Of a stretch of DNA of 64,000 nucleotides, positions 1 to 64,000 are shown piece after piece (the stretch's first letter is position 1; the number at the start of each line of letters is the position of its first letter). The position numbers and the translations under genes are program-made. Under the pieces are notes generated by a model. The model searched no databases, was not told the origin of the DNA, and saw nothing but the letters and a program-made list of their open reading frames with translations. Origin of the DNA: Yuukianura sp. NJ FZ-2021 (lineage: Eukaryota). The DNA lies in assembly GCA_046563655.1 (NCBI GenBank), contig CM102285.1, positions 3,348,001 to 3,412,000 of the forward strand, written 5' to 3'.

Positions 1-65
1 TCTTTAAACACTTCTCCACTTCTCGATAAAACACTACGGTAAAGGAAGTATTTAAAAGTCTCAAA

Positions 66-2228
66 ATGGGTGGATTTGGACCAACATTTCCGGATGGCTC
101 AACGCCCAAAATATGCATCATCGGTGCTGGGTAAAATATTTCCTTCAAAATTTTATTTTTCACTATTTTCCATGAGGAACAAAATTTTAATTTGCAGATT
201 CTCAGGCCTAACCGCTGGAATTCAATTGAAACGGCAACTCAAATTAAGTTCGTTTACAATTTACGATGAAAATCATGACATTGGCGGAACATGGCTTGTG
301 AATACTTATCCGTAAGCCTAAAAAACACTCTCGTTAGGAAAACAAAAAAGCTTGGAAAGCTCTTATTTAGTGAAATGTGTTTGAAAATTTGTCACTTTAC
401 TAGAGGAGTTGCATGCGATATTCCAAGTATTTTATACAGCTTGTCATTCGAGTTGAACCCAGGTATAAAAAAATGAAACTAAAATTTTGGAAAACGGATT
501 GCCAATATTTGAGTTTCAAAATTATGCTTAAATACAGACTGGCCTGAAGCGTATTCGTCGAGCGAAGCCATTTTGAAGTACATGCGAAAACTTGTCGGAA
601 AGTATGACCTGAACCCCCACATCAAGCTCAATACGGAGGTCAGGGCCACTGTGTGGGACGAAGATGCAAAGAAGTGGAGTGTGGCGCTGTATAACAAGGA
701 GAATCAACAACAACATACTCAGCAATTTGATATTGTGTAAGACTAGTTGACCTTGCATGTCAAAAATACAAGATATCTCAAGACTTCACAAAAATATTTT
801 CAGAATCACTGGCTTAGGCCTCCTGCGGAGTCCAAATGTCCCACAAAATTTCAAAAACTTCAAGGGTCCTGTTTTTCATTCTGCAGAGTGGGACCACTCT
901 GTTGACCTCACAGACAAGGTTGTTGGCATCATCGGATCTGGTTCAACTGCTATTCAGATTATTCCAGCCATTGCCAAAAAAGTGAAGGAGTTGCATTGCT
1001 ATCAAAGGAAACCTGGACATGTCGCAGAGAGGCCACAGAAAACTTATTCCCAAGCATGGAAGTTGGCATGCAAATATTTTCCGGTAATTTTAAATATCCT
1101 ATTTACAGATTTAATTACAAAAGTTATTATTACCCACAAAAATAAAAAATCAGATAAATACATTGTCGTTTATGTTTTTAGCCTTTGATGTGGATAATGC
1201 GGCTTCTAATTTTTATTAAATTTGAACTGTTCCACTTTTCGTTTTTTCCGGGAGGAAAAGTGAACAAACTCGGTACGTATAGATTTTTGTGTAACTTTGT
1301 TAAATTTCCAGTTAAAGGATTTTAAATTATTATTAACAAGAACAGTTTTTACTTTACAACTTGTTAGTTACTGAAACGTGCAAAAATCATTTGGAAAAGC
1401 AAGTTGAAGATGAAGCATTGCGGCAGAAAGCGGCTCCAGGATTTGTTTACGGCTGCAAAAGACTTTTGTTCCACAACGACTATTACCCGGCTCTCCAACT
1501 TCCAAATGTCAGACTTCACCGCGGAAAAATTCAACAAATTTTTGGAGAAATAGTTGAATGTGAGGATGGAAGTAGCACAAAACTGGATGTGCGTGGATCA
1601 GGATTTCGAATTTCCATTGGAAAAATTAATCTTTTAAGTTGATAAATGTAATTTTAGGTTCTAATTTTGGCAACTGGATTCAAAAGTAATCACTACATGG
1701 ATCCTCTAAAAATTGTTGGTAAGGGAGGAATCAATGTCAATGAGCACTGGAAAGAAAACGTGCCATCTTCCTACCTCGGCATCATCACGCACTCTGCGCC
1801 GAATCAGTTCTTTCTTCTTGGACCGAACACCGTAAGAAAGGGAATCTACAAGTTAATTGTGTTTCGAAATTTACTCAAGAATATGATATTTTTCAAAATC
1901 TAAAATTATATAATTTTTTGAATTTTAGCTATTGGGCCACAGCAGCGTCTTGTACATAATGGAGTGTCAAGTGAACTACATTGTTGATGGAATCCGACAG
2001 ATGATGCTGAAGAACATAAAAGTAGTTCAGCCCAAGAAAGCCGTTGAGGAGAAGTACATGGATGAAATACAGCGTGAACTAAAGAAGATGGTGTGGGCCA
2101 CTGGAAAATGCGAAGCATGGTACAGCGATGGTCGTGGTAATGTCACTGCTCTCTGGCCATACAACTGTCTCACGTACTGGAAAAGAACGCGCAAGTTCCG
2201 CATGGGAGATTACGAAACGTGTGTTTGA
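66..2228 (+). CDS. Type I Baeyer-Villiger monooxygenase (flavin monooxygenase), multi-exon
   Basis: Spliced reading gives [25 protein letters not shown] (Rossmann 1), [15 protein letters not shown], the BVMO fingerprint [12 protein letters not shown], Rossmann 2 [15 protein letters not shown] and LATGF, ending ...YETCV*. Short GT-AG introns. Confidence 0.9.
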
Positions 2229-3232
2229 AATGAGACTTTTTTTTTGAAATTCTGTTTTGAAAAATTCACAATTTTAATGGAACAATGTGTGCATACAAAC
2301 CATTCTTAAGCCAAATTGAACTCTATTGCATGCAGTAATTTTTTCACACGCCATTTTCTCCTACGCCAGAAGCTATTTTAATGTAGGGTAGTGTGCTACT
2401 CTTCCGAATCAATAATAATTCAAATGTATTCCAATTTGACGCTTCCAATATTTTTCCATAATCAAATATGGTAAACTTGTTTGGTCAGTTCTAGGGTATC
2501 CTAATCGTTAAAAATCATGAAATTACAATGCAAGATGGAACTAAGATATCAGATCTTGTACCTAAAATATTGACAAACGCAGCTTTCCAGAAATTGTCAA
2601 AACACTAATCAATATTTTTCCAATGCAGGTTCAAGCGTTTGGAATATTCCAATTGCATTTCAAGTTAAATAAAGTTGACGAGCGTACAGTTAACTACGGC
2701 TGGTACATTTTGCTAATCTTGAAATTTATTATACCACAGACTGTCTACTTAGTTGTGTACAATATGGTAGTTACTGCCTAATTACCTCGACAAAGGTTTT
2801 TACGTATCGTAAATTACGATTCGCAACCAGATTTCTAGGCATATTAACTTTCGATGAAAGTTAATACTGGGTGCAACATCATTTCGAATGAGATATAGGA
2901 AATACCAGCTTCCTTTCCTTGTACAATTCATTCGTACAATGTCTAACGTTACTTTTATCCATACTTTTCATCGAGCAACTAAATCTTGTTTGGAATAAAT
3001 TTTAACTCTGGGCTATTGACGACAACATTGACATAGACCTTATTAAATAAAACATTTTTGAAAACACAAAAACTGACAATATAATCGCCGCTTCTGATCA
3101 AAAGCCATGTAGTTACTAATGTATTCACCACAAGCAGTATTTTCAAACACCTATTTAACGAGTTGTTCTTTGTAACAGAGTTCACATTTCTACAGTTGGC
3201 TGACAAAACAAAGTTCTAAGGTATTGTTAAAG

Positions 3233-4599
3233 ATGCTTACCAAACGAGGTTCCGTCGCTTTGGAACAAATCATGGAAATTGGCTGCTACCTAAAATTCTT
3301 CCCGTTTAAATGGGATCATAAAAAGCGTCGCTTGAACGCCCATATTTCTTCGTTTCACAAATTCGCTTTCAACTTTCACGGTATTGTTCAATGTGTCATG
3401 CTCATTTTTTCTTTTGTTCAACTTCTGCGCGGACTCAACGACCCTTTGATGCCACCGAGGATTCGCGTTATGAACCTTTTATGGATTTTGGCATACGTTC
3501 ACGGAATTCAAGGCTACTTGGAACTTGCGTTCAAACGGCAAAACATCCTCTTCATGTCTAACGCCGTTTTTGACTATATCGAAGCACAACAAAGTAAGTT
3601 TAAAAAAATGAAGAATTTATATGAATTCATACATTTTACTTACCTTCAAATTTGATTTTCAAAATTAGACAAACCAAATCCCAAGGTGGATCGCTGGCTT
3701 TCGGATTTGGTAATTTTGAGCAACTTTTTGCTGCTGATCAGTCCGGGAATCCACGGCGTGATGTTGATCGGAAACCCATGTGCACCGCATTTTTCGAGTT
3801 CTCTTTTTCTGGATTGTAAATGGGCTGGAGAAGTCGCTGGAACATTGCTGGACCAACTTCCGTTTTTCATTCTGGAAAACTACTTTGTCGCCGTGTTTTT
3901 CTTCTTGTTGGCATTCAATTGGTTCATAGTTTTCTTGGGACTCGGATGGCTACGTCGTGAACTTCAAGATATGAGGTAAGGGTTACCACTGAACAAAGTA
4001 GCACATTCTGATCAAAATTTTAAACGCATCTTATTTTCTACCAAAAATTTAATTAAAGCGCCAGTCTTAGCACGCCGGAGGGAGTTGTGGCTGAATTCGA
4101 ATCCATTCCGCTCAAGTACAGACACATTCAGTTTGTGTCAACGCTTCTAAACGAGTCGTTTCGACTGTACCTAAGTTGGGCTCCGATGATTTTTATGGCA
4201 CATGTTGCATTGCTGCTATTTGCGTCTTTTCGTTACTGGGATGAGGACATTGTCTCGTATGTTATGTTTCCGGCATGCGGAGCACGGTGTATGCTGGATG
4301 CTGTCACACCATTAGCTCTAGCTGGAAACGTGAGCGTCGAGTGCTCCAAGGCGTTTGAACTTTGGAAGAAAAGTACTACCGTATTTTTTGAAAGAGCAAG
4401 GCGTTACCCGCAGTATTTTACGGCTGGCTGGGTGACAATGTTCCAAGCCTCGTGTCAAGAGATCAGTTGTCAAGCTGGTTCGTTGTACAAAATGGAGCGA
4501 GCCATTTTGCCAGTCAACATCAACAATCTGGTTCTCATTACCCTAAACCTATTGATTTCCATTCCACACAAACCGGGTCAAAGCTATCAATATGTCTAG
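3233..4599 (+). CDS. Multi-pass membrane protein, gustatory/7TM chemoreceptor-like (3 exons)
   Basis: Three hydrophobic ORF segments joined by GT-AG introns. The C-terminus ISCQAGSLYKMERAILPVNINNLVLITLNLLI resembles the last loop/TM7 of arthropod GR-like receptors. Confidence 0.6.
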
Positions 4600-5165
4600 A
4601 AGATCTCACCATCTGAAGAAAAAATATAAAAACTGACGTTTCAAAACCAGATGCGAAGTAGTAATCCGACATTAAGAACTAGAAAGAAAACATTTACAAA
4701 CATGTAGAAAACTATCATTATAAAAATTGCTATACATAAATGGTTGTACCTATGTAGAATTGTAACTTCCCTTAGTTGAAGTTAGGTTTAAAGCAGGCTA
4801 AGGTATTTTGGAGATCTAAAAGTACAAACAGCATAACAACGGAATCACCCTAGTAAATCGTGAAGTAGCCGCACAGCATTTCTTAAGTAGCGAAAGCATG
4901 AGTTAACTGAATGTTTTTGTTTTCATATGTGAAAGCGCTCCCCGTCATACACATGCTCATGCATGGTATGTGAGTCTGGAGTATGGTATGGAGTATGGTT
5001 CTCCGTCGCGCTCACACCCATACCAATACCTACACCTCGGATGAACTGCTTCTACTACAACTAGCTTATGCCCGTTTGTCTACTTCTGTACGGCGATTAC
5101 GGTTTGTTTTATGTATGTTTGTTTTTAAAAAAAAATTCAATAAGGTAAAGTTACAAAGCTTCGTC

Positions 5166-5696
5166 AGTTAGTGGTAACTGTTTACCAGAAGAAAATAGGT
5201 CAAGCCCCCCTCCCCACACCCCTAGCCCCTGTCCATTCACCACGGTCCATTGTTAAAAGTTTTACCCCGATGCAATTGATGAGTGGTGGATTGAAGACAG
5301 TACAGTTATTAAAAACAAAAAATAAATTAATAAAGAATAATTTCTTTAAATTCAGAAGTATGTCAACTTAAGAAGTCAAGGATTTAAAAAAAATTTTTTG
5401 CCAACTTGTGGAAACTGAAGGATACATTCAATTTTCTTCAAAAAGTCTTTATTAGTATTCAAGTTGAAACTGTGTCAGAGTCGGAATTGATTACAATAAA
5501 TTTAAAAAAAAATTTAAGCTGAAGTTTCTACAATCCACAATTTTTCTTGTTGCTAATATTTTTCAAATTTTGGAAAATCTTTTCGAGTCTCCAATACTCC
5601 GGAATAGTGTAAGCAAGCAAATTTTGAATAGTTTTGACCAACGCTGTTTTTTGAGTGAACTTTTCCTCTGGAACGTAGTTTGTCATGACTCATGAG
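5166..5696 (+). repeat. Left terminal inverted repeat (~531 bp)
   Basis: Reverse complement of 10004-10535, with about five substitutions and one homopolymer indel seen by eye. Confidence 0.95.
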
Positions 5697-6126
5697 TCTG
5701 CCCATTTAGCGCCAATCAAAAATTGCAAATTTCGGAAATCCCTCTCTATCAATTCACCTTTACATACCAACTAGAAAATTTCCAACAGTCGATTTATTTC
5801 CTCTCGAAAGTAGTTTCTTTTCGCATAATTTTTTCCGGGTACAGTTTCCAAATTTTCCAAAAAAAAAAAGTGGTTCTGACAAAATTTTATTTTCAAAATT
5901 TTTGATTTGAGGACTAACGAAACCAATGTTTTGCCAAAACCAAAAAGTTAGGAAGTGACTAATACTAAAAGTTTATCGTCACTAACGTCATAAAAAGGTG
6001 AATGGAAATTGGTCTGTGGCTAATTTCTACTTTACGGCTGACATAATTTTGAAATAGATTTTCATTTTTTTAACAGTTAAGGTTTTGAAAAATAAAATTG
6101 AACATGGATAACCATTTAATAATTGT

Positions 6127-6630
6127 TTACTTCTTTTTTCCTACGTTTTTCGCAAACTCTCCATAGATGTTTCCTTCTGGCGAGAACACACAGAGCAATT
6201 CAAAAAAAAATTGTTTAGGTTTTTCTTCTTCACGGAAGATTATACATCCCACATACTCGGACTCTTTCCACACGAGTTGCGTGAAATCTAATGCAGATTC
6301 GTAAAATCCCGGTTTTTTGAAGTTGTAATATTTGCTATCAGCTTCCCAGGCGTTCACAGCATGCTGAAGTAATACTTCCTCATACTGCGTTGCATTGTTG
6401 TCTTCGAAAAAAATTTTGCCACCGTCCGAACGGCCGCTAGCGGGAATTTCCAATTGTTCCAAGGCTTCTTGAGCGTAATATTCTACAGCGTCGTTCCAAG
6501 TGAGGGGTTTAGCTCCATACTTCTTTCGAACTTTGTTCATCGCCCTAACCCCAAAGCTCTTGTAATCTGAAAAAACAGGAGTAATGGACGCCAGAACTCC
6601 AAACACCAAAAACCAGGTCAACAGCACCAT
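6127..6630 (-). CDS. Secreted CAP superfamily (SCP/PR-1/GAPR-1/Pry-like) protein, intronless
   Basis: Signal peptide, then N-x-x-R...PLTWN, AVNAW, YNFKKPGF, FTQLVWK...VGC and C-x-x-x-P-x-GN...F-x-x-NV CAP motifs. Confidence 0.9.
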   Translation of the reverse strand: MVLLTWFLVFGVLASITPVFSDYKSFGVRAMNKVRKKYGAKPLTWNDAVEYYAQEALEQLEIPASGRSDGGKIFFEDNNATQYEEVLLQHAVNAWEADSKYYNFKKPGFYESALDFTQLVWKESEYVGCIIFREEEKPKQFFFELLCVFSPEGNIYGEFAKNVGKKK

Positions 6631-7228
6631 TTTCTGATAAAAATAGTGAAAAACAACTTAAATTTCGGTTTTCGAAATAAAAGCGAGAACGACTGCAAGT
6701 TTTAAAAACCGGATGGAGGAACAGAGTCGTATCCGAGGTTGTTTAAATCTAACCCTTGCTTGTTTTTTACAAGGTTATGCCATAACTACTGTCTAAAGCA
6801 AATTGTTTTGAATTTTTTTCTGCGATTTGTTGGCCTTGCACCATGTAAAGTAAATGTGATTGGTCCAAAACTTGTTTCTTCAAGTTTTTTTTTCATCCGA
6901 GTTATGGCATAACCTGTTAGTTTGTACAAATTTCCGCTATAGCAATCTTGGTCGTATCAAATAGTTTTTTGCAGCAAAAGACTAAAACGACCTTTAGAAA
7001 AACTCATTAGTTTTCAACAAAAAAAGAAGTAATAGTTCGGTTTTTGGATAGAAAATAGAATGAAATGTAAGACAAAAAAAATTAGGATTCTTACACTTTT
7101 TGGTCTAACTTTCAAAAAAAAATTTTTTGGTAGTTTGAATTTTGAGATGGAAAAACTCGCGAATTTATAATAAAGGCCTCGGGGGTTTCGAAATCAAAAA
7201 ATCAGAACCAACCACAGTTTAAAAGCAA

Positions 7229-7375
7229 AAGTATGTCAACTTTAGAAGTCAAAAATTCAAAAAGTATTTTTGGGCCAACACATTTGGGAACTGAAGGAGA
7301 AATTCAATTTTTTTTGAAAAGTTTTTATTAATATTCGGGTGAAAACTGTGTCAGAGTTGGAATTGATTACAATAA
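7229..7375 (+). repeat. Degenerate internal copy of part of the TIR
   Basis: Aligns by eye in direct orientation to 5356-5499 (aagtatgtcaact...tgtgtcagag..ggaattgattacaataa) with many mismatches. Confidence 0.8.
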
Positions 7376-7699
7376 TTTTTTCTGCAGAATAAACTTTTAG
7401 CTTTCGGAAACCACTGCACCGATTATGAATCCCTTGTCACAGTTCGATGTCGAAAACGGAGAAATGTTAGAAATCATGACTAATTTCTATTCCTTGTTCA
7501 AAATTTTCAAAGTTAGATTGGGTCAAAAACAGTTTTTATTTTTACGTTCAAGCAGAGGTCAACCAGCAATATTGTAAAAGTAGCTATACAACTCATCTTA
7601 TCTCCAACATAAAGAGGAGTGTATTTGGTCCCAACAAGCCAAAGAGCATGGCATGGGAAAACTACGGAAGCTTAAAAGGGTCAAATCACTTCCCACTTT

Positions 7700-8230
7700 C
7701 CAGTGCTCGGTACTCGATGCACAGTGCGCGGTTCCCAGTACCCGGTGCGCGGTTCCCAGTACTCGGTATCCGCTTCCCAGTACTCAGTGCGCGGTTCCCA
7801 GTTGTCGCTGCGCGGTTCCCAGTTGTGCTGCGCGGTTCCCTGTTGTGCTGCGCGGTTCGCAGTTGTCGCTGCGCGGTTCCCAGTACTCGGTGCGTGGTTG
7901 CCAGCACTCGGTGCGCGGTTCCCAGTACACGGTGCGCAGTTCCCAGTACTCGGTACCCGGTTCCCAGTACTCAGTGCGCGATTGCCAGTACTCGCTGCAC
8001 GGTTCCCAGTACCCGATGCGCGATTCCCAGTACTCGGTATCCGATTCCCAGTACTCAGTGCGCGATTCCCAGTACTCGGTTCCCGGTTTCCAGTACTCGG
8101 TCCCCAGTACTCGGTTCCCAGTACTCGGTGCTCGGTCCGTGGTACCCGTACTCAGTGCGCGGTTCTCGCTTCCCACTACTCAGTACCTGGCCCTCTCTCG
8201 CTTCCCACTGCTCAGTTCCCAGTGCACGGT
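7700..8230. repeat. GC-rich minisatellite, ~21-bp unit (ttcccagtactcggtgcgcgg)
   Basis: Unit visible in the sequence. Gives 7-aa periodic ORFs in several frames. Confidence 0.95.
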
Positions 8231-8235
8231 CCTGA

Positions 8236-8425
8236 TTTCCCACGATTCATTTCCCGAGATTCGTTTCTCGAGATTCATTTCCCAACATTCATTTCCCGAG
8301 ATTCATGTCTCGAGATTCATTTCTCGAGATTCATTTCCCGACATTCATTTCCCGAGATTCATTTCTCGAGATTAATTTCTCGAGATTCATTACTCGAGAT
8401 TCATTATCCCAAGATTAATTTCTCA
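8236..8425. repeat. Minisatellite, 15-bp unit (tttcccgagattcat)
   Basis: Tandem copies directly follow the 21-bp array. Confidence 0.9.
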
Positions 8426-8572
8426 AGAATACTCAACACTTTACTCACAACCCATGGCGGAAAATTCCAAAAAGTGAAATTAATCTAATGAATGAATTTT
8501 GAAAACAAGGGTTACCAGAATATTACCAAAAGAAATTCAAATTAAACAACTTTAATTTTAAATTGAAATTCA

Positions 8573-9492
8573 AACAAGGTAGGGCGATGCTCAAGGGTTG
8601 AGCATAGGTCTTCCGGAGGGAGTTGACAATTGATACGACATGTAGACCGGCCTACCGCAAAACTGTAGACGAACTGAGAAACCGTTTTCATGGAATTGAA
8701 GCTCTAAAACGTTGCTAAAAATTTTCAGTGCAAATATGAGATCCTATTTTGTGCATGAGTTGCACCAACATTGTCTTGGCAATTTTACCGGTTATTTAAA
8801 CCAAAATCATGTTAAAGCTTTGAGGCCCAAAATACCTGCTCTGAATTGTTCTAAATTGGTGTGCACAAAATGCACAAAATTGAACGCTTAGAAGGAGTCA
8901 AATATCATTCTTGATTGATGTTCTTAATTTGAATGGCTTCGTGGAAAAACAACCAAACAGATTTTTGGTTTAACTTAAGTTGCACAAAATTTGTTTGTAA
9001 ACAAAGTTTCAAACGAATTTGGAAGTGTGAGATAATTCGCATTTCTTTAAAATCAAAACCAAAAATTTCTCGCACAGGCAAATTTGAACTCTGCCAAACT
9101 CTGTTTACATATTACGAATTTAAGCCAAATTTTCTCCCCTCTAATCAGTCTTAATTTAACAACGTAACTAAACATAAAGCCAGAAAGTGACCAGATCAAA
9201 ACCCCGTTGTTTATAAATGCTTTGAGTGCAATCGAAACCAAAACTGTTTTGCGGAGGCACGATACTGCGGGTACGTAAAGTAGCCGCCCACTTCTACGTT
9301 GTTAATGTACGACTTTGAGTGCAATGCAGAGCTACTAAAAACACTCGAGGCATAGATAACCCCCCGACTGCGATGGGGCTTATGTTTCAGTGCAATGGGT
9401 CCTAAAAAACGTTACGGACGGACGGACGGACAGACAAAGTCGTATCAATAGTCTTCTTCAGCACGTCGTAGACGTGCGTCTCCAGAAGACTA
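8573..9492. mobile_element. Helentron-derived non-autonomous element (HINE/DINE-1-like), nested in the long-TIR element
   Basis: AACAAG end plus hairpin atgctcaa-ggg-ttgagcat (8587-8605). Sub-terminal IR gtcttccggag (~8608) / ctccagaagac (~9480). (GACG)n/GACA microsatellite at 9414-9436. Terminal hairpin gcacgtc-gta-gacgtgc (9461-9477). Confidence 0.7.
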
Positions 9493-10003
9493 AAAAGCAC
9501 AAAAAGTTTAGTGAGTCACACGGGTAGTGCCAAATTTAAAGTGTACAATATTCCTCAACTCTTAACAAATATGAAATTTAACATGCCGGCATGTTAAATT
9601 TCAAAACACGGACTCAAATGTTGGCTACGTTGGCTGCTCAATTGAGTCAAAACATGGAATTTAATAACGGCGTTGTTATTAACTCATGTCGCCTCTCACA
9701 TGGGTAAACCACGCTGTAAATTTGTCGGCAGGACATATTCATAGCCTATTTTCATAAGTGCACAAATGGACAAGCACATCCATTGATTGTTTCCGGTTAA
9801 TGCCACGTTTGCCACACGCCGACCTAAATCTAATGCATTTTTGTTGGTTTGAAGCTAAGAAAAGGTTCTTGTAACAGAAAATTAGTCCAATTTTTAGTAA
9901 ATATCCTATTTTTAGTAAATATGTTTGTCCATATTTCGGGCATTTTGCTACATATTTAAATAAATATTTCTGGGGTTATTAGCACATATGTTTGACATCC
10001 CTG

Positions 10004-10535
10004 CTCATGAGTCATGACAAACTACGTTCCAGAGGAAAAGTTCACTCAAAAAACAGCGTTGGTCAAAACTATTCAAAATTTGCTTGCTTACAATATTCCG
10101 GAGTATTGGAGACTCGAAAAGATTTCCCAAAATTTGAAAAATATTAGCAACAAGAAAAATTGTGGATTGTAGAAACTTCAGCTTAAATTTTTTTTTAAAT
10201 TTATTGTAATCAATTCCGACTCTGACACAGTTTCAACTTGAATACTAATAAAGACTTTTTGAAGAAAATTGAATGTATCCTTCAGTTTCCACAAGTTGGC
10301 AAAAAATTTTTTTTTAAATCCTTGACTTCTTAAGTTGACATACTTCTGAATTTAAAGAAATTATTCTTTATTAATTTATTTTTTGTTTTTAATAACTGTA
10401 CTGTCTTCAATCCACCACTCATCAATTGCCTCGGGGTAAAACTTTTAACAATGGACCGGGGTGAATGGACAGGGGCAAGGGGTGTGGGGAGGGGGGCTTG
10501 ACCTATTTTCTTCTGGTAAACAGTTACCACTAACT
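10004..10535 (-). repeat. Right terminal inverted repeat (~532 bp)
   Basis: Reverse complement of 5166-5696. The mirror ORFs 5171..5371(+) and 10330..10530(-) differ by one residue. Confidence 0.95.
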
Positions 10536-10761
10536 TTCGTCTTAAATCAAATTAGGTTTTACGTTAAATATAACCATGGTTTACCAGGACAAAATTGCAC
10601 GACAAAAATAGTTTCAAAAATCACAATAAAACTCACCATGTAAAAACACCACGGTTCAACAATAATTAATTACTTCTTTTCAATTTTTTTAATCAGATTT
10701 TGATTCTTATACAAAAACAGTTGGTTTCCACTAATCTTAACTCATCAAAAACAGTTATTAT

Positions 10762-11649
10762 TAAGTATCGTCAGATACTTATAGGGATCGTAATGGCCGT
10801 CCGTCCGTCCGACAGTATACTAGCCACAACATCTCTGGAACCGCTGGACCGATTTTCAATCTTCACAGATGAACTACACATGGTCCAGGGGTGGACAAGT
10901 GGTTTCCGGTTTGACCGGAAGTGACCAACTTCCGGGTCAAAGGTCAAGGTCAAGTACATTTTCGACGGAATTTGGAAAAATGGTCTCTACAAAAGTTGTT
11001 TATCTCAACGAGAGGAGCAACTTTTTTGTCGGCGATGTTGACCTTTGACCTACGGTTCTACAGATATAGACGCTGCAAGTTGCAAAATGGCGTCGCTCAT
11101 ACTACGCGCGTCTATAACTCTGGAACCACTTAAAAGATTTTCAACCTGTCTTCGCAGATGAGCTTCACATGGTAGGGGGGTCACTAATCGGTCTCTGGTT
11201 TGAACGGAAGTGGCCAAATTCCGGGTGAAAGGTCAAGGTCAAGTACATTTTTAAGTATCGTCAGATACTTTCATTCAGAGAAAAATCAGTTTCTGGATTC
11301 ATCTCAAGTGACCTCTATCGGTGTCAAAGGTGAAGGTTATGCCCTATTAATATTAGGGAAACGGACGGACAGACTCGGAAGGGGTTTGTGGAAATCCAGC
11401 TTTGATGACCTTGAGTGACCTCTAACGTGGTCAAGTCTCTAGGTCCTCCTTTTCTCTATAATTTGGAAAAGGATGGAACGATTTGGAAGTAGTTTCCAGG
11501 CATCGCTGTTTGACGACGCGAGGACTACGATTTCTGTTTGACCTCTAACAATGTGAGAGATCTAGGTCAGCAATATCTCGCACGGGAACTCTCTATAATT
11601 GATCTGACGATACTTATTTACATCGTCTTTGCAAGAAGTTTTATTGTTT
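10762..11649. mobile_element. Second HINE/DINE-1-like element (different family, opposite orientation)
   Basis: Terminal hairpin aagtatc-gtca-gatactt, (CCGT)n microsatellite ~10797-10810, sub-TIR atctgacgatactta at 11602-11616, internal duplication near 11230-11270. Confidence 0.65.
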
Positions 11650-12292
11650 CAAAAATTTGAATTTCGGTTGTTTTTAGTTTTGAGACTATTGATGTAGCTC
11701 TTTCTCTGTCTAATGCCATTTTAGGAATGTTGCTATAAAATATCAAAATTGGAGAAAATAAGCTGATACATTTTTGGTGATGGCATACAAAACAATTAAC
11801 TTTTATCTATTTTAAAAGGAATTTTTGAATTAGAGACTAAAATTTTTAATTATGAACCAACTTAACTTAAATTTCACTGAATTTTTTAACATTTTGTCAA
11901 AATGTTGAACTGCGTTGCAGCCTTGGACTGATGAAAGTGTTAAATTGCAGATAATTTTAATTTCAAAGTCAAAACGGCTAATCTTATTTTCTGCAACACC
12001 AGCATTAAAACGAATTGTCTTATCGTATTTGCGCAGAAAATGGTAAAGTGTTTACCATTGTGCCTTCCATCATCAGTTATTGCTTTCACTTCATATTTTT
12101 CGCATTTGACTTTCTCAAGTGTTATTCCAGTGAAAAATAATTGATGGAAGTAGTATCGATGGCCAAATGCTTTTTTATCTTTGATCGATTATCAATCACT
12201 GCGTGCAAAGCACACGCTAATTACATTGACTATAAAAATGCCCACTTAGTTGGCCAATTGCTCGGAATTTCATATAGAAATTTAAACAAACC

Positions 12293-13347
12293 ATGGCTAA
12301 ATTTCTACCTCTCTTATTCGCAGCGGTGTTTGCGGTTGCTGGGGTTAGCGGGCACGGTCGCTTCATGAAACCAGTTAGCCGTAGCTCTGTCTGGAGAGAT
12401 CCAGAATTTGCTGACCAAAATCCCATTCCAAATTATGATGACAATCAATTATACTGCGGAGGTATCCATCAAGTAGATGATCCCGGAACCAACTGCGGTG
12501 TTTGCGGAGATCCGATAGCTCAGGCACAACCCAGAGAAAACGAAAGAGGAGGCAAATATGCCCAGGGAATTATCACTGGAACTTATTCTGCCGGTCAAGT
12601 AAGTAGCCAAGTGCATGTCAAAATTATTTAACTTTTAAAGTATCAAAGTTCGTAAACAAAAAAATGTTTTTTCTACACTAGGTTGTCCAATAACTCGATG
12701 TTTTTTATTTTGTTAAAAAATTTGAACAACCTTTTTCCTATATTAATAATTTTCATGTAAAGCAATTGGAATTGGGGTAAAATGGGGGGGTGGGATTATT
12801 TGAAGCAAAATTTTAGTCATTGGACAACCTGTTGTACGAAATACAATTCGGTTGCCAAGGAACCTTGCCTTGTAAAGTATATACTTTAGTAAATTCTTTT
12901 CTTCCAGACAATCGATGTAGAAGTTGAGCTCACTACGGCCCATTTGGGAAATATGGAATTCAGACTTTGCACAGATCCGCTTGATGAGAGCCAAGACTGT
13001 TTTAACCAGCATGTCCTTCAACTTGAAACCGGTGGAACGAAATTGCCTGTTGACCATGGCACAGGTTGGTACAAAAGTCGAGTCAGGCTGCCCGCTGGGG
13101 TGACTTGCAACCCTTGCGTCATCCAATGGAACTACAGAGGAGGAAACCAATGGGGAGACTGCGGAAATGGTGAATATGACATGGGGTATGTTGCTACAAG
13201 TGGTTTAATTAGCAGTTTTTAATCATCTTCCTATTCTTTACTTATATGATAATATATTATGTTTTACTGTAAACTTTTATTTTGCGTCAATCTAGATGCG
13301 GACCCCAAGAAACCTTCCGTGGATGCAGTGACGTCGTCATCTCTTAA
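12293..13347 (+). CDS. Secreted lytic polysaccharide monooxygenase, AA15-type (3 exons)
   Basis: Signal peptide ending VSG leaves His1 (HGRFMKPVSRSSVWR). Then YDDNQLYCGG, CGVCGD, second His in TTAHLG, CVIQWNY, GNQWGDC and CGPQETFRGCSDV*. Confidence 0.93.
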
Positions 13348-13870
13348 AAAGCCTATAATTGATTTAAGAATTTTTGGTTATCTATGACAATAAATTTACG
13401 TAAGTTTAATACTTAGTTCAAATTTTATGAACCTGTTCACGTCGTGTAAAATCATTTTTGCAAACAAACCTGTCGTTGAGGATTTGTGAGACAGAGTACA
13501 GCTAATGGGCAAGGATCGGAAAAGCACGTAAAAACTTTTTTTTAGCACTTTGCGGACTTTTAAAAACTTAAAAAAGTTTTAAAAACTTTTTTGACCATAA
13601 AAACTTTTTTAGGACTTTTTTAAACATTTTTTGTCAATTTTGTCAATTTTTGGGCCAAAATCGACAAAACTTTTCGGAAAATTAGAGAAACATGTGGAAA
13701 TTCGGCTGTTATTCTTTCCCAAACTTGTAAATAAAGTGTTTTGGGATACTTTTATATGTTGTACATGGTTTATAAGTTTTGAATCATAGCACCAGGGAAA
13801 CATTATACCTATACAGATCATTATATTTATCATTATAAATGAAACATTATACCTATCTGTAGGTATGGTA

Positions 13871-14293
13871 TGGTAGTGGTTCCATGCCATTTCATCGAAT
13901 GAATTACTACGAATCGAATTACTGCACATGTTGAATTACTGCGAAAGTTGTATGAAACAACGAATGAAATACAGGTATAACCTAACCTAGTGTAAACTAG
14001 CCAAAAACCTCTAATCACTATTCTCCAGTTAATAACCTAACACCGCGCCTTCGGCGCGAGAAAATATAAGTCACTGAATGAAACAGTACAGAAGATCAAA
14101 GTGGTAACCTTGTATCGTAGTAATTCAACTTTAGCAGTAATTCGACTTTCGCAGTAATTCGATTCGTAGTAGTTGGTCTTCGAAGCAAATTGCGTTTCGC
14201 AGTAAATGACCTGTCGAACTAATTCATTTCGCAGTAATTCATTCGCAGTAATTCGCTTCGCAGTAATTCATTCGATGAAATGGCGCGCTACCA
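13871..14293. mobile_element. MITE/foldback with sub-terminal repeats
   Basis: IR gccatttcatcgaatgaattact / agtaattcattcgatgaaatggc, internal gaattactgcg repeats, hairpin cgcgccttcggcgcg. Flanking direct repeat tggta is a possible TSD. Confidence 0.7.
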
Positions 14294-15026
14294 TGGTAGC
14301 ACACCAATTACCGTAATATTTTCGTTCGTTTGAGCTAACTAAAAATTAGAAATCATTGATAGTTACTAATTATCAATTATTTATTAATTAATTTTGATTT
14401 TCATTATTAATTCTGTCTGTAATTATTTAATTTCTATACAAACTTATATTAAATTTAAAGTATAGAAGTTCCACTGTTTCCAAACGCTATGGGTGTGTTC
14501 GAAATTCTGTATTGATGTCTTTTTTTGAGCCGATTGGGGTCAAACTTGGCAGTAGGTCATCAGCTAGGGTCACACTCTTGACAGCTTCAAAAAATCTGAA
14601 AAAAAAATTTCAGTGGAAGTCCGAAATACATCAATTTCAGCTTTTGGCAAAGTTAAGGTCAACTTGAGTCCTTGAAACAAGTTTGGTGTGAGTGTGACCA
14701 GGTAAGTCCCAACCCAACTGGCATAAGCATAAACTCATTGTGCTTAACATTTATTTATAAAATCAAATGGTAGGTAACATACAGGCTAAAATACCTATTG
14801 TAATACCGGCTTTAGAAACATCGAAATTTCTATTCAAGTTTTTCTTAGCCTGGGCAGGGGTTTAGTTGGAAAAACCTTTGGGTTATTTTTTAGTATTTTT
14901 AGTTGGTTACCTAGAATTTTCAAGGGTCATTCAAATACGACATAAAAGGGTTTGGTGGCCAACATTACTTCAACATTTTCATTTCAGCCTTTCACAGAAC
15001 AAGTCAAACTCGCAACAACTACAACA

Positions 15027-15540
15027 ATGAACTTTAACGTCTTCAGCATCGTTGTTCTTTTGACTATGTTGGCCATTTACGTTGAAGGTAATCCAACCTC
15101 CAACAAGGAGATTGATTTTCTGACAGCTGATAATTTTGAGGTAATAATTTTAAAAATCAATTTGATTTGCAGTTTATAAACCATGATTTAAATTATTCTT
15201 TGTAAATAATTCTGTTTTCAAACTATTGCTCTTTTTTGAAATAATTCAATTTACTAATGAAAAATATTAATTTGTTACACAGGAACAAGGGAGAACCGGT
15301 CGTCAATTGACGTCAATCGGGGTTTTGCCGTTTATTCGTAACATGGGCATGGGCATGGGGATGGGAGGAAATGGACTAATCAGATGTCGCGCGCGACGTG
15401 GAGACATCCTTTGTCCATCCAATCAAATGCGAGTTTGCTGCACAGGGGACAACAATTGCTGTATGGGTATGCAAAACTTTTGTGCACCAGACTGTGGAGC
15501 CCTTGGAACTTCCAGGATTCCTTTTGACGGATTCTTTTAA
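15027..15540 (+). CDS. Small secreted 8-cysteine peptide precursor (2 exons)
   Basis: Exons 15027-15140 and 15283-15540 joined by a phase-0 GT-AG intron. Signal peptide, RTGR site, C-x8-C-x7-CC-x5-CC-x6-C-x3-C. Confidence 0.8.
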
Positions 15541-16357
15541 GTTGGCATGACGATTAGGCAAGATTATAAGTAATTCTACTGTAATATATTTCTTTATTCA
15601 AAAATCCCAAATAACTACACATGGTTAAGCTAATTTTTATTGTTTGAATTTTGTAATTATTTTTTTAAATGGTGCACTGTTTTGAACTTTAATGTACTTT
15701 CAATTTGGTTAAAAGTAAACGCAAAGACACGCATTACTTTAGTTATCTGCATTTTACGTACTTTTGTTGCAAATATGTTATCCCCAAGTTGTGAAATAGT
15801 TTGAACAAAGGAGAAAAGGAGTTCTCCGGTACTACTAATGCTTTTCATGAGAAATATGCTAAAAATTTGAATTATTGTAATTTAACCTGCCTGTAATACT
15901 TGCAAAATAAATACGACTGTTAAAAACGAAAATGGAAACATTTTAACACCCAGCACCCATCAAATGAAGCTGCGGACAGCTCCCTTCTGCTTACATTTGT
16001 GTCGGTCGCTGTGTACTTGTTACCCTCTGATCTCACCGTTCAATGTGTCAGTGTGTGACTACAACTATTTGCTTTTGTATTTGGATTGATTTCGTTATCT
16101 CTATATCATCAATATCACTCTTTCAGATTCCATGACTTCTAAAGCTTCCCGACAAAAAGTTAAAAGCGTTCGCGCTAGACGAGTCGAAAACGCGCTCGCA
16201 ATAATGCCTGCGAAATTTCAATAGCATTTACTAAAGCAAATTTACTTAGAAATATTGAATTTCGAATAATTGTCTGAGGTCAACTGTCGCTTCAGGCGAG
16301 AGAAAGTTTTCTAGAATTGCAATGTCAGAAAAATGTTTCAAAAAATTTGGAGGTTGT

Positions 16358-16773
16358 TCAATCATTTTCTTTCACATTGTTAGACGTTTCTTTTGGTTTT
16401 GGTTTTGCTCCAGTGATTTGTGGCAGCAGCTTGTCACCGATTTCCCTGTCAGTAAATTTGAATGACCCTGACAGAATTTTGTTCAAGTCCCCTGAAAAGG
16501 CTCCCCCAATGATGTCAAGTACCCCGGCTTGATTCCTCTTCGATTGTTCCTCTTCTTCCTCATCGTAATCCGTGTTACCGTCCTCCTCATCATCCAATTC
16601 CACCGCTCGACAAGTAATCTAAAAGTTACAAAAAAAAACAGTGAACATGGTTGGCTTAACGTAAATGTTGGTAAATTATAAATTTCAAAAAATAAAAATA
16701 AAAAACTTACCTGTGCGATGAAAACAAGGCTTAACACAAGCAAAAGCGTCAGTAAACCTTCGCCTCGACCCAT
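16358..16773 (-). CDS. Small secreted prepropeptide-like protein (2 exons)
   Basis: Exons 16773-16711 and 16618-16358 (phase 0). Signal peptide, acidic spacer DDEEDGNTDYDEEEEEQS, KR site, 58-aa C-terminal peptide. Confidence 0.75.
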
Positions 16774-17046
16774 GACTACCCGGATTTACGAAATTTACAA
16801 TGACTTTGGCGTGGCGAAAATATCTAACGTTGGAGCTAAAATTCCAGTTGATTAATAATTGATTTACGAGAGAAAAGATCTGGTTCCCTCACTTTCCCTT
16901 AAGTTATGGAGTCTGCTCATTAATTGCTTGCATACATAGTTAATAACTTAATCAATTCCTAACGTTAGGTTAATACTTCGTTATTATCCAAAACAAAACG
17001 AGGATTTCTACATCAAAAAGAGAAATTTCCCATTAAATTCTTTCTA

Positions 17047-17366
17047 CAGTAAAACCTCTTATTTGGAAACTCTGTCTGATTGGTTGGTTCAAAAGGGTTC
17101 GTGTAAGGTTTAACGAGAGTCATTGTGGTCGCACAGTGTAGCCACTCCGGCCAGTTTGTGCGGCTACTACCTGCGGCAACATTCGTAGTCACTCTAACAA
17201 AACCTTACCTAACCTCAGTGGCAACATAAACGTAGCCACCCATTGTAGCCCCAAAGTGGCTACACTGGAGCTACGATGTACAGGAGAAGCTTACAGTTAA
17301 AACGCCTAAAAATTTGACGTTTTCGGTATTCAACAGCAAAAAAAAATTTAAATGAGAGGTTTACTT
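17047..17366. mobile_element. Degenerate TA-flanked MITE
   Basis: ta|cagtaaaacctcttattt ... aaatgagaggtttactt|ta, with internal gtagcc/ggctac repeats. Confidence 0.45.
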
Positions 17367-17790
17367 TATTTATTTAGAATGGATCAAAGGAAAATAATTT
17401 TTATTTCAACTCAAATTAATTGGATTTAATTTAACTTAATAATGATAATCTCCTACTGATAAATACATACCTCAATTAATATGTGATCTGATGGGGGGAA
17501 AATTATTAAAGGCAGAAAATGTGTTTGTTGCTTTGAGGAAGGAGTCAGGGAACCCCAGAAATCAATTTCGTAAAAGACCTGAAACAACCGTGTTCGCTAA
17601 TGTTGGAAAATAATTCTACTTCAAAAAGATTAATATATTCACTTCCAAAAAAGTGTTAAAGAGCTGGCAAATTAACTACAATAGGCATGCCTAATGAAAA
17701 CAGAACCCCTGTTGTTTAGAAATTAGGAAAAGTAAACTTCTCTCATTACTTCCTAAATTATCCAGTTCAGTTGTAAGATGAGGAAACACT

Positions 17791-18759
17791 TTACGCATGG
17801 GTATTGTAGTACGTGGTGGCGTTGGGAGTGTTGGTATTGTTCGCCATATTGGCACCGTGATCTCCCATGCCAAGTCCAGTGGCAGAGAAGGGTTGTCCAA
17901 ATCCATACAGATGCCCAGAGTACTTTGACTCGTCAATGTTATCTTCAAAAAATAATTCCTTCATGCGGAAGAACGTGAGGCCAGTGACCAAGGAGTCACT
18001 GCCTGCTTGATGCTGCATTCCAACCCTCTCTATCTGCAACTGATCTGCAACTTCTTGGAGTCCACCCTTCAGGTTCTTGCAGCTCTTCATCAAAAACTTG
18101 ACGTCAAAGACGCGCGGAAAATAGATATGGAGGAGATCATAAAATCCTGCTTCACTTTCCGGTAAATTATGACTCATGAGTAGCCTGATGAGGTAACCAA
18201 AGTCATAGCAACTGTGGAATGTGAGCCATGTTACAGAGTCAGACAAGACGAATCCTGAGGTGATGAAGAATTCAGCAAAACTAAAGGCATCAATTCCATC
18301 AGACTCGTGCTTCTTGAATTGTATTCCTGCGTTTGTAAGGAGTTCTATACTCTCTTGAGCGTACGAATCCTCCGTGAGACTAAACTTGAAATTGAATTGC
18401 CATGTGCAAATTCCTGGTGGTGTTTGGCCATGCTCGTTCATGAATGTTAGTCCCAGTTGAATAAGGGAAAGGATATCCACATTGGACTTTAGAATCTGAT
18501 ATTGGTAGTCGGCACAGTTTCGGAACTCTCCAATGGGGCGGGCCACAACACCCGGAAACTCAGTATCCAGTGCTATGAAGGTATACGTCTTTGCAATGTT
18601 CCGGATTGTTGCAAACTCTTCATAGAGATTGTGCCTCCAGACGTTACGAATACCCTGTACGTCGTTTTCAGGAAAGGACGGACCCAGATGATGCCCATTG
18701 TGTTGATCTGTTCCAATGCCGTTTGTCAAGGCCATCGAGGATAGTAGGGAAGAATGCAT
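17791..18759 (-). CDS. CNOT7: CCR4-NOT deadenylase CAF1/Pop2
   Basis: ALDTEFPGVVARP, TWQFNFKF, FHSCYDFGY and HQAGSDSL DEDD nuclease motifs. Single coding exon. Confidence 0.97.
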   Translation of the reverse strand: MHSSLLSSMALTNGIGTDQHNGHHLGPSFPENDVQGIRNVWRHNLYEEFATIRNIAKTYTFIALDTEFPGVVARPIGEFRNCADYQYQILKSNVDILSLIQLGLTFMNEHGQTPPGICTWQFNFKFSLTEDSYAQESIELLTNAGIQFKKHESDGIDAFSFAEFFITSGFVLSDSVTWLTFHSCYDFGYLIRLLMSHNLPESEAGFYDLLHIYFPRVFDVKFLMKSCKNLKGGLQEVADQLQIERVGMQHQAGSDSLVTGLTFFRMKELFFEDNIDESKYSGHLYGFGQPFSATGLGMGDHGANMANNTNTPNATTYYNTHA

Positions 18760-19528
18760 TTTATTAGGCTAATTAGACTTCGGTGAGGTAGGTGTTAAGC
18801 CTGTTCCTGAAACCATTAACACCAGGTCGAGTCAGTGAAAGCCTAGTTACTTAATAAAAACTTAAACAGTTTCATTTTAGTATAAATAAATATTATATTA
18901 TCAACTGGTGGGGCAAGTATTTCAAAAAGAAAAAAAAATAGTGAAAGTTTACATCCTTACCCAAATATGCAATTAGAACTGATTAAGTTTAAGTTGTCCT
19001 TCACATGTGATAACATCAGAGTAGCACTCACACTCTCGTAACTTACGAGTCCTAAGCGGCGTTATACCAAGCCATTCCTGTCATGTATAGAAATTCAAAC
19101 AAAAAACTTAAAACGTAAATGTATAATGAAGCAATTTAATTCATTAATCTTCTGATTCCCCTTACCTGATACAGTACTGAAAAAGATGACCGCTGAATGA
19201 TGTAGTATTATGAAATACGCACTAAAATTATAGGTGAAGAACACAAAATTCAACAAATGAAAATCTTAAGAAATAAATTCAAATTTTATGAAATAAAATC
19301 GGAAAAGTGACGAGAAGTTGAAATTCAATTCGTACTATTTTCGCGCTTAGAATGAGGGGTACATTGTACCATAATTTGGAAATATTGTGAAGGAATAAAC
19401 CAGAGCTGCACACAATGTACACACAAACCATTCGCAAAACACATTGATTGAGCAGAGCATGGCGGCGATAAAACATCACGATTTATTTCGCTATAACACG
19501 CAACCGACAGAAGTATTTACTAATTTTA

Positions 19529-20952
19529 TCACGCCTTTGCACCACATCTCAGTTTTGCGGATCGACTACGGGGGTTTTGTTCCACTTCGGCTTCCGAAGG
19601 GAAGTGGACATGTTTCGTGACGACTGTCCATTTCGTACCAAGTATCTCCTTCAGTTCTTGTTCGGTGTGAACTTTGGCCGGATTTCGGAACTTCTGACTC
19701 AGGGTTTTGGTGATGGGTTCATCCAAATCTACACCAGTCAAGTGCCTCTTTACTATCCTGTCCTGTTAAACAAATGATACACATTAATTAATAAATTTTA
19801 ATTAGGAATTACTGCTAGAATGACTCGACTAACTTCGAGAGAGTGGAAGGTGAGGACGACTACTCTTCCCCCGGGCACTAGCAACTCTTGGGCGATTTCC
19901 ATTGCTCGATTCAGTTCGTTCATTTCATTGTTGACGAATATACGAATAGCTTGGAAAGTTTTAGTGGCAACATGTGCTGGTCTTGAGAGTTTGTCCAGCC
20001 GCACTTGACCGTCCAATACTGAACCCACTAAAGATGCAAGTTCTGATGTGGTTTGTAGATTCTTGAAGAGATAGCGTGCTTCCACGATTCCTCTCGCCAC
20101 TTTCTTCGCCTGTTTCTCTTCACCATAAACCTAACGTAATTCCAAAAGGTAATCAAAGATACAAAGTCATAAAATGCATTAGAGTGCGTTGCTCCTTACT
20201 TGTATGATTTTTGCCAAGTCCTCTTCATCAATGTAGCGTAGGACTTCGGCTGCTGTTGGTTGACCCGGAAACCTGTCTCCATCCATTCTCATGTCAAGTG
20301 GACCATCGTGACTGATGGAGAAACCTCTTTTCGGGTCATCCAACATCATCGACGAACAGCCCAAATCCAACAGAATGCCATCCACTGAATGAACGGTACA
20401 AATTAATTGTTGGTAGTTCCTTATTATTGAAACACTGGTTCACGAGTTAGTTGCCTATGTTACTGACCTTTATTAAAATTGAGAGACTTGAGTTGTTCCA
20501 AAACCTCACTGAAGCGACTCAAAAGGGGAATTAGTTGATCGGGATACTTTTGACTCAGCTGCTGGGCGAAACGAAAGGCTAAGGGGTCTCTGTCGACCGC
20601 AATAACTTTGACATGAGGGGTGGACTTGAGTATAGCTTCTGTATGTCCACCGGCGCCAAATGTCATGTCCACAATGGTTTGGCCTAAGTAAGAATAGGAC
20701 CAATTAGTACTTGGAATTAAAAACAAAGTATACGTTGGAAGAAGAGACAGGAAGTTTACCTGGTTTTGGATTTAAGTAAGTCATAACTTCACTAAGCATG
20801 ACAGGGGTATGCGGTGTTCGAGGCACGACGCTTCTACTACTAGAGACGGAAGTGAAGGAGTTTCCCAAATCGGTGATGTGACTAAATTGAGGAGAGTTAT
20901 TAGAGTATCTCCGAAGGGAATAGCGAGTGAGAGGCATCAAACGGGGAATCAT
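19529..20952 (-). CDS. METTL15: Mitochondrial 12S rRNA m4C methyltransferase (RsmH/MraW family)
   Basis: [51 protein letters not shown] and [10 protein letters not shown] across 5 exons. Arg/Ser-rich N-terminal presequence. Confidence 0.95.
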
Positions 20953-21482
20953 GATTGGAGTCTCCGCCGAAAGGAAGTAGAGATGCGTTGAAGTGTTGTT
21001 CCCTCTTCTTCCTCCTGGAACTGTTTTATGCTGTCGTTGGAAATGGCAGCATTACACACTTCCGCATTCAAACCTAAAAAATGTGAACATTGAATGAGTG
21101 AAGTGTTGGAGTGTAATTGCGAAGAGGAGTAATGCTGAGTTTACCAGTAGCTGTTTGGACATTGGTTGACACGGGATGGAGACTTCTGTAGTGGTCTGCT
21201 GTGATTCTGGTCAATGGTCCAAGTATTTTGTCCCAAGTGGATGTGTTGAGGTTCTTCTCCTGCAAGGGGTTAAAGGCACGAACAATCTCCTTCCGAATGT
21301 ACTCCCCAAGGTCCCTATGTTCCAAGTGAACAACGCAACTAATCATCATTTCCATTTAATCCATTAATGATCAAATCGTTAGTCTAGATCGTTAGTCTAG
21401 GTGAGTACCTGCCGGATTTGGTTGGATCCAGTGGCCACTTCTGTAGAACCCCTACAATATTTCTATACGTTGGACTATTCAT
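20949..21482 (-). CDS. UQCC2: Complex III assembly factor UQCC2/Cbp6 homolog, 122 aa, 3 exons
   Basis: Exons 21482-21409, 21314-21145 and 21073-20949 give MNSPTYRNIVGVLQKWPLDPTKSGRDLGEYIRKEIVRAF...LTRITADHYRSLHP...TATGLNAEVCNAAISNDSIKQF...RRRLQS*, matching the UQCC2 WPxDxTKxGRDLGxY pattern. Confidence 0.9.
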
Positions 21483-22323
21483 AAGTACAAACCAAGTTAC
21501 TCTCGCCCAACTGCAGTTCAATGACAAACTTTCCAAAAAACAATTTTCAAAAACAAAACAAAAAACTGAGACTGAAAGACAAATAAAATGAATGATAAAG
21601 ATAATTTGTCATTGAATTGACAAAAGTTTAACAAAAACTAAAACGTGAAAGTCAAAAGTTTGATTTCAGTTTTTGACTTTTTAAAGAGTTCCCGCTTCGT
21701 CGTTTCAAGGAAGAGTTTTATAGGACTTGTGTCTAATTCTCAGATAACCATGTAAGCAGTTTCTGATGTTTTCTGAGAATTAGGTAGCACTACGACTTTG
21801 CTTTTACGACTGTTTAAGTACATGTCAGCGCTATCTAAAAGTATTACCTTGTTTGGATTAAGATGTCGGCATATGCACTTGTCATAATAGAGTTTAGTCT
21901 TAAGCATGAATTCGGTGGTTACTGACTATGTATGTGACGACGGCGCAAACTAGTGTGACTACTCTACTTGTAACTGTACAAGTACAACTACTGTATGTAC
22001 AAATGTAGTAAAGTAAGATGTACTTTCCAGTACTTTGGTATAGGTGGTTATGGATACAACTATTGCCTTACTTCAACCGGAATGCACAGCAAAAATATTT
22101 CTGTTTTCCGCGTATCCGAAAAATAGTCTGTCCCATTCCATCCAGTTAATTGTGATTGTGGAGGTGGAGAGGAATTCTTGGGGTTTTGGTCCAGTATTTA
22201 CTAAAATATCAAGTTTTTATAGATTTTGGTTTTCTGGTAGCTTACGTCTAGTGATTTACGTTATTTACGATTCATCAGTCCCAATTTCTCGCTGTTAGTT
22301 GGAAACTTATTGAATCGTCGGAA

Positions 22324-23882
22324 ATGACGAGTAATAATGAAAGTGATGGTAAGTTTTGAGTCTAACTTAACGTCATATTTTCTAAAATGTTCTTTACTGT
22401 GGCTAGTTCTTCAATGAAACTGAAATTTATATTAATGTTGAGATCATCGTTTAGTCTGGACGGCCATGGTCCAACTTTACTTTAAATGTGTAGTCGTTTT
22501 TATGTTTCTTTGCAGCGGAAGTGAACAGCAAGACACCAAATGCAGAAGAAGATGGCGCAGCTGGGAACTTGGAAACTAATTGGACAATTCCAGCAACGTC
22601 AAGGTTTTTGGAACTGGTAGAAGAGCGCAAACGCAGAATTATAGAAACTCAATCACAGGAATGTGCAACTAAACTTCGCTACGAAGATTGGCATCCAATT
22701 TCTAAGAAGCTCCAGTTGGAAGGATTTATGTACTCGGGTGCAAGCTGCCAGAGGAAATATATCAATATGAAGAAAAGCTACTTTAACAACAAAAGTAACT
22801 GATTCACTAATTCACTTGTAATTTGAACTGGATTCGAGACTTTCCAAATTATTAAATTCCTATTTTTTTTACTAGAACTGGTAGAGAACCGTAAGAAGAT
22901 CGCTGCTAGGCTTAACAAGCCAGTAGGCCAAATCCAAGTGGTATGGCCGTTCTTCTTCCGTTTCGCTGCCCTGTTTGATGACGTACCCGACCCAGACGTT
23001 GTGATTAGAGCGAGAGGTACAGCGAAGCCGAAAAGTAGGCGAGATGTCAATAGTATTTACAGTAGCGAAGGTGAAGACGACGACGGTGATGAGGATGAGG
23101 ACGAGGAAGACGAAGGAGGGCGTAGCAAAAAACACCATCAGGTAAAATCGAAATTCAACAAGCGAGTCTCAGACGCAATTCATACCCTACTGAAATCGGA
23201 GCCTGTGATTATCCTGGATGATCCTGGCGCAGCGAATAAGGATGTTCAGGCTGAACCAGAAGAAGACTACAGTGGCAACCTCATACACGAGGTACTCAAA
23301 TTGAAAACGCTTTTAGGTTGACGGAATGTTTCATTCTTTAGTATTATATAATATAATGTGAATGTGGACGTAAGTTAACTCTTACTTTACTTATCCAACG
23401 TCGTTTATTTGGTTTTAATTATTTAATTGCAGGCTGGAAAGACTATAATCAAACAGGAACCTTCTGATGATGACCACGAAAGGGACATTGAAGATGGAAC
23501 CGATGACGCAACTCTGCTCCGGCGATTAAAACGTCGAAAATTACAAGTCGTTATACCCAGACTACCAGACGACGACTATCAACCTAAGCTCCCTGCAAAA
23601 CGGGCCAGAAAAAGTCGTGTGAGATACTCTCCCGATTCCGACGCTTGTCGTAGTGCTGATGAACATGACTCACCTCAAGTTTCTAAGCCAAGACCAACTC
23701 CGAAAGTTAAAACCTTTAGTCTCCGCTCCAGCGTTTCCGATGAAGCACTCGCCGAAATCAAATACCTCCGGGGTGATGTTGCACGAGTGAATCGGAATTT
23801 GGAAGACTTGGTAAACTCCCACAATCAACTGATCGACAACTTTGAAAAACTTTTTAAGTTCATGGTGAAACGTTTCAAGTAA
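22324..23882 (+). CDS. Myb/SANT-like (trihelix/MADF-type) DNA-binding protein
   Basis: WTIPATSRFLEL...W..IS..L...G....ASCQRKYINMKKSY...WPFF, followed by an acidic linker and a C-terminal coiled coil. Confidence 0.75.
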
Positions 23883-24506
23883 GCCGTACTTTATTATTCT
23901 CTTGAACTCAACGTTAAGGACAGGGGTTCACTTCATAAATCTACAATTTAGTAAACTAAAGCAAAACCATTAGCCATTAGCCGCCTCAAGTTTTTTTAAG
24001 AACATCGAGTACAATTTTCCGAGTAAAGTTATTTATACCAGGGTTCATCGAATCAAACATAAATAAAAGAAACATACGTTTTAAACGCCGAGCGAGAGTA
24101 ATTCTTTTTCGAAGGTTTGAAAAGGGGTAAACTCGAATATTTTTGATCGGTTTCCACTTTTTTGAAGCAAAACCGACAGTTTTTCAGAGTTTGCTTTGTT
24201 TTACATTTCGGGAGTGAGTTCACTATTTATTTTATAAGGTGTATCCTACGCTAACTTGGAATTTGACAGTTAGTTGGAATGAAAATACCTCTAGAACGTT
24301 ACTAATGGGAAAATTGATAAGACAGGAGAAAAAAAACGAGCGTTTAAAACACACACACACACACACAAAAAGACGTTATGTTTCTTTGCTTTTCTTTTTT
24401 TCAAAAAGATTGTTTTCACGAACCCTGATTTATGCCTCGTTATCAGGTCCATAATACGCGTGAATTTTTGAAGTACTGTTTCGAAAAAGTACTTTGCTTA
24501 ATAGAT

Positions 24507-26074
24507 TCATTTCGGATAGCATTTTGCTGAGTTGCCTGGTAATTCCGGAGGTGGTGGTCGCGGCAGATTGAGTCCCACCTTGACACTGTCGTAGATTAGC
24601 CATTGAGCTGCGGCTAAACTCCCGATCATTAGAATTCTCGGTCCAAGGCCTTTCCAAAGACCTCCAAAGCCAATTTCTCTGTAGACTGATAACATGGTAG
24701 CTCCAGGTTTTTGCAGTTTACTGACCATGGTATCCGCGGGGTGCGATACGATAGCACAAAATACCCCAGCAGTGTATCCAGCAGCGAATGTCACCATCAA
24801 TTGGTGTGATTTTGTCAAAGTGTCTCGAGGGATTTTTACAACATTTCTGTAAATACAGTCCAAAGTTAATCATTCCTTATTTACTTAAACGTCCCCAATG
24901 CAATCTTTGTTTTGAATGTCTTCCTTACTTGTAGAGAAATTCCAGTGTGCGTTCAAATGTAGCGAATTTGACCATTGTGTAAGGGATTTGTCTTCCCCAG
25001 ATCGGAACAAGAGACTTGTAGAATCCACCGATCCCTTCGTTTCTCATGATCGTCGGAATGGCTTGACGAAGGGACAACGGAAACCCGGGAACTGTTTGAG
25101 TTCGCACCTTAAGATTTATACCATTTTCAGAAATTGGGTTTAAAGGACATACTTTGAGGTTAAATTTGCAAAGAAGTCAGCTGTTACCTTAATACTTTCG
25201 AAGGGACTCAAGGGAATGTCAGCCAAGATTTCAGCTGAGGCCGCTGCTGCCAAGTATATCATTGTCCGGTGGTTGTAGAATGTTTCTGGACTTGACAAAG
25301 CTGCGAACTTGATTTTGAAGTACTCGTATAGGCCAAAACGCACTGCTCCCTGGACAAGAATACGAAATAAAAAAAAACCATAATGAATAACCAGACAAAA
25401 ACAAAGTACAGTTTTTAAAATTCCAATGGTATCGAGTAATCGTACCTGAGCTCCATATCCGAGCTAAAAATCAAATAAATATTTTGAATTAAAAACCAAT
25501 TCAGAGTAATCTGATTCTGTGTTTATGAAGTTGAGTAAACAAGCAATTAGTAATAAGAATTTACCGCTGTAGCGCCCCAGCCCCGGAAGAGACCTTTGAC
25601 CCTATCCTCCTTGAGTGAAATCTACCCCAAAGGCACATTAATTAATTAAGGACGTGTAAGGTGAGGTGTAAGGTGTAAGGGAACAGTAGACGATTTCGAC
25701 AATGGGTTCCAGGGGCTTAGTATGCCAACCTTGAATGCATCAACAAGGCCTGTGAACTTCGTAGGATTCGCCTGAATCCGACATTTAATGAGATCCAAGG
25801 GCAGAATTGCAAAATGGGTGGATGCGCAGCATAAGGAGCCACCCATAGCACAGATAGTGTAATACATCGGAGACCCAAGACTCACACCCCCTAAAATCAA
25901 GAAAAATTGTATCAGAAGTTTGGTTAGTTGACCTTGACTTGACTATTACTCAACTACTTGACTAAGTGAATGTTATTGACATCTAAGGGGGTAACCTGTG
26001 GCAGAGAGTGGAACTTTGCTGGATTCTGGGGCCGTATGAGTTGGCATTCCCAACTGATTCTGAATTGTCGCCAT
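24507..26074 (-). CDS. Mitochondrial phosphate carrier-like (SLC25A3 family), divergent
   Basis: PLDLIKCRIQ, GYGAQGAVRFGLYEYFK, PFESIKVRTQT, WGRQIPYTMVKF, HPADTMVSKL and QWLIYDSVKV. Includes an 18-nt exon. Confidence 0.92.
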
Positions 26075-27708
26075 GACCTTCGACCTTTTGCAGGATTCTC
26101 TTCTTAGAAGAAGTGTTTAGCTCAGCTCAGCTCCTGTAACAAAAATTGTTAGGTTAGATTTAGCAATCAAGAACGTTTAGTTCAACTCAAACTTTCGTAT
26201 AAAAATTAATAATTGAATGGCCTTTCTTACCTGATTCTTTTTTGAGTAATAACGTCAGAGTAAAGTTAGGTAACGCACAGTGCCAACCTTTGACAGCTTG
26301 CCAAGTAGCACGTTCTCTAGTAGTGAAGATGTTGCCCTACGCTCTGAAGATTAGTTTCTGTTTCTGTAGCTTTGTGACAGACAGTGTCGGTAAGTTTGTG
26401 AGTCACAAATTGTGACAGTTTTATGTCTAGTCTAGGTAGGTTTTTTTTAGCGTTGCCTCTTGAGTAGCAAGTCCTGTTTACTGGCAATCGTCCAGCTCCA
26501 TTCATGAGTTTAGCTCAATACGGTGCAAATTGTGTCCCTGCTACCAGATGGAAAGTGGATTATGACGTTAATGAATACCAGGAACTAATAAGGTTGGTTA
26601 AGATCAAGTACAAAGTCTAAGATTTAGGGTTACGGTGCTATATTCGGAGTAGCAGAAAGTAGGATCGATTTGTTTGCAAGTTATTGCAAATCCAGCAGCG
26701 CAAGCACAGGTCCTTTCCCCATACAAACGATAGGGAGACTACCTCTATGCTGCAGAAAGGACTTAGGACGGTTATAAGTAAGCGAATCAACAACGGCTTT
26801 GGCCGACTTCTGCCTGCCCTTTGCCTTGCAAAAAAATAATCGATCCGATGCTGGAAAGTTCTAGAATGCATGAGTCCATTCCATAATCTAACCAAGCTGT
26901 AACGTAGGTCCCTGGAAAAGCTCTCTCTCATTCCAGAATATGCGAGATCCTTCTCCCTGAATTCCAGGATAAGCTTGGAATCCAGCAAGGTCATGTCATG
27001 GATTAGGATTTGGATTTCATTCCTTTCTTTCTGTTTTTGTAAATTCTGTTTACCAAATGAGCTGAAAACTTCAAAACGTGACATACAGAGGGCAACATCA
27101 ACAATTTTTGTCATGTAGGGGTGATCCGTGAGGACCTATAATAGTGTCTAGGGCCTAGGGGAACCATATGTCCTTAAAACCAACCTAGTCTAATTCTAAA
27201 GCAGGCGGCATCAATTGGAAAAATTTGCACTTCGTACAACTGGAAATTTATCTTGAGTGGATGATCCCAAAATAGGATAGACATTTACTTGATCCCCGTG
27301 GGGGGTCAACTAGAGGTCATCTTTCCAAGTTGCACTTGTAAAATATTGTTTTAGTTTTGTTAATTGTCAGCACTGCTCCCAAAACGGACTAATTAATTGG
27401 ATATACTATATATTTGCAATATAGAATTCTGATATTTATTATTATAATATATATTTTATACAATATAAATTATAATATTATAATATACAATAATAATTTT
27501 TATACTTACAATATAGTAATATTGATGTTGTAAACTAGCTTCAACTCGATCTTAATGTTGTCTTCCTTTTTGTAGCAGAAACAATAATTATTACTGACTG
27601 TTGAACGTCAAATTATTAATTTCGTTATAATTTTCTTTTAGTAAAAATTGAAAAAGGAACGAATGCAGAAACGGGTGTGTGCCCTGTGACATTGCTAAAC
27701 GATGTACA

Positions 27709-27961
27709 GTCAGTTCTTTCTTGTTCAAACGAGCCTTGATTGGTTGAGGGGAGAAAAAGGTACTCCCTTGTACCGTAAAATTTCAATGAACTTTAACAGT
27801 CCACCCAACCAAGATCGGACTTTAACCTTACCAAGGTTCTTGTTTATGTTTACCCTTCTCTCTTCTGTGCGTTGAGAAGAGTTCCCTCCTTAATTGATAC
27901 TTTACGGTATCCCGAACTCGAGTGAAAGGACGCCAACTCGTTCGAACAAGAAAGAACTGAC
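27709..27961. mobile_element. Small MITE, possibly with a nested smaller MITE (27771-27909)
   Basis: 25-bp IR gtcagttctttcttgttcaaacgag / ctcgttcgaacaagaaagaactgac. Inner IR taccgtaaa...tttacggta. Confidence 0.7.
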
Positions 27962-28784
27962 AACACAGCACAAAAACAAGGGACTTTTGCCTTCGTTTCA
28001 TCTAAAGGGAAACTTTCATAAGGGGGTTTAAAGGCCTATATCAGGCCCCTTCTGTCAGACAAAAACAAACCGTATCCACGAAGCGTTTTTCATTACAAAA
28101 CTTTCCCACCAGTTGGCCTACGTGACTACAGTGATGTAAAATCCACTCAAATTGGGAATGAAATTTTTTTTTTCGATTTTTTTTGTTGAATTTGGTTAAC
28201 TCCTAGTAGTGGACCAAATTGGCAAAAAAAAAAACGATTTGAAACGAAACTTGTTTTAAAAAAGAATTAAAACAGGAATGCTGAATCGCACTCCATTAAC
28301 TTACGCTAAAACTATTAACCGGATTAACCAAACGTATCGCTAAATCACTATAAGAGCATGCTTATGTTGGGTTATGGTTTGCTTACATAGCTATGGATCT
28401 CGGAATTGAACTTTACTATTAACTCTGTTTTTGGTTTAGCTTACGAAAAATACTAAAAAAACATGTTACATTTTATATGAACTGAAAGGTTTTCAGTTTT
28501 CACTTGGAAACTGTAATTATTTAGAAGAGATTGTATTTTGTAATAGTATAGAAAGCATTTTTAGTCGTAGAATAGCGAATAGCATAAGGTTTGGTCAGGG
28601 TGCTTCTGGACAGGACTTTAAAACGCTTATGGGATGATGCAAAATGATTGAGTTAACAATTAATTTGAACGTAATGAAAAAAATCAACTGATTAGGTTAG
28701 CACATACAAACACCAGTTTAGGTAGGGGCGTGCGTGGACGCATAACAGCGAGATGCTTGTTTCAGTAATAACGAAAATGGTTGG

Positions 28785-31710
28785 CTATTTAGATTTTTCA
28801 GAGGGTTGAGCATGACAATGTACTGAAATTCAAAAATTAAAGTTACGTAGGTAAGATGGATTGAATCCCAATCGTTACACGGCATATTGGGAAGATAGAA
28901 TAATTACAAATCAATGGTGCATATTTTACTTACCAATGAATTCCGAAATTATGTCGTGTTCTGCACCGTCTCCAGTTCCTCTGCTCATTCCAGTAATTTC
29001 ATCATCTTCAACCATTGGGAGAAATAGAGCTACAAATTCAGCCGAATAAGGTGGGGCAATGAGCTCCAAAACCTATTCCACAATAAAAATCACTCCATCA
29101 ATTCAATGCTAATTCTAATTAATCATTGCCTCACTTCTCACGTCCATTACATAACTTGTGGTTAGATAATTGTTCTTTCTCTCTTTTTACCTCCATTATG
29201 AAGTAGCGAATCAGTGAAATGTCCGTATCGCCCCTGGACCAGCACTGCTTGATGTATTTCAGCACAGGAATCACATGGCCCTTCCCAAGGAGATGCACCA
29301 TTCGATCCAGCAGTACTTTCCGCAGCTCCAACTTAAAAAAAAAGTTCATTGAGTGAGATGGTTACCAGAATGGAGTTGTACAAATGAATGTCTAATGCTT
29401 ACCTGGACCAGGATTTCAAGCTCATCTTGTTTCGATTCAAATAGTTTGATAATGAGATCCAAAACTTTTTGTTGAAGGAGTAGGTGACAAGAAACGACTT
29501 CGTCGAGAAGGACCAAATGAATTGGTGTATGCTCTATCCGGAGCTTGAAGTATGACGGCTCCATGACTTCAGCCTCCACCCATCGAATTACACCGACAGC
29601 AACGACCGAATATCTGTAAGTTACAAACAAACCAATTTTCAATCTTCGTGTTTTCTCAAAGTCCTATTACTGAATAAGTTTGATTGTCGTGCTCACTTGA
29701 TACAGCTATAAAGTACTGGAAGATCTCCAACGAGTTCAGCATATGGTTTACCGACACTCGTGATTGCCTTTTCAATGGCTTGAATCGTGAGCTTCAATTC
29801 GTCTTGCTTGAGGCTGTGACGCTGGGACCGACGAAAGGATTCGCTTACACTGGCAGCATAAGCGAGTAAGTAAATATATTTCGGTTTGTGTTCTTGATTC
29901 AATTTCATGTTTGGTTTGAATAAAGCGTCAATGAGAAGCTCTGTAAAAGATAGCATTTTAAGTTCAGTTCAATTTTCAGTTTTCAGAATTCAGAAGGTCA
30001 AGTTTGTTGTCAAATCAAAGTGAAAATGTATCAAGAAAAATTAAGCTGCTTAAACGTACCCAAGAATTGTGGAGCACGAATGAGATCCACTGGAGGAGGG
30101 TCAGTGTCGTTAAACATTTTGTATAATACTGTGATATCTGCGGGATTCAGTGCATTTCTGGACAGCATTGAGGCAAGGGCTTGACATGCACGAGGATAAG
30201 CTGTGGAGCCATTGAGAGCCATAATTACGGGGGTTACGTCATGGCCTCTATTTACAAAAAGAATAAGAATTTTGTATCGGAATTGTGGAAATGTATGAAC
30301 TCGAAGAAATACACGACAGTACTTACTTTTCGAAAGCACATTTAACAATTTCTTGGCTGAGCCTCTTCATCAAGTGAGATCCCTTGGCTTCTTGCATAAG
30401 ATAATACAGGAGCACTTGACTATACACAAATGTATGTTCCGAATGGCAAATCATTTCCTGTAAAAGTGAGACAGTAATACTTGAAAACCTCAAGATATGT
30501 AGGGGATTCGATGCTTCTTTAGAATGAACAAGAACTTTCACTGTTTCAGTTCAACTTACGGCGGTATCCTTTATATTTTTCATCATTGTATCTTCGTTGC
30601 TTGATAGGAGTTTACAAACAGATGTTTTTAGCATCCTAGAGAAGACTTCTATCTGCTGTGCTGCAGTAGAGATGCTTGTAATCTCTCCTTGGTACCCAGC
30701 ATCGGAAATTAACTATTACAACGGATGTTAGAAAGGTAAATTTTAGCGTAAAGACAATTCGGAGATGCTAAATTCGAAACATTCTGATTCAGAACCATAC
30801 CTTAATGGTAAAATTCAACATTAGGCAGTCGGGATACTCTTCCGCAAGTCGATAAACGAGTGACCGCCACGTCTGATGTTCTATCAGTTCTGTCAACCAG
30901 GCAGGGGTTTCTCCCTCTTCGGAAAAAATTGTGTCGGCTTTCTTCGGATCAAAAGTTTTTATGATCATATCACAAAGACTGGTTTCAACCATGGAACGCA
31001 CTTCATTTATTGTCGTCCCTAATAAACAGAAAAATGGAAGATCAATCGCTTCACAGTTGACAATAATAAATAATACATTCTGTAAATGGAATGCTAATGT
31101 AATGTTACTATAATGCCAAAGTACCAGCAGATATAATCCACTCTGCCATCAAGTTCGCCATTTGTGCATAAGCGACATAGTTTTTGGATAGAAGCTCAAT
31201 CACTTGTTCTGGAGATCCGCCAGCCTGGAAGTATCTGAAAAAAACAAGTCAATCTTCGATTAACCTGTTTCTCGAAACGAAACCACTATATAGTATACTC
31301 CACATAATTAAAATTGGTACAAGTGTAGTTTTAACTTTTAGTTACCTTTTCAGTTGATTGAAAATGCCGGGTTCCATTATGTAATCCTCACTGCTAAACT
31401 TTTCCAGACATTCCGTTCTGACTTGTTCTGGATTATCCATCGGTTCGTCTCCATTTTCTCCATCAGACTAATAACAAAGAATATAATTAGAAAGACCTAT
31501 AATTAATTTGTAATTTCTAAAATAAACAAAAACAAATTGGATTAGAATAGGCATGCGCGAAGTCTCATTTTCATCAGTCACTCCCTTTCTACACCCTCTT
31601 TGTGACGAAGTTGTCTATTTTGACAATTAGTTTACCTGGTTTCCCGTGTCATCTTCCCAAGTCGTTGACCTCGCAGTCCAGCCCCGTTCTTCTTCAAACT
31701 CTTCTTCCAT
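28785..31710 (-). CDS. NELFCD: Negative elongation factor C/D (TH1)
   Basis: [61 protein letters not shown]. First exon [11 protein letters not shown]. Confidence 0.95.
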
Positions 31711-31754
31711 TGTATCGTCGTAGCTTGTCGGATCGGTGTCACCAGATAAGTTTA

Positions 31755-32612
31755 ATGTTTCTGTCAATTATTCGAAGGAACATATCATATGTTCAAGGAC
31801 AATACAGAAACAAGACGAGGGAATATTTTTATTTCATTGACCACCAAGGAATGGTAAGTTTGTTTACAATATTTACGCGGGGCTTTCAAGTTATAAAACC
31901 GCGTGTAACTTATACCAAAAGAAATATTGGTTGGCTTAAGGTTTCATGACCGTCGTTGTAACCGTACGCCGCGTACGGTGTACCAAAACCAAAACCACCC
32001 AAAATATTGGATTGACACTTTGTTTTTTTTCTGTATCTGCAGCTATTCATGGATGACGCTAGAATTAAAAATTTTACATCCTGCTTCAAGGGTAATTAAC
32101 TGGCTTACGATTATTAGTTAAAATCACCAAGTTAATGAATTAAATTATGAATATAATGATACTCATCATGTTTTACAGAACAGAAATTTTTGCATTTTTT
32201 CTTGACGAGGGTCAAACGAAACGAATCTGGATTCTACGAAAACGAATTTCCCTACATTTCTCCTTGTGGCCGTGAACTGAATTACATTCGTTGTGATGAC
32301 CTTCCCATCGTTTTCACAAAGGTCGAACGACCAACTAAAGAGCTGATTTGGGGTCATGTCAATGAACTACGAATTCCCTTTGAACCCTCCAAAATCTACA
32401 TGAGTCCAGAGGGCAGAATCTACCATCCATACAACAAGTACCCATTCGTGGGTCTCATCGCTAGTAAAGTCGGAATAGAAATCAGCAACTACTTTGGATT
32501 TGCAAATAATCGTCCAGTGTCGTTCAAATGGGAAGGTCAAACTTATGAACTGACGAACGAATGTGAAGACTTGCTGAAAAAGAATAGATTACATGCTGTG
32601 AAAGATTACTGA
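31755..32612 (+). CDS. UPF0598/C8orf82-like protein
   Basis: YVQGQ...REYFYFIDHQGM|LFMDDARIKNFTSCFK, FPYISPCGRELNYIRCDDLPIVF, GRIYHP. Confidence 0.9.
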
Positions 32613-32815
32613 ACATAATTTAGTTTAGATGCTACACAAACAACCTAATAATTGTGAAAATTAACGTCCCTGTCGAGACGGGATTTATTTAGTCACTGTA
32701 TTTGCGATTTTTCCCTTTTTGTTTTTAGTAAAGTTAAAATGTTATCACAATTTTCAAGGGCGAAGCAACTGTGCTGGTGGATTGTGTTCTACCTCTAAAT
32801 TAATTAATTTGTTTG

Positions 32816-34722
32816 TTACTTCAAGAACGACGTACCGATTGAAATCGTTGGAAGATTAGGGGGATATGGAAAGAGAGAACTTTGTCCGTGAAGCCTATGC
32901 ACTGGCTTCAGAGCTTTGGCACGAATTTGATCATGGAGTTTTGGGTCGTATGGTGAAAACTTTATCCAATGAGGATCATTATCGAACTCTCGACTTGGAG
33001 GATCGTAAATGCGTGTAACGCTCAACTCCGCTTCCTTTTGAGCTCTAATCGCAAATTCGCTCGGAGTGTTAAGAAACCTGTGCAGAAAACAATTAAAAAT
33101 AATGCTGTGATAATCCAGAATAAGAAAATAAGATGTTATTCCTTACATGTCATGCGCTGCTTTATTGAACGTGCTCATTTCTACTCTATGAAAAGCCGCC
33201 TTGACGGCTCGCAACAACTGCCAGACATGATTATTCGCTTTGCTCCAAGATTTGAAGTGGCGTCGTATGTCAAAGACACCTCGTAAAGGATGAACACAAG
33301 GATGATATACAGGAGGTTGAAATGCAATAGTCTGTAATAGAAAAATTGCGGAATTACAATCATTGACAATGGTTGAATATATACAATTAGAATTAACATG
33401 ATTATGCTCACAGGAACGGTGTTATTTGTGGGAAATCCTTCTTGAAAATGTATAACGAATCGAAACACTCCTCCCAGGTATGGACCTTGATGTACGAACA
33501 TCACTCCAAACCAAACTGTAAGAGCATAAAAGTGTGATTAAATCTAGACAACGAACACATACAATCATACATCTTTGAGACAAAGTTACGTTCAACTCCA
33601 GTCTACAACACATAGTCATGTTGATTTACCGTAGGAGCTCTGGTATGATGGGATGACATAGATACCGCCAAGCTTCTCAGTCCTTGTGACAAGACAGCTA
33701 AAACAAATTTTGGAAAACGTCAAATCAAATTACTATTCTATACAAAAAAAATTCGATTACACTTTCTTAGTACTTTCTTTTGGCGTACAGTTTAGGTACA
33801 CTTACTATTCCGCAGTGATATAAGATTCTCTGAATATATTCTCTATTTGCGTTTGAGCCAAGAATTCTGGAACTTTGGATTTGTTATCTGTCGATGGAAC
33901 CCGTATCGCTGACCCTGGTGACCCACTCTGAGACTCTTCCGTCTCAATCACCGAACGTGGAGTGGACAATGTACCGTATTTCCTCGACTACAAGACGCAC
34001 TCGTGTATAAGACGCACCAACAAATTCTCAAAAATACATCAATAGCGCGAAAGTCTAAAGTTTAAAGTTGACAACTCACATTTCACACTGGTTTCATAAC
34101 TTTGCGGTCAAGTTAATTTCTACATCAGTATAACTTTTAAGTTTTTAACGATGGATGTGACACCGAAGGTGACTCGCAGTCGCAAATTACAGGGATCCTG
34201 GATTTTTCTGCATTTTCTTCGGGTGGTACGGAAATTTCATGAAAAAAATCAATTTATCAATTCAGTGCAGAACGTCCGTAGGTCAGCCACAAAAGTTGGG
34301 ATTTTTCGCGCTTGTGGGGCTGAAAAGAAGTGTCTGGATTCAATTTCCCAAAAAAAAAAAACATGTTCAACAATGTTCAATGTGAAAGGAGTGGAGATTT
34401 GATGGAAAATTGGGTGAACAATGTTTTCAACAAACGCAAGTCGACATTTTTTAAAAAACCCTTTAAGAAGAGGCAGACACAGCTACCCAAAAGTATCAAA
34501 AAGCGTCTGACGACAATTTGCTGGGGGCTCTATCTGATGGATTTGATGAATTCACACTAGATTAAAACAGTTTAATGTGGAATCTAGTACGTTTTCACAC
34601 AATTCCTACTCTTGATTAAAGAAAATCTTTAGTTTTTAGGAAAATACGAATTTTTTTTTTCAAAATCTTCCGAAATTTCTTAGATAAGACGCGTCTTGTA
34701 GTCGAGGAAATACGGTACTCAT
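32816..34722 (-). CDS. AKTIP: AKT-interacting protein / Fused toes / Crossbronx (UEV-type E2 variant); exon 1 interrupted by a MITE
   Basis: ESYITAEY...[45 protein letters not shown]...DPHWIKFSPYD. ATG at 34722 is in frame once the MITE and one TA are removed. Confidence 0.85.
33974..34715. mobile_element. 742-bp TA-flanked MITE (Tc1/mariner-pogo-type ends)
   Basis: Perfect 25-bp TIR CCGTATTTCCTCGACTACAAGACGC. TA duplication at 33972-33973 and 34716-34717. Confidence 0.9.
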
Positions 34723-35588
34723 TCTCAGCAGCGTTGTCCTTCGTCAGCTCATTGATTTGATTAACTCAAATTCAATTAACTAAAAGCTCGATAACTCACT
34801 CTCGACCCGCCCCCAATGATTGGGGCCCAATCATTAAATACACTTAAGTAATTTACGCCTCCAATCCAACAAGTAGTTGTCCGAGCTCGGATTTTGTTAA
34901 CTGAATGTAAACTTAATGGTGAGTTGACGATGAAGGAAGAGATCTCACAAAACTGATTTAATCTTAACTTTCTCATCAATTTAGTGTTATCATTAATTAC
35001 GCGCTTCGCCCTTCGCCCCCTCGATTGAAGGTTGCACAAACAACGCCGAGTTGCAAATTCCCCAAATTCTTTGCAAATTGAAAATTGCAAATGCAAACCT
35101 AGTTAAATTTTTTTGTACTTTTCAAACTAAACACGTGGTTAAAAATTTAAGGGGAAATGCCAATGGCACACGGTTGAAATTGCAAAATTGTGAAAAATGA
35201 CAGTCTTGACATTGCCATTGCAATTGCATAATTTCAAATTGAAAATTAACCTAAAATGTTTTGTCAATTACAACAGGTCAAATGTCGATCTCTGTAACTT
35301 AACATAAACATTAGCGATAACTATTTCCTGCTATTTTAACTATGAGTAAGTGTTTACTACGAATTTTCATGGTGAAGTTTGAATCATTCTAGATGTTAGA
35401 CACCATCTAGAGAATACTTTTATTTGACCTATATTTTTATAGCATTAGCAACGATGTTTGCCGCTTTGGCCGTTTTGGCATTTTGTAAGTTTATCAGGGT
35501 TTTGCAATTTCTGCTTAAGGTGTGCGAACACCCTGGAAACGGGGGGTCAAAATGCGGCTGTAACTCATCAAATGGAAAATGGTCTGGA

Positions 35589-35821
35589 TCAGCGTAGGAA
35601 GGTCGTACAATGACCAACAATATATCAAACTTTAGGAAAAGACTTGATCTAGTACCCTGTCGGAGAAAATTACAAAATTTTAGTTCTGTCTATGTAAATA
35701 TGGAGGTGGAATGTTTGAGTCAATTTTTTTCACAGTTAGAACTAAAATTGTGTAATTTTCTCCGACAGGGTACTAGATCAAGTCTTTTCCTAAAGTTTGA
35801 TATACGACCTTCGTACGCTGA
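35589..35821. repeat. Foldback/MITE-like long inverted repeat
   Basis: ~65-bp near-perfect arms at 35621-35687 and 35738-35804, plus outer arms tcagcgtaggaaggtcgta / tacgaccttcgtacgctga. Confidence 0.85.
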
Positions 35822-36457
35822 GCCACGCCATTTTTCAATTTCAATGTCACTGTCTCGGAAAAGTTATTTTAAAACCCAGACGACGGCAACCGAACTTGTG
35901 TCAGTAGTTTGTTTGTTTCAAAGTGCATACTTTTTTTGATCATCTTTCCACTGATCCTTTTTCACCACTCACGAGGGTGTTTCTTTTTGTCGATGTCTGC
36001 ATGTTTTACTAACTGCACAAGCTCCGTTATCGTGGTTACTAAATTTAACGATTATTGTTTATTAGACGCATAACACACGTCCTTAAGTAATTCCTCATCC
36101 TCACATCTTCACCATCAACGTGTACCGTACGTAAACTTGATTCTTGGGATTTTGTTCAGAATTTGTTTATTTTCTGTCGTCGTGAAATCGTTTCAGTGTT
36201 ACAGTGATTGACCCACAGGCTTCATTTACAGCAACCAGCGACTCAGCATCTCATTTTGCATTTGGAAATCAGCGTTATAAGTCGTCTTACTACCAACCAA
36301 ACCAGTAAGTAAGTCTCAGTTAGAAAAAGTGTTTTCGTATTCCGTCAAGTCCGTGTTCGATTCGATTGATGATTGATTGATTCTAAACCGCTTTCTAACC
36401 TTTAAGGCAACCCAAACCGGTGAAGGACCATAAATCGAATCAGCATAACAAAGCAAC

Positions 36458-37472
36458 ATGGCTACTCGTGTCCAATTTGAAAATAACAATGAAATCGGCG
36501 TATTCTCGAAACTGACGAATGCTTACGCGCTGGTGGCCATTGGTGGGTCTGAAAACTTCTACAGGTACTTACAGTTACTGACTTATTTTTATAAAATAGA
36601 TTAATGTTGCTATTGCGGGATTTTTGTTCTTTTTGTAGTGTTTTTGAGAGCGAATTGGCAGAAACGATTCCAGTTATTCATGCATCAGTTGCTGGATGTC
36701 GAATAATTGGGCGGATGACAGTGGGCAACCGTCATGGTCTCCTAGTTCCAAATTCTACCACAGATCAAGAGCTGCAACATCTCAGAAATTCATTGCCAGA
36801 TTCAGTAAAGCTTCAACGAGTAGAAGAAAAGCTATCAGCTCTTGGAAACGTCGTGGCTTGTAACGACTACGTCGCTCTCACACATCCAGATTTAGACAGG
36901 GTAATAAGGGCTCTACTATTTAGTGGACGATGTGCATTTTCCTAAACACGAGAATTCACCTTTTTGCGAAATGTATCTTAAAATCTTATTTCAATTCCTA
37001 GGAAACTGAAGAAATCTTACAAGACGTTCTTGGAGTAGAAGTTTTTCGCCAAGGCATAGCAGGAAACGTGTTAGTAGGATCTTATTGTGCATTTACGAAT
37101 CAAGGCGGTGTTGTACATCCCAAGACGGGTTTAAATGAATTAGATGAACTGTCATCTCTACTTCAAGTTCCACTCGTTGTAAGTTAATTACAATCATACC
37201 AACGAATGACGCTTTAATACTCCTTCTGAATCTAAATGGACTTCTATTTTTCAATTTATGCTTGTATTTTGTTTCAGGCGGGAAGTATAAATCGAGGAAG
37301 CGAGCTCGTGGGTGCTGGACTGGTTGTAAATGATTGGTCCATGTTTTGCGGCCTTGACACCACCGCTACTGAACTATCCGTTTTGGAAGCTGTCTTTCGT
37401 CTCAACGCTGCCGCTGCTCTTCCTAACCAATCCGATAGCATGAGATCTGCTTTGATTGAAAGCATGACGTAA
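36458..37472 (+). CDS. EIF6: Eukaryotic translation initiation factor 6
   Basis: [49 protein letters not shown], 4 coding exons. Confidence 0.97.
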
Positions 37473-37620
37473 TAACGACGTAAGAACAACACCGTCACAT
37501 CAATCAACCCCAGAATTATTTTGCCCATGTTATTAATAGACATATAACTTTATTCTTCATTCCCGTTTCTTTCAACCATAGCAAAAAAGTTGGTTAAATT
37601 CGGATTCTTCCTTATTCACT

Positions 37621-39206
37621 CTAATCTATCTCACGCAAAAATTCAATTGCTTCGTACTTTTGTGCTGCAAACTTTGTTTCCGGGAATAAGATATTGCCAG
37701 AATTGTCAAAGGCCATGATGTACGTCTCACCTTTTGCTCCAACTTCTAAAGACTTTAAGGCTACGATCACCGAATCATCTGTTGTTGGCACGAATGCAAA
37801 ACCAGAAAATCCATGTGTTGGTACAACTTCTCCAATTTCCTTAACCTTTACAAAAAGCAAAGGTTAAATCAAAGCTAAACTTTAGTTGTAACTAGTTTTC
37901 AGCGTCGCTTGAATTTTCCGTTTCTTACTTGGATGTCTTCGAAGTCATCATCAGCAGTGATGAACTTGTTAGTTCCAGAGACTTCGTACATCTTTTCCAC
38001 ATATGATATGTGGCTAATTTTTCTGGGGAGGATTACCCACTTGTCCAGAACGTCGCTCCAGGCTATCGCTTCATGCGTAACGTAACCTTAAAGGAAAAGT
38101 TATTAGCGTATGTGCCGGTAATTTCAAAAAATTATGAAAATGAAGTCATTCAGGAAGTTTAACAAGGAAATTTATCCAGAATCGCATCAGCACTGAAGTT
38201 TAGTGCTGATTTCGCTGCGTCTCTAATGGTTTAGTGACTAAACCATCAGAGACGCAGTGAAATCATACATTTTCTGAAAAATTTCTTAATTGTACCTGGA
38301 AAATGTACTTCCAAAGCATCAGATATTTTTGTAAACCCTGGGATCCAATTCTCACTGGTCACTGCCCCTTCCGGTGTTATGACTTTGATAAACTTGCTCC
38401 CTGGACCAGGTCCACCATGACCTCCGATGATTAGATGTCCATCTTTCACAGTGCTCCACTCACATTTGAACTCTTCATTTTTTTAGACAGAAAATGAAAA
38501 GTTTTGTGAAATTTTCAGAAATTGAATTTTGCCTTTGACTATAATTTACCTTTCGGTCCCACAAAATTTCCATCGCTCAAAATGGCCCATGGAGTTGGTA
38601 GAATTTTCTGTGGTCCGGTAACGGTAAGTTCATATACAACTCCCGTTTTATCGTCACACGAGTACAGTTTATCGTTAAAAATTGTCAGCGTCGACAGTTC
38701 CATGCCTCGTCCATTGTTTGCCAACCGTCCATGGATTTCCTTGGTCCGTATTTCATGAACGTTACCGGTATCCAGTTCCAGGCTTACCTAAAAATTTTTT
38801 AGACATTTCACAGGTCAAAGTTTAAGGAAGGCGAAGGTCATGAATTGAGTATGGAGTACGTTAAATGGTCTTTGCTCGTCGCCCGTTTTGGTCAATGTCA
38901 AAATGCCTTCGCGCAGATACGCAACCAAATCTCCAGTTGGTTTGAATCTTCCTTGTTTGACTTTCAGTTCCGGAGATAGTTCGTCCAGGTCAGTGATGAT
39001 TCCAAAAACAAATTTTCTCACGTCTCTGTTGGAAAGTTCGAAATTTATCTTTTAAGATTGTAGGACTTTGACCTTGGCCTATTCACAATTTCATTTCTAT
39101 CTCCCTCCACTGGCTTAATTTAGGTCATAATTTGTGTTTTGTCCTTACTTGGATTCTCCTTCAACGAGATGTGTGATTTCAAACCATGATTTCCCAACGC
39201 TTGGCC
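37621..39206 (-). CDS. Calcium-activated nucleotidase / Cimex-type apyrase-like; 5' end uncertain
   Basis: IITDLD, GRGMELSTL, DDKTG, WAILSDG, FKCEW, THEA, LPRK, THGFS, ALKSLE, KYEAIEF. Confidence 0.85.
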
Positions 39207-39211
39207 CTAAA

Positions 39212-39435
39212 ATTTATCAAGTGAGCGGTAAACATAACATTTATCTTAGAAAATAAGCCGCAAACAAAATTTACAAAAATGAGCGGTAAACAACAAAATT
39301 TAGAAAATGAGTGGCCAACGTATCAATATTTACAAAGTGAGTGGTAAATATAGCAATTACAAAAATGAGCGGCAAACATAGCATTTACAAAGTGAGAGGC
39401 AAATGTCATCGAGTTTAGAAAATGTGCGGTAACCA
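39212..39435. repeat. Degenerate ~30-bp minisatellite (ttacaaaaatgagcggtaaacata...)
   Basis: About seven tandem degenerate copies. Confidence 0.75.
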
Positions 39436-40619
39436 TAACTAATTATGTGAATGTTAAACATAAGCTTATGTTAGAATAACTTTGTAAGGTCACAAAAGGA
39501 CCTACAATGTTTCAAATGGATTTTTTTGGAATACTATTCCGTAGAACGCCATTGTAATCTCGGTGAAAATATGTCGCGCTAAACTAGCTTAAAAAAAATC
39601 AGGATTTTAGCCTTATTATTTGAATGTCAAAAATGCTTTGTTTTGAATATTTTCGGGCATACATGCTTCTGAACTAAATCTTAAATACGACATAACTAAA
39701 TGTGATGCTGAAATACGTTACCTGGAAGTGCCATAAGCATCAGCATTGCTAGAAATCCAAACATCCTGACTCTGGTCAAGGTCAAGTTGACAGGCATGTG
39801 TGGACCATACGTTGATAATGACCTACAATTGTACATGGAGATTAGGATTTTATTTGACCAAGTTCCGCAGTCTTGTGAGAAACTAAATCTTCTGATACGA
39901 GTGTAGCGTAAGGTCAAAGGGTGACTACAGTTCTGGATTTTCAGAGAAGCGTTAGATTTGAAGTCTTAATCCCACTAAAGACTGAAAGAGTGATGGGTGT
40001 GTTTTCTTGTTTTTAAGCATGGGTGGGGACTCATTCAGCCCAAAAATTAACTCCGATTTGTCAATTGGATTCGTTTATTTTTGGCAAAATTGTGGACTTT
40101 ATTCATTCTAATTTTGACTTTTCTTTTTCCTTCATTTTTATTTTTGGTTTGTTCGAACAGCGTTTCTGGGTGGGACTCCATTCTAAATTCGGCTTCTCGT
40201 CTTCTTGTGGCTTAAGAGAGACCTTGACATCACTTCATCAATTAATGACACACATTTCAATTGTCAATTGATACTTCATTAAAAGTGTGTGGTAAGACAT
40301 TAAGCACAATTTCCTATGACATAAGCGTATGCAGACATTCGGGACATAGGGTACATTAGACATAACACTAACATTAACATTACTCAAAACTTATACTTAC
40401 GAGACTCATACAAGTTCAATGTTATAAAGCAAAAGCTCCACAAACAAGTCAGCTTTTCAAAAATTTTGGATTCCTCTTAAAAACCTTAAAGTTAAAACTT
40501 AAAATTAAAAACTTAAAAAATTAAAATGCATAAAACACAGATTCTGCTGCGGCGTTTGAAAACTTGCGCCAAAACGCCGAGGTACACCATTCGTTAGTAT
40601 CTTTACGTAGCCAAAAAAA

Positions 40620-43352
40620 TTAGACGCCGTTGTAAGAACTGCCATTCTTCTTCGCCGGTACACCACTTGGTGGCAGCAGCCTCTGCGTTTCTGTACCTTC
40701 CCCTTCCGAATCCGAATCTTTGTCCATTGCCATAAATCCTTGCTGAATTTCGTCTAGTGTTTTGCCCTTTGTTTCTGGCACGAAAAACAAAATGTAGATG
40801 AGACCTATGAAGCAGAATGCGGCAAACAGTAGAAACGTTCCGTCTGTTCCCATTGAATTCGTCATGTTTCCAAAGAACTTGACCAGTAAGAAAGAAATTG
40901 ACCATTTAACACAAGTCAGGAGACAGGACGCCAGACCTGTAAAGACAAGAAACGCATGAGGTCAAAGGTCAGAACGGCACGTGAATGTTTTGAGTCACAA
41001 ACTTCTGACTCTAAGCTAAAGTGCGCGTTAACTTTAAAGTTTGGAATTGCGAACTACGAGATTTGTGAAATTGTACTATTTTGTTGGGTTTTAGATTAGG
41101 ATTAATCTCGAATTTTTACTCGTAGTTCTACATTTAATGTTGAACTTCATGTAAAAATAGAGCTGACCTTTGACCTGCGGTGGAACTAGTTCGCCCAAAA
41201 GGAGGTACACGATTGGTCCAAGTCCGACGGAGTACGCAAATACAAATATCAGGAGACTTGTCAATGGAAGCCAACCAAGTTCCTTGTAAGGTTGAACTTC
41301 ACTGTGCACTTTTAGGTAGAAGTAGAGTGACAGAGCACAGAGGGAAATCACCATGAACAGTTCCGATAGAATCAAAAATATCTTCCGGCCGAACCGATCT
41401 ACTAAAATGGCAGCTCCAATAGAAGCCAACTGCAGACAAGAAGTAGTTTTTAAGAAATTGTTTTGGTTTAAGAACATGCAATGCCGCCAGTATGTTAATC
41501 CCTGTCTTACCACCTGGAAAATACCGACGTAGATGGCAGCAACGTACTCGTCGATATTGGATCCAGCGGCTTGAAAAATATCCACGGTGTAGAACAGTAC
41601 TGGATCAATTCCAGAAATGACTTGGAGAACAAACAGCACCAGGATTACCGTAAATGGTCTCAGAATGGCGGGACCCAAAAAGTCTCTCCAATTTGCGGAT
41701 TCTTCGCGACTTTTTTGACTCGTTCGACGTAGCTGCATTAAAAAAATAGGGGTTAATAAAAAAAAGCCATTTCAAAAACGATAAACAAAAGTTCGAGTGT
41801 TTTAAGCTGCTTGAAGAACGATTTTTCAAAATTGACGAAAAAGCGCAAAATTTGAATTAAATGTTTACTTACGGCTGCCAATTCATTCTCGACTTGCATG
41901 GCCGATGACGCACCGCGTAGGCGCATGAGTGAACGTCTCGCTCCGGCATCATCTCCCTTGTCAACCAAGTATATCGGTGACTCTGGGACGAACATCATCA
42001 TGGCAAAGATGATGGCCGGTACGATTGCACTGAGCAGCGTGTAGGTTCGCCATGGCATGAAGCATCCGAGGACATAACTGTAACATTACCATTAGCGATT
42101 TGCCAGACCAAACATTTGAAATTCAAAATTGTGACATTTTTAAGCTGATTAGTCCGGCGCATATGCCAGTAAGTAGGGGATTAATTGTCGCAATGTTAAT
42201 CACTATGTCTTACTTACATCAAAAGTTGACCTAGAGTAATGGCCAAGTCGAATCCAGCACCGAGTAAACCACGGATTTTGACATCTGATACTTCTGCAAT
42301 GAACAGCGGTGCGATTACGACAAATCCACCTCCGCAGAATCCTGGACAAAAAAAAATATGGGATGGGTTACTGTATGCTGGATTAAAACTTAATTCTGTT
42401 AAGTAAGTTATGAAAATCTAAGTTCTTCCTATGAATTTAAAGTAATTAGAGTAATAATGAGTGTAATTACTATGAATTTAAAGTAATTATAGTAGTTTGA
42501 GCGTAATTATTTGTAATTACTTGTAATTACTTGAAATTACTTGAGAGTGGAGACAATTATTTGGAACTTACCGGTAGTAAAACGGCCGGCGTTAATCATA
42601 TTCACTGTCGTAGCAAAATATNNNNNNNNNNNNNNNNNNNNNNNNNNNNNNNNNNNNNNNNNNNNNNNNNNNNNNNNNNNNNNNNNNNNNNNNNNNNNNN
42701 NNNNNNNNNNNNNNNNNNNNNATATGAGAAGCCATCCAACAAAAAACGGAACTGTAAATAGAAGCATGGAATTCCGCCGTCCAATTTTTTCTAATAAAAT
42801 TCCAGCGATTGGAGTAGAAATGACGGCAGCAAGCTAAACGTATTGCAAGAGTTAGTAAATTTTAGTTTCAAGATTCTGCGCATGCTCAGGTACGTTTCAT
42901 TACCGTAACAATAGATCCGATCCATGATTCTTCAGAATCTGTTATCGTAAAATTTGGATCTTTTCGGAGATCGGGTAGTGCTGCAAGTATTTACACAAAA
43001 AATTCAGAATTGAACTTAAAAAGCGACATAATCGTGTACGGTGCGCATGCGCCTTACCAACAGCAGACCAGCATAGAACGATTCCTAGGGCCAACGCTCC
43101 CATATTTGCTGAAAAATTTAAACATTGGCGTGTTTTTACCGCAATACGAAATAGCCGGTTTTTTTTTAAAAGTTTTTTATGCTTACCGGCTATACCGGAG
43201 AAATACTGCACAGATTTGCTAGCACTGAAAAGTAACTCTTCACTATGTCCAGGTTCATTTAAACTTTCAACTCGTTTTCTGGCTCTGATGTATACATCGC
43301 TAAACGATTTTTTACGCGTCCGCTGCGGTCGAGACGCTTGCTCGCCAGCCAT
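40620..43352 (-). CDS. Facilitated trehalose transporter Tret1-like MFS sugar transporter
   Basis: PESP, SGIDPVLFY, DRFGRK, GLGP...GE and PETKGKTL motifs. Contains an assembly gap. Confidence 0.92.
42622..42721. other. Assembly gap (100 N) inside a Tret1-like exon
   Basis: Run of N. The flanks read GWLLI / YFATT, so little or no coding sequence appears to be missing. Confidence 0.98.
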
Positions 43353-44461
43353 ATTGCCAGTATTTGCGGCAAAAACGTAGGCTGGGTCAGGTTAAACAGT
43401 ATTAAAAACTGATACTTCCAAGTATCTTCTAACTGCTACTAGAACTTTCAAGTGTGTTTTAAGTAAATTCTGTGGATCTCATGAAGCAAAAGTGTCGGTC
43501 CAATATACTTGCTATTGACCTTTGCTTTGGACCACTTCAGTGTCACAGCTTACAAGCGTTGTTGTCCCAAGATGAATCAAAATGTGACTAACACCAGTTA
43601 GAAAAACTAATTAGTTAAGCCAAAGACGCAACTGGTGTGGTATCACATGAGGGGCGATCCCTGTCCGAGATTAGGATTTCTCAAGTGTACTTGTAAAATG
43701 GCTTTAAACACTAGTGTCTAAAATAAGTGTGAATGTCTGCACAGCAATACTGCGACTTAGCACAGTTTGACTTTAAAACAATTGGAGACTACGATGTCAT
43801 AGATCAAGGTCGTAGTTGTAGATTCCCAATCTTCGATGAGACTAGAACAGGGGTAGTTTTTGAAAAATTTTCCTACAAACGGTACTTGATATGATAATGA
43901 AAGTTGTACACCAATTTCAAGTAGCAATAGAAATTTTGATTTCAAATTTGTGTTTTGAAACAACTCTTGAGTTTAGATTTCTCCAATTATTTGTGGAATC
44001 GAGACTGGTAAAGGTTTATATTTTGTTTGTAAACCAATTGATTTTTTTTTCTAAGTTTTACTTGTACTGCTATACTAAAAATATTTCTAGACGAAAATAA
44101 ACTTTACATAGCAAAAACTAAAGATATGTTACAACAGAAAAGTTTTTCAATTCCATAACGCCGTCTCGTGTTAATTGAAAATGCTCAAATTTTTTAAGCG
44201 CGAGTGAATACCGGTTTGAAATTTCTTGTGTTTTTAAGTTCTTTTTTTTTTCAATTGAGAATTGAGGTTTGCTGATGTTTTTGAGTTTGTTTATGTACTT
44301 TAACTAATCGTAATTTCAATTAAAGTTGATTCTGGTTTGCAGAATTTGTTCCGTCGTATGCGGTACCAAAAGAGGCAACGTTCCAGAGTTGATTTAATCG
44401 TAGTTGTGATTAATCTCCGTCGGCTGCAAAGTTAGATCATTTCATAGCCGGCTACTAAATA

Positions 44462-46172
44462 ATGGGAACCGATAAAAGTAAAACCGAGATAGCCGCTAAG
44501 AAGAAACCGCAACAGTCTGATCAAGAAAGAAGTAGTAAATGTAAGTCTTAAAACTTTTAATCAGTACACACATTTTATTGCGATAATTCACTGTGTCATC
44601 GAATGTCTGACTGTTTTTTTTTCTTCTAATTTAGCACCGGTCAACCAACGTTGGTCATTATGGACTGCTGGAAGCTACGCAGTTGTAATGGTCTTGATTG
44701 GACTTCCTTTGTGGTGGAAAACAACCACCGTACATCGTGCCCCGCTTCCATACAACGATATGCTTACACTTCATGAACTGTTCGATGCAAGTAGCTTTGA
44801 ATCTGATTCCCTTGACGCAGCAGGGTTACCTCTTTCTGCCGGATACGACATTTTGCTAACGCTTTTGGTCCCGGAACCGGAAGTATTTGATGCTACATGG
44901 ACGATTCGGCAAGGAATTGATGGTGAGCAATTCAATGTTTCCTTGAACGTGGTTTTTGAAATGAATTGAACAGTTGGATTGGGGAATTGACCGGAGTTTT
45001 GTTTAATTCAGGGTTACCTACAGCCGATGTTGAAGAAGTTGAACAATTTTGCCGAATTTACCATACGATCTCAAATTCTGTACTACGTTAAGCTTAACTT
45101 TCGTCCAAAGTTGAACAAACAAACTGGAATTTATGAGGTTTCCTTTGATCAACTTCCGAACAGTTATAAACCCTGTGGAATCTAAACTCACCTCCGTGGT
45201 TTCTCAAAATCCAGTTCTGAATTTTATTGTGTATGTTTCGCCATGTTCGGCCAATCCCATGCAAATCCTGGATGAAGATGGAACGTTCATTGACTCAAAC
45301 GGTTTCTTTGTACCGCAGTGGGGAGGTTAGTGACGTTTCACTTCCTTTTTATGTTATTCCTTTATTACGTAAACCATTATTTGACTAGTGTGTGTGTCGA
45401 TTAATCTACAGGTATCCAACTATACAATGGCCCGTGCAATTCATCACGAAACGAGAATGAGACGGAACCGCACGAGGTCTTCATGCATGGTGTGATGAGC
45501 ACGATTATCCCACAATTTCGGGCACTGATTGGAATCAAAAAGGTTAGGAACTGGGACTACTCCAGCAACATTCAAGAACTTGGAAAAACTAAACTAATTA
45601 ACTCTAAAATTGAGAATGTTTCATACTCAACTTCTTGTTGTTTGTTAGGACACGTCACAAGTCGGCGGAGATGGAAAACTCACTTCAACTCTTCTTGACT
45701 CGGAACTGTCAGTTCTGTTGAAGAAAAGACTCGCCCGACTTCAGTATACTGCTGCAAATACGCTTAACGTAAGTGAAAGAACTCAAAAATGACTTATTTG
45801 TCAACCAGCCTTATTGATAACTTTCAATTCACACATTCGTTGTCGTTGCAGAGCCTCGGCAAACTGTTGGACCAAATCACGAATATTGTCGTAAGAGATG
45901 AAGTAGGGGAAGAGGTAGAACGAAGCGTCAACGCCCTCAAGCTCAGTTACAGTGAAATGCAGAAAGGAAACTTGGATGAAGCACTTCGTCTAGCGCTAAT
46001 TAGCTACAAATCTTCTGAAATTGCTTTCCACCATCCATCGAACTTGGCTCAGCTGTACTTTCCCGATGACCAGAAGTATGCAATTTACATTCCATTGTTT
46101 CTGCCAGTGGGAATTCCAGTTCTCCTCTCACTTAGAAGTATCTTTCAAATTTTAAAACCCAAGAAATCATGA
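44462..46172 (+). CDS. PIGS: GPI transamidase component PIG-S
   Basis: GLPLWWKTTTVHRAPLP, PQWGG, SLQSLGKLL, AFHHPS...LYFPDDQKYAIYIPLFLP. Confidence 0.93.
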
Positions 46173-46667
46173 AACAATCAACTACAAAGTAACAACTAAT
46201 TTGCGAAGTTCCTGCAACATCAGTTGCATACGATTTAATAATATCCAACAAGTTGATTTTGGTACGAAGGTGAAATTGATCAGCCTGTGTCCATACTACT
46301 GTGTAATGTATATGTACTTGAAAGTAGAAAGAGTACAAAAGATTATAATTGCTGAAAGTTAATTGTTGGTTAAATTTAAATGTCCACTTTCCCCACCAGC
46401 AACTAAATGTCACAAAACACCCAGACTAGCTCTAGCTTTACAAGTTATAAAAAGTAGTGTTAAGTTTTACCATCCCACCTGAAGTTAATGTTTAACAATT
46501 GGAAGCATATTGGTTAGGTTAAATGCAAATGTTCATGGAAGAGCCTTGAATTTCAAGTTAAACAGAAAAAATATGCTTTCGTTTTACGATAAGACACTGA
46601 AGAGTCCCGAATAATTTGTTTGTTGTTTTTTCTAATGCTATTGTTATGTAAATGCTAAACGTACTTT

Positions 46668-48548
46668 CTACTGTTGGTTACAATCCGCAAGTTCTTTTTG
46701 GTCCGTTGTCCATTTTGAGCTTCTGGATTTGTGGACATCAGAGGCTGACTTGGTATGGGTGGACAGCTGTTTTTGCTGCTGGTTTTGGTCGAGTACTTCA
46801 GAGGTTTGCGTTGTGTTCAAAGTACCATCGAGTTGCTGTCTTCTGTTTCCGTTAGCATCGCTGGAGTCACCGCAGCCATTTTGAATTGGTCCGTTTCGAA
46901 TTTCCTGGGCTGTAGGTGATCCTTCAGCTTTATCGAAACAAATTGTAAGTTAGTAGAGTAAGAAGATGAAATTCAAGGGATTTTTGATTTGAAGAAAAAC
47001 TTACCACCACCAGTTATAACACCTTCTTGAAACGCTTGCAGTTTAGTTCTGTAGATCATAATTCTTGCATCAGAGTCGATCACTTTCGAACTTGCAAAGG
47101 CCAGCTCCTTTCGCAGATCAAAAATTTCTTGCTCAATTCCGATTTTCTGACTGAGGAGAAGATCTCGCTCTTCACGGAGCGCTTCCACTTCTCCCATCGT
47201 AGGCGGAAAGACACCGTCACGATACTGGACCAGTTTTCGCTTGTATTCACACTTCAATGCCTCGATTTTATCACGATGTTGCTGTAACAGGCACATTTTT
47301 TACTATAATAGATCTAAGCTTGACTTTTCAGAATCGTTCCTGTTAATAATCATTTTAATAACCTACCATGAATATAGGAATTGTCTCTGACTGGAGTTTG
47401 TTGAATTCTTTCACGACATCTGCTTCATTCTTTTCTATGATTTGAACCTGCCGAAGAATCATGCCGCTCCGAGCATTTACTCGATCTACTTGTGATTTCA
47501 ATTCGTGCTTCTCGGCGGTAAGTCGGACAATTCGTTCTCGGAGTCTACACATCTCTTCCTCAACTGAGAAACCAAAATGAACAAAAGTAGCATATTTCTA
47601 GAATTATTAATCTTAATTGAGAACATGAATTTACCCTTTTGTCTTCGTTCGTCGACTTCGGAGAATAAGGAATTCCCTCTTCGTGTTGGATCTTCGGCTT
47701 CTTGCCTTGCATTCTGCTGGCTCGCTAAACAAGTTTGCAGGTCCATGATGGCTTCCTGCTTATCATTTTCCAATTCTTTGACACGAGAATGGAGTTCGGA
47801 TATATAACTGTCGCGGTTCTCCAGCTCCTGACGAAGTTCGTCTAACAGACCTACATTTTGGATTGCCTGTTGTGTAAGAGTTTGAACTTTGGATAGCTGG
47901 ATTTCAAGCAGGTCACGAGTGTTGGCCAATTCAATGTTCAGCTTGTCATTCTGAGTCTGGAAGTTTCAAAGAAATAAGAAATTCAGTTAACTGCACAATT
48001 TAGCTGCTTCCGTATCAATGCCGGGGCTCCCCAACGGTTAACGCAGACCCCCTTTCTTTCTACGTCTATAAGTATTATCATAATTCATACCTTCAAGGAT
48101 TCTAGCTCTTGACAAACAGCAACACTTTGAGTTTGACCCAGTTTAAGCTGATCAATTGTCCGTTGCTGATGCTCTATTTGGGTTTTGAGATCAGTATTTT
48201 CTTCAAGAGCTGCATCGTATGCGGCGGTTAGTGATGCAACCTATTGGAGTAGGATAATAATTACGATGTAGGCTAAATAGTAATGAGGCACTGCCGTTAG
48301 AAAACTGATAGCTCTGCTTCGACAGTTCGAAGATTATTTATAGTTACCTCTCCATCGGTTGCTTTCTTTTTACTTTGCGTTCGCAACTTCTCCTCTAGCA
48401 CTTTGCAATCTTTTTCCTTAATTTGAAGCTCTTCTTTCAGGTACTCTACTTCAATGCTATGCAGTTGTTTCGTACTTTCAAGATTCAACTTCAATCTGTG
48501 ATTGATTTCTCGCAGTTCTTCTAGTTCGCCTTCCTTCGTTGCAGGCAT
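46668..48548 (-). CDS. SPDL1: Spindly (kinetochore dynein adaptor)
   Basis: Long coiled coil, Spindly box GNSLFSEV, and a last exon ending in the CAAX-like CNQQ*. 5' end tentative. Confidence 0.8.
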
Positions 48549-49179
48549 CTCGAAGTCGGTACTTCTGAGACTTACAACATTCAAAACGACAATCCTAAAT
48601 CATAAATAATAAAACATTGAACCTGTTTTTCAGTGAAATTAGTTAGCTCGAATTCTAGATGCCTGATTACGTTGTTTGTGGCTATTTCCACACCGACGAT
48701 TACAGCAGAAATGTGTGAAAATAGGAAGACTGCAGACTGTAATCCAAGCTATTATGTACTGTGTAATTGTGGTATGACAGTTTACTTTTTGTTATCCATA
48801 GAAGTCAGAAGTTGAGTAAGAATAAGAAAGAACATGGACCTAAAACAAAAAGACAAAATCAGAATTCAACAAAAAAATTAAACATGCTGCATGTCATACA
48901 AAGGCATACTACAAACTACAGTACCATTACAAGTTTTTGGACTTCTCACATTCGAAGTTTGAGATCAAGGCTCTCGGTTTGAGTACTAAATTCGCAAGCA
49001 GCGAAGTAATTGAAGCAAACAATCCTTATCTTAGCGTTGGATTCAATTCACCACTTACGAAATTAACGTGAGTAGTGAAGATAAAGTTAACAAAAACCTT
49101 AATAAAATTGCAACGGTCAAGAACTTGCAAAGTGGAAACAAAACAAAAACAAACGGAACAAATTCAATTGGTCTGGCTA

Positions 49180-49285
49180 ATCCTCTGCATATTCTGAAAA
49201 CTCAGAGAATCCTCTGAAAACTCAGAAAATCCTCTGCAAACGCAGAACCTTCTGAATTTATTTTCGGAATCCTGAATCCTCTGAA
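49180..49285. repeat. Short ~20-bp tandem repeat (aatcctctgaaaactcagag)
   Basis: Four to five degenerate copies. Confidence 0.6.
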
Positions 49286-49759
49286 TTTTGGGTCTTGAAT
49301 TTTCTAATTTCTTCCCTGTCACTTTTTCGACTGATAAACACTTGCGAAGGTTGTGAAATGTACGCTAGTAAGAATTTCCAAGCCTTTTCAAAAAGTTTAA
49401 TGCATTCTGCGGATTCCTCAGAATTTTGAGAGGATTCAGAGCATTAGTCATACTCAAGTTGAATTTCTTCTTCAAAACAAATTCAATAATTGAGCGCGGG
49501 AACGGGAAGATCTTACTTTGTTTTATATAGATCAGTTAGTGGCGTCTGCAACCGCTTATCAGCACGAAAATTTATTGAGAGGACTACACGTCACACTACT
49601 GTAAGTTGAATTTAATATTTTGTACTTATACTTACAAAGTATGGTTTTTATTTTCATTATTTAATTATTAACAAAAATGGATTCACTACGAGTAAAATAT
49701 GATTTACTTTCCAATTCCACAATTTTAATAATCTTGGTACTGCATCACTTGATCATCGT

Positions 49760-51363
49760 TTAATTGTGTCCAATAAACGTAGGGATGGACTGTGGGTTAC
49801 GGAAGTAATTATCCGGGTCATACTTCTGTTTGACATGTACAAGTTTATGAAGGTTACTACCGTAATACCGCTTCAAATAATCCGTCAGACTTCCATCAGC
49901 ATAATTTTGGTACGATTCCTTGTGTTTGAAAACAGTTTTTCCAAGGTCATAAATTTCCTCCACCCAAATGTCGGCAGCAGTTTCCGTTCGATTCTGAGGA
50001 TTAGCTACTTGGTTCAAAACGGCTACAATGTCATACCTTCCCTTTCGATGAACAAAAGCAGTTTCATGAACTTTGACATCGTTTGTGGCGCCTCCTAACG
50101 GGTGAAAATATAAGGTCAGAGTGGGAGGCACTTTTTGTAAAAGTGTTAGCATCCGTGACAGGTCAAGGTCACTGGCAACCTTTTGAACAAAAAGGATTTG
50201 ACCGTCAAATATTCTTTTCCAGACGACATTCGACTGAGATTCGACAGATCTTGAGCTGCCAATACACTTGGCTTCTGAATGTACTCACGAGATACAAAAA
50301 CAATAAAATCTGGATACGAATACCATGCACGGGAATTGAATTCTGGTGGCGGGAATGACTTTAGAATGGCGTCTAACTGGTGAGACCTGCCCTCCAAGAC
50401 TTCAAAAGTTCCCAAAATGGTTCCATTGGACACAACTAACTTTCCAGTAAGTGTTCTGGCAGCGTGGATTGAAAATTGTTGCCAAGCTTTATAAACTTGG
50501 ACGAAACTGTTCAAGTTCCATTTCAAAACGAGGACAAAAATTACAGGTGGGGCTGGGAAGACTTTGAATGTTAAGGAAGTGACGACCCCAAACGACGCAG
50601 CTCCCCCACCGCGCAGCGCCCAGAACAAGTCAGAGTTAACGTCTTTGTTGACAGTAAGTAGTTGACCGTCAGCAGTGACAATGCGCAGGCTCAAAATCAA
50701 GTCGCATGTGAAACCGCGCATGCGTGACAAGTAGCTGCGACCACCACCAGTCGCGAATCCCGTGATTCCTAGCTGTGGACATGACGGAATTTGAAACGTC
50801 ACTCGCCCAATGTTAAATAAAGTCATAGCAATCCGACCGAGCTAGTATAATTAGAAAATTTGTTTTGAAATTTTATGATGACAGACTTTTTTCAAAATTC
50901 AAAAAATATCGGAATTTAAAGTTTAACTTTGACTAACCGTGGCTCCCCCGCCAACCGTTGCCGTTGATTTTGAGCTGTCTAGTGTTACGGCATTCAAATA
51001 CTGGACGTCAATTACCACTGAACGTCTGTTTCCAAAAGAATATTTGGGAAAAGAGTGACCTCCTGCCAGCGTCACCAACCTGACATTGTACTTTCGTCCA
51101 CAATTTACCGTCACAACGACGTCCATTTCCGTCCTCACTAAAATGAAAGCCTTTGGACGGATTTCTTTTGGCTTTTGTTGCCATTGGTAGTTCAGCGTTT
51201 CGTACTGCATAGAATTGCTTCTACGCGGAACAATATTTTCTGGGCGAAAGTCTCTTTCCAGAAGACAGTTTTTGAAATTTGAAAATCTTCCTGCTTGCAG
51301 TCCATCAACCGCTAAGTTCAGCAGTACGTAAGTACAAACGCCAAGTTTTACAAAAGCCTGCAT
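49760..51363 (-). CDS. Secreted BBE/AA7-like FAD-linked oxidoreductase, copy 1; 1-nt frameshift at ~50190 (pseudogene or sequencing error)
   Basis: Signal peptide, AGGHS, SCPQLG, WALRGGG, C-terminal YYGSN...KYDPDNYFRNPQSIP. Adding one T to the T5 run (plus-strand A at 50189-50193) restores KSFFVQKVASDLDLSRML. Confidence 0.85.
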
Positions 51364-51606
51364 TTTTTGCAACAGTAAAAGTATTACTGGTGGGTAAAAA
51401 AGTGCTCCACTTACACAAAAGGCTATAAAAATTAATTCCTGAATTCTATAAAGATTTTATTGTATTTTCACCTGAATCTGTCAATTTTTAACTAGAAGAA
51501 TTTTGAACCTAGTACGTCACAGCCTTTTTTGATTAATAAAAGTTTCAAAATTTCAGCCAAACGCGATAAAAACTTTTACATGAAGAACAAAATTTAATGA
51601 CAAACA

Positions 51607-53195
51607 TTAAATTTTTGTAGGAATTGATTGAGGGTTATTAAAGTAATTGTCGGGGTCAAATTTTTGTTTGACCTGAACCAGTCTCGGCAGATTACTTCCG
51701 TAGTATCTTTTCAAATGGTGTGCAAGGTCTCCATCTGCATAATTTTGGTAAGACTCTTGGTGATTGAAAACTTTTTTTGAAAGTTCAAAAATTTCAGTTA
51801 GCCAAACATCAGCAGCAGTTTCCGATGGATTCCGAGGATTAGCTATGTTTGTGATCCCAGCAATAGCGTATCTTCCTTTTCGATGAACGTAGGCCGTTTC
51901 ATGAACTTTGACATCATTAATAGCACCACCGTACGGATGAAAGAATAAAGTTACTGTTGGAGGCACTTTCAACAGAAGGTGCAGTAGGCGGGAGAGGTCA
52001 TCGTGACCCGCCAGTTTTTGAACATAAAAGGATTTCAAGCCTTCATACTGTTTTATAGCCGAATGACGAGTAACATTCAACAAATCCTGTGGTCCAAATC
52101 CATTTGGCATGTAAATGTATTCTTCAGCCGCGAAAATCAAAAAATCTGGATAAGAATAGGGCGCGCGAGATTTGAATTCTGGTGGCGGGAACGTTTTTTG
52201 AATTAGTTCCAACTCGAATCCAGTTCCAGTCAAGTCTAGAAAAGTGCCCAAAATTGTTCCATTGGCAATATTTAGTTTTCCAGAAATTGTTCTTGGTGCG
52301 TGAAGTGCAAAATTTTGCCAAGCTTCAAAAACTTTTACGAAATTGGACAAGTTCCATTTCAAAATTTCAACAAAAATTATCGGCGGCGCTGGAACGGTTT
52401 TGAAAGTTAAGGAAGTTACGATTCCGAATGAGGAAGCTCCGCCTCCGCGCAAGGCCCAATAGAGGTCAGAGTTCACATCTTTGCTGACTGCACGGAGTTG
52501 TCCATCGGCAGTGACAATGCGCAAGCTCAGAATGAAGTCACTTGTGAGACCGTAAGTTCGGGACAAGTACGTATTGCCACCTCCTGTTGCCAATCCGACA
52601 ATACCTACGCTTTGACAATTTGGAATTTCAAATGTTACTCGTCCTCTATTCCACAAGGTCATCACAATTGGCCCATTCTGGAAATTTCAAAACTCATTTT
52701 TAAAAATTTTATGAAATTCTAACTCCGAAGCTCTTTTGTTTCTAAAAATTGAATTGCATAAAATTTTGAAATTACCAAAGCCCCAGCGCCGATGGTTGCC
52801 GTTTGTCCTAAACTGTTCAGCGTGATGTCATTTAGTAGCTGAAGGTCAATGACCACAGAATGTTCATCTCCAAACGAGTATTTTTCATTGGAGTGACCTC
52901 CACCCAGAGCCACCATTGACACGTTGAAGTGTCGTCCACAAAGGACGGAAGCCACGACGTCCTTTTCCGTCCTTACCAAAATGAAAGCCAAAGGACGAAT
53001 GTTTTTCCGTCTTTGCTGCCATTGGTAGTTTAAATCGTTGTACTGTTTGGAATTGCTTCTGCGCACAATATTTCCCGAACCGACGCCGCTTTCCAGGAGA
53101 CAGTTTTTGAAACTTGAAAAAACTTCGGCACGAAGTCCACCGAACGTCAAAAAAAGTACAAAACTCAAAATGACAAATACTGCAACAGCTTTCAT
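51607..53195 (-). CDS. Secreted BBE/AA7-like FAD-linked oxidoreductase, copy 2 (2 exons)
   Basis: GGGHS, NCQSVG, WALRGGG, YQNY, YYGSNLPRL...FDPDNYF. Confidence 0.93.
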
Positions 53196-53500
53196 TTCGA
53201 CTTTTACAAAAAGAATGAAGTTTAGAAAGTTTTGCACACACAAAAAATTTTACATTACAGTATACGTGAATTTTTGATTCAAGTGACAAGAAAGTTTAAT
53301 GACACTTGAGCTGAATCAATCAATTTCAATATACAGGGCTTCCAATCGTAAGTTTTTTTCTATAATTTGGCTCAAATATTAAATAAAATTTTGGAAAAAA
53401 AAATCTTTTACACTCCTACGAAATTTAAATTCTCAACCAATACAATTAAGTCAAACGTTAGGCTAGTTAGGATATGCCACTAATACCGTAAGGTCAAAGG

Positions 53501-55389
53501 TCAAATTCTAGTGGGAATTGACTGTGGATTGTGAAAGTAGTTGTCTGGATCATACTTTTTCTTGATACGAACTAAACGTTGAAGGTTACTTCCATAGTAT
53601 CTCTCCAAGTAATAATCATTGCTCAACTGTGCATCGACATAATTTTGATACGACTCTTTTTGATCAAAAATTTTGGCACCAAGTTCAAAAAACTTTTGTT
53701 CCCAAAAATAAATATTGCTGGATTCCAATTTGTTTTTAGGAATGTTAGAATACTTGATTGCCGCAAGAGCAAGTCTACCGCTTCGATGTACAAATGCGGT
53801 GTCGTGAATGTCAATGTCGTTAATGGCTCCACCAAAAGCTCCAAATGAAATATGTAAATCATTTGGCATTTGACGTATGAATGTCGCCAGCAACAAAATG
53901 TCTCCGTCACTTGCAATTTTTTGAACAAAAAATGACTTTTCAATTTGATACGTCTGGGGAGCCGAAGTCCGATCGACGGTTAGCAATTCTTGCGGGTCAA
54001 TCGTCGCTCCATTTTTGCGACGCTTGAGGTCATCTCCGGCAATAGTAATCAAGTAGTCAGGAAAATTCAAATAATCCCGCGAAATAGATGTTGCCACAGG
54101 GAAAGAGTTCATAACTTTTTCAAAATTTGAATCCGTTCCTGTAGAATCTACAAAAAGTATGAAGAATCTATTATTGTAAATATTAAGTTTTGCGGTAAGC
54201 GTTCTTGGTCCATCGGTTGTAAAGGTTTGCCAAGATTTGAAAACGAGCGGGAACAAATCAAGAATCCAAGACACCGTGGCAGTAAAAAACTTTGGAGGTG
54301 CTGGAACGAGTTTCATAGTTAATGACGTTATGACTCCAAATGACGCCGCTCCACCGCCACGTAGAGCCCAGTAGAGATCGGAGTTGACGTCTTGGTTGAC
54401 GACTAAGCTTCGTCCGTCAGCAGTGACAATGCGCATGCTCTGAATATAGTCTGTCGTTAATCCGTACTGACGTGACGTAAATCCGTAACCACCTCCTGTA
54501 GCTAATCCAGAAATTCCGACAGTTGGACACGTTCCGACTGGAAAAAACGATCGAGCGCTGTTCCACAAAGTCATCATTACCGGACCGGCCTAAAAAAATG
54601 TAAAGTGTTTTGGTCGTATATTAGATCAACTCCGTATTAATCAAAAACAATTTCGACCAATGAGATTTGTGTTAACTAGAACATTTTATCAACTAGTATT
54701 GGATCAACCACCTAATTGTATCAACAGGTCAACCGAACGTGACCTTGCTCCACCTGTTCGTGCAAATGTAAATTGGATCAAAATTACAATTTACAATTGC
54801 ATCAAATGTTTCCGAGTAATTCTTTTTGATGATGCAATTTGGAATGGATCGTAATCGATTGAAGTTGAACTATTCCAATTGACGATTGAAATAGCCTTGC
54901 TATTACAATTGTGAACTTTCGATTCAAAATTTTTTCGAATACTTTTTTGAATTTTTTTTTGAATACCAGCACTCCAGAACCGATGACCACCGATGAATTG
55001 TCAATGTCCGGAACAATTGATCTCAAATTCCGCAAATCCAGCACCACAGAATCACTGTCTCCGAAGGAATACTTTTCAAAGGAATGTCCGCCAGCTCTTG
55101 CGACGACACGTACGTCCGTCTTTTTGCCGCAGATGACTGACGTCACTACGTCATTTTCACTGGTTACGACGATGTACGCCAAAGGACGAATATTTGGTGG
55201 CTTGAGTTGCCAGTGGAAGTTGAGCTGATGGTATTTCTTAGAATTCGGACTTCTGTGCACAATCATTCCAGAAACAACGCCACGATCCAGGAGACAGCGT
55301 TTAAAAGATCCAAAATCTCCAGCACACGAACTTTGCACCATGGCAAGCAAAACTAGACAAAAAAATTTTAAATTCCGCGCCACTTCCAT
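53501..55389 (-). CDS. Secreted BBE/AA7-like FAD-linked oxidoreductase, copy 3 (2 exons)
   Basis: RAGGHS, GTCPTVG, GGGYG, WALRGGG, BBE C-terminal motif. Confidence 0.93.
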
Positions 55390-55832
55390 TTTGTTTCCAC
55401 TTCGTGAATGGAGTTAACTCAAATATTCCAGGTTGTTTTGAGGGTGGCTGGAGCCAGTTGACCTTTTGTGTAGTTTGAACTTGGAGGCATGACAGAAGAA
55501 TGGAGCTTAACCTCACAATGTAAAAAGCAGTCAATGATTTATTGGAGGAAGGGAGGTTATGTTAAAGTTAACTAAAATTAGTCACGGTTTAACATAGATA
55601 AACAAGGTGAAACCACGATTTCCGATGTGCAAATTAATTCTTACTTGAAAAACATACTAAAAACAAAAAGTAGGACGAAGTTTACACCTCAAAAGTTTCC
55701 TGGCAGACAATGTTTTTTTGCGTAATAAACTCAAAATTGTTGAGGTTTCCGAATAGTTTTAAAAAGAAACCAAAAGTAATATAAAAAGCAAAAGAAAGTT
55801 TTCAAAATTTCAAAAAGAGCGAAAAACATGGA

Positions 55833-57446
55833 TTAGCTAAACTTGACCTTTGACCTTGAGTAATTTTTGCTTTTTCTTAAAATAGGAGGGATAGATTGTG
55901 GATTGTAAAAGTAGTTATCAGGATCATATTTTCTTTTGACTTCAACCAGTCGCGGAAGGTTGCTGCCGTAGTATCTGGTCAAGTAGTTCCTCAGTTGCCC
56001 ATCGACGTAGTTTTGATACGTTTCATTTCCATCAAAAATTTTTGCGCCAAGTTCAAAATATTCGTCCAATAGAGGTTTTCCCGCCAAAACGGATGTTGTA
56101 TTTCCGTCAGCTATGTACATTCCTATAATTCCAAGAGCGAATCTTCCCGTTCGATGTACAAAGGCTGATTGGTCATTCGGTACATCATTGATGGCTCCAC
56201 CGTAGGCTTGAAATGACACGGTCATAGACTGGGGCAGCTTGAGAATTTGGTCACGGACAAGTTCAAGGTCACCTTTGCCCACCATTTTTTGAACATAGAA
56301 TGAACTTTCTATTTGGTACGACGGTGTAGTCGAATAGCGTTGAATTTGAAGTAACCCCTGCGGGTTAACAACGTTGTTCACGAGACCGTATGCAAGAATA
56401 AAATCAGGGAAAGTGAACAAGTTTTGAGTGGTTGAATTGGCGGGAGGAAACAATTTTTGAATCTGGTCGTAATTTTTGGTCGTTCCGTCAGAATCTATGA
56501 AAGAAATTGAAATCGTGCCGGCATTGATGTTCATTTTGGCAGTGACACTTCTTGGACCGTCAATGGTAAAATTTTGCCATGCTTCGTAAACTTCCTCGAA
56601 GCGCTCCAGTGGCCATGTAGGTGTGACAGCAAAGATTGCTGGAGGTGCGGGAACAATCTTCATGATGAAGGACGTGATGATTCCAAATGACGCGCCACCA
56701 CCACCGCGCAGTGCCCAATATAAATCGCTGTTGGTGGTATTGTTGACGACAAGAAGCTGTCCATTGGCTGTGACTATGCGCATGCCCACGATGTAGTCTA
56801 CTGTCAAACCGTATTGCCTTGCTTGAAATCCAAATCCACCACCAGTAGCCAGTCCAGAAATTCCTACAGTTAGGCAACTGGATACTGGAAAAAACGATTT
56901 CGCTCCATTCCATAACGTCATGATTATTGGACCAATCTGAAAAATGAGGTCAAATAGCTTTAGTAGTTAGTAGATAAGCTTGGATTGTTGAAAATTTTGA
57001 AATTTTTAGATTCAGTGTCTTACCAATGCTCCTGAACCGATGGTGGCGGTTGAGGTAGAGTTATCCAGTACGACAGAGTCCAATTTGCTTAAATCCAGAA
57101 CGACCGAGCGATTATCTCCAAACGAGTATTTCTCGAAAGAGTGACCCCCAGATCTGGGGACGACTCGTACGCCGTACTTCCTACCGCAAACGACTGCTGC
57201 AACAACGTCATCTTCATCTTTTGCTTGAAAGTACGCTAATGGATGAATGTTTGGAGGTTTCAGTTGCCAGTGAAAATTCAGGTCAGTGTATGACCTTGAG
57301 TTCCCACGAACGACGATTTTTGACGCGTCTTTTCCGCCACCTTCAACACAAGCCTGGAAAGCCTGAAAATCACTTTCCCCATTAGTTTCACCTGTAACTA
57401 CACAGACTGACGTTAGGGCAAGTAGGATTGCTCCTAGAGCGGGCAT
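55833..57446 (-). CDS. Secreted BBE/AA7-like FAD-linked oxidoreductase, copy 4 (2 exons)
   Basis: RSGGHS, SSCLTVG, WALRGGG, BBE C-terminal motif, several N-x-S/T sequons. Confidence 0.93.
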
Positions 57447-58133
57447 ATTAATTTTTAATTAATTATTAATTTTCAAACTGAAGTTAATCGTTGCGTAGAC
57501 TTGTGGTGCTGTCACCACAAAAGTTGAGACAAGAATGTGGTTGATGTGTTCACTAATCTAAATGTAAGTTCTAGAGGAATTACAAGAATGACAATGACCT
57601 CCAAGCGATACACGATTAGAAGTCTTAAGCAAGAGCAATAATCACGAGCTTTAATTAGTTTTTGACTAATGTATGCTACTTAAGTTGACCTAATCTGTTA
57701 AGTCTATTGTTGTGTCATGATCATGAAATATGTACTGCGAAGAAATTCATTCTCCAAATCCAAGGACAACAGGGTCAAAATCAAAAATATCCGTATGCAT
57801 GCGTGACCTCCAACTTGGAGGTCACGTCTAACCGTCCATAATGTTAATAGCAAGGGGATCGGAGATTAGGAGGTCCTACATGATCAAAAGGGCGTAGCAA
57901 AACCGCTGAGCTCTGCCTCCTGCTCCAATACGGGTGACGGTAAGTGTTGTGAGTAGTTCCTAGTAGAGTTCAATATAAACACTAGCCAGCTGTTTTGTCA
58001 CTAGTACTTTTAGTTTTTTTCGTGCAACCTTGTTTGAGATTATATTTTGATTAACATCAAATTATAATAATTAATTGTAGTAAAAACTATTTAGTTTGTA
58101 TTAATTCTGATAGAGTTTGCAATTGGATCCAAG

Positions 58134-60222
58134 ATGGCCGAATTGGAGTCGAAGTATCAAGGTTATCCTTTTCTTTAACCAAATTTTAAACTTTCATGTG
58201 AACTAACACTGCCGATTGTTTATAGTTGGCGATTCTATGGACTCATGTATAATTTGTGGAAGCAGATTAATCGATTGGCAGTTGTCAATCGGAAGAGAAA
58301 CTATGACGGTTTGGAGGCAAAGTAGTGCTGTTGCACTATGTCAACTCTTGGAGATCAATCAGAATCATTTCATACCGATGTTTCGTAACGGTTCACACTG
58401 TCGAAATTGTTTTATACTGTGTATTGACATTGATTTTTCTTTGAAGCAACTGTCAGCTCTGGAAAGTCGGCTCAGAACTTTGAAGGAAACTGCGAAGAAT
58501 TTGATTGGAAGTTATCACACTGCAGTGAAGGCTGCTGACAATGCTGATTTGGAATCATCACAAATGTTATTGGAATTTGGGAAAGAGTTTGTAGACCATT
58601 CCAAAAGCGAATACTCCAAGAAATCATTAAGGAAATGTCGGTATCGCCAGAACCATTTACTTTATGAAGATTCCGAGTCAGACGTCGCTGATTGCGAAGA
58701 AAATGATATCGAGTATAAGTTGGACCCAGACTTCATACTTGATGCTGGTGACGGAAATGCTTTGGATGTGCCTCTACAGCCAGTAATCCAAACTGACAAT
58801 GAAGAAGTGAAAGAAACATCAAGTCACCAGAAGAAGAAAAAGAAGAGGAAGAGGAAGTATCCGGCCGTTTTCGGGAATCTGACATGTCCAGTCTCTGAAT
58901 GCAAAGAACACTTCACATCACCCATGAAACTTAAGCTTCACGTTCGTATCGTTCACGACAAAGATCCAACTCCATATCACTGTGAATTTCCCACTTGCAT
59001 TCAAAAGTTCGATATTGCCACCGACTGGCTAAACCACTACGACGACCATAAAGATACTGATGGTAAGTACCGTTGCATAATTGAAGGTTGTACCAAAGGA
59101 TTTAAGAAACGCCGGAATCTGACACTTCACCTCGACACCAGGCACGATCCCAGCAGGAAGTATTCCTTACGTCGTCCAATAGAACCGCAGAAGCTACGTA
59201 TTCGATGCGACATTTGTTCTCTGAGTTTTGACGGCAGTGAAACCGAACAATTAACGCAACACGAGGCGTTACATTTAACGCATACCCCCTTCTCGTGTAT
59301 CGTCAATCCCTGTGGTGCCAGTTTCATCAATTTGACAGAACTCAGACTGCATGTTGGGCTACACCACGAAGAAATCAAGTTTTTATGTCCGTCTTGTCCA
59401 GACAAAGTCTTTCGAAGTCAAACGCTTCTGAATTTTCATATGCACAAAATATGCGGAAGAAGAATAAGCGACCCGAAAGTTTACCAATGTGACTACCCGA
59501 AGTGTGGGCGCTTGTTAGCTAATTCTACAAACTTACAAGTTCACATGAAACTTCACACTGCCCAGCGTGATCATGTTTGCGACCAATGTGGAGCGTCATA
59601 TAAGCAGAAGGTAAAAGTTGCATCATTTTATCACAGTTCCAAAAATTTATTTTCGCATTGTTTTCGTTGCAGAAAGGTTTGGTGCGACATAAACTAACGA
59701 GTCACAATAAAGAAACGCCGCACAAGTGCTTGTACTGCGTCAAGGCGTTTCCGACTGTAACACACTTAAGGGTAACGATATTGAACCAAGATTACATCCA
59801 AGTTTTGAAATTAAAAATTTTGATTCTCCTGAATTGACAGAGCCACGAGGAGACGCATAGCACTAAAAAGAATTTTCTGTGTTCTGGTTGCGGAAAGGCG
59901 TTCGGATGTAAAGCTAATCTCCGTCAACACGCTACGTATTTTTGTCAACAGAGAGCCGATCTTTCCAGGAAACAGAAATCACCAAAGTCAAAATCAAAGA
60001 CCAAAGATCGTGAGGTCAAGAATAAGGAACAGGAATTACTTATGACCTCCAGTACCAATAATCCTAACGAAATTGAAACAAGTTATTCACGCACGAACTA
60101 CGCTGAAGGTAAGGAACACTGAAAAATGATAATTTAACTAAATGATCGGCTACTCAAAAAAAGATTCAATAATTTTACTTTTTCTAGGACTAGCGGACGG
60201 CAACACCCGACTGCCCAGCTAA
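58134..60222 (+). CDS. C2H2 zinc-finger protein with ZAD-like N-terminal C2-C2 domain
   Basis: CIICG...HCRNC, acidic linker, poly-K NLS and roughly ten C2H2 fingers. End exons inferred from GT-AG sites. Confidence 0.88.
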
Positions 60223-60636
60223 GGAACGGCTAAAAGTAGGTGAGCATGTACAATTTCCGAAAAATTATTAGGAATGATAAGACGAATTTTCAGTCGCTAT
60301 TTTTACCGGTTTTTTTTTTAAACCCTAAACTATTAGTTTTGTATTTTGAACAGAACATAATGCTAAAAGTTCAGATTAGCACTTTATGAACGGAGACTCA
60401 CGCCTTAAATGGAAGGTTTATCATAGTCTCCAAATCACCTCCATGACCTTTGACTTTGACCTGAATCATAGATATAAAACATAAACAATAGCATATCCCT
60501 AAAAGTTAAGCTAAGTTAAGCATAGCAGAAGCAGAGGCGTAGCTTATCCTCATATTCAACCACCAATTTTTACCAAGCGAACTATAACTCTAATTTTGAT
60601 TCTTGCAGGGAAGCGGACTAATAGTAATTTCGGAAA

Positions 60637-61074
60637 ATGGAAGCCAAACTGCCAGGAACAGGATCGTTGCGTTTGGTGTTGTACAAGGATGAACTCACCG
60701 TAAATCGTCTAAATGCAGACAGCGCTGTTCCAGCTGCAGTGCTGACGTTGAAGTGGTTCACCATCAGTAAAACGTTGGACGAACTGTCAATAATTGTTCC
60801 GTCCAAAGGCGACGTATTGAAGGATGTCCCAGGATTGAAGCAAGAAGGGGGTTGGCGATGCTTCAAAATCGATTCAATTTTGGATTTCGGACTCGTTGGG
60901 ATTCTAGCCAGCGTTGTCAATCCATTGAAAGAAGCGAAGATCCCAGTCTTTGTTGTCAGCACATATGACACCGATTACGTGCTAATTGGTAAGCAGAACA
61001 TCGAAGACGCAAGAAGAGTTATCAGTGACCAAACAAACTTCGAAATTGTTGACAGTGATTTGTCACTTTGTTAA
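60637..61074 (+). CDS. Short ACT-domain protein of the prokaryotic CASTOR-related type, intronless CDS
   Basis: WFTISKTLDELSII...GWRCFKI...LDFGLVGILASV...L..AKIPVFVVSTYDTDYVLI, 145 aa. Confidence 0.88.
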   Translation: MEAKLPGTGSLRLVLYKDELTVNRLNADSAVPAAVLTLKWFTISKTLDELSIIVPSKGDVLKDVPGLKQEGGWRCFKIDSILDFGLVGILASVVNPLKEAKIPVFVVSTYDTDYVLIGKQNIEDARRVISDQTNFEIVDSDLSLC

Positions 61075-61313
61075 AAGTTGAAAGTCGACATTAAACACGT
61101 CGAATCAGAATTCCATAGAATCAAACGGAAGATGCATTACGGATTTACGGTAATGCGTCTTCCATTTTCGTTCAAATTGTTACAAGTTTACTAAGATTGA
61201 TTCAAAATTGTAGCAGTTTTAGCCAGTGCAGTTTTTGAGATTGTTTAAAGCATTTTCGTATTTCATGAAATTTTTTTTTGTAATGTTAAGTTTGAGGAGA
61301 TCGTGAGTTAACT

Positions 61314-62507
61314 TCAGAGGTAAAAGCTCTTGGGTGTGTCAGCCACGAAGACATGATTGTGGCGCTCCATGAGTTGGATATCTTTTTCCAGATCCTTCAA
61401 CTCCGCTTCCAGCGCACTCTTCCGTTTGACCAGACCTTCAGTGTCGATATACAGCGGAAGAGACTGGTACTCACGGTAAGTTTCAGCCCAGTTCATTTTC
61501 AATCCGTTGATCATGCTTTGTCGTTCCACTTCGTCGAGATGACGACATTTCGCCTGTGCTGCCATGTCAGCATTCTCTGCCTCACATTTTGCCTTTTGAT
61601 CAGCTTCGTAGAGTTCTCTCTTCCGATTAACGAGGTAGCCCGGAATCATTCCAAAGTCTTGACGACACACGTACTTCCGAGGATAGCCAGAAACGCCCCA
61701 CTCGAACCGATGTCCCTTGGGATGGTCAACATAGAAGCTTTGTGGAACCTTTCCTGGCTGCCGGATAACCTTGAGAGCATTGTCCATCACGTAGTCTTTT
61801 TTCCCGCGCTGAATCACCGCAAATCCTTGGCACGGTGAAGGAATGCTTGGTTTCTGACGATTACAACAGAGGCGTGGAACGCGTGCCCGAGCCATGACGA
61901 CGTTCACTTGGCATTCTTCCGTGCCGCCTTGATTACAATCTCCGCTTTGGGCTGGAGCGCCGTCGCATTCTTGAGTTTGAGCATTAGCATCCCCAGCTCC
62001 GTCCGGTTTTGATTCACATACTTGGTTTGCCGAATTTGCACTTGCAAACTTCACGCGTGGAACTAAGTCAAATTGGAATTAGATTTAAGTAAAGTTTGAA
62101 ACTAGGATGATAAAAATCGATAATTCGATATAAATTTGGTAAAACGGCACATCGATTTAATTGGATTTAAATAACAATTAGCTTACCCGCTGCGGGCCGA
62201 ACCGAAATCGGAACACGCGATTGCTTCCGCAAGTAGTTTTCAGGAGGGCAGAGGCAGACCTGCGGAAGACCCATTGTTCGGAAACACCCAGTTTTCTGGC
62301 AGCAGCTTTCGCTTTTCACCATGTTTGAATATCTCGACCGATACCTATAATACAAACAATGGTTTATCGTTAACATGAACATTCTAGTCATTTACTCCTA
62401 CAATTGACATGGACTTACATTGGCGGCTTCATGATGTGACAATCTGGGATTTGAATGGCATTGTAGACACTCTCGCCATGATTGATATTGCGACACAAGG
62501 TGTACAT
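61314..62507 (-). CDS. ENKUR: Enkurin-like protein
   Basis: ESVYNAI, YRSRY, RTMG...PPENYLRK, DFGMIPGYL, GLKMNW...YQSLPLYIDT...RK..LEAELKDLEKDI. Confidence 0.85.
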
Positions 62508-63310
62508 CTTCTTTCAGTTCCTTGAGTTGGACCGCAGTAAAATCAACGTTTGCTTCAAATTCGGAGAGGAAAACGATGGGAAAAAGAGGTCAAAATGAGA
62601 GCTCGACTCCTGAAAAAATCGAAGCAAGCAGGCGGATTGATCCAACAACATTTTGGACACTACTTTCTGCGTAAACAAGCCTGTTACCATGGCAATACAT
62701 GTCATACATCCAATTGCTTGTATTGTTGTTATTGGCATCTTCTCTTCAGGTCAAGTTCTTTGCGAAGTCATAAAATGAAATGAATCCAAAAATGTCAAGA
62801 CGCCGCTATAATCATAATCCGAGCATGTGCAGCGTTGTTTACTTTTTTTTAGGAGATCTTGGATTTGGATTGGATAAAAAGAGAAACGGTTGGGGTAAGG
62901 TTTAACGATCGTAATTTCAGCCCCACGAACCACTTTGCAGCTCCAATTATCACGCTACGCTGTGCCTGTGCGGCTACTTATGCTTTAGCTTTAGCTTACC
63001 TTTTTATTTACGTTTGAACGGTTATAAATGTTTTTCTTGAACAAAGATTTATAAAAAAGCTATAAATGTAGCCAGTCGCAGTTTATTGTAACCACACAAG
63101 ACGGGTGTGGTGGTTACATTGTGCGACTACAACGAGAATCGTTACACCTTACGTCAACCGAAGTTCCACTGATATGATAACAAAAATCTGTATTTCTCTG
63201 TTCTCAATTCAGCTGACCTCTGACCTTCAACAACTGTCAGTGAGTGACGAGTTGTCCTTGTCACGTTCAGTTTTACGTAAAGAGAGAAGATCAAAAAGTA
63301 ATCCATCACC

Positions 63311-64000
63311 ATGAACGGAATCCTCAGTATAATCTGGACATTCTTCAGTGATCCTGTAGCTTTAACGGGCATTCACATGTTCTATGCTGTGATTATACAG
63401 CTGATCGTATTTTACTCGATTCTGTTCCTGATGCTGATATCCTTCCATATCGTCAATATCCTGGACTTGAAACGTAGCAGGTTCTTTCACGAAGCTGAGG
63501 CTGCAAGGAATTTTGCAGTGAGTCTGGTTATTGTTTATCTGAAACTTACAATTTCCGGGTTAGGTGAGCTAATATTTCAATTTGAATTGATCTTTACTTT
63601 ACAGAACCACATGCAATTGGATATGCAACGTACACTTGCTGACTTTATGGACAAAAGCTTTAATTTCATGTGGAGAAAGGATAAGGGGTTCACTGATGCT
63701 GGTATGGTTCACCTTCTTCCGAAACGACTTCGGACTGATATCGCAATGCACATGTTTGCTCCAATGGTCGAGAAGGTATGCAGCATTTAGTTTTATGAGT
63801 CAATCGGATTGTTTCAACTTCGGCTTGGATGTTATTTTGTTTTGGTTATCCAGTCACACTTTTTTTTCTATTTCAGTCGGAAATTTTGAAAACTTGCTTT
63901 GACCCTGAGGAGCTTGAGGTGCTTGCCAGCCATGTTCAAATCAAACATTACTTCGGGAACTCATTCATAATTTCACCAAAATCAATGGGAACTTGCATGT
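63311..64000 (+). CDS. CNG/HCN-related C-linker plus cyclic-nucleotide-binding-domain protein (runs off the window)
   Basis: Hydrophobic N-terminus, FNFMWRKDKG...LPKRLRTDIAMHMF, next exon SEILKTC...LASHVQIKHYFGNSFIISPKSMGTCM. Confidence 0.65.

What the first reader, a model, noticed from the sequence alone, without database searches (positions are those of the whole stretch)
5160..10541. Mini Polinton/Maverick-type element with no mobility genes, carrying a secreted CAP gene as cargo
Seen: ~531-bp TIRs differing at only about six positions, AG...CT termini beginning AGTTAGT, and an exact 6-bp duplication TTCGTC on both flanks. The only recognisable gene inside is an intact CAP ORF. Known: 6-bp TSDs, TIRs of several hundred bp and AG termini characterise Polintons/Mavericks, which are normally much larger and encode an integrase and pPolB; cargo-carrying Mavericks are reported in nematodes. 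Inference: a recently inserted non-autonomous gene shuttle, mobilised in trans, that moves a secreted-protein gene.
Basis: partly seen in the sequence, partly recalled or inferred. Interest (0 to 1): 0.85.

Follow-up and report, generated by a model that had tools for sequence, protein, structure and literature searches.

The report
Gene-less Maverick-like transposon carrying CAP gene
A 5.4-kb insertion in an arthropod genome has the end structure typical of giant Maverick/Polinton transposons but none of their genes, and encloses an intact gene for a small secreted CAP-family protein; whether it ever moved in this stripped-down form could not be tested.

Summary
Two inverted arms of 531 and 532 nt (5166-5696 and 10004-10535) differ by 5 substitutions and 1 indel. 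They begin AGTTAGT and are flanked by an exact 6-bp repeat, TTCGTC.

Of 76 reading frames of 35 aa or more that overlap the element, only one passes a Pfam cut-off. It is a 167-aa CAP protein (6630-6127, minus strand) with a signal-peptide-like start and a confidently predicted Pry1/GAPR-1-like fold. No polymerase, integrase, ATPase, protease or capsid gene was found in the element or elsewhere in the window.

A 6-bp duplication, TIRs of several hundred bp and AGT-type ends match the published Maverick/Polinton hallmarks. IS3EU/GingerRoot also makes 6-bp duplications, but its ends are TA..TA.

The best reading is therefore a gene-less derivative of a cargo-bearing Maverick (confidence 0.55). 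It cannot be filed as a Polinton proper.

The key tests could not be run, because no whole genome is held. These are other copies with different duplications, an autonomous partner with the same ends, and an empty site.

Decay in place of a full-length element is as likely as mobilisation in trans. The host is an arthropod. This is a moderately interesting lead, not a demonstrated gene shuttle.

The parts
5160..5165 (.). Left copy of the 6-bp target-site duplication, TTCGTC
   Evidence: Read. Identical to 10536-10541.
5166..5696 (+). Left terminal inverted repeat, 531 nt, starting AGTTAGTGGTAACTG
   Evidence: 98.9% identical to the reverse complement of the right arm.
5531..5689 (-). Short frame of 52 aa from its ATG, inside the inner part of each arm and reading outward. 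The twin lies at 10011-10169 on the plus strand. No family found.
   Evidence: best Pfam hit DUF4812, E = 0.026, below the cut-off. Probably not coding.
6127..6630 (-). Intact single-exon CAP gene: 167 aa, a hydrophobic N-terminus resembling a signal peptide, and ATTAAA 9 nt after the stop
7218..7379 (+). Internal 162-nt segment, 82% identical to arm positions 5345-5503, in the same orientation as the left arm
   Evidence: Origin unexplained.
7669..8444 (.). Minisatellite block with 21-nt and 14-nt units. The long frames across it in several phases are a by-product of the repeats.
   Evidence: no family passes a cut-off.
8468..9987 (.). Interior stretch matched by very many contigs in the read sets, so it is dispersed repeated DNA. 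It includes a 32-nt perfect palindrome at 9572-9603.
10004..10535 (-). Right terminal inverted repeat, 532 nt, ending ...CAGTTACCACTAACT
10536..10541 (.). Right copy of the 6-bp target-site duplication, TTCGTC
   Evidence: Read.

Best explanation
This is one insertion of a DNA transposon with Maverick/Polinton-type ends. It has lost, or never had, every gene needed to move.

Shown: the 531/532-nt inverted arms, the AGTTAGT...ACTAACT termini, the exact 6-bp target duplication, the absence of any recognisable polymerase, integrase, ATPase, protease or capsid frame, and an intact CAP gene about 430 nt inside the left arm.

Inferred: the DNA was joined to the chromosome by a retrovirus-like Maverick integrase. 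That enzyme binds the AGT-type ends and cuts the target with a 6-nt stagger, which leaves TTCGTC on both sides after repair. The element descends by internal deletion from a larger, cargo-bearing Maverick and kept the cargo region next to the arm.

Inferred: the CAP gene is expressed from its own signals and makes a small secreted Pry1/GAPR-1-like protein. It lacks most of the usual metal-binding residues.

Open: whether the deletion came before the insertion (a mini-element moved in trans by a full-length partner) or after it (a full-length element that decayed in place). I put these at about even odds, leaning slightly to decay in place, because only one copy of the interior was seen.
For: The TIRs, termini and TSD are exact.

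Published Maverick hallmarks agree. 6-bp TSD and TIRs of hundreds of nt (PMC8969392 passages). A 17.5-kb lizard Polinton with a 6-bp TSD and a 584-bp TIR (PMC3014272 passages). TIRs of 46-1447 bp and conserved ends (AGT)2//(ACT)2 or (AG)3//(CT)3 (PMC8097293 passages). Here the end is AGT-T-AGT.

The other superfamily I found in print with 6-bp TSDs, IS3EU/GingerRoot, ends TA..TA or TG..CA (PMC10045372 passages).

Repbase classifies non-autonomous DNA transposons by TSD length, termini and TIRs (PMC4455052 passages).

[quoted passage not shown] That matches the place of the CAP gene here.

Polintons that lack polB and carry cargo are reported in butterflies (preprint 10.1101/2025.02.07.637071 passages).

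The CAP gene looks intact. The frame is open over 167 codons. Pfam CAP gives 3.4e-16. The AlphaFold model has mean pLDDT 84.1. The top structural matches are Pry1 and GAPR-1, and the top PDB sequence match is Pry1 at 1.4e-13. Its GC3 (0.45) and codon use fall within the range of nine host frames in the window.
Against: No Maverick gene or gene fragment was found. 0 of the 75 other frames in the element pass a Pfam cut-off, even with matches listed up to E = 1. None of the 80 window frames scanned is an integrase, family-B polymerase, adenain, packaging ATPase or capsid protein. By the definition in the abstract of PMC5499653 (search listing), all Polintons encode a pDNAP and an integrase, so this is not a Polinton proper.

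The assignment rests on three structural features alone. The end motif is documented in the passages I read only for vertebrates, and here it is AGTTAGT, not AGTAGT.

No second copy and no partner were seen: none in the window, and the terminal 21-mer has 0 exact matches in the metagenome and viral collections.

The arms differ by 0.9%, so the insertion is not brand new.

The interior contains an 82% copy of part of the arm (7218-7379), which a simple deletion model does not explain.
Confidence: 0.55

Rival explanations
1. Decay in place. A full-length Maverick of 12-25 kb inserted here and made the TTCGTC duplication. Later deletions at this locus removed all core genes and left the two arms, the cargo region next to the arm and later repeat insertions. 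The 5.4-kb form itself never moved. This is a variant of the best explanation, not an alternative family. The 0.3 is my absolute probability and is contained within the 0.55 given to the best explanation.
For: Only one copy of the interior is seen in the window. Polinton remnants of several sizes, including 'TIRs only' forms made in place, are described at a C. elegans locus (preprint 10.1101/2024.01.15.575659 passages). 96% of vertebrate Maverick loci are eroded (PMC8097293 passages). The right half of the interior is dispersed repeated DNA that could have arrived after the deletion (table 2).
Against: No gene fragment is left at all. Eroded vertebrate loci, by contrast, keep recognisable broken genes. 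Both arms and the duplication are untouched, so the deletion or deletions would have had to stop just inside both arms.
Confidence: 0.3
2. A non-autonomous TIR transposon of a different or undescribed superfamily that also makes 6-bp duplications. Its likeness to Maverick ends would be coincidental.
For: Membership rests on ends and TSD alone. No Maverick protein was found in the element or the window. Other superfamilies with 6-bp TSDs exist (IS3EU/GingerRoot, PMC10045372 passages; Dada with 6-7 bp is recalled, not checked). Long TIRs are not unique to Mavericks: Galileo of the P superfamily has them (PMC3573991, abstract in the listing).
Against: IS3EU/GingerRoot ends are TA..TA or TG..CA, Ginger ends are TGTNR (PMC2836005 passages), and neither fits AGTTAGT. 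In the passages I read, 6 bp plus AG(T) ends plus TIRs of hundreds of nt are described together only for Mavericks.
Confidence: 0.3
3. Not a transposon. It is an inverted segmental duplication or an assembly error around a resident CAP gene, and the flanking 6-bp match is chance.
For: The contigs reach only 29-30 letters into the arms, and 31 are needed (table 8). All strong holders come from one sample, which may be the source of the assembly.
Against: An exact 6/6 direct repeat at boundaries set independently by the arm alignment is expected about 1 time in 4096. The arms end at exactly the same base on both sides. Contigs from X1 and X2 run without differences from unique flank into the first 29-30 letters of each arm, and across the interior at 5667-7691 (table 8). 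That is what a 31-word assembly gives at a true repeat boundary.
Confidence: 0.05

Closest known systems
Maverick/Polinton self-synthesising transposons (polintoviruses, adintoviruses)
   Same: A 6-bp target duplication. Terminal inverted repeats of several hundred nt: 531 here, against 46-1447 in vertebrates, 584 in Anolis and 744 in C. elegans. AG/AGT...ACT/CT termini. An accessory gene just inside one arm, as in nematode Mavericks.
   Different: The length is 5.4 kb instead of 12-25 kb. There is no pPolB, integrase, ATPase, protease or capsid gene or fragment. The end motif is AGTTAGT rather than AGTAGT or AGAGAG. The interior is half repeated DNA.
Cargo-carrying nematode Mavericks (wosp/krma cargo; Widen et al., preprint 10.1101/2022.07.12.499685, passages read)
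   Same: A non-core protein-coding gene sits between the left arm and where the integrase would be. The cargo could in principle travel with the element.
   Different: Those elements keep the full viral gene set plus a fusogen, and transfer between species is shown by phylogeny. Here there is no gene set, no second copy and no phylogenetic signal: the nearest CAP relatives are at most about 40% identical over most of the protein (up to 43% over part).
polB-less, cargo-bearing polinton-related structural variants in Pieris butterflies (preprint 10.1101/2025.02.07.637071, passages read)
   Same: An arthropod host, loss of a core gene, and foreign DNA inside the element.
   Different: Those still encode the other canonical polinton proteins, occur in several copies and are polymorphic among genomes. 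Their cargo is a LINE, not a host-type secreted-protein gene.
TIR-only Polinton remnants at the C. elegans eri-6/7 locus (preprint 10.1101/2024.01.15.575659, passages read)
   Same: Polinton arms are left in the genome without polymerase or integrase.
   Different: Those are rearranged fragments without an intact arm pair and duplication. Here the pair and the duplication are intact.
IS3EU/GingerRoot DNA transposons
   Same: 6-bp target duplications (PMC10045372 passages).
   Different: Their termini are TA..TA or TG..CA, not AG..CT.
Pry1 / GAPR-1 / PR-1 branch of the CAP superfamily
   Same: Pfam CAP domain, an alpha-beta-alpha fold, small size and few cysteines. The conserved FTQxVW and PxGN motifs are present.
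   Different: The two histidines and one of the two glutamates of the usual CAP tetrad are replaced (the definition of the tetrad is recalled). The loop at residues 61-80 is modelled with low confidence. No relative above about 40% identity over most of the protein was found in the libraries searched.

Membership tests
Maverick/Polinton | 6-bp target-site duplication | tested here: met
   TTCGTC at 5160-5165 and 10536-10541; it cannot be lengthened. Feature as printed in PMC8969392, PMC8097293 and PMC3014272.
Maverick/Polinton | Long terminal inverted repeats (tens to about 1,400 nt) | tested here: met
   531/532 nt, 98.9% identical. Published range 46-1447 nt.
Maverick/Polinton | Conserved AG- or AGT-type 5' end and CT/ACT 3' end | tested here: met
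   5'-AGTTAGT...ACTAACT-3'. Caveat: the printed motifs (AGT)2 and (AG)3 are for vertebrates, and here an extra T separates the two AGT. The general statement '5'-AG' for all Polintons is recalled from Kapitonov and Jurka 2006, which is not held.
Maverick/Polinton | [quoted passage not shown] | tested here: not met
   No such Pfam match in 76 frames of the element or in 80 window frames.
Maverick/Polinton | Encodes a retrovirus-like (rve) integrase | tested here: not met
   No rve match.
Maverick/Polinton | Encodes the capsid, packaging ATPase and adenain-like protease module | tested here: not met
   No match. Pfam may not model all Maverick capsid proteins.
Non-autonomous derivative of a Maverick (Repbase practice) | Same TSD length, and the first 11 terminal bases align (1 mismatch allowed) with an autonomous or classified family | not testable with these tools
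   Rule quoted from PMC4455052. No whole genome and no Repbase or Dfam library are available. The terminal 21-mer has 0 exact matches in metagenome and viral contigs.
Non-autonomous derivative mobilised in trans | Two or more copies of the same short structure at different sites with different duplications | tested here: inconclusive
   There is no second copy in the 64-kb window. The genome-wide test was not possible. Read-set contigs give no copy number.
IS3EU/GingerRoot | 6-bp TSD with TA..TA (sometimes TG..CA) termini | tested here: not met
   The TSD length fits, but the termini are AG..CT.
CAP superfamily (PF00188) | Domain match above the curated cut-off, and the CAP fold | tested here: met
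   60.6 bits against a cut-off of 21.1. Mean pLDDT 84.1. Foldseek top hits Pry1 and GAPR-1, probability 1.00.
CAP superfamily (PF00188) | Conserved His/Glu/Glu/His tetrad in the cleft (definition recalled) | tested here: not met
   In the alignment with 14 relatives, only the glutamate at E97 is kept. The GEN glutamate and both histidines are replaced (DFTQ instead of HFTQ).

The most novel reading that the evidence does not exclude
The 5.4-kb element is a working 'mini-Maverick': a gene-less vehicle that full-length Mavericks of this arthropod replicate, package and integrate in trans. It is now spreading a secreted CAP gene within, and perhaps between, populations or species. Three hints are compatible with this, and none amounts to evidence. 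(1) A 151-nt contig from a differently labelled organism in another study matches the CAP gene without a difference, while the flank from the same run differs at 60 of about 1400 positions. (2) Several distinct contigs share the outer arm sequence. (3) The interior has very different contig depth in two runs of one sample (all).
Probability: 0.08. Interest if true: 0.75.

Novelty: new member of a known kind. Interest (0 to 1): 0.35.

Why it matters
Mavericks/Polintons are known vectors of gene transfer in nematodes. Recent preprints report cargo and horizontal movement in insects. It is not established in the papers I could search whether a Maverick stripped of all its own genes can still be moved, taking a host-type gene with it. 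Six phrases for non-autonomous or miniature Polintons/Mavericks found 4 papers. The one whose hit passage I read does not describe such an element; the other three I saw only in the search listing. Two searches linking Polinton or Maverick to CAP proteins found one unrelated paper and none.

If this element has moving sister copies, it would be a compact natural example of trans-mobilised gene cargo in an arthropod. If it is only a relic, it is an ordinary decayed insertion that happens to shelter a divergent CAP gene.

Tried and rejected
Whole-genome search for arm copies: no genome is held for this window. Cluster look-up of CAP relatives was switched off.

Sequencing runs: 5 runs were listed and no RNA holder. 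This says nothing about expression.

Laying contigs of 4 runs on 3300-12400:
- None of the 15 listed joints (50 more are not shown) joins 5165 to 10536, so no empty site was seen. One is not excluded.
- By the tool's 31-letter rule, no contig bridges a flank/arm junction. X1 record 3 reaches 5195 (30 letters into the arm). X1 record 6 and X2 record 15 start at 10507 (29 letters).
- I tried to read copy number from summed depth. In X1 the arm bins are 182-603, the CAP region is 141, the neighbouring flanks are 147-437, and the repeat bins are 10^3 to 10^5. The tool states that these sums are not copy numbers, so I use this only as a hint that the arms are not a high-copy family.
- In X2 the interior contig (5812-7687) has depth 9.8, against 166-216 for flank contigs of the same sample. 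This could be presence/absence variation or a library effect.
- In X4 (another organism label and study), one 151-nt contig at 6174-6324 has 0 differences, while the flank 3300-4700 has 60. One short piece in a coding region is too little to claim transfer.

Exact search for the terminal 21-mer: 0 matches in metagenome contigs and 0 in viral contigs.

Relatives of the CAP protein with flanking DNA: 9 metagenome loci at 27-43% identity, none close; none in viral contigs.

CAP donor taxon: the best relatives are spread over fungi, insects, a mite, cnidarians and bacteria, all at about 40% identity or less over most of the protein (up to 43% over partial alignments). The Atlas's nearest clusters are plant PR-1-like. 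No donor can be named.

Rfam and tRNA scans of the window: nothing.

The short outward-reading frame in each arm: no family. Inverted repeats within 8400-10003 gave no clear nested element.

Papers not held: Kapitonov and Jurka 2006, and Krupovic and Koonin 2015. Statements from them are recalled.

Full report
**1. What is in the sequence**

The repeat finder gives two adjoining inverted pairs, 5166-5399 with 10302-10535 and 5383-5696 with 10004-10317. BLASTN joins them into one 532-column alignment at 98.9% identity. A global alignment shows 531 against 532 nt, with 5 substitutions and one 1-nt indel in an A run.

The left arm starts AGTTAGTGGTAACTG, and the right arm ends with its exact reverse complement. 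Immediately outside lie TTCGTC (5160-5165) and TTCGTC (10536-10541). The next bases out do not match, and the arms cannot be extended by a pair, so the duplication is exactly 6 bp. The boundaries are fixed by the arm alignment, so a 6/6 match is expected about once in 4096.

The terminal 21-mer, with up to 3 mismatches, occurs only at these two places in the window. None of 100 shuffles gave any match. The element, 5166-10535, is 5370 nt long.

**2. What is inside**

I translated all 76 stop-to-stop frames of 35 aa or more that overlap the element and scanned them against Pfam, listing matches up to E = 1. Only one frame passes a curated cut-off: CAP (PF00188, 60 bits against 21.1).

- **The CAP gene.** The frame runs from ATG 6630-6628 to the stop at 6129-6127 on the minus strand, 167 aa. 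My earlier calls gave it from the second codon. It starts with a hydrophobic stretch (MVLLTWFLVFGVLASITPVFS) that looks like a signal peptide. That is by inspection; no predictor was run. ATTAAA follows the stop by 9 nt.
- **Partial arm copy.** A 162-nt segment at 7218-7379 is 82% identical to arm positions 5345-5503.
- **Minisatellite.** The block at 7669-8444 has 21-nt and 14-nt units. Its long frames are repeat by-products.
- **Dispersed repeats.** From about 8468 to 9987 the DNA is matched by very many contigs in the read sets, so it is dispersed repeated DNA (table 2).
- **Mobility genes.** There is no polymerase, integrase, ATPase, protease or capsid frame. None appears elsewhere in the window either. 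I scanned 80 of its 96 frames of 90 aa or more. The 16 left out were 7 inside the element (covered) and 9 that overlap host genes on the opposite strand or in another frame.

**3. The CAP protein**

An AlphaFold model built on a 15-sequence alignment has mean pLDDT 84.1 and shows the alpha-beta-alpha layout. Foldseek's best solved matches are yeast Pry1 and human GAPR-1, followed by plant PR-1. The best PDB sequence match is Pry1, E = 1.4e-13.

The invariant FTQxVW and PxGN motifs are kept. The two histidines and one glutamate of the usual cleft tetrad are replaced (the tetrad is recalled knowledge).

No close relative exists in the libraries searched:
- The best word-seeded hits were two Penicillium proteins at 34% and 27%.
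- HMMER over 1.84 billion representatives gave 2139 hits, with 40% identity or less among the 150 listed.
- A profile search returned fungi, flies, a mite, cnidarians and bacteria at 22-43% identity, the highest values being partial alignments covering about 44% of the query.
- Nine metagenome loci had 27-43% identity.
- Viral contigs had none.

So no donor can be named. GC3 (0.45) and codon use (RSCU r = 0.35 with pooled host frames) lie within the range of nine host frames in the window (GC3 0.36-0.50; r 0.03-0.74). A 167-codon frame open in DNA with 38% G+C, and this far from any relative, has most likely been kept by selection. That is an inference.

**4. Host and site**

The window carries ordinary animal genes: CAF1, NELF-C/D (TH1), eIF6, PIG-S, enkurin and others. 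The CAF1 frame is closest to arthropod proteins. The best named hits are insects at 57-69%, and the best overall hit is an unnamed protein at 77%. The host is therefore an arthropod without a close relative in the protein library.

The insertion lies in unique DNA about 570 nt downstream of a frame (4057-4596) whose nearest Atlas clusters are arthropod hypothetical proteins. There is a weak lead to 7tm_7 chemoreceptors: 16% of the members of a rank-24 cluster.

**5. Which kind of element**

The printed hallmarks of Mavericks/Polintons are as follows:
- 6-bp duplications and TIRs of hundreds of nt (PMC8969392 passages; PMC3014272 passages).
- In vertebrates, TIRs of 46-1447 nt and conserved ends (AGT)2//(ACT)2 or (AG)3//(CT)3 (PMC8097293 passages).

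All three are met here, with AGT-T-AGT at the end. IS3EU/GingerRoot also makes 6-bp duplications but ends TA..TA or TG..CA (PMC10045372 passages). Ginger ends are TGTNR (PMC2836005 passages). Repbase classifies non-autonomous DNA transposons by exactly these structural features (PMC4455052 passages).

On the other side, Polintons by definition encode a protein-primed polymerase and an integrase (abstract of PMC5499653 in the listing). Both were tested here and not found. I therefore do not file the element as a Polinton. I describe it as having Maverick-type ends and being most likely a gene-less derivative.

**6. Did it move as a mini-element?**

No genome is held. The window has no second copy. 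The terminal 21-mer has no exact match in the metagenome or viral collections.

The read-set contigs all come from one sample, plus one run of another organism label.
- They cover the interior. X1 record 5 spans 5667-7691 with 0 differences. X2 record 12 spans 5812-7687 with 1 gap.
- None of the 15 listed joints (of 65) is an empty site.

Depth sums are not copy numbers. They suggest only that the arms are not a high-copy family, and that a few other contigs share the outer arm sequence (five contigs at position 10477 in X1).

The internal deletion that removed the core genes is the same event whether it happened before or after this insertion. The absence of gene fragments therefore does not discriminate between the two histories. 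Remnants made in place, including TIR-only forms, are documented in C. elegans (preprint 10.1101/2024.01.15.575659 passages). polB-less polintons that still multiplied are reported in butterflies (preprint 10.1101/2025.02.07.637071 passages). I put the two histories at about even odds.

**7. Age**

If the arms were identical at insertion, 5 substitutions in 531 nt (0.94%) correspond to roughly one to two million generations. This uses a mutation rate of a few times 10^-9 per site per generation, a value recalled for Drosophila and not measured for this host. Gene conversion between arms would make the element look younger than it is.

**8. Unexplained**

- The 82% partial arm copy inside the element.
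- The twenty-fold lower contig depth of the interior in run X2 compared with its flanks, while X1 of the same sample shows near-equal depth.
- The single X4 contig identical to 151 nt of the CAP gene, beside a flank with 60 differences in about 1400 nt.

**9. Verdict**

The element has Maverick-type ends, no mobility genes, and one intact, divergent, probably secreted CAP gene. It is best seen as a new member of a known kind, namely a deleted Maverick derivative or relic with cargo. It becomes notable only if sister copies or an empty site show that the short form moves.

Noticed in passing
window 49763-57458, minus strand: Tandem array of four genes for FAD-linked, berberine-bridge-enzyme-like oxidases. 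Each has a FAD_binding_4 frame followed by a frame ending in a BBE domain. In the last copy (49763-51456) two frames overlap in different phases, which suggests a frameshift or an extra intron. Such oxidases are unusual in animals (recalled).
   Followed up: no
window 8468-9683 and about 10786-11811: Stretches matched by very many read-set contigs (summed depths of 10^4 to 10^5 against about 150 for unique DNA in X1). One lies inside the element and one in its right flank. Both contain GGAC/GTCC-rich runs (9416-9433; loose ends near 10797-10833).
   Followed up: partly
window 7669-8444: Minisatellite with 21-nt units (consensus GTGCGCGGTTCCCAGTACTCG, about 18 copies), followed by 14-nt units (ATTTCCCGAGATTC, about 13 copies). 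It is open in several frames on both strands. Read-set contigs show joints that skip or repeat units, so the array length varies.
   Followed up: partly
window 7218-7379: A 162-nt segment, 82% identical to the middle of the arm (5345-5503) and in the left-arm orientation, sits between the CAP gene and the minisatellite.
   Followed up: partly
window 9572-9603: Perfect 32-nt palindrome (16 + 16 nt with no spacer) inside the repeated part of the element.
   Followed up: no
window 3176-4596, plus strand: Three consecutive frames without a Pfam family. For the last one the nearest Atlas clusters are arthropod hypothetical proteins, with a weak lead to 7tm_7 gustatory receptors. The element lies about 570 nt downstream.
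   Followed up: partly
window 12893-13219, plus strand: Frame with an LPMO_10 (lytic polysaccharide mono-oxygenase) domain, E = 8.3e-08, about 2.4 kb to the right of the element.
   Followed up: no
window 42622-42721: A run of 100 N, an assembly gap, inside or beside a sugar-transporter gene (40623-42085, minus strand).
   Followed up: no
window 3991, 4329, 4332 and run X2 record 11 at 4815: The read sets of one sample carry two alleles in unequal shares at these flank positions (about 2:1 in X1). An X2 contig leaves the window's sequence after 4815. The sample is therefore heterogeneous or not a simple diploid near the insertion.
   Followed up: no

Follow-up and report, generated by a model that had tools for sequence, protein, structure and literature searches.

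UQCC2 and METTL15 with overlapping stop and start codons in a probable springtail: a candidate ancient dicistronic unit of arthropods

Described dicistronic systems and the UQCC2–METTL15 pair

Dicistronic loci are best catalogued in Drosophila. FlyBase lists 159 dicistronic pairs, enough to make them an accepted class in arthropods; only 45 of these look exclusively dicistronic, and monocistronic alternatives are thus frequent (from an excerpt of PMC4528330). The first cistrons of stoned and Snapin carry no in-frame AUGs, and expression of cistron 2 is lowered when cistron 1 contains in-frame AUGs (Wall et al. 2005, via an excerpt of PMC3372440). The Drosophila bicistron sloth1/sloth2 (SMIM4/UQCC5 and C12orf73/UQCC6) encodes two complex III factors separated by a 5-nt spacer; reporter assays demonstrated leaky scanning there, and the two genes stay linked in lineages far outside the insects (excerpt of PMC9681215). 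Bicistrons of green algae also use leaky scanning, with a short ORF 1 in a weak context and short inter-ORFs, and they have been conserved for hundreds of millions of years, many of them encoding organellar proteins (excerpts of PMC11892635 and PMC7896298). In these algal transcripts AUGs are depleted upstream of ORF 2 (excerpt of PMC11892635).

In the window, the whole stretch of 64,000 nucleotides analysed here, UQCC2 and METTL15 follow each other on the minus strand. Like the Drosophila dicistrons stoned, Snapin, Adh/Adhr and Mocs2/CG42503, the pair consists of two unrelated same-strand ORFs with a tiny spacer or none, and it shares with stoned and Snapin, as the excerpted source describes them, a first cistron devoid of in-frame AUGs. 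It differs from the Drosophila cases in the overlap of stop and start codon. D. melanogaster itself lacks the UQCC2–METTL15 arrangement; its METTL15 orthologue, CG14683, has its promoter and 5′ UTR in common with pug. The likeness to sloth1/sloth2 lies in a nuclear bicistron for mitochondrial proteins, a role in complex III assembly, a very short spacer, and Kozak contexts that are weak for ORF 1 and strong for ORF 2 (excerpt of PMC9681215). However, the sloth products are small paralogous peptides that form a complex, whereas UQCC2 and METTL15 are unrelated, their first ORF has 122 codons, the second encodes a 374-aa enzyme, and leaky scanning is here a prediction. With the green-algal bicistrons, UQCC2–METTL15 shares the short first ORF, the weak ORF 1 context and the short inter-ORF, but the kingdom is different and the AUG depletion in the window is in-frame only.

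Termination–reinitiation at AUGA or UAAUG overlaps is known from the victorivirus CP/RdRp, calicivirus VP1/VP2 and influenza B M1/BM2 pairs. UQCC2–METTL15 has the stop/start overlap of this viral type, with the same tetranucleotide after a long upstream ORF, but the upstream enhancer (TURBS motif or pseudoknot) that the viral cases need was not found: the 150 nt around the junction are predicted to form no stable structure, and TGGGA, the calicivirus TURBS motif, does not occur in the 120 nt upstream.

UQCC2–METTL15 would be a further case of the known arthropod dicistronic class, and searches of the literature on UQCC2, CG14683 and insect dicistrons found no published description of the pair. 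If a shared transcript is confirmed, the locus would join Mocs2 and sloth1/sloth2 among the few animal dicistrons conserved for several hundred million years, once more coupling two nuclear-encoded mitochondrial gene-expression factors, here linking cytochrome b synthesis and assembly to the maturation of the small mitoribosomal subunit.

Gene models and the ATGA overlap

UQCC2 is a cytochrome b synthesis and assembly factor, and METTL15 is the 12S rRNA m4C methyltransferase. Spliced and translated, the minus-strand UQCC2 model has three exons, a CDS of 369 nt and 122 aa, and the METTL15/RsmH model on the same strand has five exons and 374 aa. All six introns of the two genes are of the GT..AG type and measure 69-94 nt. 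The features of the locus, in the direction of transcription, are as follows.

21409..21482, minus strand, UQCC2 exon 1, with the ATG at 21482-21480
21145..21314, minus strand, UQCC2 exon 2, with the PF20180 match and an out-of-frame ATG at 21162-21160
20949..21073, minus strand, UQCC2 exon 3, carrying the stop TGA at 20951-20949
20962..20963, minus strand, AG after a pyrimidine-rich stretch (20981-20962), 9 nt upstream of the METTL15 ATG
20949..20952, minus strand, ATGA stop/start overlap (METTL15 ATG at 20952-20950, UQCC2 TGA at 20951-20949)
20760..20952, minus strand, METTL15 exon 1, beginning ATG ATT CCC with the ATG at 20952-20950
20468..20683, minus strand, METTL15 exon 2, PF01795
20469..20474, minus strand, AATAAA at the border of METTL15 exon 2 and intron 2
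20200..20384, minus strand, METTL15 exon 3, PF01795
19834..20130, minus strand, METTL15 exon 4, PF01795
19529..19762, minus strand, METTL15 exon 5, with the stop TGA at 19531-19529
19482..19487, minus strand, AATAAA 42 nt downstream of the METTL15 stop

The first ORF is a member of the UQCC2/Cbp6 family. Its spliced 122-aa product scores 101.8 bits (E 1e-33) against an HMM made from 66 PF20180-annotated homologues, and the UQCC2 of one relative, L008, reaches 60.4 bits on PF20180 itself. Exon 2 alone matches Pfam PF20180 (UQCC2_CBP6) with E 2e-4 and 22.3 bits, under the gathering cutoff of 27.9 because the piece is only 56 aa long; used alone as the query of a protein search, this exon gave 15 candidates, none of which scored.

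The second ORF is a member of the METTL15/RsmH family. Exons 2-5 match PF01795 (MraW/RsmH) with E values from 1.5e-7 to 1.5e-24 over profile positions 24-306 of 309, and the protein contains DMTFGAGGH, which is the SAM-binding GxGGH region. Exon 4 is 78% identical to METTL15 of Orchesella dallaii, and the closest named relatives carry the name METTL15 or 12S rRNA N(4)-cytidine methyltransferase. By eye, the basic, acid-poor N-terminus resembles a mitochondrial presequence.

The initial annotation had read the junction as an ATGA in which the UQCC2 stop overlaps the METTL15 start, with a second in-frame METTL15 ATG 15 nt downstream, and the spliced, translated models bear out both points. The UQCC2 CDS ends ...CTC CAA TCA TGA, positions 20951-20950 belong to the METTL15 ATG and the UQCC2 TGA alike, and the second ATG lies at 20937-20935. 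Upstream of 20952 the METTL15 frame stays open for 35 codons but contains no ATG, and 20952 is therefore the first possible METTL15 start. The sequence around this start is ccaatcATGA, with A at -3; the UQCC2 start (gtacttATGA) is in a weak context, with C at -3.

The two complete same-strand ORFs lie too close for an intervening promoter or poly(A) site, and a sequence scan from the UQCC2 stop to 20474 found neither AATAAA nor ATTAAA. The AATAAA at 19482..19487 is likely the poly(A) signal, which would be common to both ORFs if the unit is dicistronic. The neighbouring genes of the window are ordinarily spaced; for example, about 770 nt separate the METTL15 stop from a CAF1 gene.

Conserved adjacency and the AUG content of UQCC2

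From metagenomes, 80 METTL15 loci were kept, and the best 13 of these (47-71% identity) look eukaryotic. The METTL15 start and upstream DNA are present in nine of the 13; L006, L007 and L010 begin inside METTL15 and are thus outside the upstream count, and L003 is ambiguous. UQCC2 is found directly upstream on the same strand in eight of the nine testable loci (L001, L002, L004, L005, L008, L009, L011 and L013), and L012 has 2,076 nt upstream of METTL15 with no UQCC2. METTL15 and UQCC2 also share a contig in four named species, the beetles Popillia, Asbolus and Henosepilachna and the springtail Orchesella. The Asbolus contig with both genes is 4,414 nt long, and the two Henosepilachna genes bear the adjoining locus tags WA026_004813 and WA026_004814. 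Of practical concern, the pair is fused or truncated by gene predictors: annotated proteins of three beetles (Carabus, Holotrichia and Trypoxylus) hold both Pfam domains in one chain.

A quick tree groups the window and L001 with Orchesella (springtails; SH-aLRT 98) and L002, L004 and L005 with Zootermopsis (termites; SH-aLRT 99), and places L008, L009 and L011 in a clade of their own (SH-aLRT 100). The UQCC2 of L008 shares 58% identity with its Daphnia sinensis counterpart. Judged by gene order, the linkage is conserved in related species and the arrangement recurs in termites, beetles and crustacean-like relatives, which argues that the UQCC2–METTL15 overlap is more than chance.

The distance from the UQCC2 stop to the first ATG in the METTL15 frame is -4 nt in the window and, again as ATGA, in L002, L004 and L005. 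It is +2 in L011 (TAATAATG), +26 in L008, +27 in L013, +31 in L009 and +55 nt in L001. The overlap itself is not conserved, because other springtail-like loci have 27- and 55-nt spacers. Conservation of the overlap, which the initial annotation had put forward as a check, thus holds for the adjacency and for the ATGA of the termite-like loci but not for the spacing, which varies from -4 to +55 nt. This spacer series (-4, +2, +26 to +55 nt), with its differing degrees of AUG purging, offers a comparative system for leaky scanning versus reinitiation.

UQCC2 contains no in-frame internal ATG in any of the seven modelled loci. Among 66 full-length UQCC2 proteins, mostly from arthropods, 43 have no internal Met and 23 have one to three. 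The resulting frequency of 0.53%, against 2.66% in 88 METTL15 proteins of mostly the same groups, amounts to an approximately five-fold depletion, part of which could come from family composition; the rows are also phylogenetically related. Out-of-frame ATGs, compared with codon shuffles, number 0 against 3.5 expected in L013 (P 0.016), 1 against 4.0 in L008 (P 0.048) and 2 against 5.2 in L011 (P 0.06). The window shows no such depletion (3 against 2.8 expected, P 0.70). In the termite-like loci UQCC2 contains 6-8 of them, where 4.4-5.5 are expected, which is evidence against pure leaky scanning in these loci.

The three out-of-frame AUGs of the window, one in exon 2 and two in exon 3 (21067-21065 and 21052-21050), stand in poor context; the ORFs they open span 7-13 codons, and at least 73 nt lie between the end of each and the METTL15 AUG. 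At position -3, the UQCC2 start of L013, like that of the window, carries C, and every METTL15 start of the seven loci carries a purine. An AUG-poor UQCC2 is the signature expected of a first cistron and supports that role for it.

Transcription and translation of the pair

We consider it rather probable that the two genes are the cistrons of a single ancient transcription unit, which, on the distribution of the arrangement, is probably pancrustacean and at least as old as the springtail–insect split. The bicistronic unit proposed in the initial annotation gains from the conserved adjacency (eight of nine loci, beetles and a springtail) and from the AUG-poor UQCC2. Its shared mRNA is what we infer from this comparison, as the most likely reading. 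Both ORFs would depend on a single promoter upstream of 21482 and a single poly(A) signal near 19487, and the intercistronic spacer would have shrunk to ATGA in this probable springtail. Translation of UQCC2 would start cap-dependently at its AUG, which stands in weak context. A minority of 40S subunits would miss this AUG and go on scanning; meeting no in-frame AUG, only the three poor-context out-of-frame ones, they would initiate METTL15. Termination at the UGA followed by reinitiation one base back at the AUG may add to METTL15 synthesis. The predicted outcome of this initiation route is a stoichiometry of much UQCC2 and little METTL15 under common transcriptional control.

Although unlikely in our estimate, the alternative that survives best is that of overlapping genes transcribed separately. 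A METTL15 TSS inside UQCC2, in an intron or in exon 3, would give a monocistronic METTL15 mRNA; the UQCC2 mRNA would read on to the METTL15 poly(A) site or stop internally, for example at the AATAAA of 20474-20469; and the linkage would persist for no other reason than the position of the METTL15 promoter within UQCC2. The position of that AATAAA at the border of METTL15 exon 2 and intron 2 suits such an arrangement, as do the out-of-frame ATGs before the METTL15 start (three in the window, 6-8 in the termite-like loci). FlyBase has monocistronic alternatives for both genes at 45 of 159 loci and for one gene at 69 of 159 (excerpt of PMC4528330). Drosophila METTL15 uses the promoter of another gene, and the METTL15 promoter arrangement is therefore evolutionarily flexible. 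However, separate transcription leaves unexplained the lack of in-frame UQCC2 ATGs in seven of seven loci, the Met depletion and the shortage of out-of-frame ATGs in L008, L011 and L013. Nor would an embedded promoter require stop and start to remain as close as they are in all the lineages seen (-4 to +55 nt).

Within the dicistronic reading, coupled termination–reinitiation may be the dominant route at this locus, which we regard as doubtful. Ribosomes would read 122 codons, terminate at the UGA, and a fraction of them would reinitiate at the overlapping AUG, in a manner resembling the AUGA/UAAUG overlaps of some RNA viruses and derived from a spaced ancestral dicistron. Two lineages, that of the window and the termite-like one, have the ATGA independently of each other, and L011 has the near-overlap. 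Moreover, the ATGA lineages are not depleted in out-of-frame ATGs and the spaced L008 and L013 are, a contrast of just two against three lineages that would suit two separate routes; un-purged of out-of-frame AUGs, the AUGA lineages give the impression of having abandoned leaky scanning. Tentatively, then, a spaced dicistron may have collapsed to AUGA here and independently in termites, with METTL15 made mainly by coupled reinitiation of a TURBS-less kind.

Several observations weigh against this route. No special structure is predicted at the junction: the 150 nt round it show no excess folding (z +0.48; 137 of 200 shuffles fold as well). A search for the motif itself found no TGGGA in the 120 nt upstream in seven of seven loci. 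Springtail-like relatives have spacers of 27 and 55 nt, and reinitiation after long ORFs, a class that takes in one of 122 codons, is generally poor (excerpt of PMC11892635). If the route is nevertheless real, a virus-style mechanism would act on an ordinary animal nuclear mRNA after a cellular ORF of 116-122 codons, and AUGA reinitiation would lock the output at high UQCC2 and low METTL15.

Alternative cis-splicing seems very improbable. Here the UQCC2 exon 1 donor (21409|21408) would be joined to the AG at 20963-20962, a possible cryptic 3′ splice acceptor, to give a METTL15-specific mRNA whose remaining 29-codon uORF, ending at the same TGA, would permit efficient reinitiation. The pyrimidine-rich stretch before the AG (20981-20962) suits an acceptor; on inspection of the sequence, joining exon 1 (phase 2) to this AG keeps the frame as far as the TGA; and two beetle annotations (P0040 and P0203) join UQCC2 exons to internal METTL15 exons. 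However, these beetle fusions leave out the presequence of METTL15 together with part of its SAM-binding region and resemble artefacts of gene prediction, and L002, one of three near-identical termite-like contigs, has no AG at the place matching 20962..20963.

Zero intercistronic distance is known in some SL-type operons, and we know of no report of SL trans-splicing in a springtail. An SL trans-spliced operon of the nematode or tunicate style, which that distance and the AG 9 nt upstream of the METTL15 ATG might suggest, is rejected as extremely unlikely. Trans-splicing at this AG would truncate UQCC2 before its stop, the neighbours in the window have ordinary spacing, an Rfam scan of the window gave 0 matches and hence no SL RNA (weak evidence), and, according to an excerpt of PMC7986045, insects have no SL trans-splicing.

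The -1 ribosomal frameshift to a UQCC2–METTL15 fusion protein, also raised in the initial annotation, is rejected as scarcely credible: the METTL15 frame is indeed -1 relative to UQCC2, with 35 open codons before its ATG, but no in-frame slippery heptamer (X_XXY_YYZ) occurs in the whole UQCC2 CDS, the frame relation varies among relatives (0 in L013; 1 in L009 and L001, the latter two worked out by hand), spacers of 26-55 nt part the ORFs there, and a fusion would bury the METTL15 presequence.

Some minor observations concern the contigs of relatives. L008 lacks a conserved UQCC2 intron into which its close relatives P0172, P0166 and P0173 read; it may be genomic, not cDNA, because a third, S17-like ORF lies 430 nt downstream. 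Small contigs of equal size occur at 1,647 nt (P0086/P0183), 1,642 nt (P0091/P0159) and 1,843 nt (P0080/P0204), and these pairs carry little weight because about one chance match is expected (a rough figure, with about 50 small contigs per list). Among 29 UQCC2 hits with a spliced-looking N-terminus, 17 have longest contigs of 1.45-1.9 kb and none has one below 900 nt (hand tally); as circumstantial evidence, contigs of 1.45-1.9 kb would correspond to the size of a dicistronic mRNA.

Gene models at the UQCC2–METTL15 junction

Reading the minus strand and splicing it at GT..AG borders yielded two complete genes, and all coordinates of the initial annotation proved correct.

21482-21409, 21314-21145 and 21073-20949, minus: UQCC2 exons (122 amino acids, C-terminus ...R L Q S)
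20951-20949, minus: UQCC2 stop TGA
20952-20760, 20683-20468, 20384-20200, 20130-19834 and 19762-19529, minus: METTL15 exons (374 amino acids)
20952-20950, minus: first ATG of the METTL15 frame, overlapping the UQCC2 stop as ATGA
20937-20935, minus: second in-frame METTL15 ATG, 15 nt downstream of the first
20474-20469, minus: AATAAA, candidate end of a UQCC2-only mRNA
19487-19482, minus: AATAAA, 42 nt after the METTL15 stop and the only well-placed signal

The introns measure 69-94 nt, and GC is 35-43%. Pfam matches support the predicted names: PF01795 (MraW/RsmH) matches METTL15 exons 2-5 (E 1.5e-7 to 1.5e-24) and PF20180 (UQCC2_CBP6) matches UQCC2 exon 2 alone (E 2e-4). Against an HMM built from 66 PF20180-annotated homologues, the spliced UQCC2 reaches 101.8 bits. 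From the source names, the PMC3873243 listing and general knowledge, we take both products to serve mitochondrial gene expression. The ATGA overlap leaves no intergenic DNA between the genes, as first claimed. The METTL15 frame is open for 35 codons upstream of 20952, with no additional ATG among them, and neither AATAAA nor ATTAAA occurs from the UQCC2 stop to 20474. Because the first cistron and the start contexts resemble what is described for scanned dicistrons of arthropods and algae, we favor, as the probable reading, a single predicted dicistronic mRNA with UQCC2 as first and METTL15 as second cistron.

Conservation of the pair and of its spacer

Metagenome loci were fetched with an alignment of springtail-like METTL15 proteins. 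Eighty were kept and the best 13 (L001-L013, 47-71% identity) were examined; the remaining 67 (34-41% identity) were assumed to be bacterial RsmH and left out. By tblastn and HMM search, METTL15 is immediately preceded by a UQCC2 ORF of the same orientation in L001, L002, L004, L005, L008, L009, L011, and L013. Three loci (L006, L007, L010) start within METTL15, leaving no upstream DNA to judge; L003, with neither a METTL15 N-terminus nor UQCC2, is ambiguous; and no UQCC2 was found by these searches in the 2,076 nt upstream of METTL15 in L012. Both proteins are encoded on one contig in Popillia, Asbolus (a 4,414-nt contig), Henosepilachna (adjacent locus tags), and Orchesella. PF01795 and PF20180 occur in one protein among the METTL15 matches of Carabus (P0020) and Holotrichia (P0040), and the UQCC2 search gave a third fused annotation in Trypoxylus (P0203); two of the three lack the METTL15 presequence along with some of the SAM-binding region. 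The tight dicistronic layout has probably produced these beetle fusions as gene-prediction artefacts. The layout differs in D. melanogaster, where the METTL15 orthologue CG14683 is listed in the PMC4528330 supplement as sharing promoter and 5' UTR with pug.

A 36-row tree (23 named proteins from 120 listed, 7 loci, 5 JGI proteins, and the window; quick maximum-likelihood search only) placed the window METTL15 in an eight-row clade with Orchesella (SH-aLRT 98). Among 177 matches to METTL15 exon 4, the best named one is the springtail Orchesella dallaii (78% identity). The window UQCC2 shares just 29-35% identity with its Folsomia and Orchesella counterparts, so the source is probably a springtail from a different lineage. 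In the same tree L001 falls in the springtail group, L002, L004, and L005 cluster with the termite Zootermopsis (support 99), and L008, L009, and L011 form their own clade (support 100). These last three are probably crustaceans, because the L008 UQCC2 shares 58% identity with the Daphnia sinensis protein. L013 has both UQCC2 intron positions in common with the window, and in UQCC2 exon 2 it shares 60% identity with Folsomia candida. Since eight metagenome loci, placed as above, and the named genomes share the layout, the head-to-tail pair is, judged from sequence, older than the springtail–insect split and probably older than the pancrustacean radiation.

Spacer (UQCC2 stop to first ATG of the METTL15 frame) and out-of-frame ATGs in the UQCC2 CDS, scored against codon shuffles
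Window: spacer -4 nt, ATGA; 3 ATGs seen, 2.8 expected, P 0.70
L002, L004, L005 (termite-like): spacer -4 nt, ...TCA AAA TGA / ATG ACT, ATGA again; 6-8 seen, 4.4-5.5 expected, P 0.89-0.94; 97% identical round the junction, counted as one lineage
L011: spacer +2 nt, TAATAATG; 2 seen, 5.2 expected, P 0.06
L008: spacer +26 nt; 1 seen, 4.0 expected, P 0.048
L013: spacer +27 nt; 0 seen, 3.5 expected, P 0.016
L009: spacer +31 nt
L001: spacer +55 nt

The initial annotation had proposed conservation of the overlap in related species as a check. Adjacency of the pair stood, in 8 of the 13 loci, while the exact ATGA was confined to the window and the termite-like lineage. Because the other springtail-like loci have 27- and 55-nt spacers, the exact overlap is, on these alignments, not ancestral, and apparently evolved two or more times. 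The -1 frameshift fusion of UQCC2 and METTL15, also suggested at first, was rejected: there is no slippery heptamer in the UQCC2 CDS, and frame relation and spacers differ among relatives.

Several relatives show features of their own. The first UQCC2 intron of L013 (2340-2418), at the phase-2 position of the window's intron 1, has an apparent GC donor (AG/GCGAGT) instead of GT. An intron-like insertion of ~100 nt in the L001 UQCC2 (186-285) sits where the window has intron 2; canonical in-phase GT..AG borders were looked for there and not found. METTL15 is uninterrupted in L001, versus four introns in the window. In L008, a third same-strand ORF (1925-2401, ~430 nt past METTL15) has a weak, below-cutoff Ribosomal_S17 match (E 3.6e-4) and possibly encodes mitoribosomal S17; if so, three mitochondrial-translation genes would be consecutive there.

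AUG content and predicted translation

No internal in-frame ATG occurs in UQCC2 in any of the seven modelled loci. Internal Met is absent from 43 of 66 full-length UQCC2 proteins, and Met frequency is 0.53% in these 66 versus 2.66% in 88 METTL15 proteins drawn largely from the same groups. Named non-pancrustacean UQCC2 rows range from 0 to 3 internal Met (centipede 2, Limulus 3, fish 2, sponge 1, spider 0). The window's three out-of-frame ATGs have poor contexts (-3 = C, T, G). Their ORFs are 7-13 codons long, and each stops 73 nt or more ahead of the METTL15 ATG. The start context is gtacttATGA (-3 = C) for UQCC2 and ccaatcATGA (-3 = A) for METTL15.

METTL15 would accordingly be reached by subunits leaking past the UQCC2 AUG. 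Cistron 1 of stoned and Snapin is described as lacking in-frame AUGs (Wall et al. 2005, cited in PMC3372440 and PMC11892635), which matches UQCC2; sloth1/sloth2, with a 5-nt spacer, combines a weak ORF 1 and a strong ORF 2 context (PMC9681215), resembling the C and A at -3 here; and green algae deplete AUGs upstream of ORF 2 (PMC11892635), a parallel to the AUG content of UQCC2. Dicistronic genes are an accepted arthropod class, of which UQCC2–METTL15 would be a further member and not a new kind. METTL15 could also, or instead, be made by termination-reinitiation at AUGA. The two ATGA lineages are the two without purging of out-of-frame AUGs, which hints at a switch of mechanism, with two lineages set against three. 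No sign of a viral-type helper element emerged: folding 150 nt round the junction gave no more structure than shuffles did (z +0.48), and TGGGA, which we take to be such a motif, does not occur in the 120 nt upstream in any of the seven loci.

Contig sizes give a circumstantial hint of a joint transcript. By hand tally of assemblies with a spliced-looking N-terminus, the longest contig of 17 of 29 UQCC2 matches measures 1.45-1.9 kb, about what UQCC2, METTL15, and UTRs should add up to, and none is below 900 nt. P0127 is spliced (longest contig 1,572 nt), and P0172, with the same exon 2 sequence, runs into the intron; circumstantially, the two seem to come from RNA and DNA of a single species. 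Three small contigs have a counterpart of equal length in the other match list, with ~1 such coincidence expected by chance on a rough estimate.

Separate transcripts, with a METTL15 promoter inside UQCC2, form a less probable but serious alternative. The AATAAA at 20474-20469 could terminate a UQCC2-only mRNA, and PMC4528330 counts only 45 of 159 FlyBase dicistronic loci as exclusively dicistronic, but this reading leaves the AUG and Met depletion of UQCC2 unexplained. Cryptic splicing that joins UQCC2 exon 1 to the AG at 20963-20962, leaving a 29-codon uORF, is very improbable; L002, the one relative compared, has no AG at the matching place. An SL trans-spliced operon is unlikely, since any acceptor would truncate UQCC2 and SL trans-splicing is stated in PMC7986045 to be absent from insects.

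Literature searches turned up no published description of a UQCC2–METTL15 unit. The predicted dicistron is of interest for its depth of conservation, for two products that both act in mitochondrial gene expression, for a genuine overlap of stop and start codons behind an ORF of 122 codons, and for the natural spacer series in relatives.

Other genes in the window

17791-18759, minus: single-exon CAF1/CNOT7-type deadenylase gene (PF04857, E 1.1e-23)
49760-56966, minus: four or more FAD-linked oxidase genes in tandem, carrying a berberine-bridge (BBE) domain at the C-terminus
7480-8488: low-complexity repeats
41091-41771, plus: sugar-transporter ORF (PF00083)
42622-42721: 100-N assembly gap, close to the sugar-transporter ORF
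61314-62078, minus: Enkurin-domain ORF (PF13864, E 1.6e-23)
32160-32612, plus: DUF4505 ORF (PF14956, E 7.8e-44)

The CAF1/CNOT7-type gene follows the METTL15 stop by ~770 nt on the same strand, an ordinary spacing unlike the UQCC2–METTL15 junction. The long ORFs of the oxidase array (49760-50841, 51607-52686, 53501-54589, and 55833-56966, minus) are each preceded by a shorter N-terminal ORF, and the one copy checked matches PF08031 (BBE, E 1.4e-17) and PF01565. This family is unusual in animals; a horizontal origin is conceivable and could be worth checking. The repeats at 7480-8488 carry several open frames on both strands, with translations like ...RFPVLGARFPVL... and ...STRCAVPSTR..., and look like a minisatellite, not a gene. 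The Enkurin-domain and DUF4505 ORFs are ordinary ciliary or conserved eukaryotic genes.

Follow-up and report, generated by a model that had tools for sequence, protein, structure and literature searches.

DNA transposons such as Tc1 and maize Ds/dSpm were described in older reports as being spliced from mRNAs. Stowaway-type MITEs of the Tc1/mariner superfamily are characterized by a TA duplication, short perfect terminal inverted repeats (TIRs), the lack of a transposase, a length below 800 bp, multiple copies, and shorter deletion derivatives. DNA transposons with TIRs are also reported to be the main source of introners, making up approximately 82% of the classified families (PMC12130899), and introner splice sites are described as coming from the element, from the target-site duplication (TSD) or from the exon (PMC9860276). 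In one family of Aureococcus both splice sites lie inside the element and 12 bp, or four residues, are added to the product (Gozashti et al., 2022; PMC9860276), and introners have also been reported in copepods (PMC9860276). The design suggested by a sequence-only reading of the locus studied here, an element that brings both splice sites and leaves added codons, is of this already known kind.

A second system, described in C. elegans and in human cells, is SOS splicing, which cuts exonic DNA transposons from mRNA (Zhao et al., 2025; PMC12779559). According to that report, base-pairing between the inverted terminal repeats is both required and enough, and elements that are non-autonomous or have scrambled repeats are excised as well; the examples given are the C. 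elegans elements Tc1, Tc3, and Tc4 and, in human cells, reporters with Tc1/hsMar2 (PMC12779559). The resulting junctions are imprecise, seldom GU-AG, and clustered close to the ends of the repeats; in C. elegans exonic DNA transposons are removed from 90–100% of host mRNAs (PMC12779559). A host capable of it is expected to have AKAP17A, CAAP1, and RTCB. Among the papers from 2025 onward that a literature search listed, none reports SOS splicing in an arthropod, as judged by title or abstract.

The locus to be compared with these systems lies in a 64-kb window (the whole stretch of DNA that was analysed, 64,000 nt), in which an element interrupts a five-exon gene on the minus strand after codon 3, the minus-strand reading being ATG (34722–34720), AGT ACC and then the element. 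The gene model was aligned to P0001, a protein of 272 aa from a 1040-nt JGI contig that was the sole relative found by a search with exon 5, and has the following parts:

34714..34722, minus strand: start codon and codons 2–3 (M S T) of the AKTIP/crossbronx orthologue (gene model; start of P0001)
33806..33971, minus strand: remainder of coding exon 1 (gene model), which would start at 33987 under the candidate splice
33630..33697, minus strand: coding exon 2 (gene model and P0001)
33412..33515, minus strand: coding exon 3, with the start of the UEV/UBC fold and the first internal Met (gene model, profile match, P0001)
33147..33331, minus strand: coding exon 4, the UEV core (gene model, P0001 and alignment)
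32816..33077, minus strand: coding exon 5 with the stop codon (gene model, exon-5 search, P0001)

The four downstream introns are all GT-AG, with lengths of 108, 114, 80, and 69 nt, and the model of the gene without the element (the empty site) encodes 263 aa. P0001 is identical to this protein at 198 of the 263 positions (75%) and begins with MSTLSTPRSVIETEESQSGSPGS (MSTLSTPRS...), without six extra residues and with four residues of open frame upstream of its start. The alignment bears out the start codon and exon borders, and with them the element-free reading, which had been predicted to be open from the ATG and is also seen directly in the DNA contigs discussed below. When P0001 was used as a query, 23 proteins were retrieved, and those that bear a name are insect “protein crossbronx homolog” or “AKT-interacting protein” entries with 35–39% identity, all with PF00179, a domain that P0001 carries as well. 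A Pfam scan of the gene exon by exon matched only exon 3, a weak UQ_con hit with an E-value of 0.0079 that is below the curated cut-off. Judged by this homology, the gene is an AKTIP/crossbronx-type UEV gene (an inactive E2 variant) of an invertebrate, and its host is probably an arthropod. The catalytic cysteine is presumably lost, to judge by eye from the relatives' alignment and known E2 motifs.

The insertion interrupts a part of the protein in which an alignment of eight relatives is variable (the first ~8 residues), with conservation running from the RSVI..T..EE block onward. When the element is read through unspliced, the frame stops after 20 codons. The next in-frame Met, which the sequence-only reading had placed inside the conserved domain, is indeed found in exon 3, within the part that gave the UQ_con match, and no AUG internal to the element can restore the frame since a TAG stands directly upstream of 33987. 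As a separate observation, residues 1–26 (33903–33971 encoding residues 4–26) are identical in the window protein and P0001 despite the overall identity of 75%.

The features of the element are given below in the sense of the gene where an orientation applies.

33974..34715, no strand: non-autonomous DNA transposon (MITE-like), 742 bp, 36.8% GC (perfect TIRs; DNA contigs that skip the element plus one TA)
34691..34715, minus strand: 5' TIR (gene sense), 25 nt, with the candidate donor GT at 34713–34712 (sequence and inverted-repeat search)
33974..33998, minus strand: 3' TIR (gene sense), 25 nt, with the candidate acceptor AG at 33989–33988 (sequence and inverted-repeat search)
34716..34717, no strand: TA target-site duplication, upstream copy in gene sense (744-nt skip = 742 + 2, with 4 ambiguous letters)
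33972..33973, no strand: TA target-site duplication, downstream copy in gene sense (sequence and DNA contigs)
34198..34479, no strand: low-copy internal segment of the element (read depth; the element ends are at ~10x the flanks)

The inverted arms (33971–33998 and 34691–34718) are 28 nt long and 100% complementary, each made up of the 25-nt TIR, the adjoining TA, and a single palindromic base of the flank. The TIR 25-mer has exactly 2 matches in the 64-kb window, where none is expected from 100 shuffles, so that the TIR pair is far beyond chance. The GC content of the element is 36.8% compared to 38.7% for the window. At 742 bp the element is too short for a full transposase, and the Pfam scan of its sole internal ORF of at least 82 aa (34100–34399) matched no family; likewise the Rfam search of the element gave no match, and the TIR 25-mer had 0 matches in the metagenome contigs. 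A second copy was not found in the 64-kb window by blastn, which returned the element itself, its own TIRs and otherwise matches of 25 nt or less with E-values of 0.039 or higher. The terminal inverted repeats, the TA duplication, the precise empty site, and the multi-copy family are the MITE features observed, and the claim that a MITE-like element with TIRs and a TA duplication sits in codon 3 of AKTIP/crossbronx is borne out by the perfect repeats, by P0001 and by the relatives with PF00179. [quoted passage not shown]

A different foldback element is present at 35570–35840, ~850–1100 nt upstream of the AKTIP start. Its arms (35621–35698 and 35727–35804) are 78 nt long and 94% complementary with a loop of 28 nt, and are flanked by a second inverted pair of 38 nt. 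Against Rfam it gave sub-threshold matches on both strands to the plant miRNA families MIR7807 (54 bits, for a gathering score of 90) and MIR2118; rather than a miRNA gene, it probably represents a further MITE-like hairpin.

Four of the five DNA runs that match the stretch were compared, coming from two samples and two studies: X1, X2, and X5 belong to sample S1 (organism A), while X3 belongs to sample S2 (organism B, from the other study). The ends of the element stand at approximately 10 times the flank depth in all four (this depth is not a copy number), and in X1 at least 8 contigs leave the element after 34717, with the TA kept, and enter different flanks. Joints within the element skip 649 nt (34018 to 34668) and 635 nt (34036 to 34672) in X1 and X2, and 385 nt (34264 to 34650) in X5. 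The element is a member of a multi-copy family, whose other members appear to be internal-deletion derivatives, the shortest of them ~93–107 bp long.

The same four runs all contain a joint from 33970 to 34715 that skips 744 nt (33971–34714, with the ambiguous letters GTAC), i.e., the element and one TA. In X2 the contig with this empty site is 5926 nt long, has 0 differences from the window, and keeps all four real introns; the corresponding contig of X3 is 2435 nt long. RNA splicing was considered as the origin of the 744-nt skip and is ruled out, as the contigs keep the four real introns and the joint is at the TSD and not at GT/AG. The empty site, with its single TA, no excision scar, and a reading like that of the orthologue, represents the ancestral state. 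This state, found in all four runs, together with P0001, which lacks the insert, supports the earlier claim that the insertion is recent, and the insertion is polymorphic, with the precise empty site in two samples from two studies. The filled and empty alleles are identical in their flanks over ~2 kb in the contigs compared. In every run examined an intact allele is found. Since the empty allele is seen in all four runs, including runs of the sample that best matches the window, a carrier need not express the interrupted allele.

As a side observation on these runs, X5, although labelled S1 like X1 and X2, has only a diverged haplotype over 32600–35400, which differs at many single bases and, around 33737–33767, by several small deletions in the intron; it has the empty site too.

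Indirect evidence for the filled allele itself comes from X1, the one run in which contigs identical to the low-copy interior appear (34194–34384 and 34355–34612, with 0 other letters), at depths of 85.5 and 50.2, compared to 141.6 for the left flank; in X3 the depth over 34292–34479 is 0–0.6. A further reading, which we regard as very unlikely, is that the insertion is not a germline allele, but either an assembly error or an event in somatic or rare cells that the assembly has picked up. Such an origin would be in line with X2, from the same sample, running unbroken through the empty site, and with the finding that none of the pieces listed is a contig bridging flank and TIR by at least 31 letters. 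That finding holds among the pieces listed, however, and a bridging contig may exist. Against such an origin stand the perfect TSD and intact TIRs, the match of the two X1 contigs to the interior over 34194–34612 without a single other letter, and the fact that the X1 flank contigs stop right at the point of insertion, as they would at a branch between two alleles.

For RNA from the filled allele, the sequence-only reading had proposed one intron:

33988..34713, minus strand: candidate 726-nt phase-0 GT-AG intron (hypothetical; from the sequence only)

Its coordinates, minus-strand reading, and phase-0 GT..AG geometry with six added residues were all given correctly. After the candidate splice, 2 nt from the 5' end of the element and 14 nt from its 3' end would stay in the mRNA together with the second TA, a footprint of 18 nt that encodes six residues (SRKYGT) after Thr3 and is open in all three phases; the resulting model is open and 269 aa long. 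Both sites had been said to lie within the TIR and hence to be present in either orientation, which holds as GT and AG are in its perfect part. This means that the same ends and the same 18-nt footprint would result in either orientation and at any TA.

These properties make up much of the case for a spliceosomal GT-AG intron (34713–33988) as the main product, which would be an introner-like intron birth adding six residues to the protein. GT and AG are in place, the frame is kept and free of stops, the element offers both sites whichever way it inserts, its footprint stays at 18 nt and open in three phases whatever the site, and its family is multi-copy; in addition, a CTTAT that lies ~20 nt upstream of the AG could serve as branch site. 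Precedent is given by the Aureococcus introners with both sites inside and by the introners reported in copepods (PMC9860276). When the 25 bases of the TIR are shuffled with the insertion site kept, however, an in-frame and stop-free GT..AG pair within the TIR or TSD is obtained in 6403 of 20000 cases (32%). The in-frame pair is therefore no more than chance would give in about one of three such elements, and this counts against the intron-gain reading.

For a comparison of the sites themselves we assembled 14 local introns with borders fixed by homology rather than by splice consensus, namely the 4 AKTIP introns (via P0001) and 10 introns of neighbouring genes, placed by continuity of the Pfam profile coordinates. 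The neighbouring introns come from 11 ORF pairs, of which 10 were resolved and one (DUF4505) was dropped as ambiguous, and the Pfam scan covered 122 ORFs, those of at least 82 aa in a list of 203 that run from stop to stop over 70 aa or more. The set stops short of the other TH1 and Sugar_tr junctions, the upstream Mito_carr exon (25649–25942), PIG-S, and the last BBE4 junction. The BBE2 donor was picked by its position relative to the paralogues, and other candidate donors exist for this intron.

Several observations from the same part of the analysis concern the neighbouring genes. Two-exon genes that combine FAD_binding_4 and BBE (berberine-bridge-like) domains form a tandem array of four at 49763–57458 on the minus strand; their introns are at the same domain position, with lengths of 87, 377, 98, and 96 nt and differing donors. 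An assembly gap of 100 N (42622–42721) adjoins a Sugar_tr/MFS transporter gene at 40623–42085 on the minus strand. The ORF at 12893–13219 on the plus strand matches LPMO_10 with an E-value of 8.3e-08, and that at 6130–6657 on the minus strand matches the CAP/cysteine-rich secretory family with an E-value of 4e-16.

The candidate donor, ACC followed by GTATTTCC, scores 4 of 11 against the 11-nt consensus complementary to U1 (a textbook motif), while the donors of all 14 local introns score 6–8 of 11. It lacks both the G at −1 and the G at +5, a combination that none of the 14 local donors shows. Three local donors lack +5G, all of them with −1G, and one of the three, BBE2, reads GTATTC, which means that donors of the GTATT type are possible in this genome. 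No GT in the element has a donor match of 7 of 11 or better. The 17-nt acceptor tract has 9 pyrimidines compared to 9–13 in the local introns, and 5 T compared to 7–10, so it lies at or below the local range, and the length of 726 nt, compared to 69–377 nt, is twice that of the longest local intron and approximately 8 times the typical one. In the predicted fold of the pre-mRNA (z = −3.4), the full 28-bp TIR stem is present in both the MFE and the centroid structure and encloses GU and AG, so both sites would be inside a duplex.

A donor weaker than every local one, the acceptor tract, the length, the predicted duplex, and the frequency of such pairs among shuffled TIRs all count against GT-AG splicing, as does the polymorphism of the insertion, since with an intact allele present nothing requires the element to be spliced. 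We consider a GT-AG intron as the main product distinctly unlikely, and more generally this indirect evidence leans against the intron-gain reading. The wider form of the idea is that the MITE family is an animal introner at the time of intron birth, able to enter any TA in either orientation with the same 18-nt footprint, and that the AKTIP copy would be a segregating new intron; this appears highly improbable to us.

The element is like the Aureococcus introners in being DNA-transposon-like, with a TSD, both dinucleotides inside and whole codons left behind (12 bp there, 18 nt here), but those introners are many annotated and expressed introns with consistent sites, whereas here there is one genic copy with a weak donor, a polymorphic insertion, and a hypothetical intron (PMC9860276). 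With the one-site introners of Micromonas and Aureococcus it shares a MITE-like structure, TIRs and a TSD, and insertion into coding sequence; these bring one splice site, take the other from the TSD, and on splicing restore the original mRNA length, whereas both sites are in the TIR here and 18 nt would be left (PMC11282704). The MITE-derived non-canonical introns of Fritillaria borealis and the nonconventional introns of euglenids are similar in having TIRs and a TSD at their edges, with TIR pairing bringing the intron ends together (PMC11282704). Unlike the present case, where the 14 local introns are ordinary short GT-AG introns, these are described in the same source as numbering thousands, in lineages with altered or special splicing machinery (PMC11282704).

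The 28-bp stem that encloses both sites is what SOS-type removal would call for, in which the TIRs would pair in the pre-mRNA, the element would be excised near the TIR ends independently of the spliceosome, and RTCB-type ligation would give mixed junctions, some of them in frame and allowing partial rescue. By the gene model the element is exonic, and its repeats are perfect. For rescue, the product must be in frame and the region poorly conserved (PMC12779559), and the insertion is in the variable extreme N-terminus. The locus is like the SOS substrates described there in each of these respects, being an exonic non-autonomous DNA transposon with pairable repeats in a poorly conserved protein part of an animal gene (PMC12779559). 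On the other hand, SOS splicing is described there in C. elegans and human cells only, and its imprecise, rarely GU-AG junctions differ from the single junction proposed here (PMC12779559). The repeat length that is required is left undefined in PMC12779559, the Tc1 repeats being 54 nt long compared to 25–28 nt here, and the absence of an arthropod case from the titles and abstracts of the listed papers from 2025 onward also counts against this alternative. SOS-type rescue seems to us unlikely, if a credible alternative; should the RNA be rescued, SOS splicing would be at least as plausible as GT-AG splicing.

With moderate confidence we favour the reading that the insertion has produced a young allele, loss-of-function or hypomorphic, which is carried next to an intact one. 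The element, from a multi-copy and non-autonomous family targeting TA in the style of Tc1/mariner, has recently inserted at the TA in codons 2–3 and still segregates with the precise empty site. Reading straight through, the interrupted allele would end after 20 codons, with no usable AUG before the UEV domain, and its default outcome would be, as we infer for its expression, a loss-of-function or strongly hypomorphic allele. The sequence-only reading had itself named a null allele as the alternative to intron gain, and it is this alternative that is better supported at present. Against the null default it can be said that GT and AG exist and that the footprint is in frame. Six extra residues might also be tolerated, the extreme N-terminus being variable in distant relatives, and the removal of exonic transposons in C. 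elegans (PMC12779559) means that a null outcome is not a given in animals. Whichever reading applies, the insertion is not fixed, so in the evolutionary sense there is no intron gain yet.

As it stands, the locus is an ordinary young transposon insertion in a coding exon. If the element were spliced, the locus would show something rarely met with, an animal's spliceosomal intron at a stage when it is still polymorphic, and the inserted and empty alleles on ~2 kb of identical flanks would make a clean natural experiment on intron birth. The practical value of the locus is that of a ready-made test case, in which a null allele, a single GT-AG junction, and heterogeneous SOS-type junctions may be told apart.
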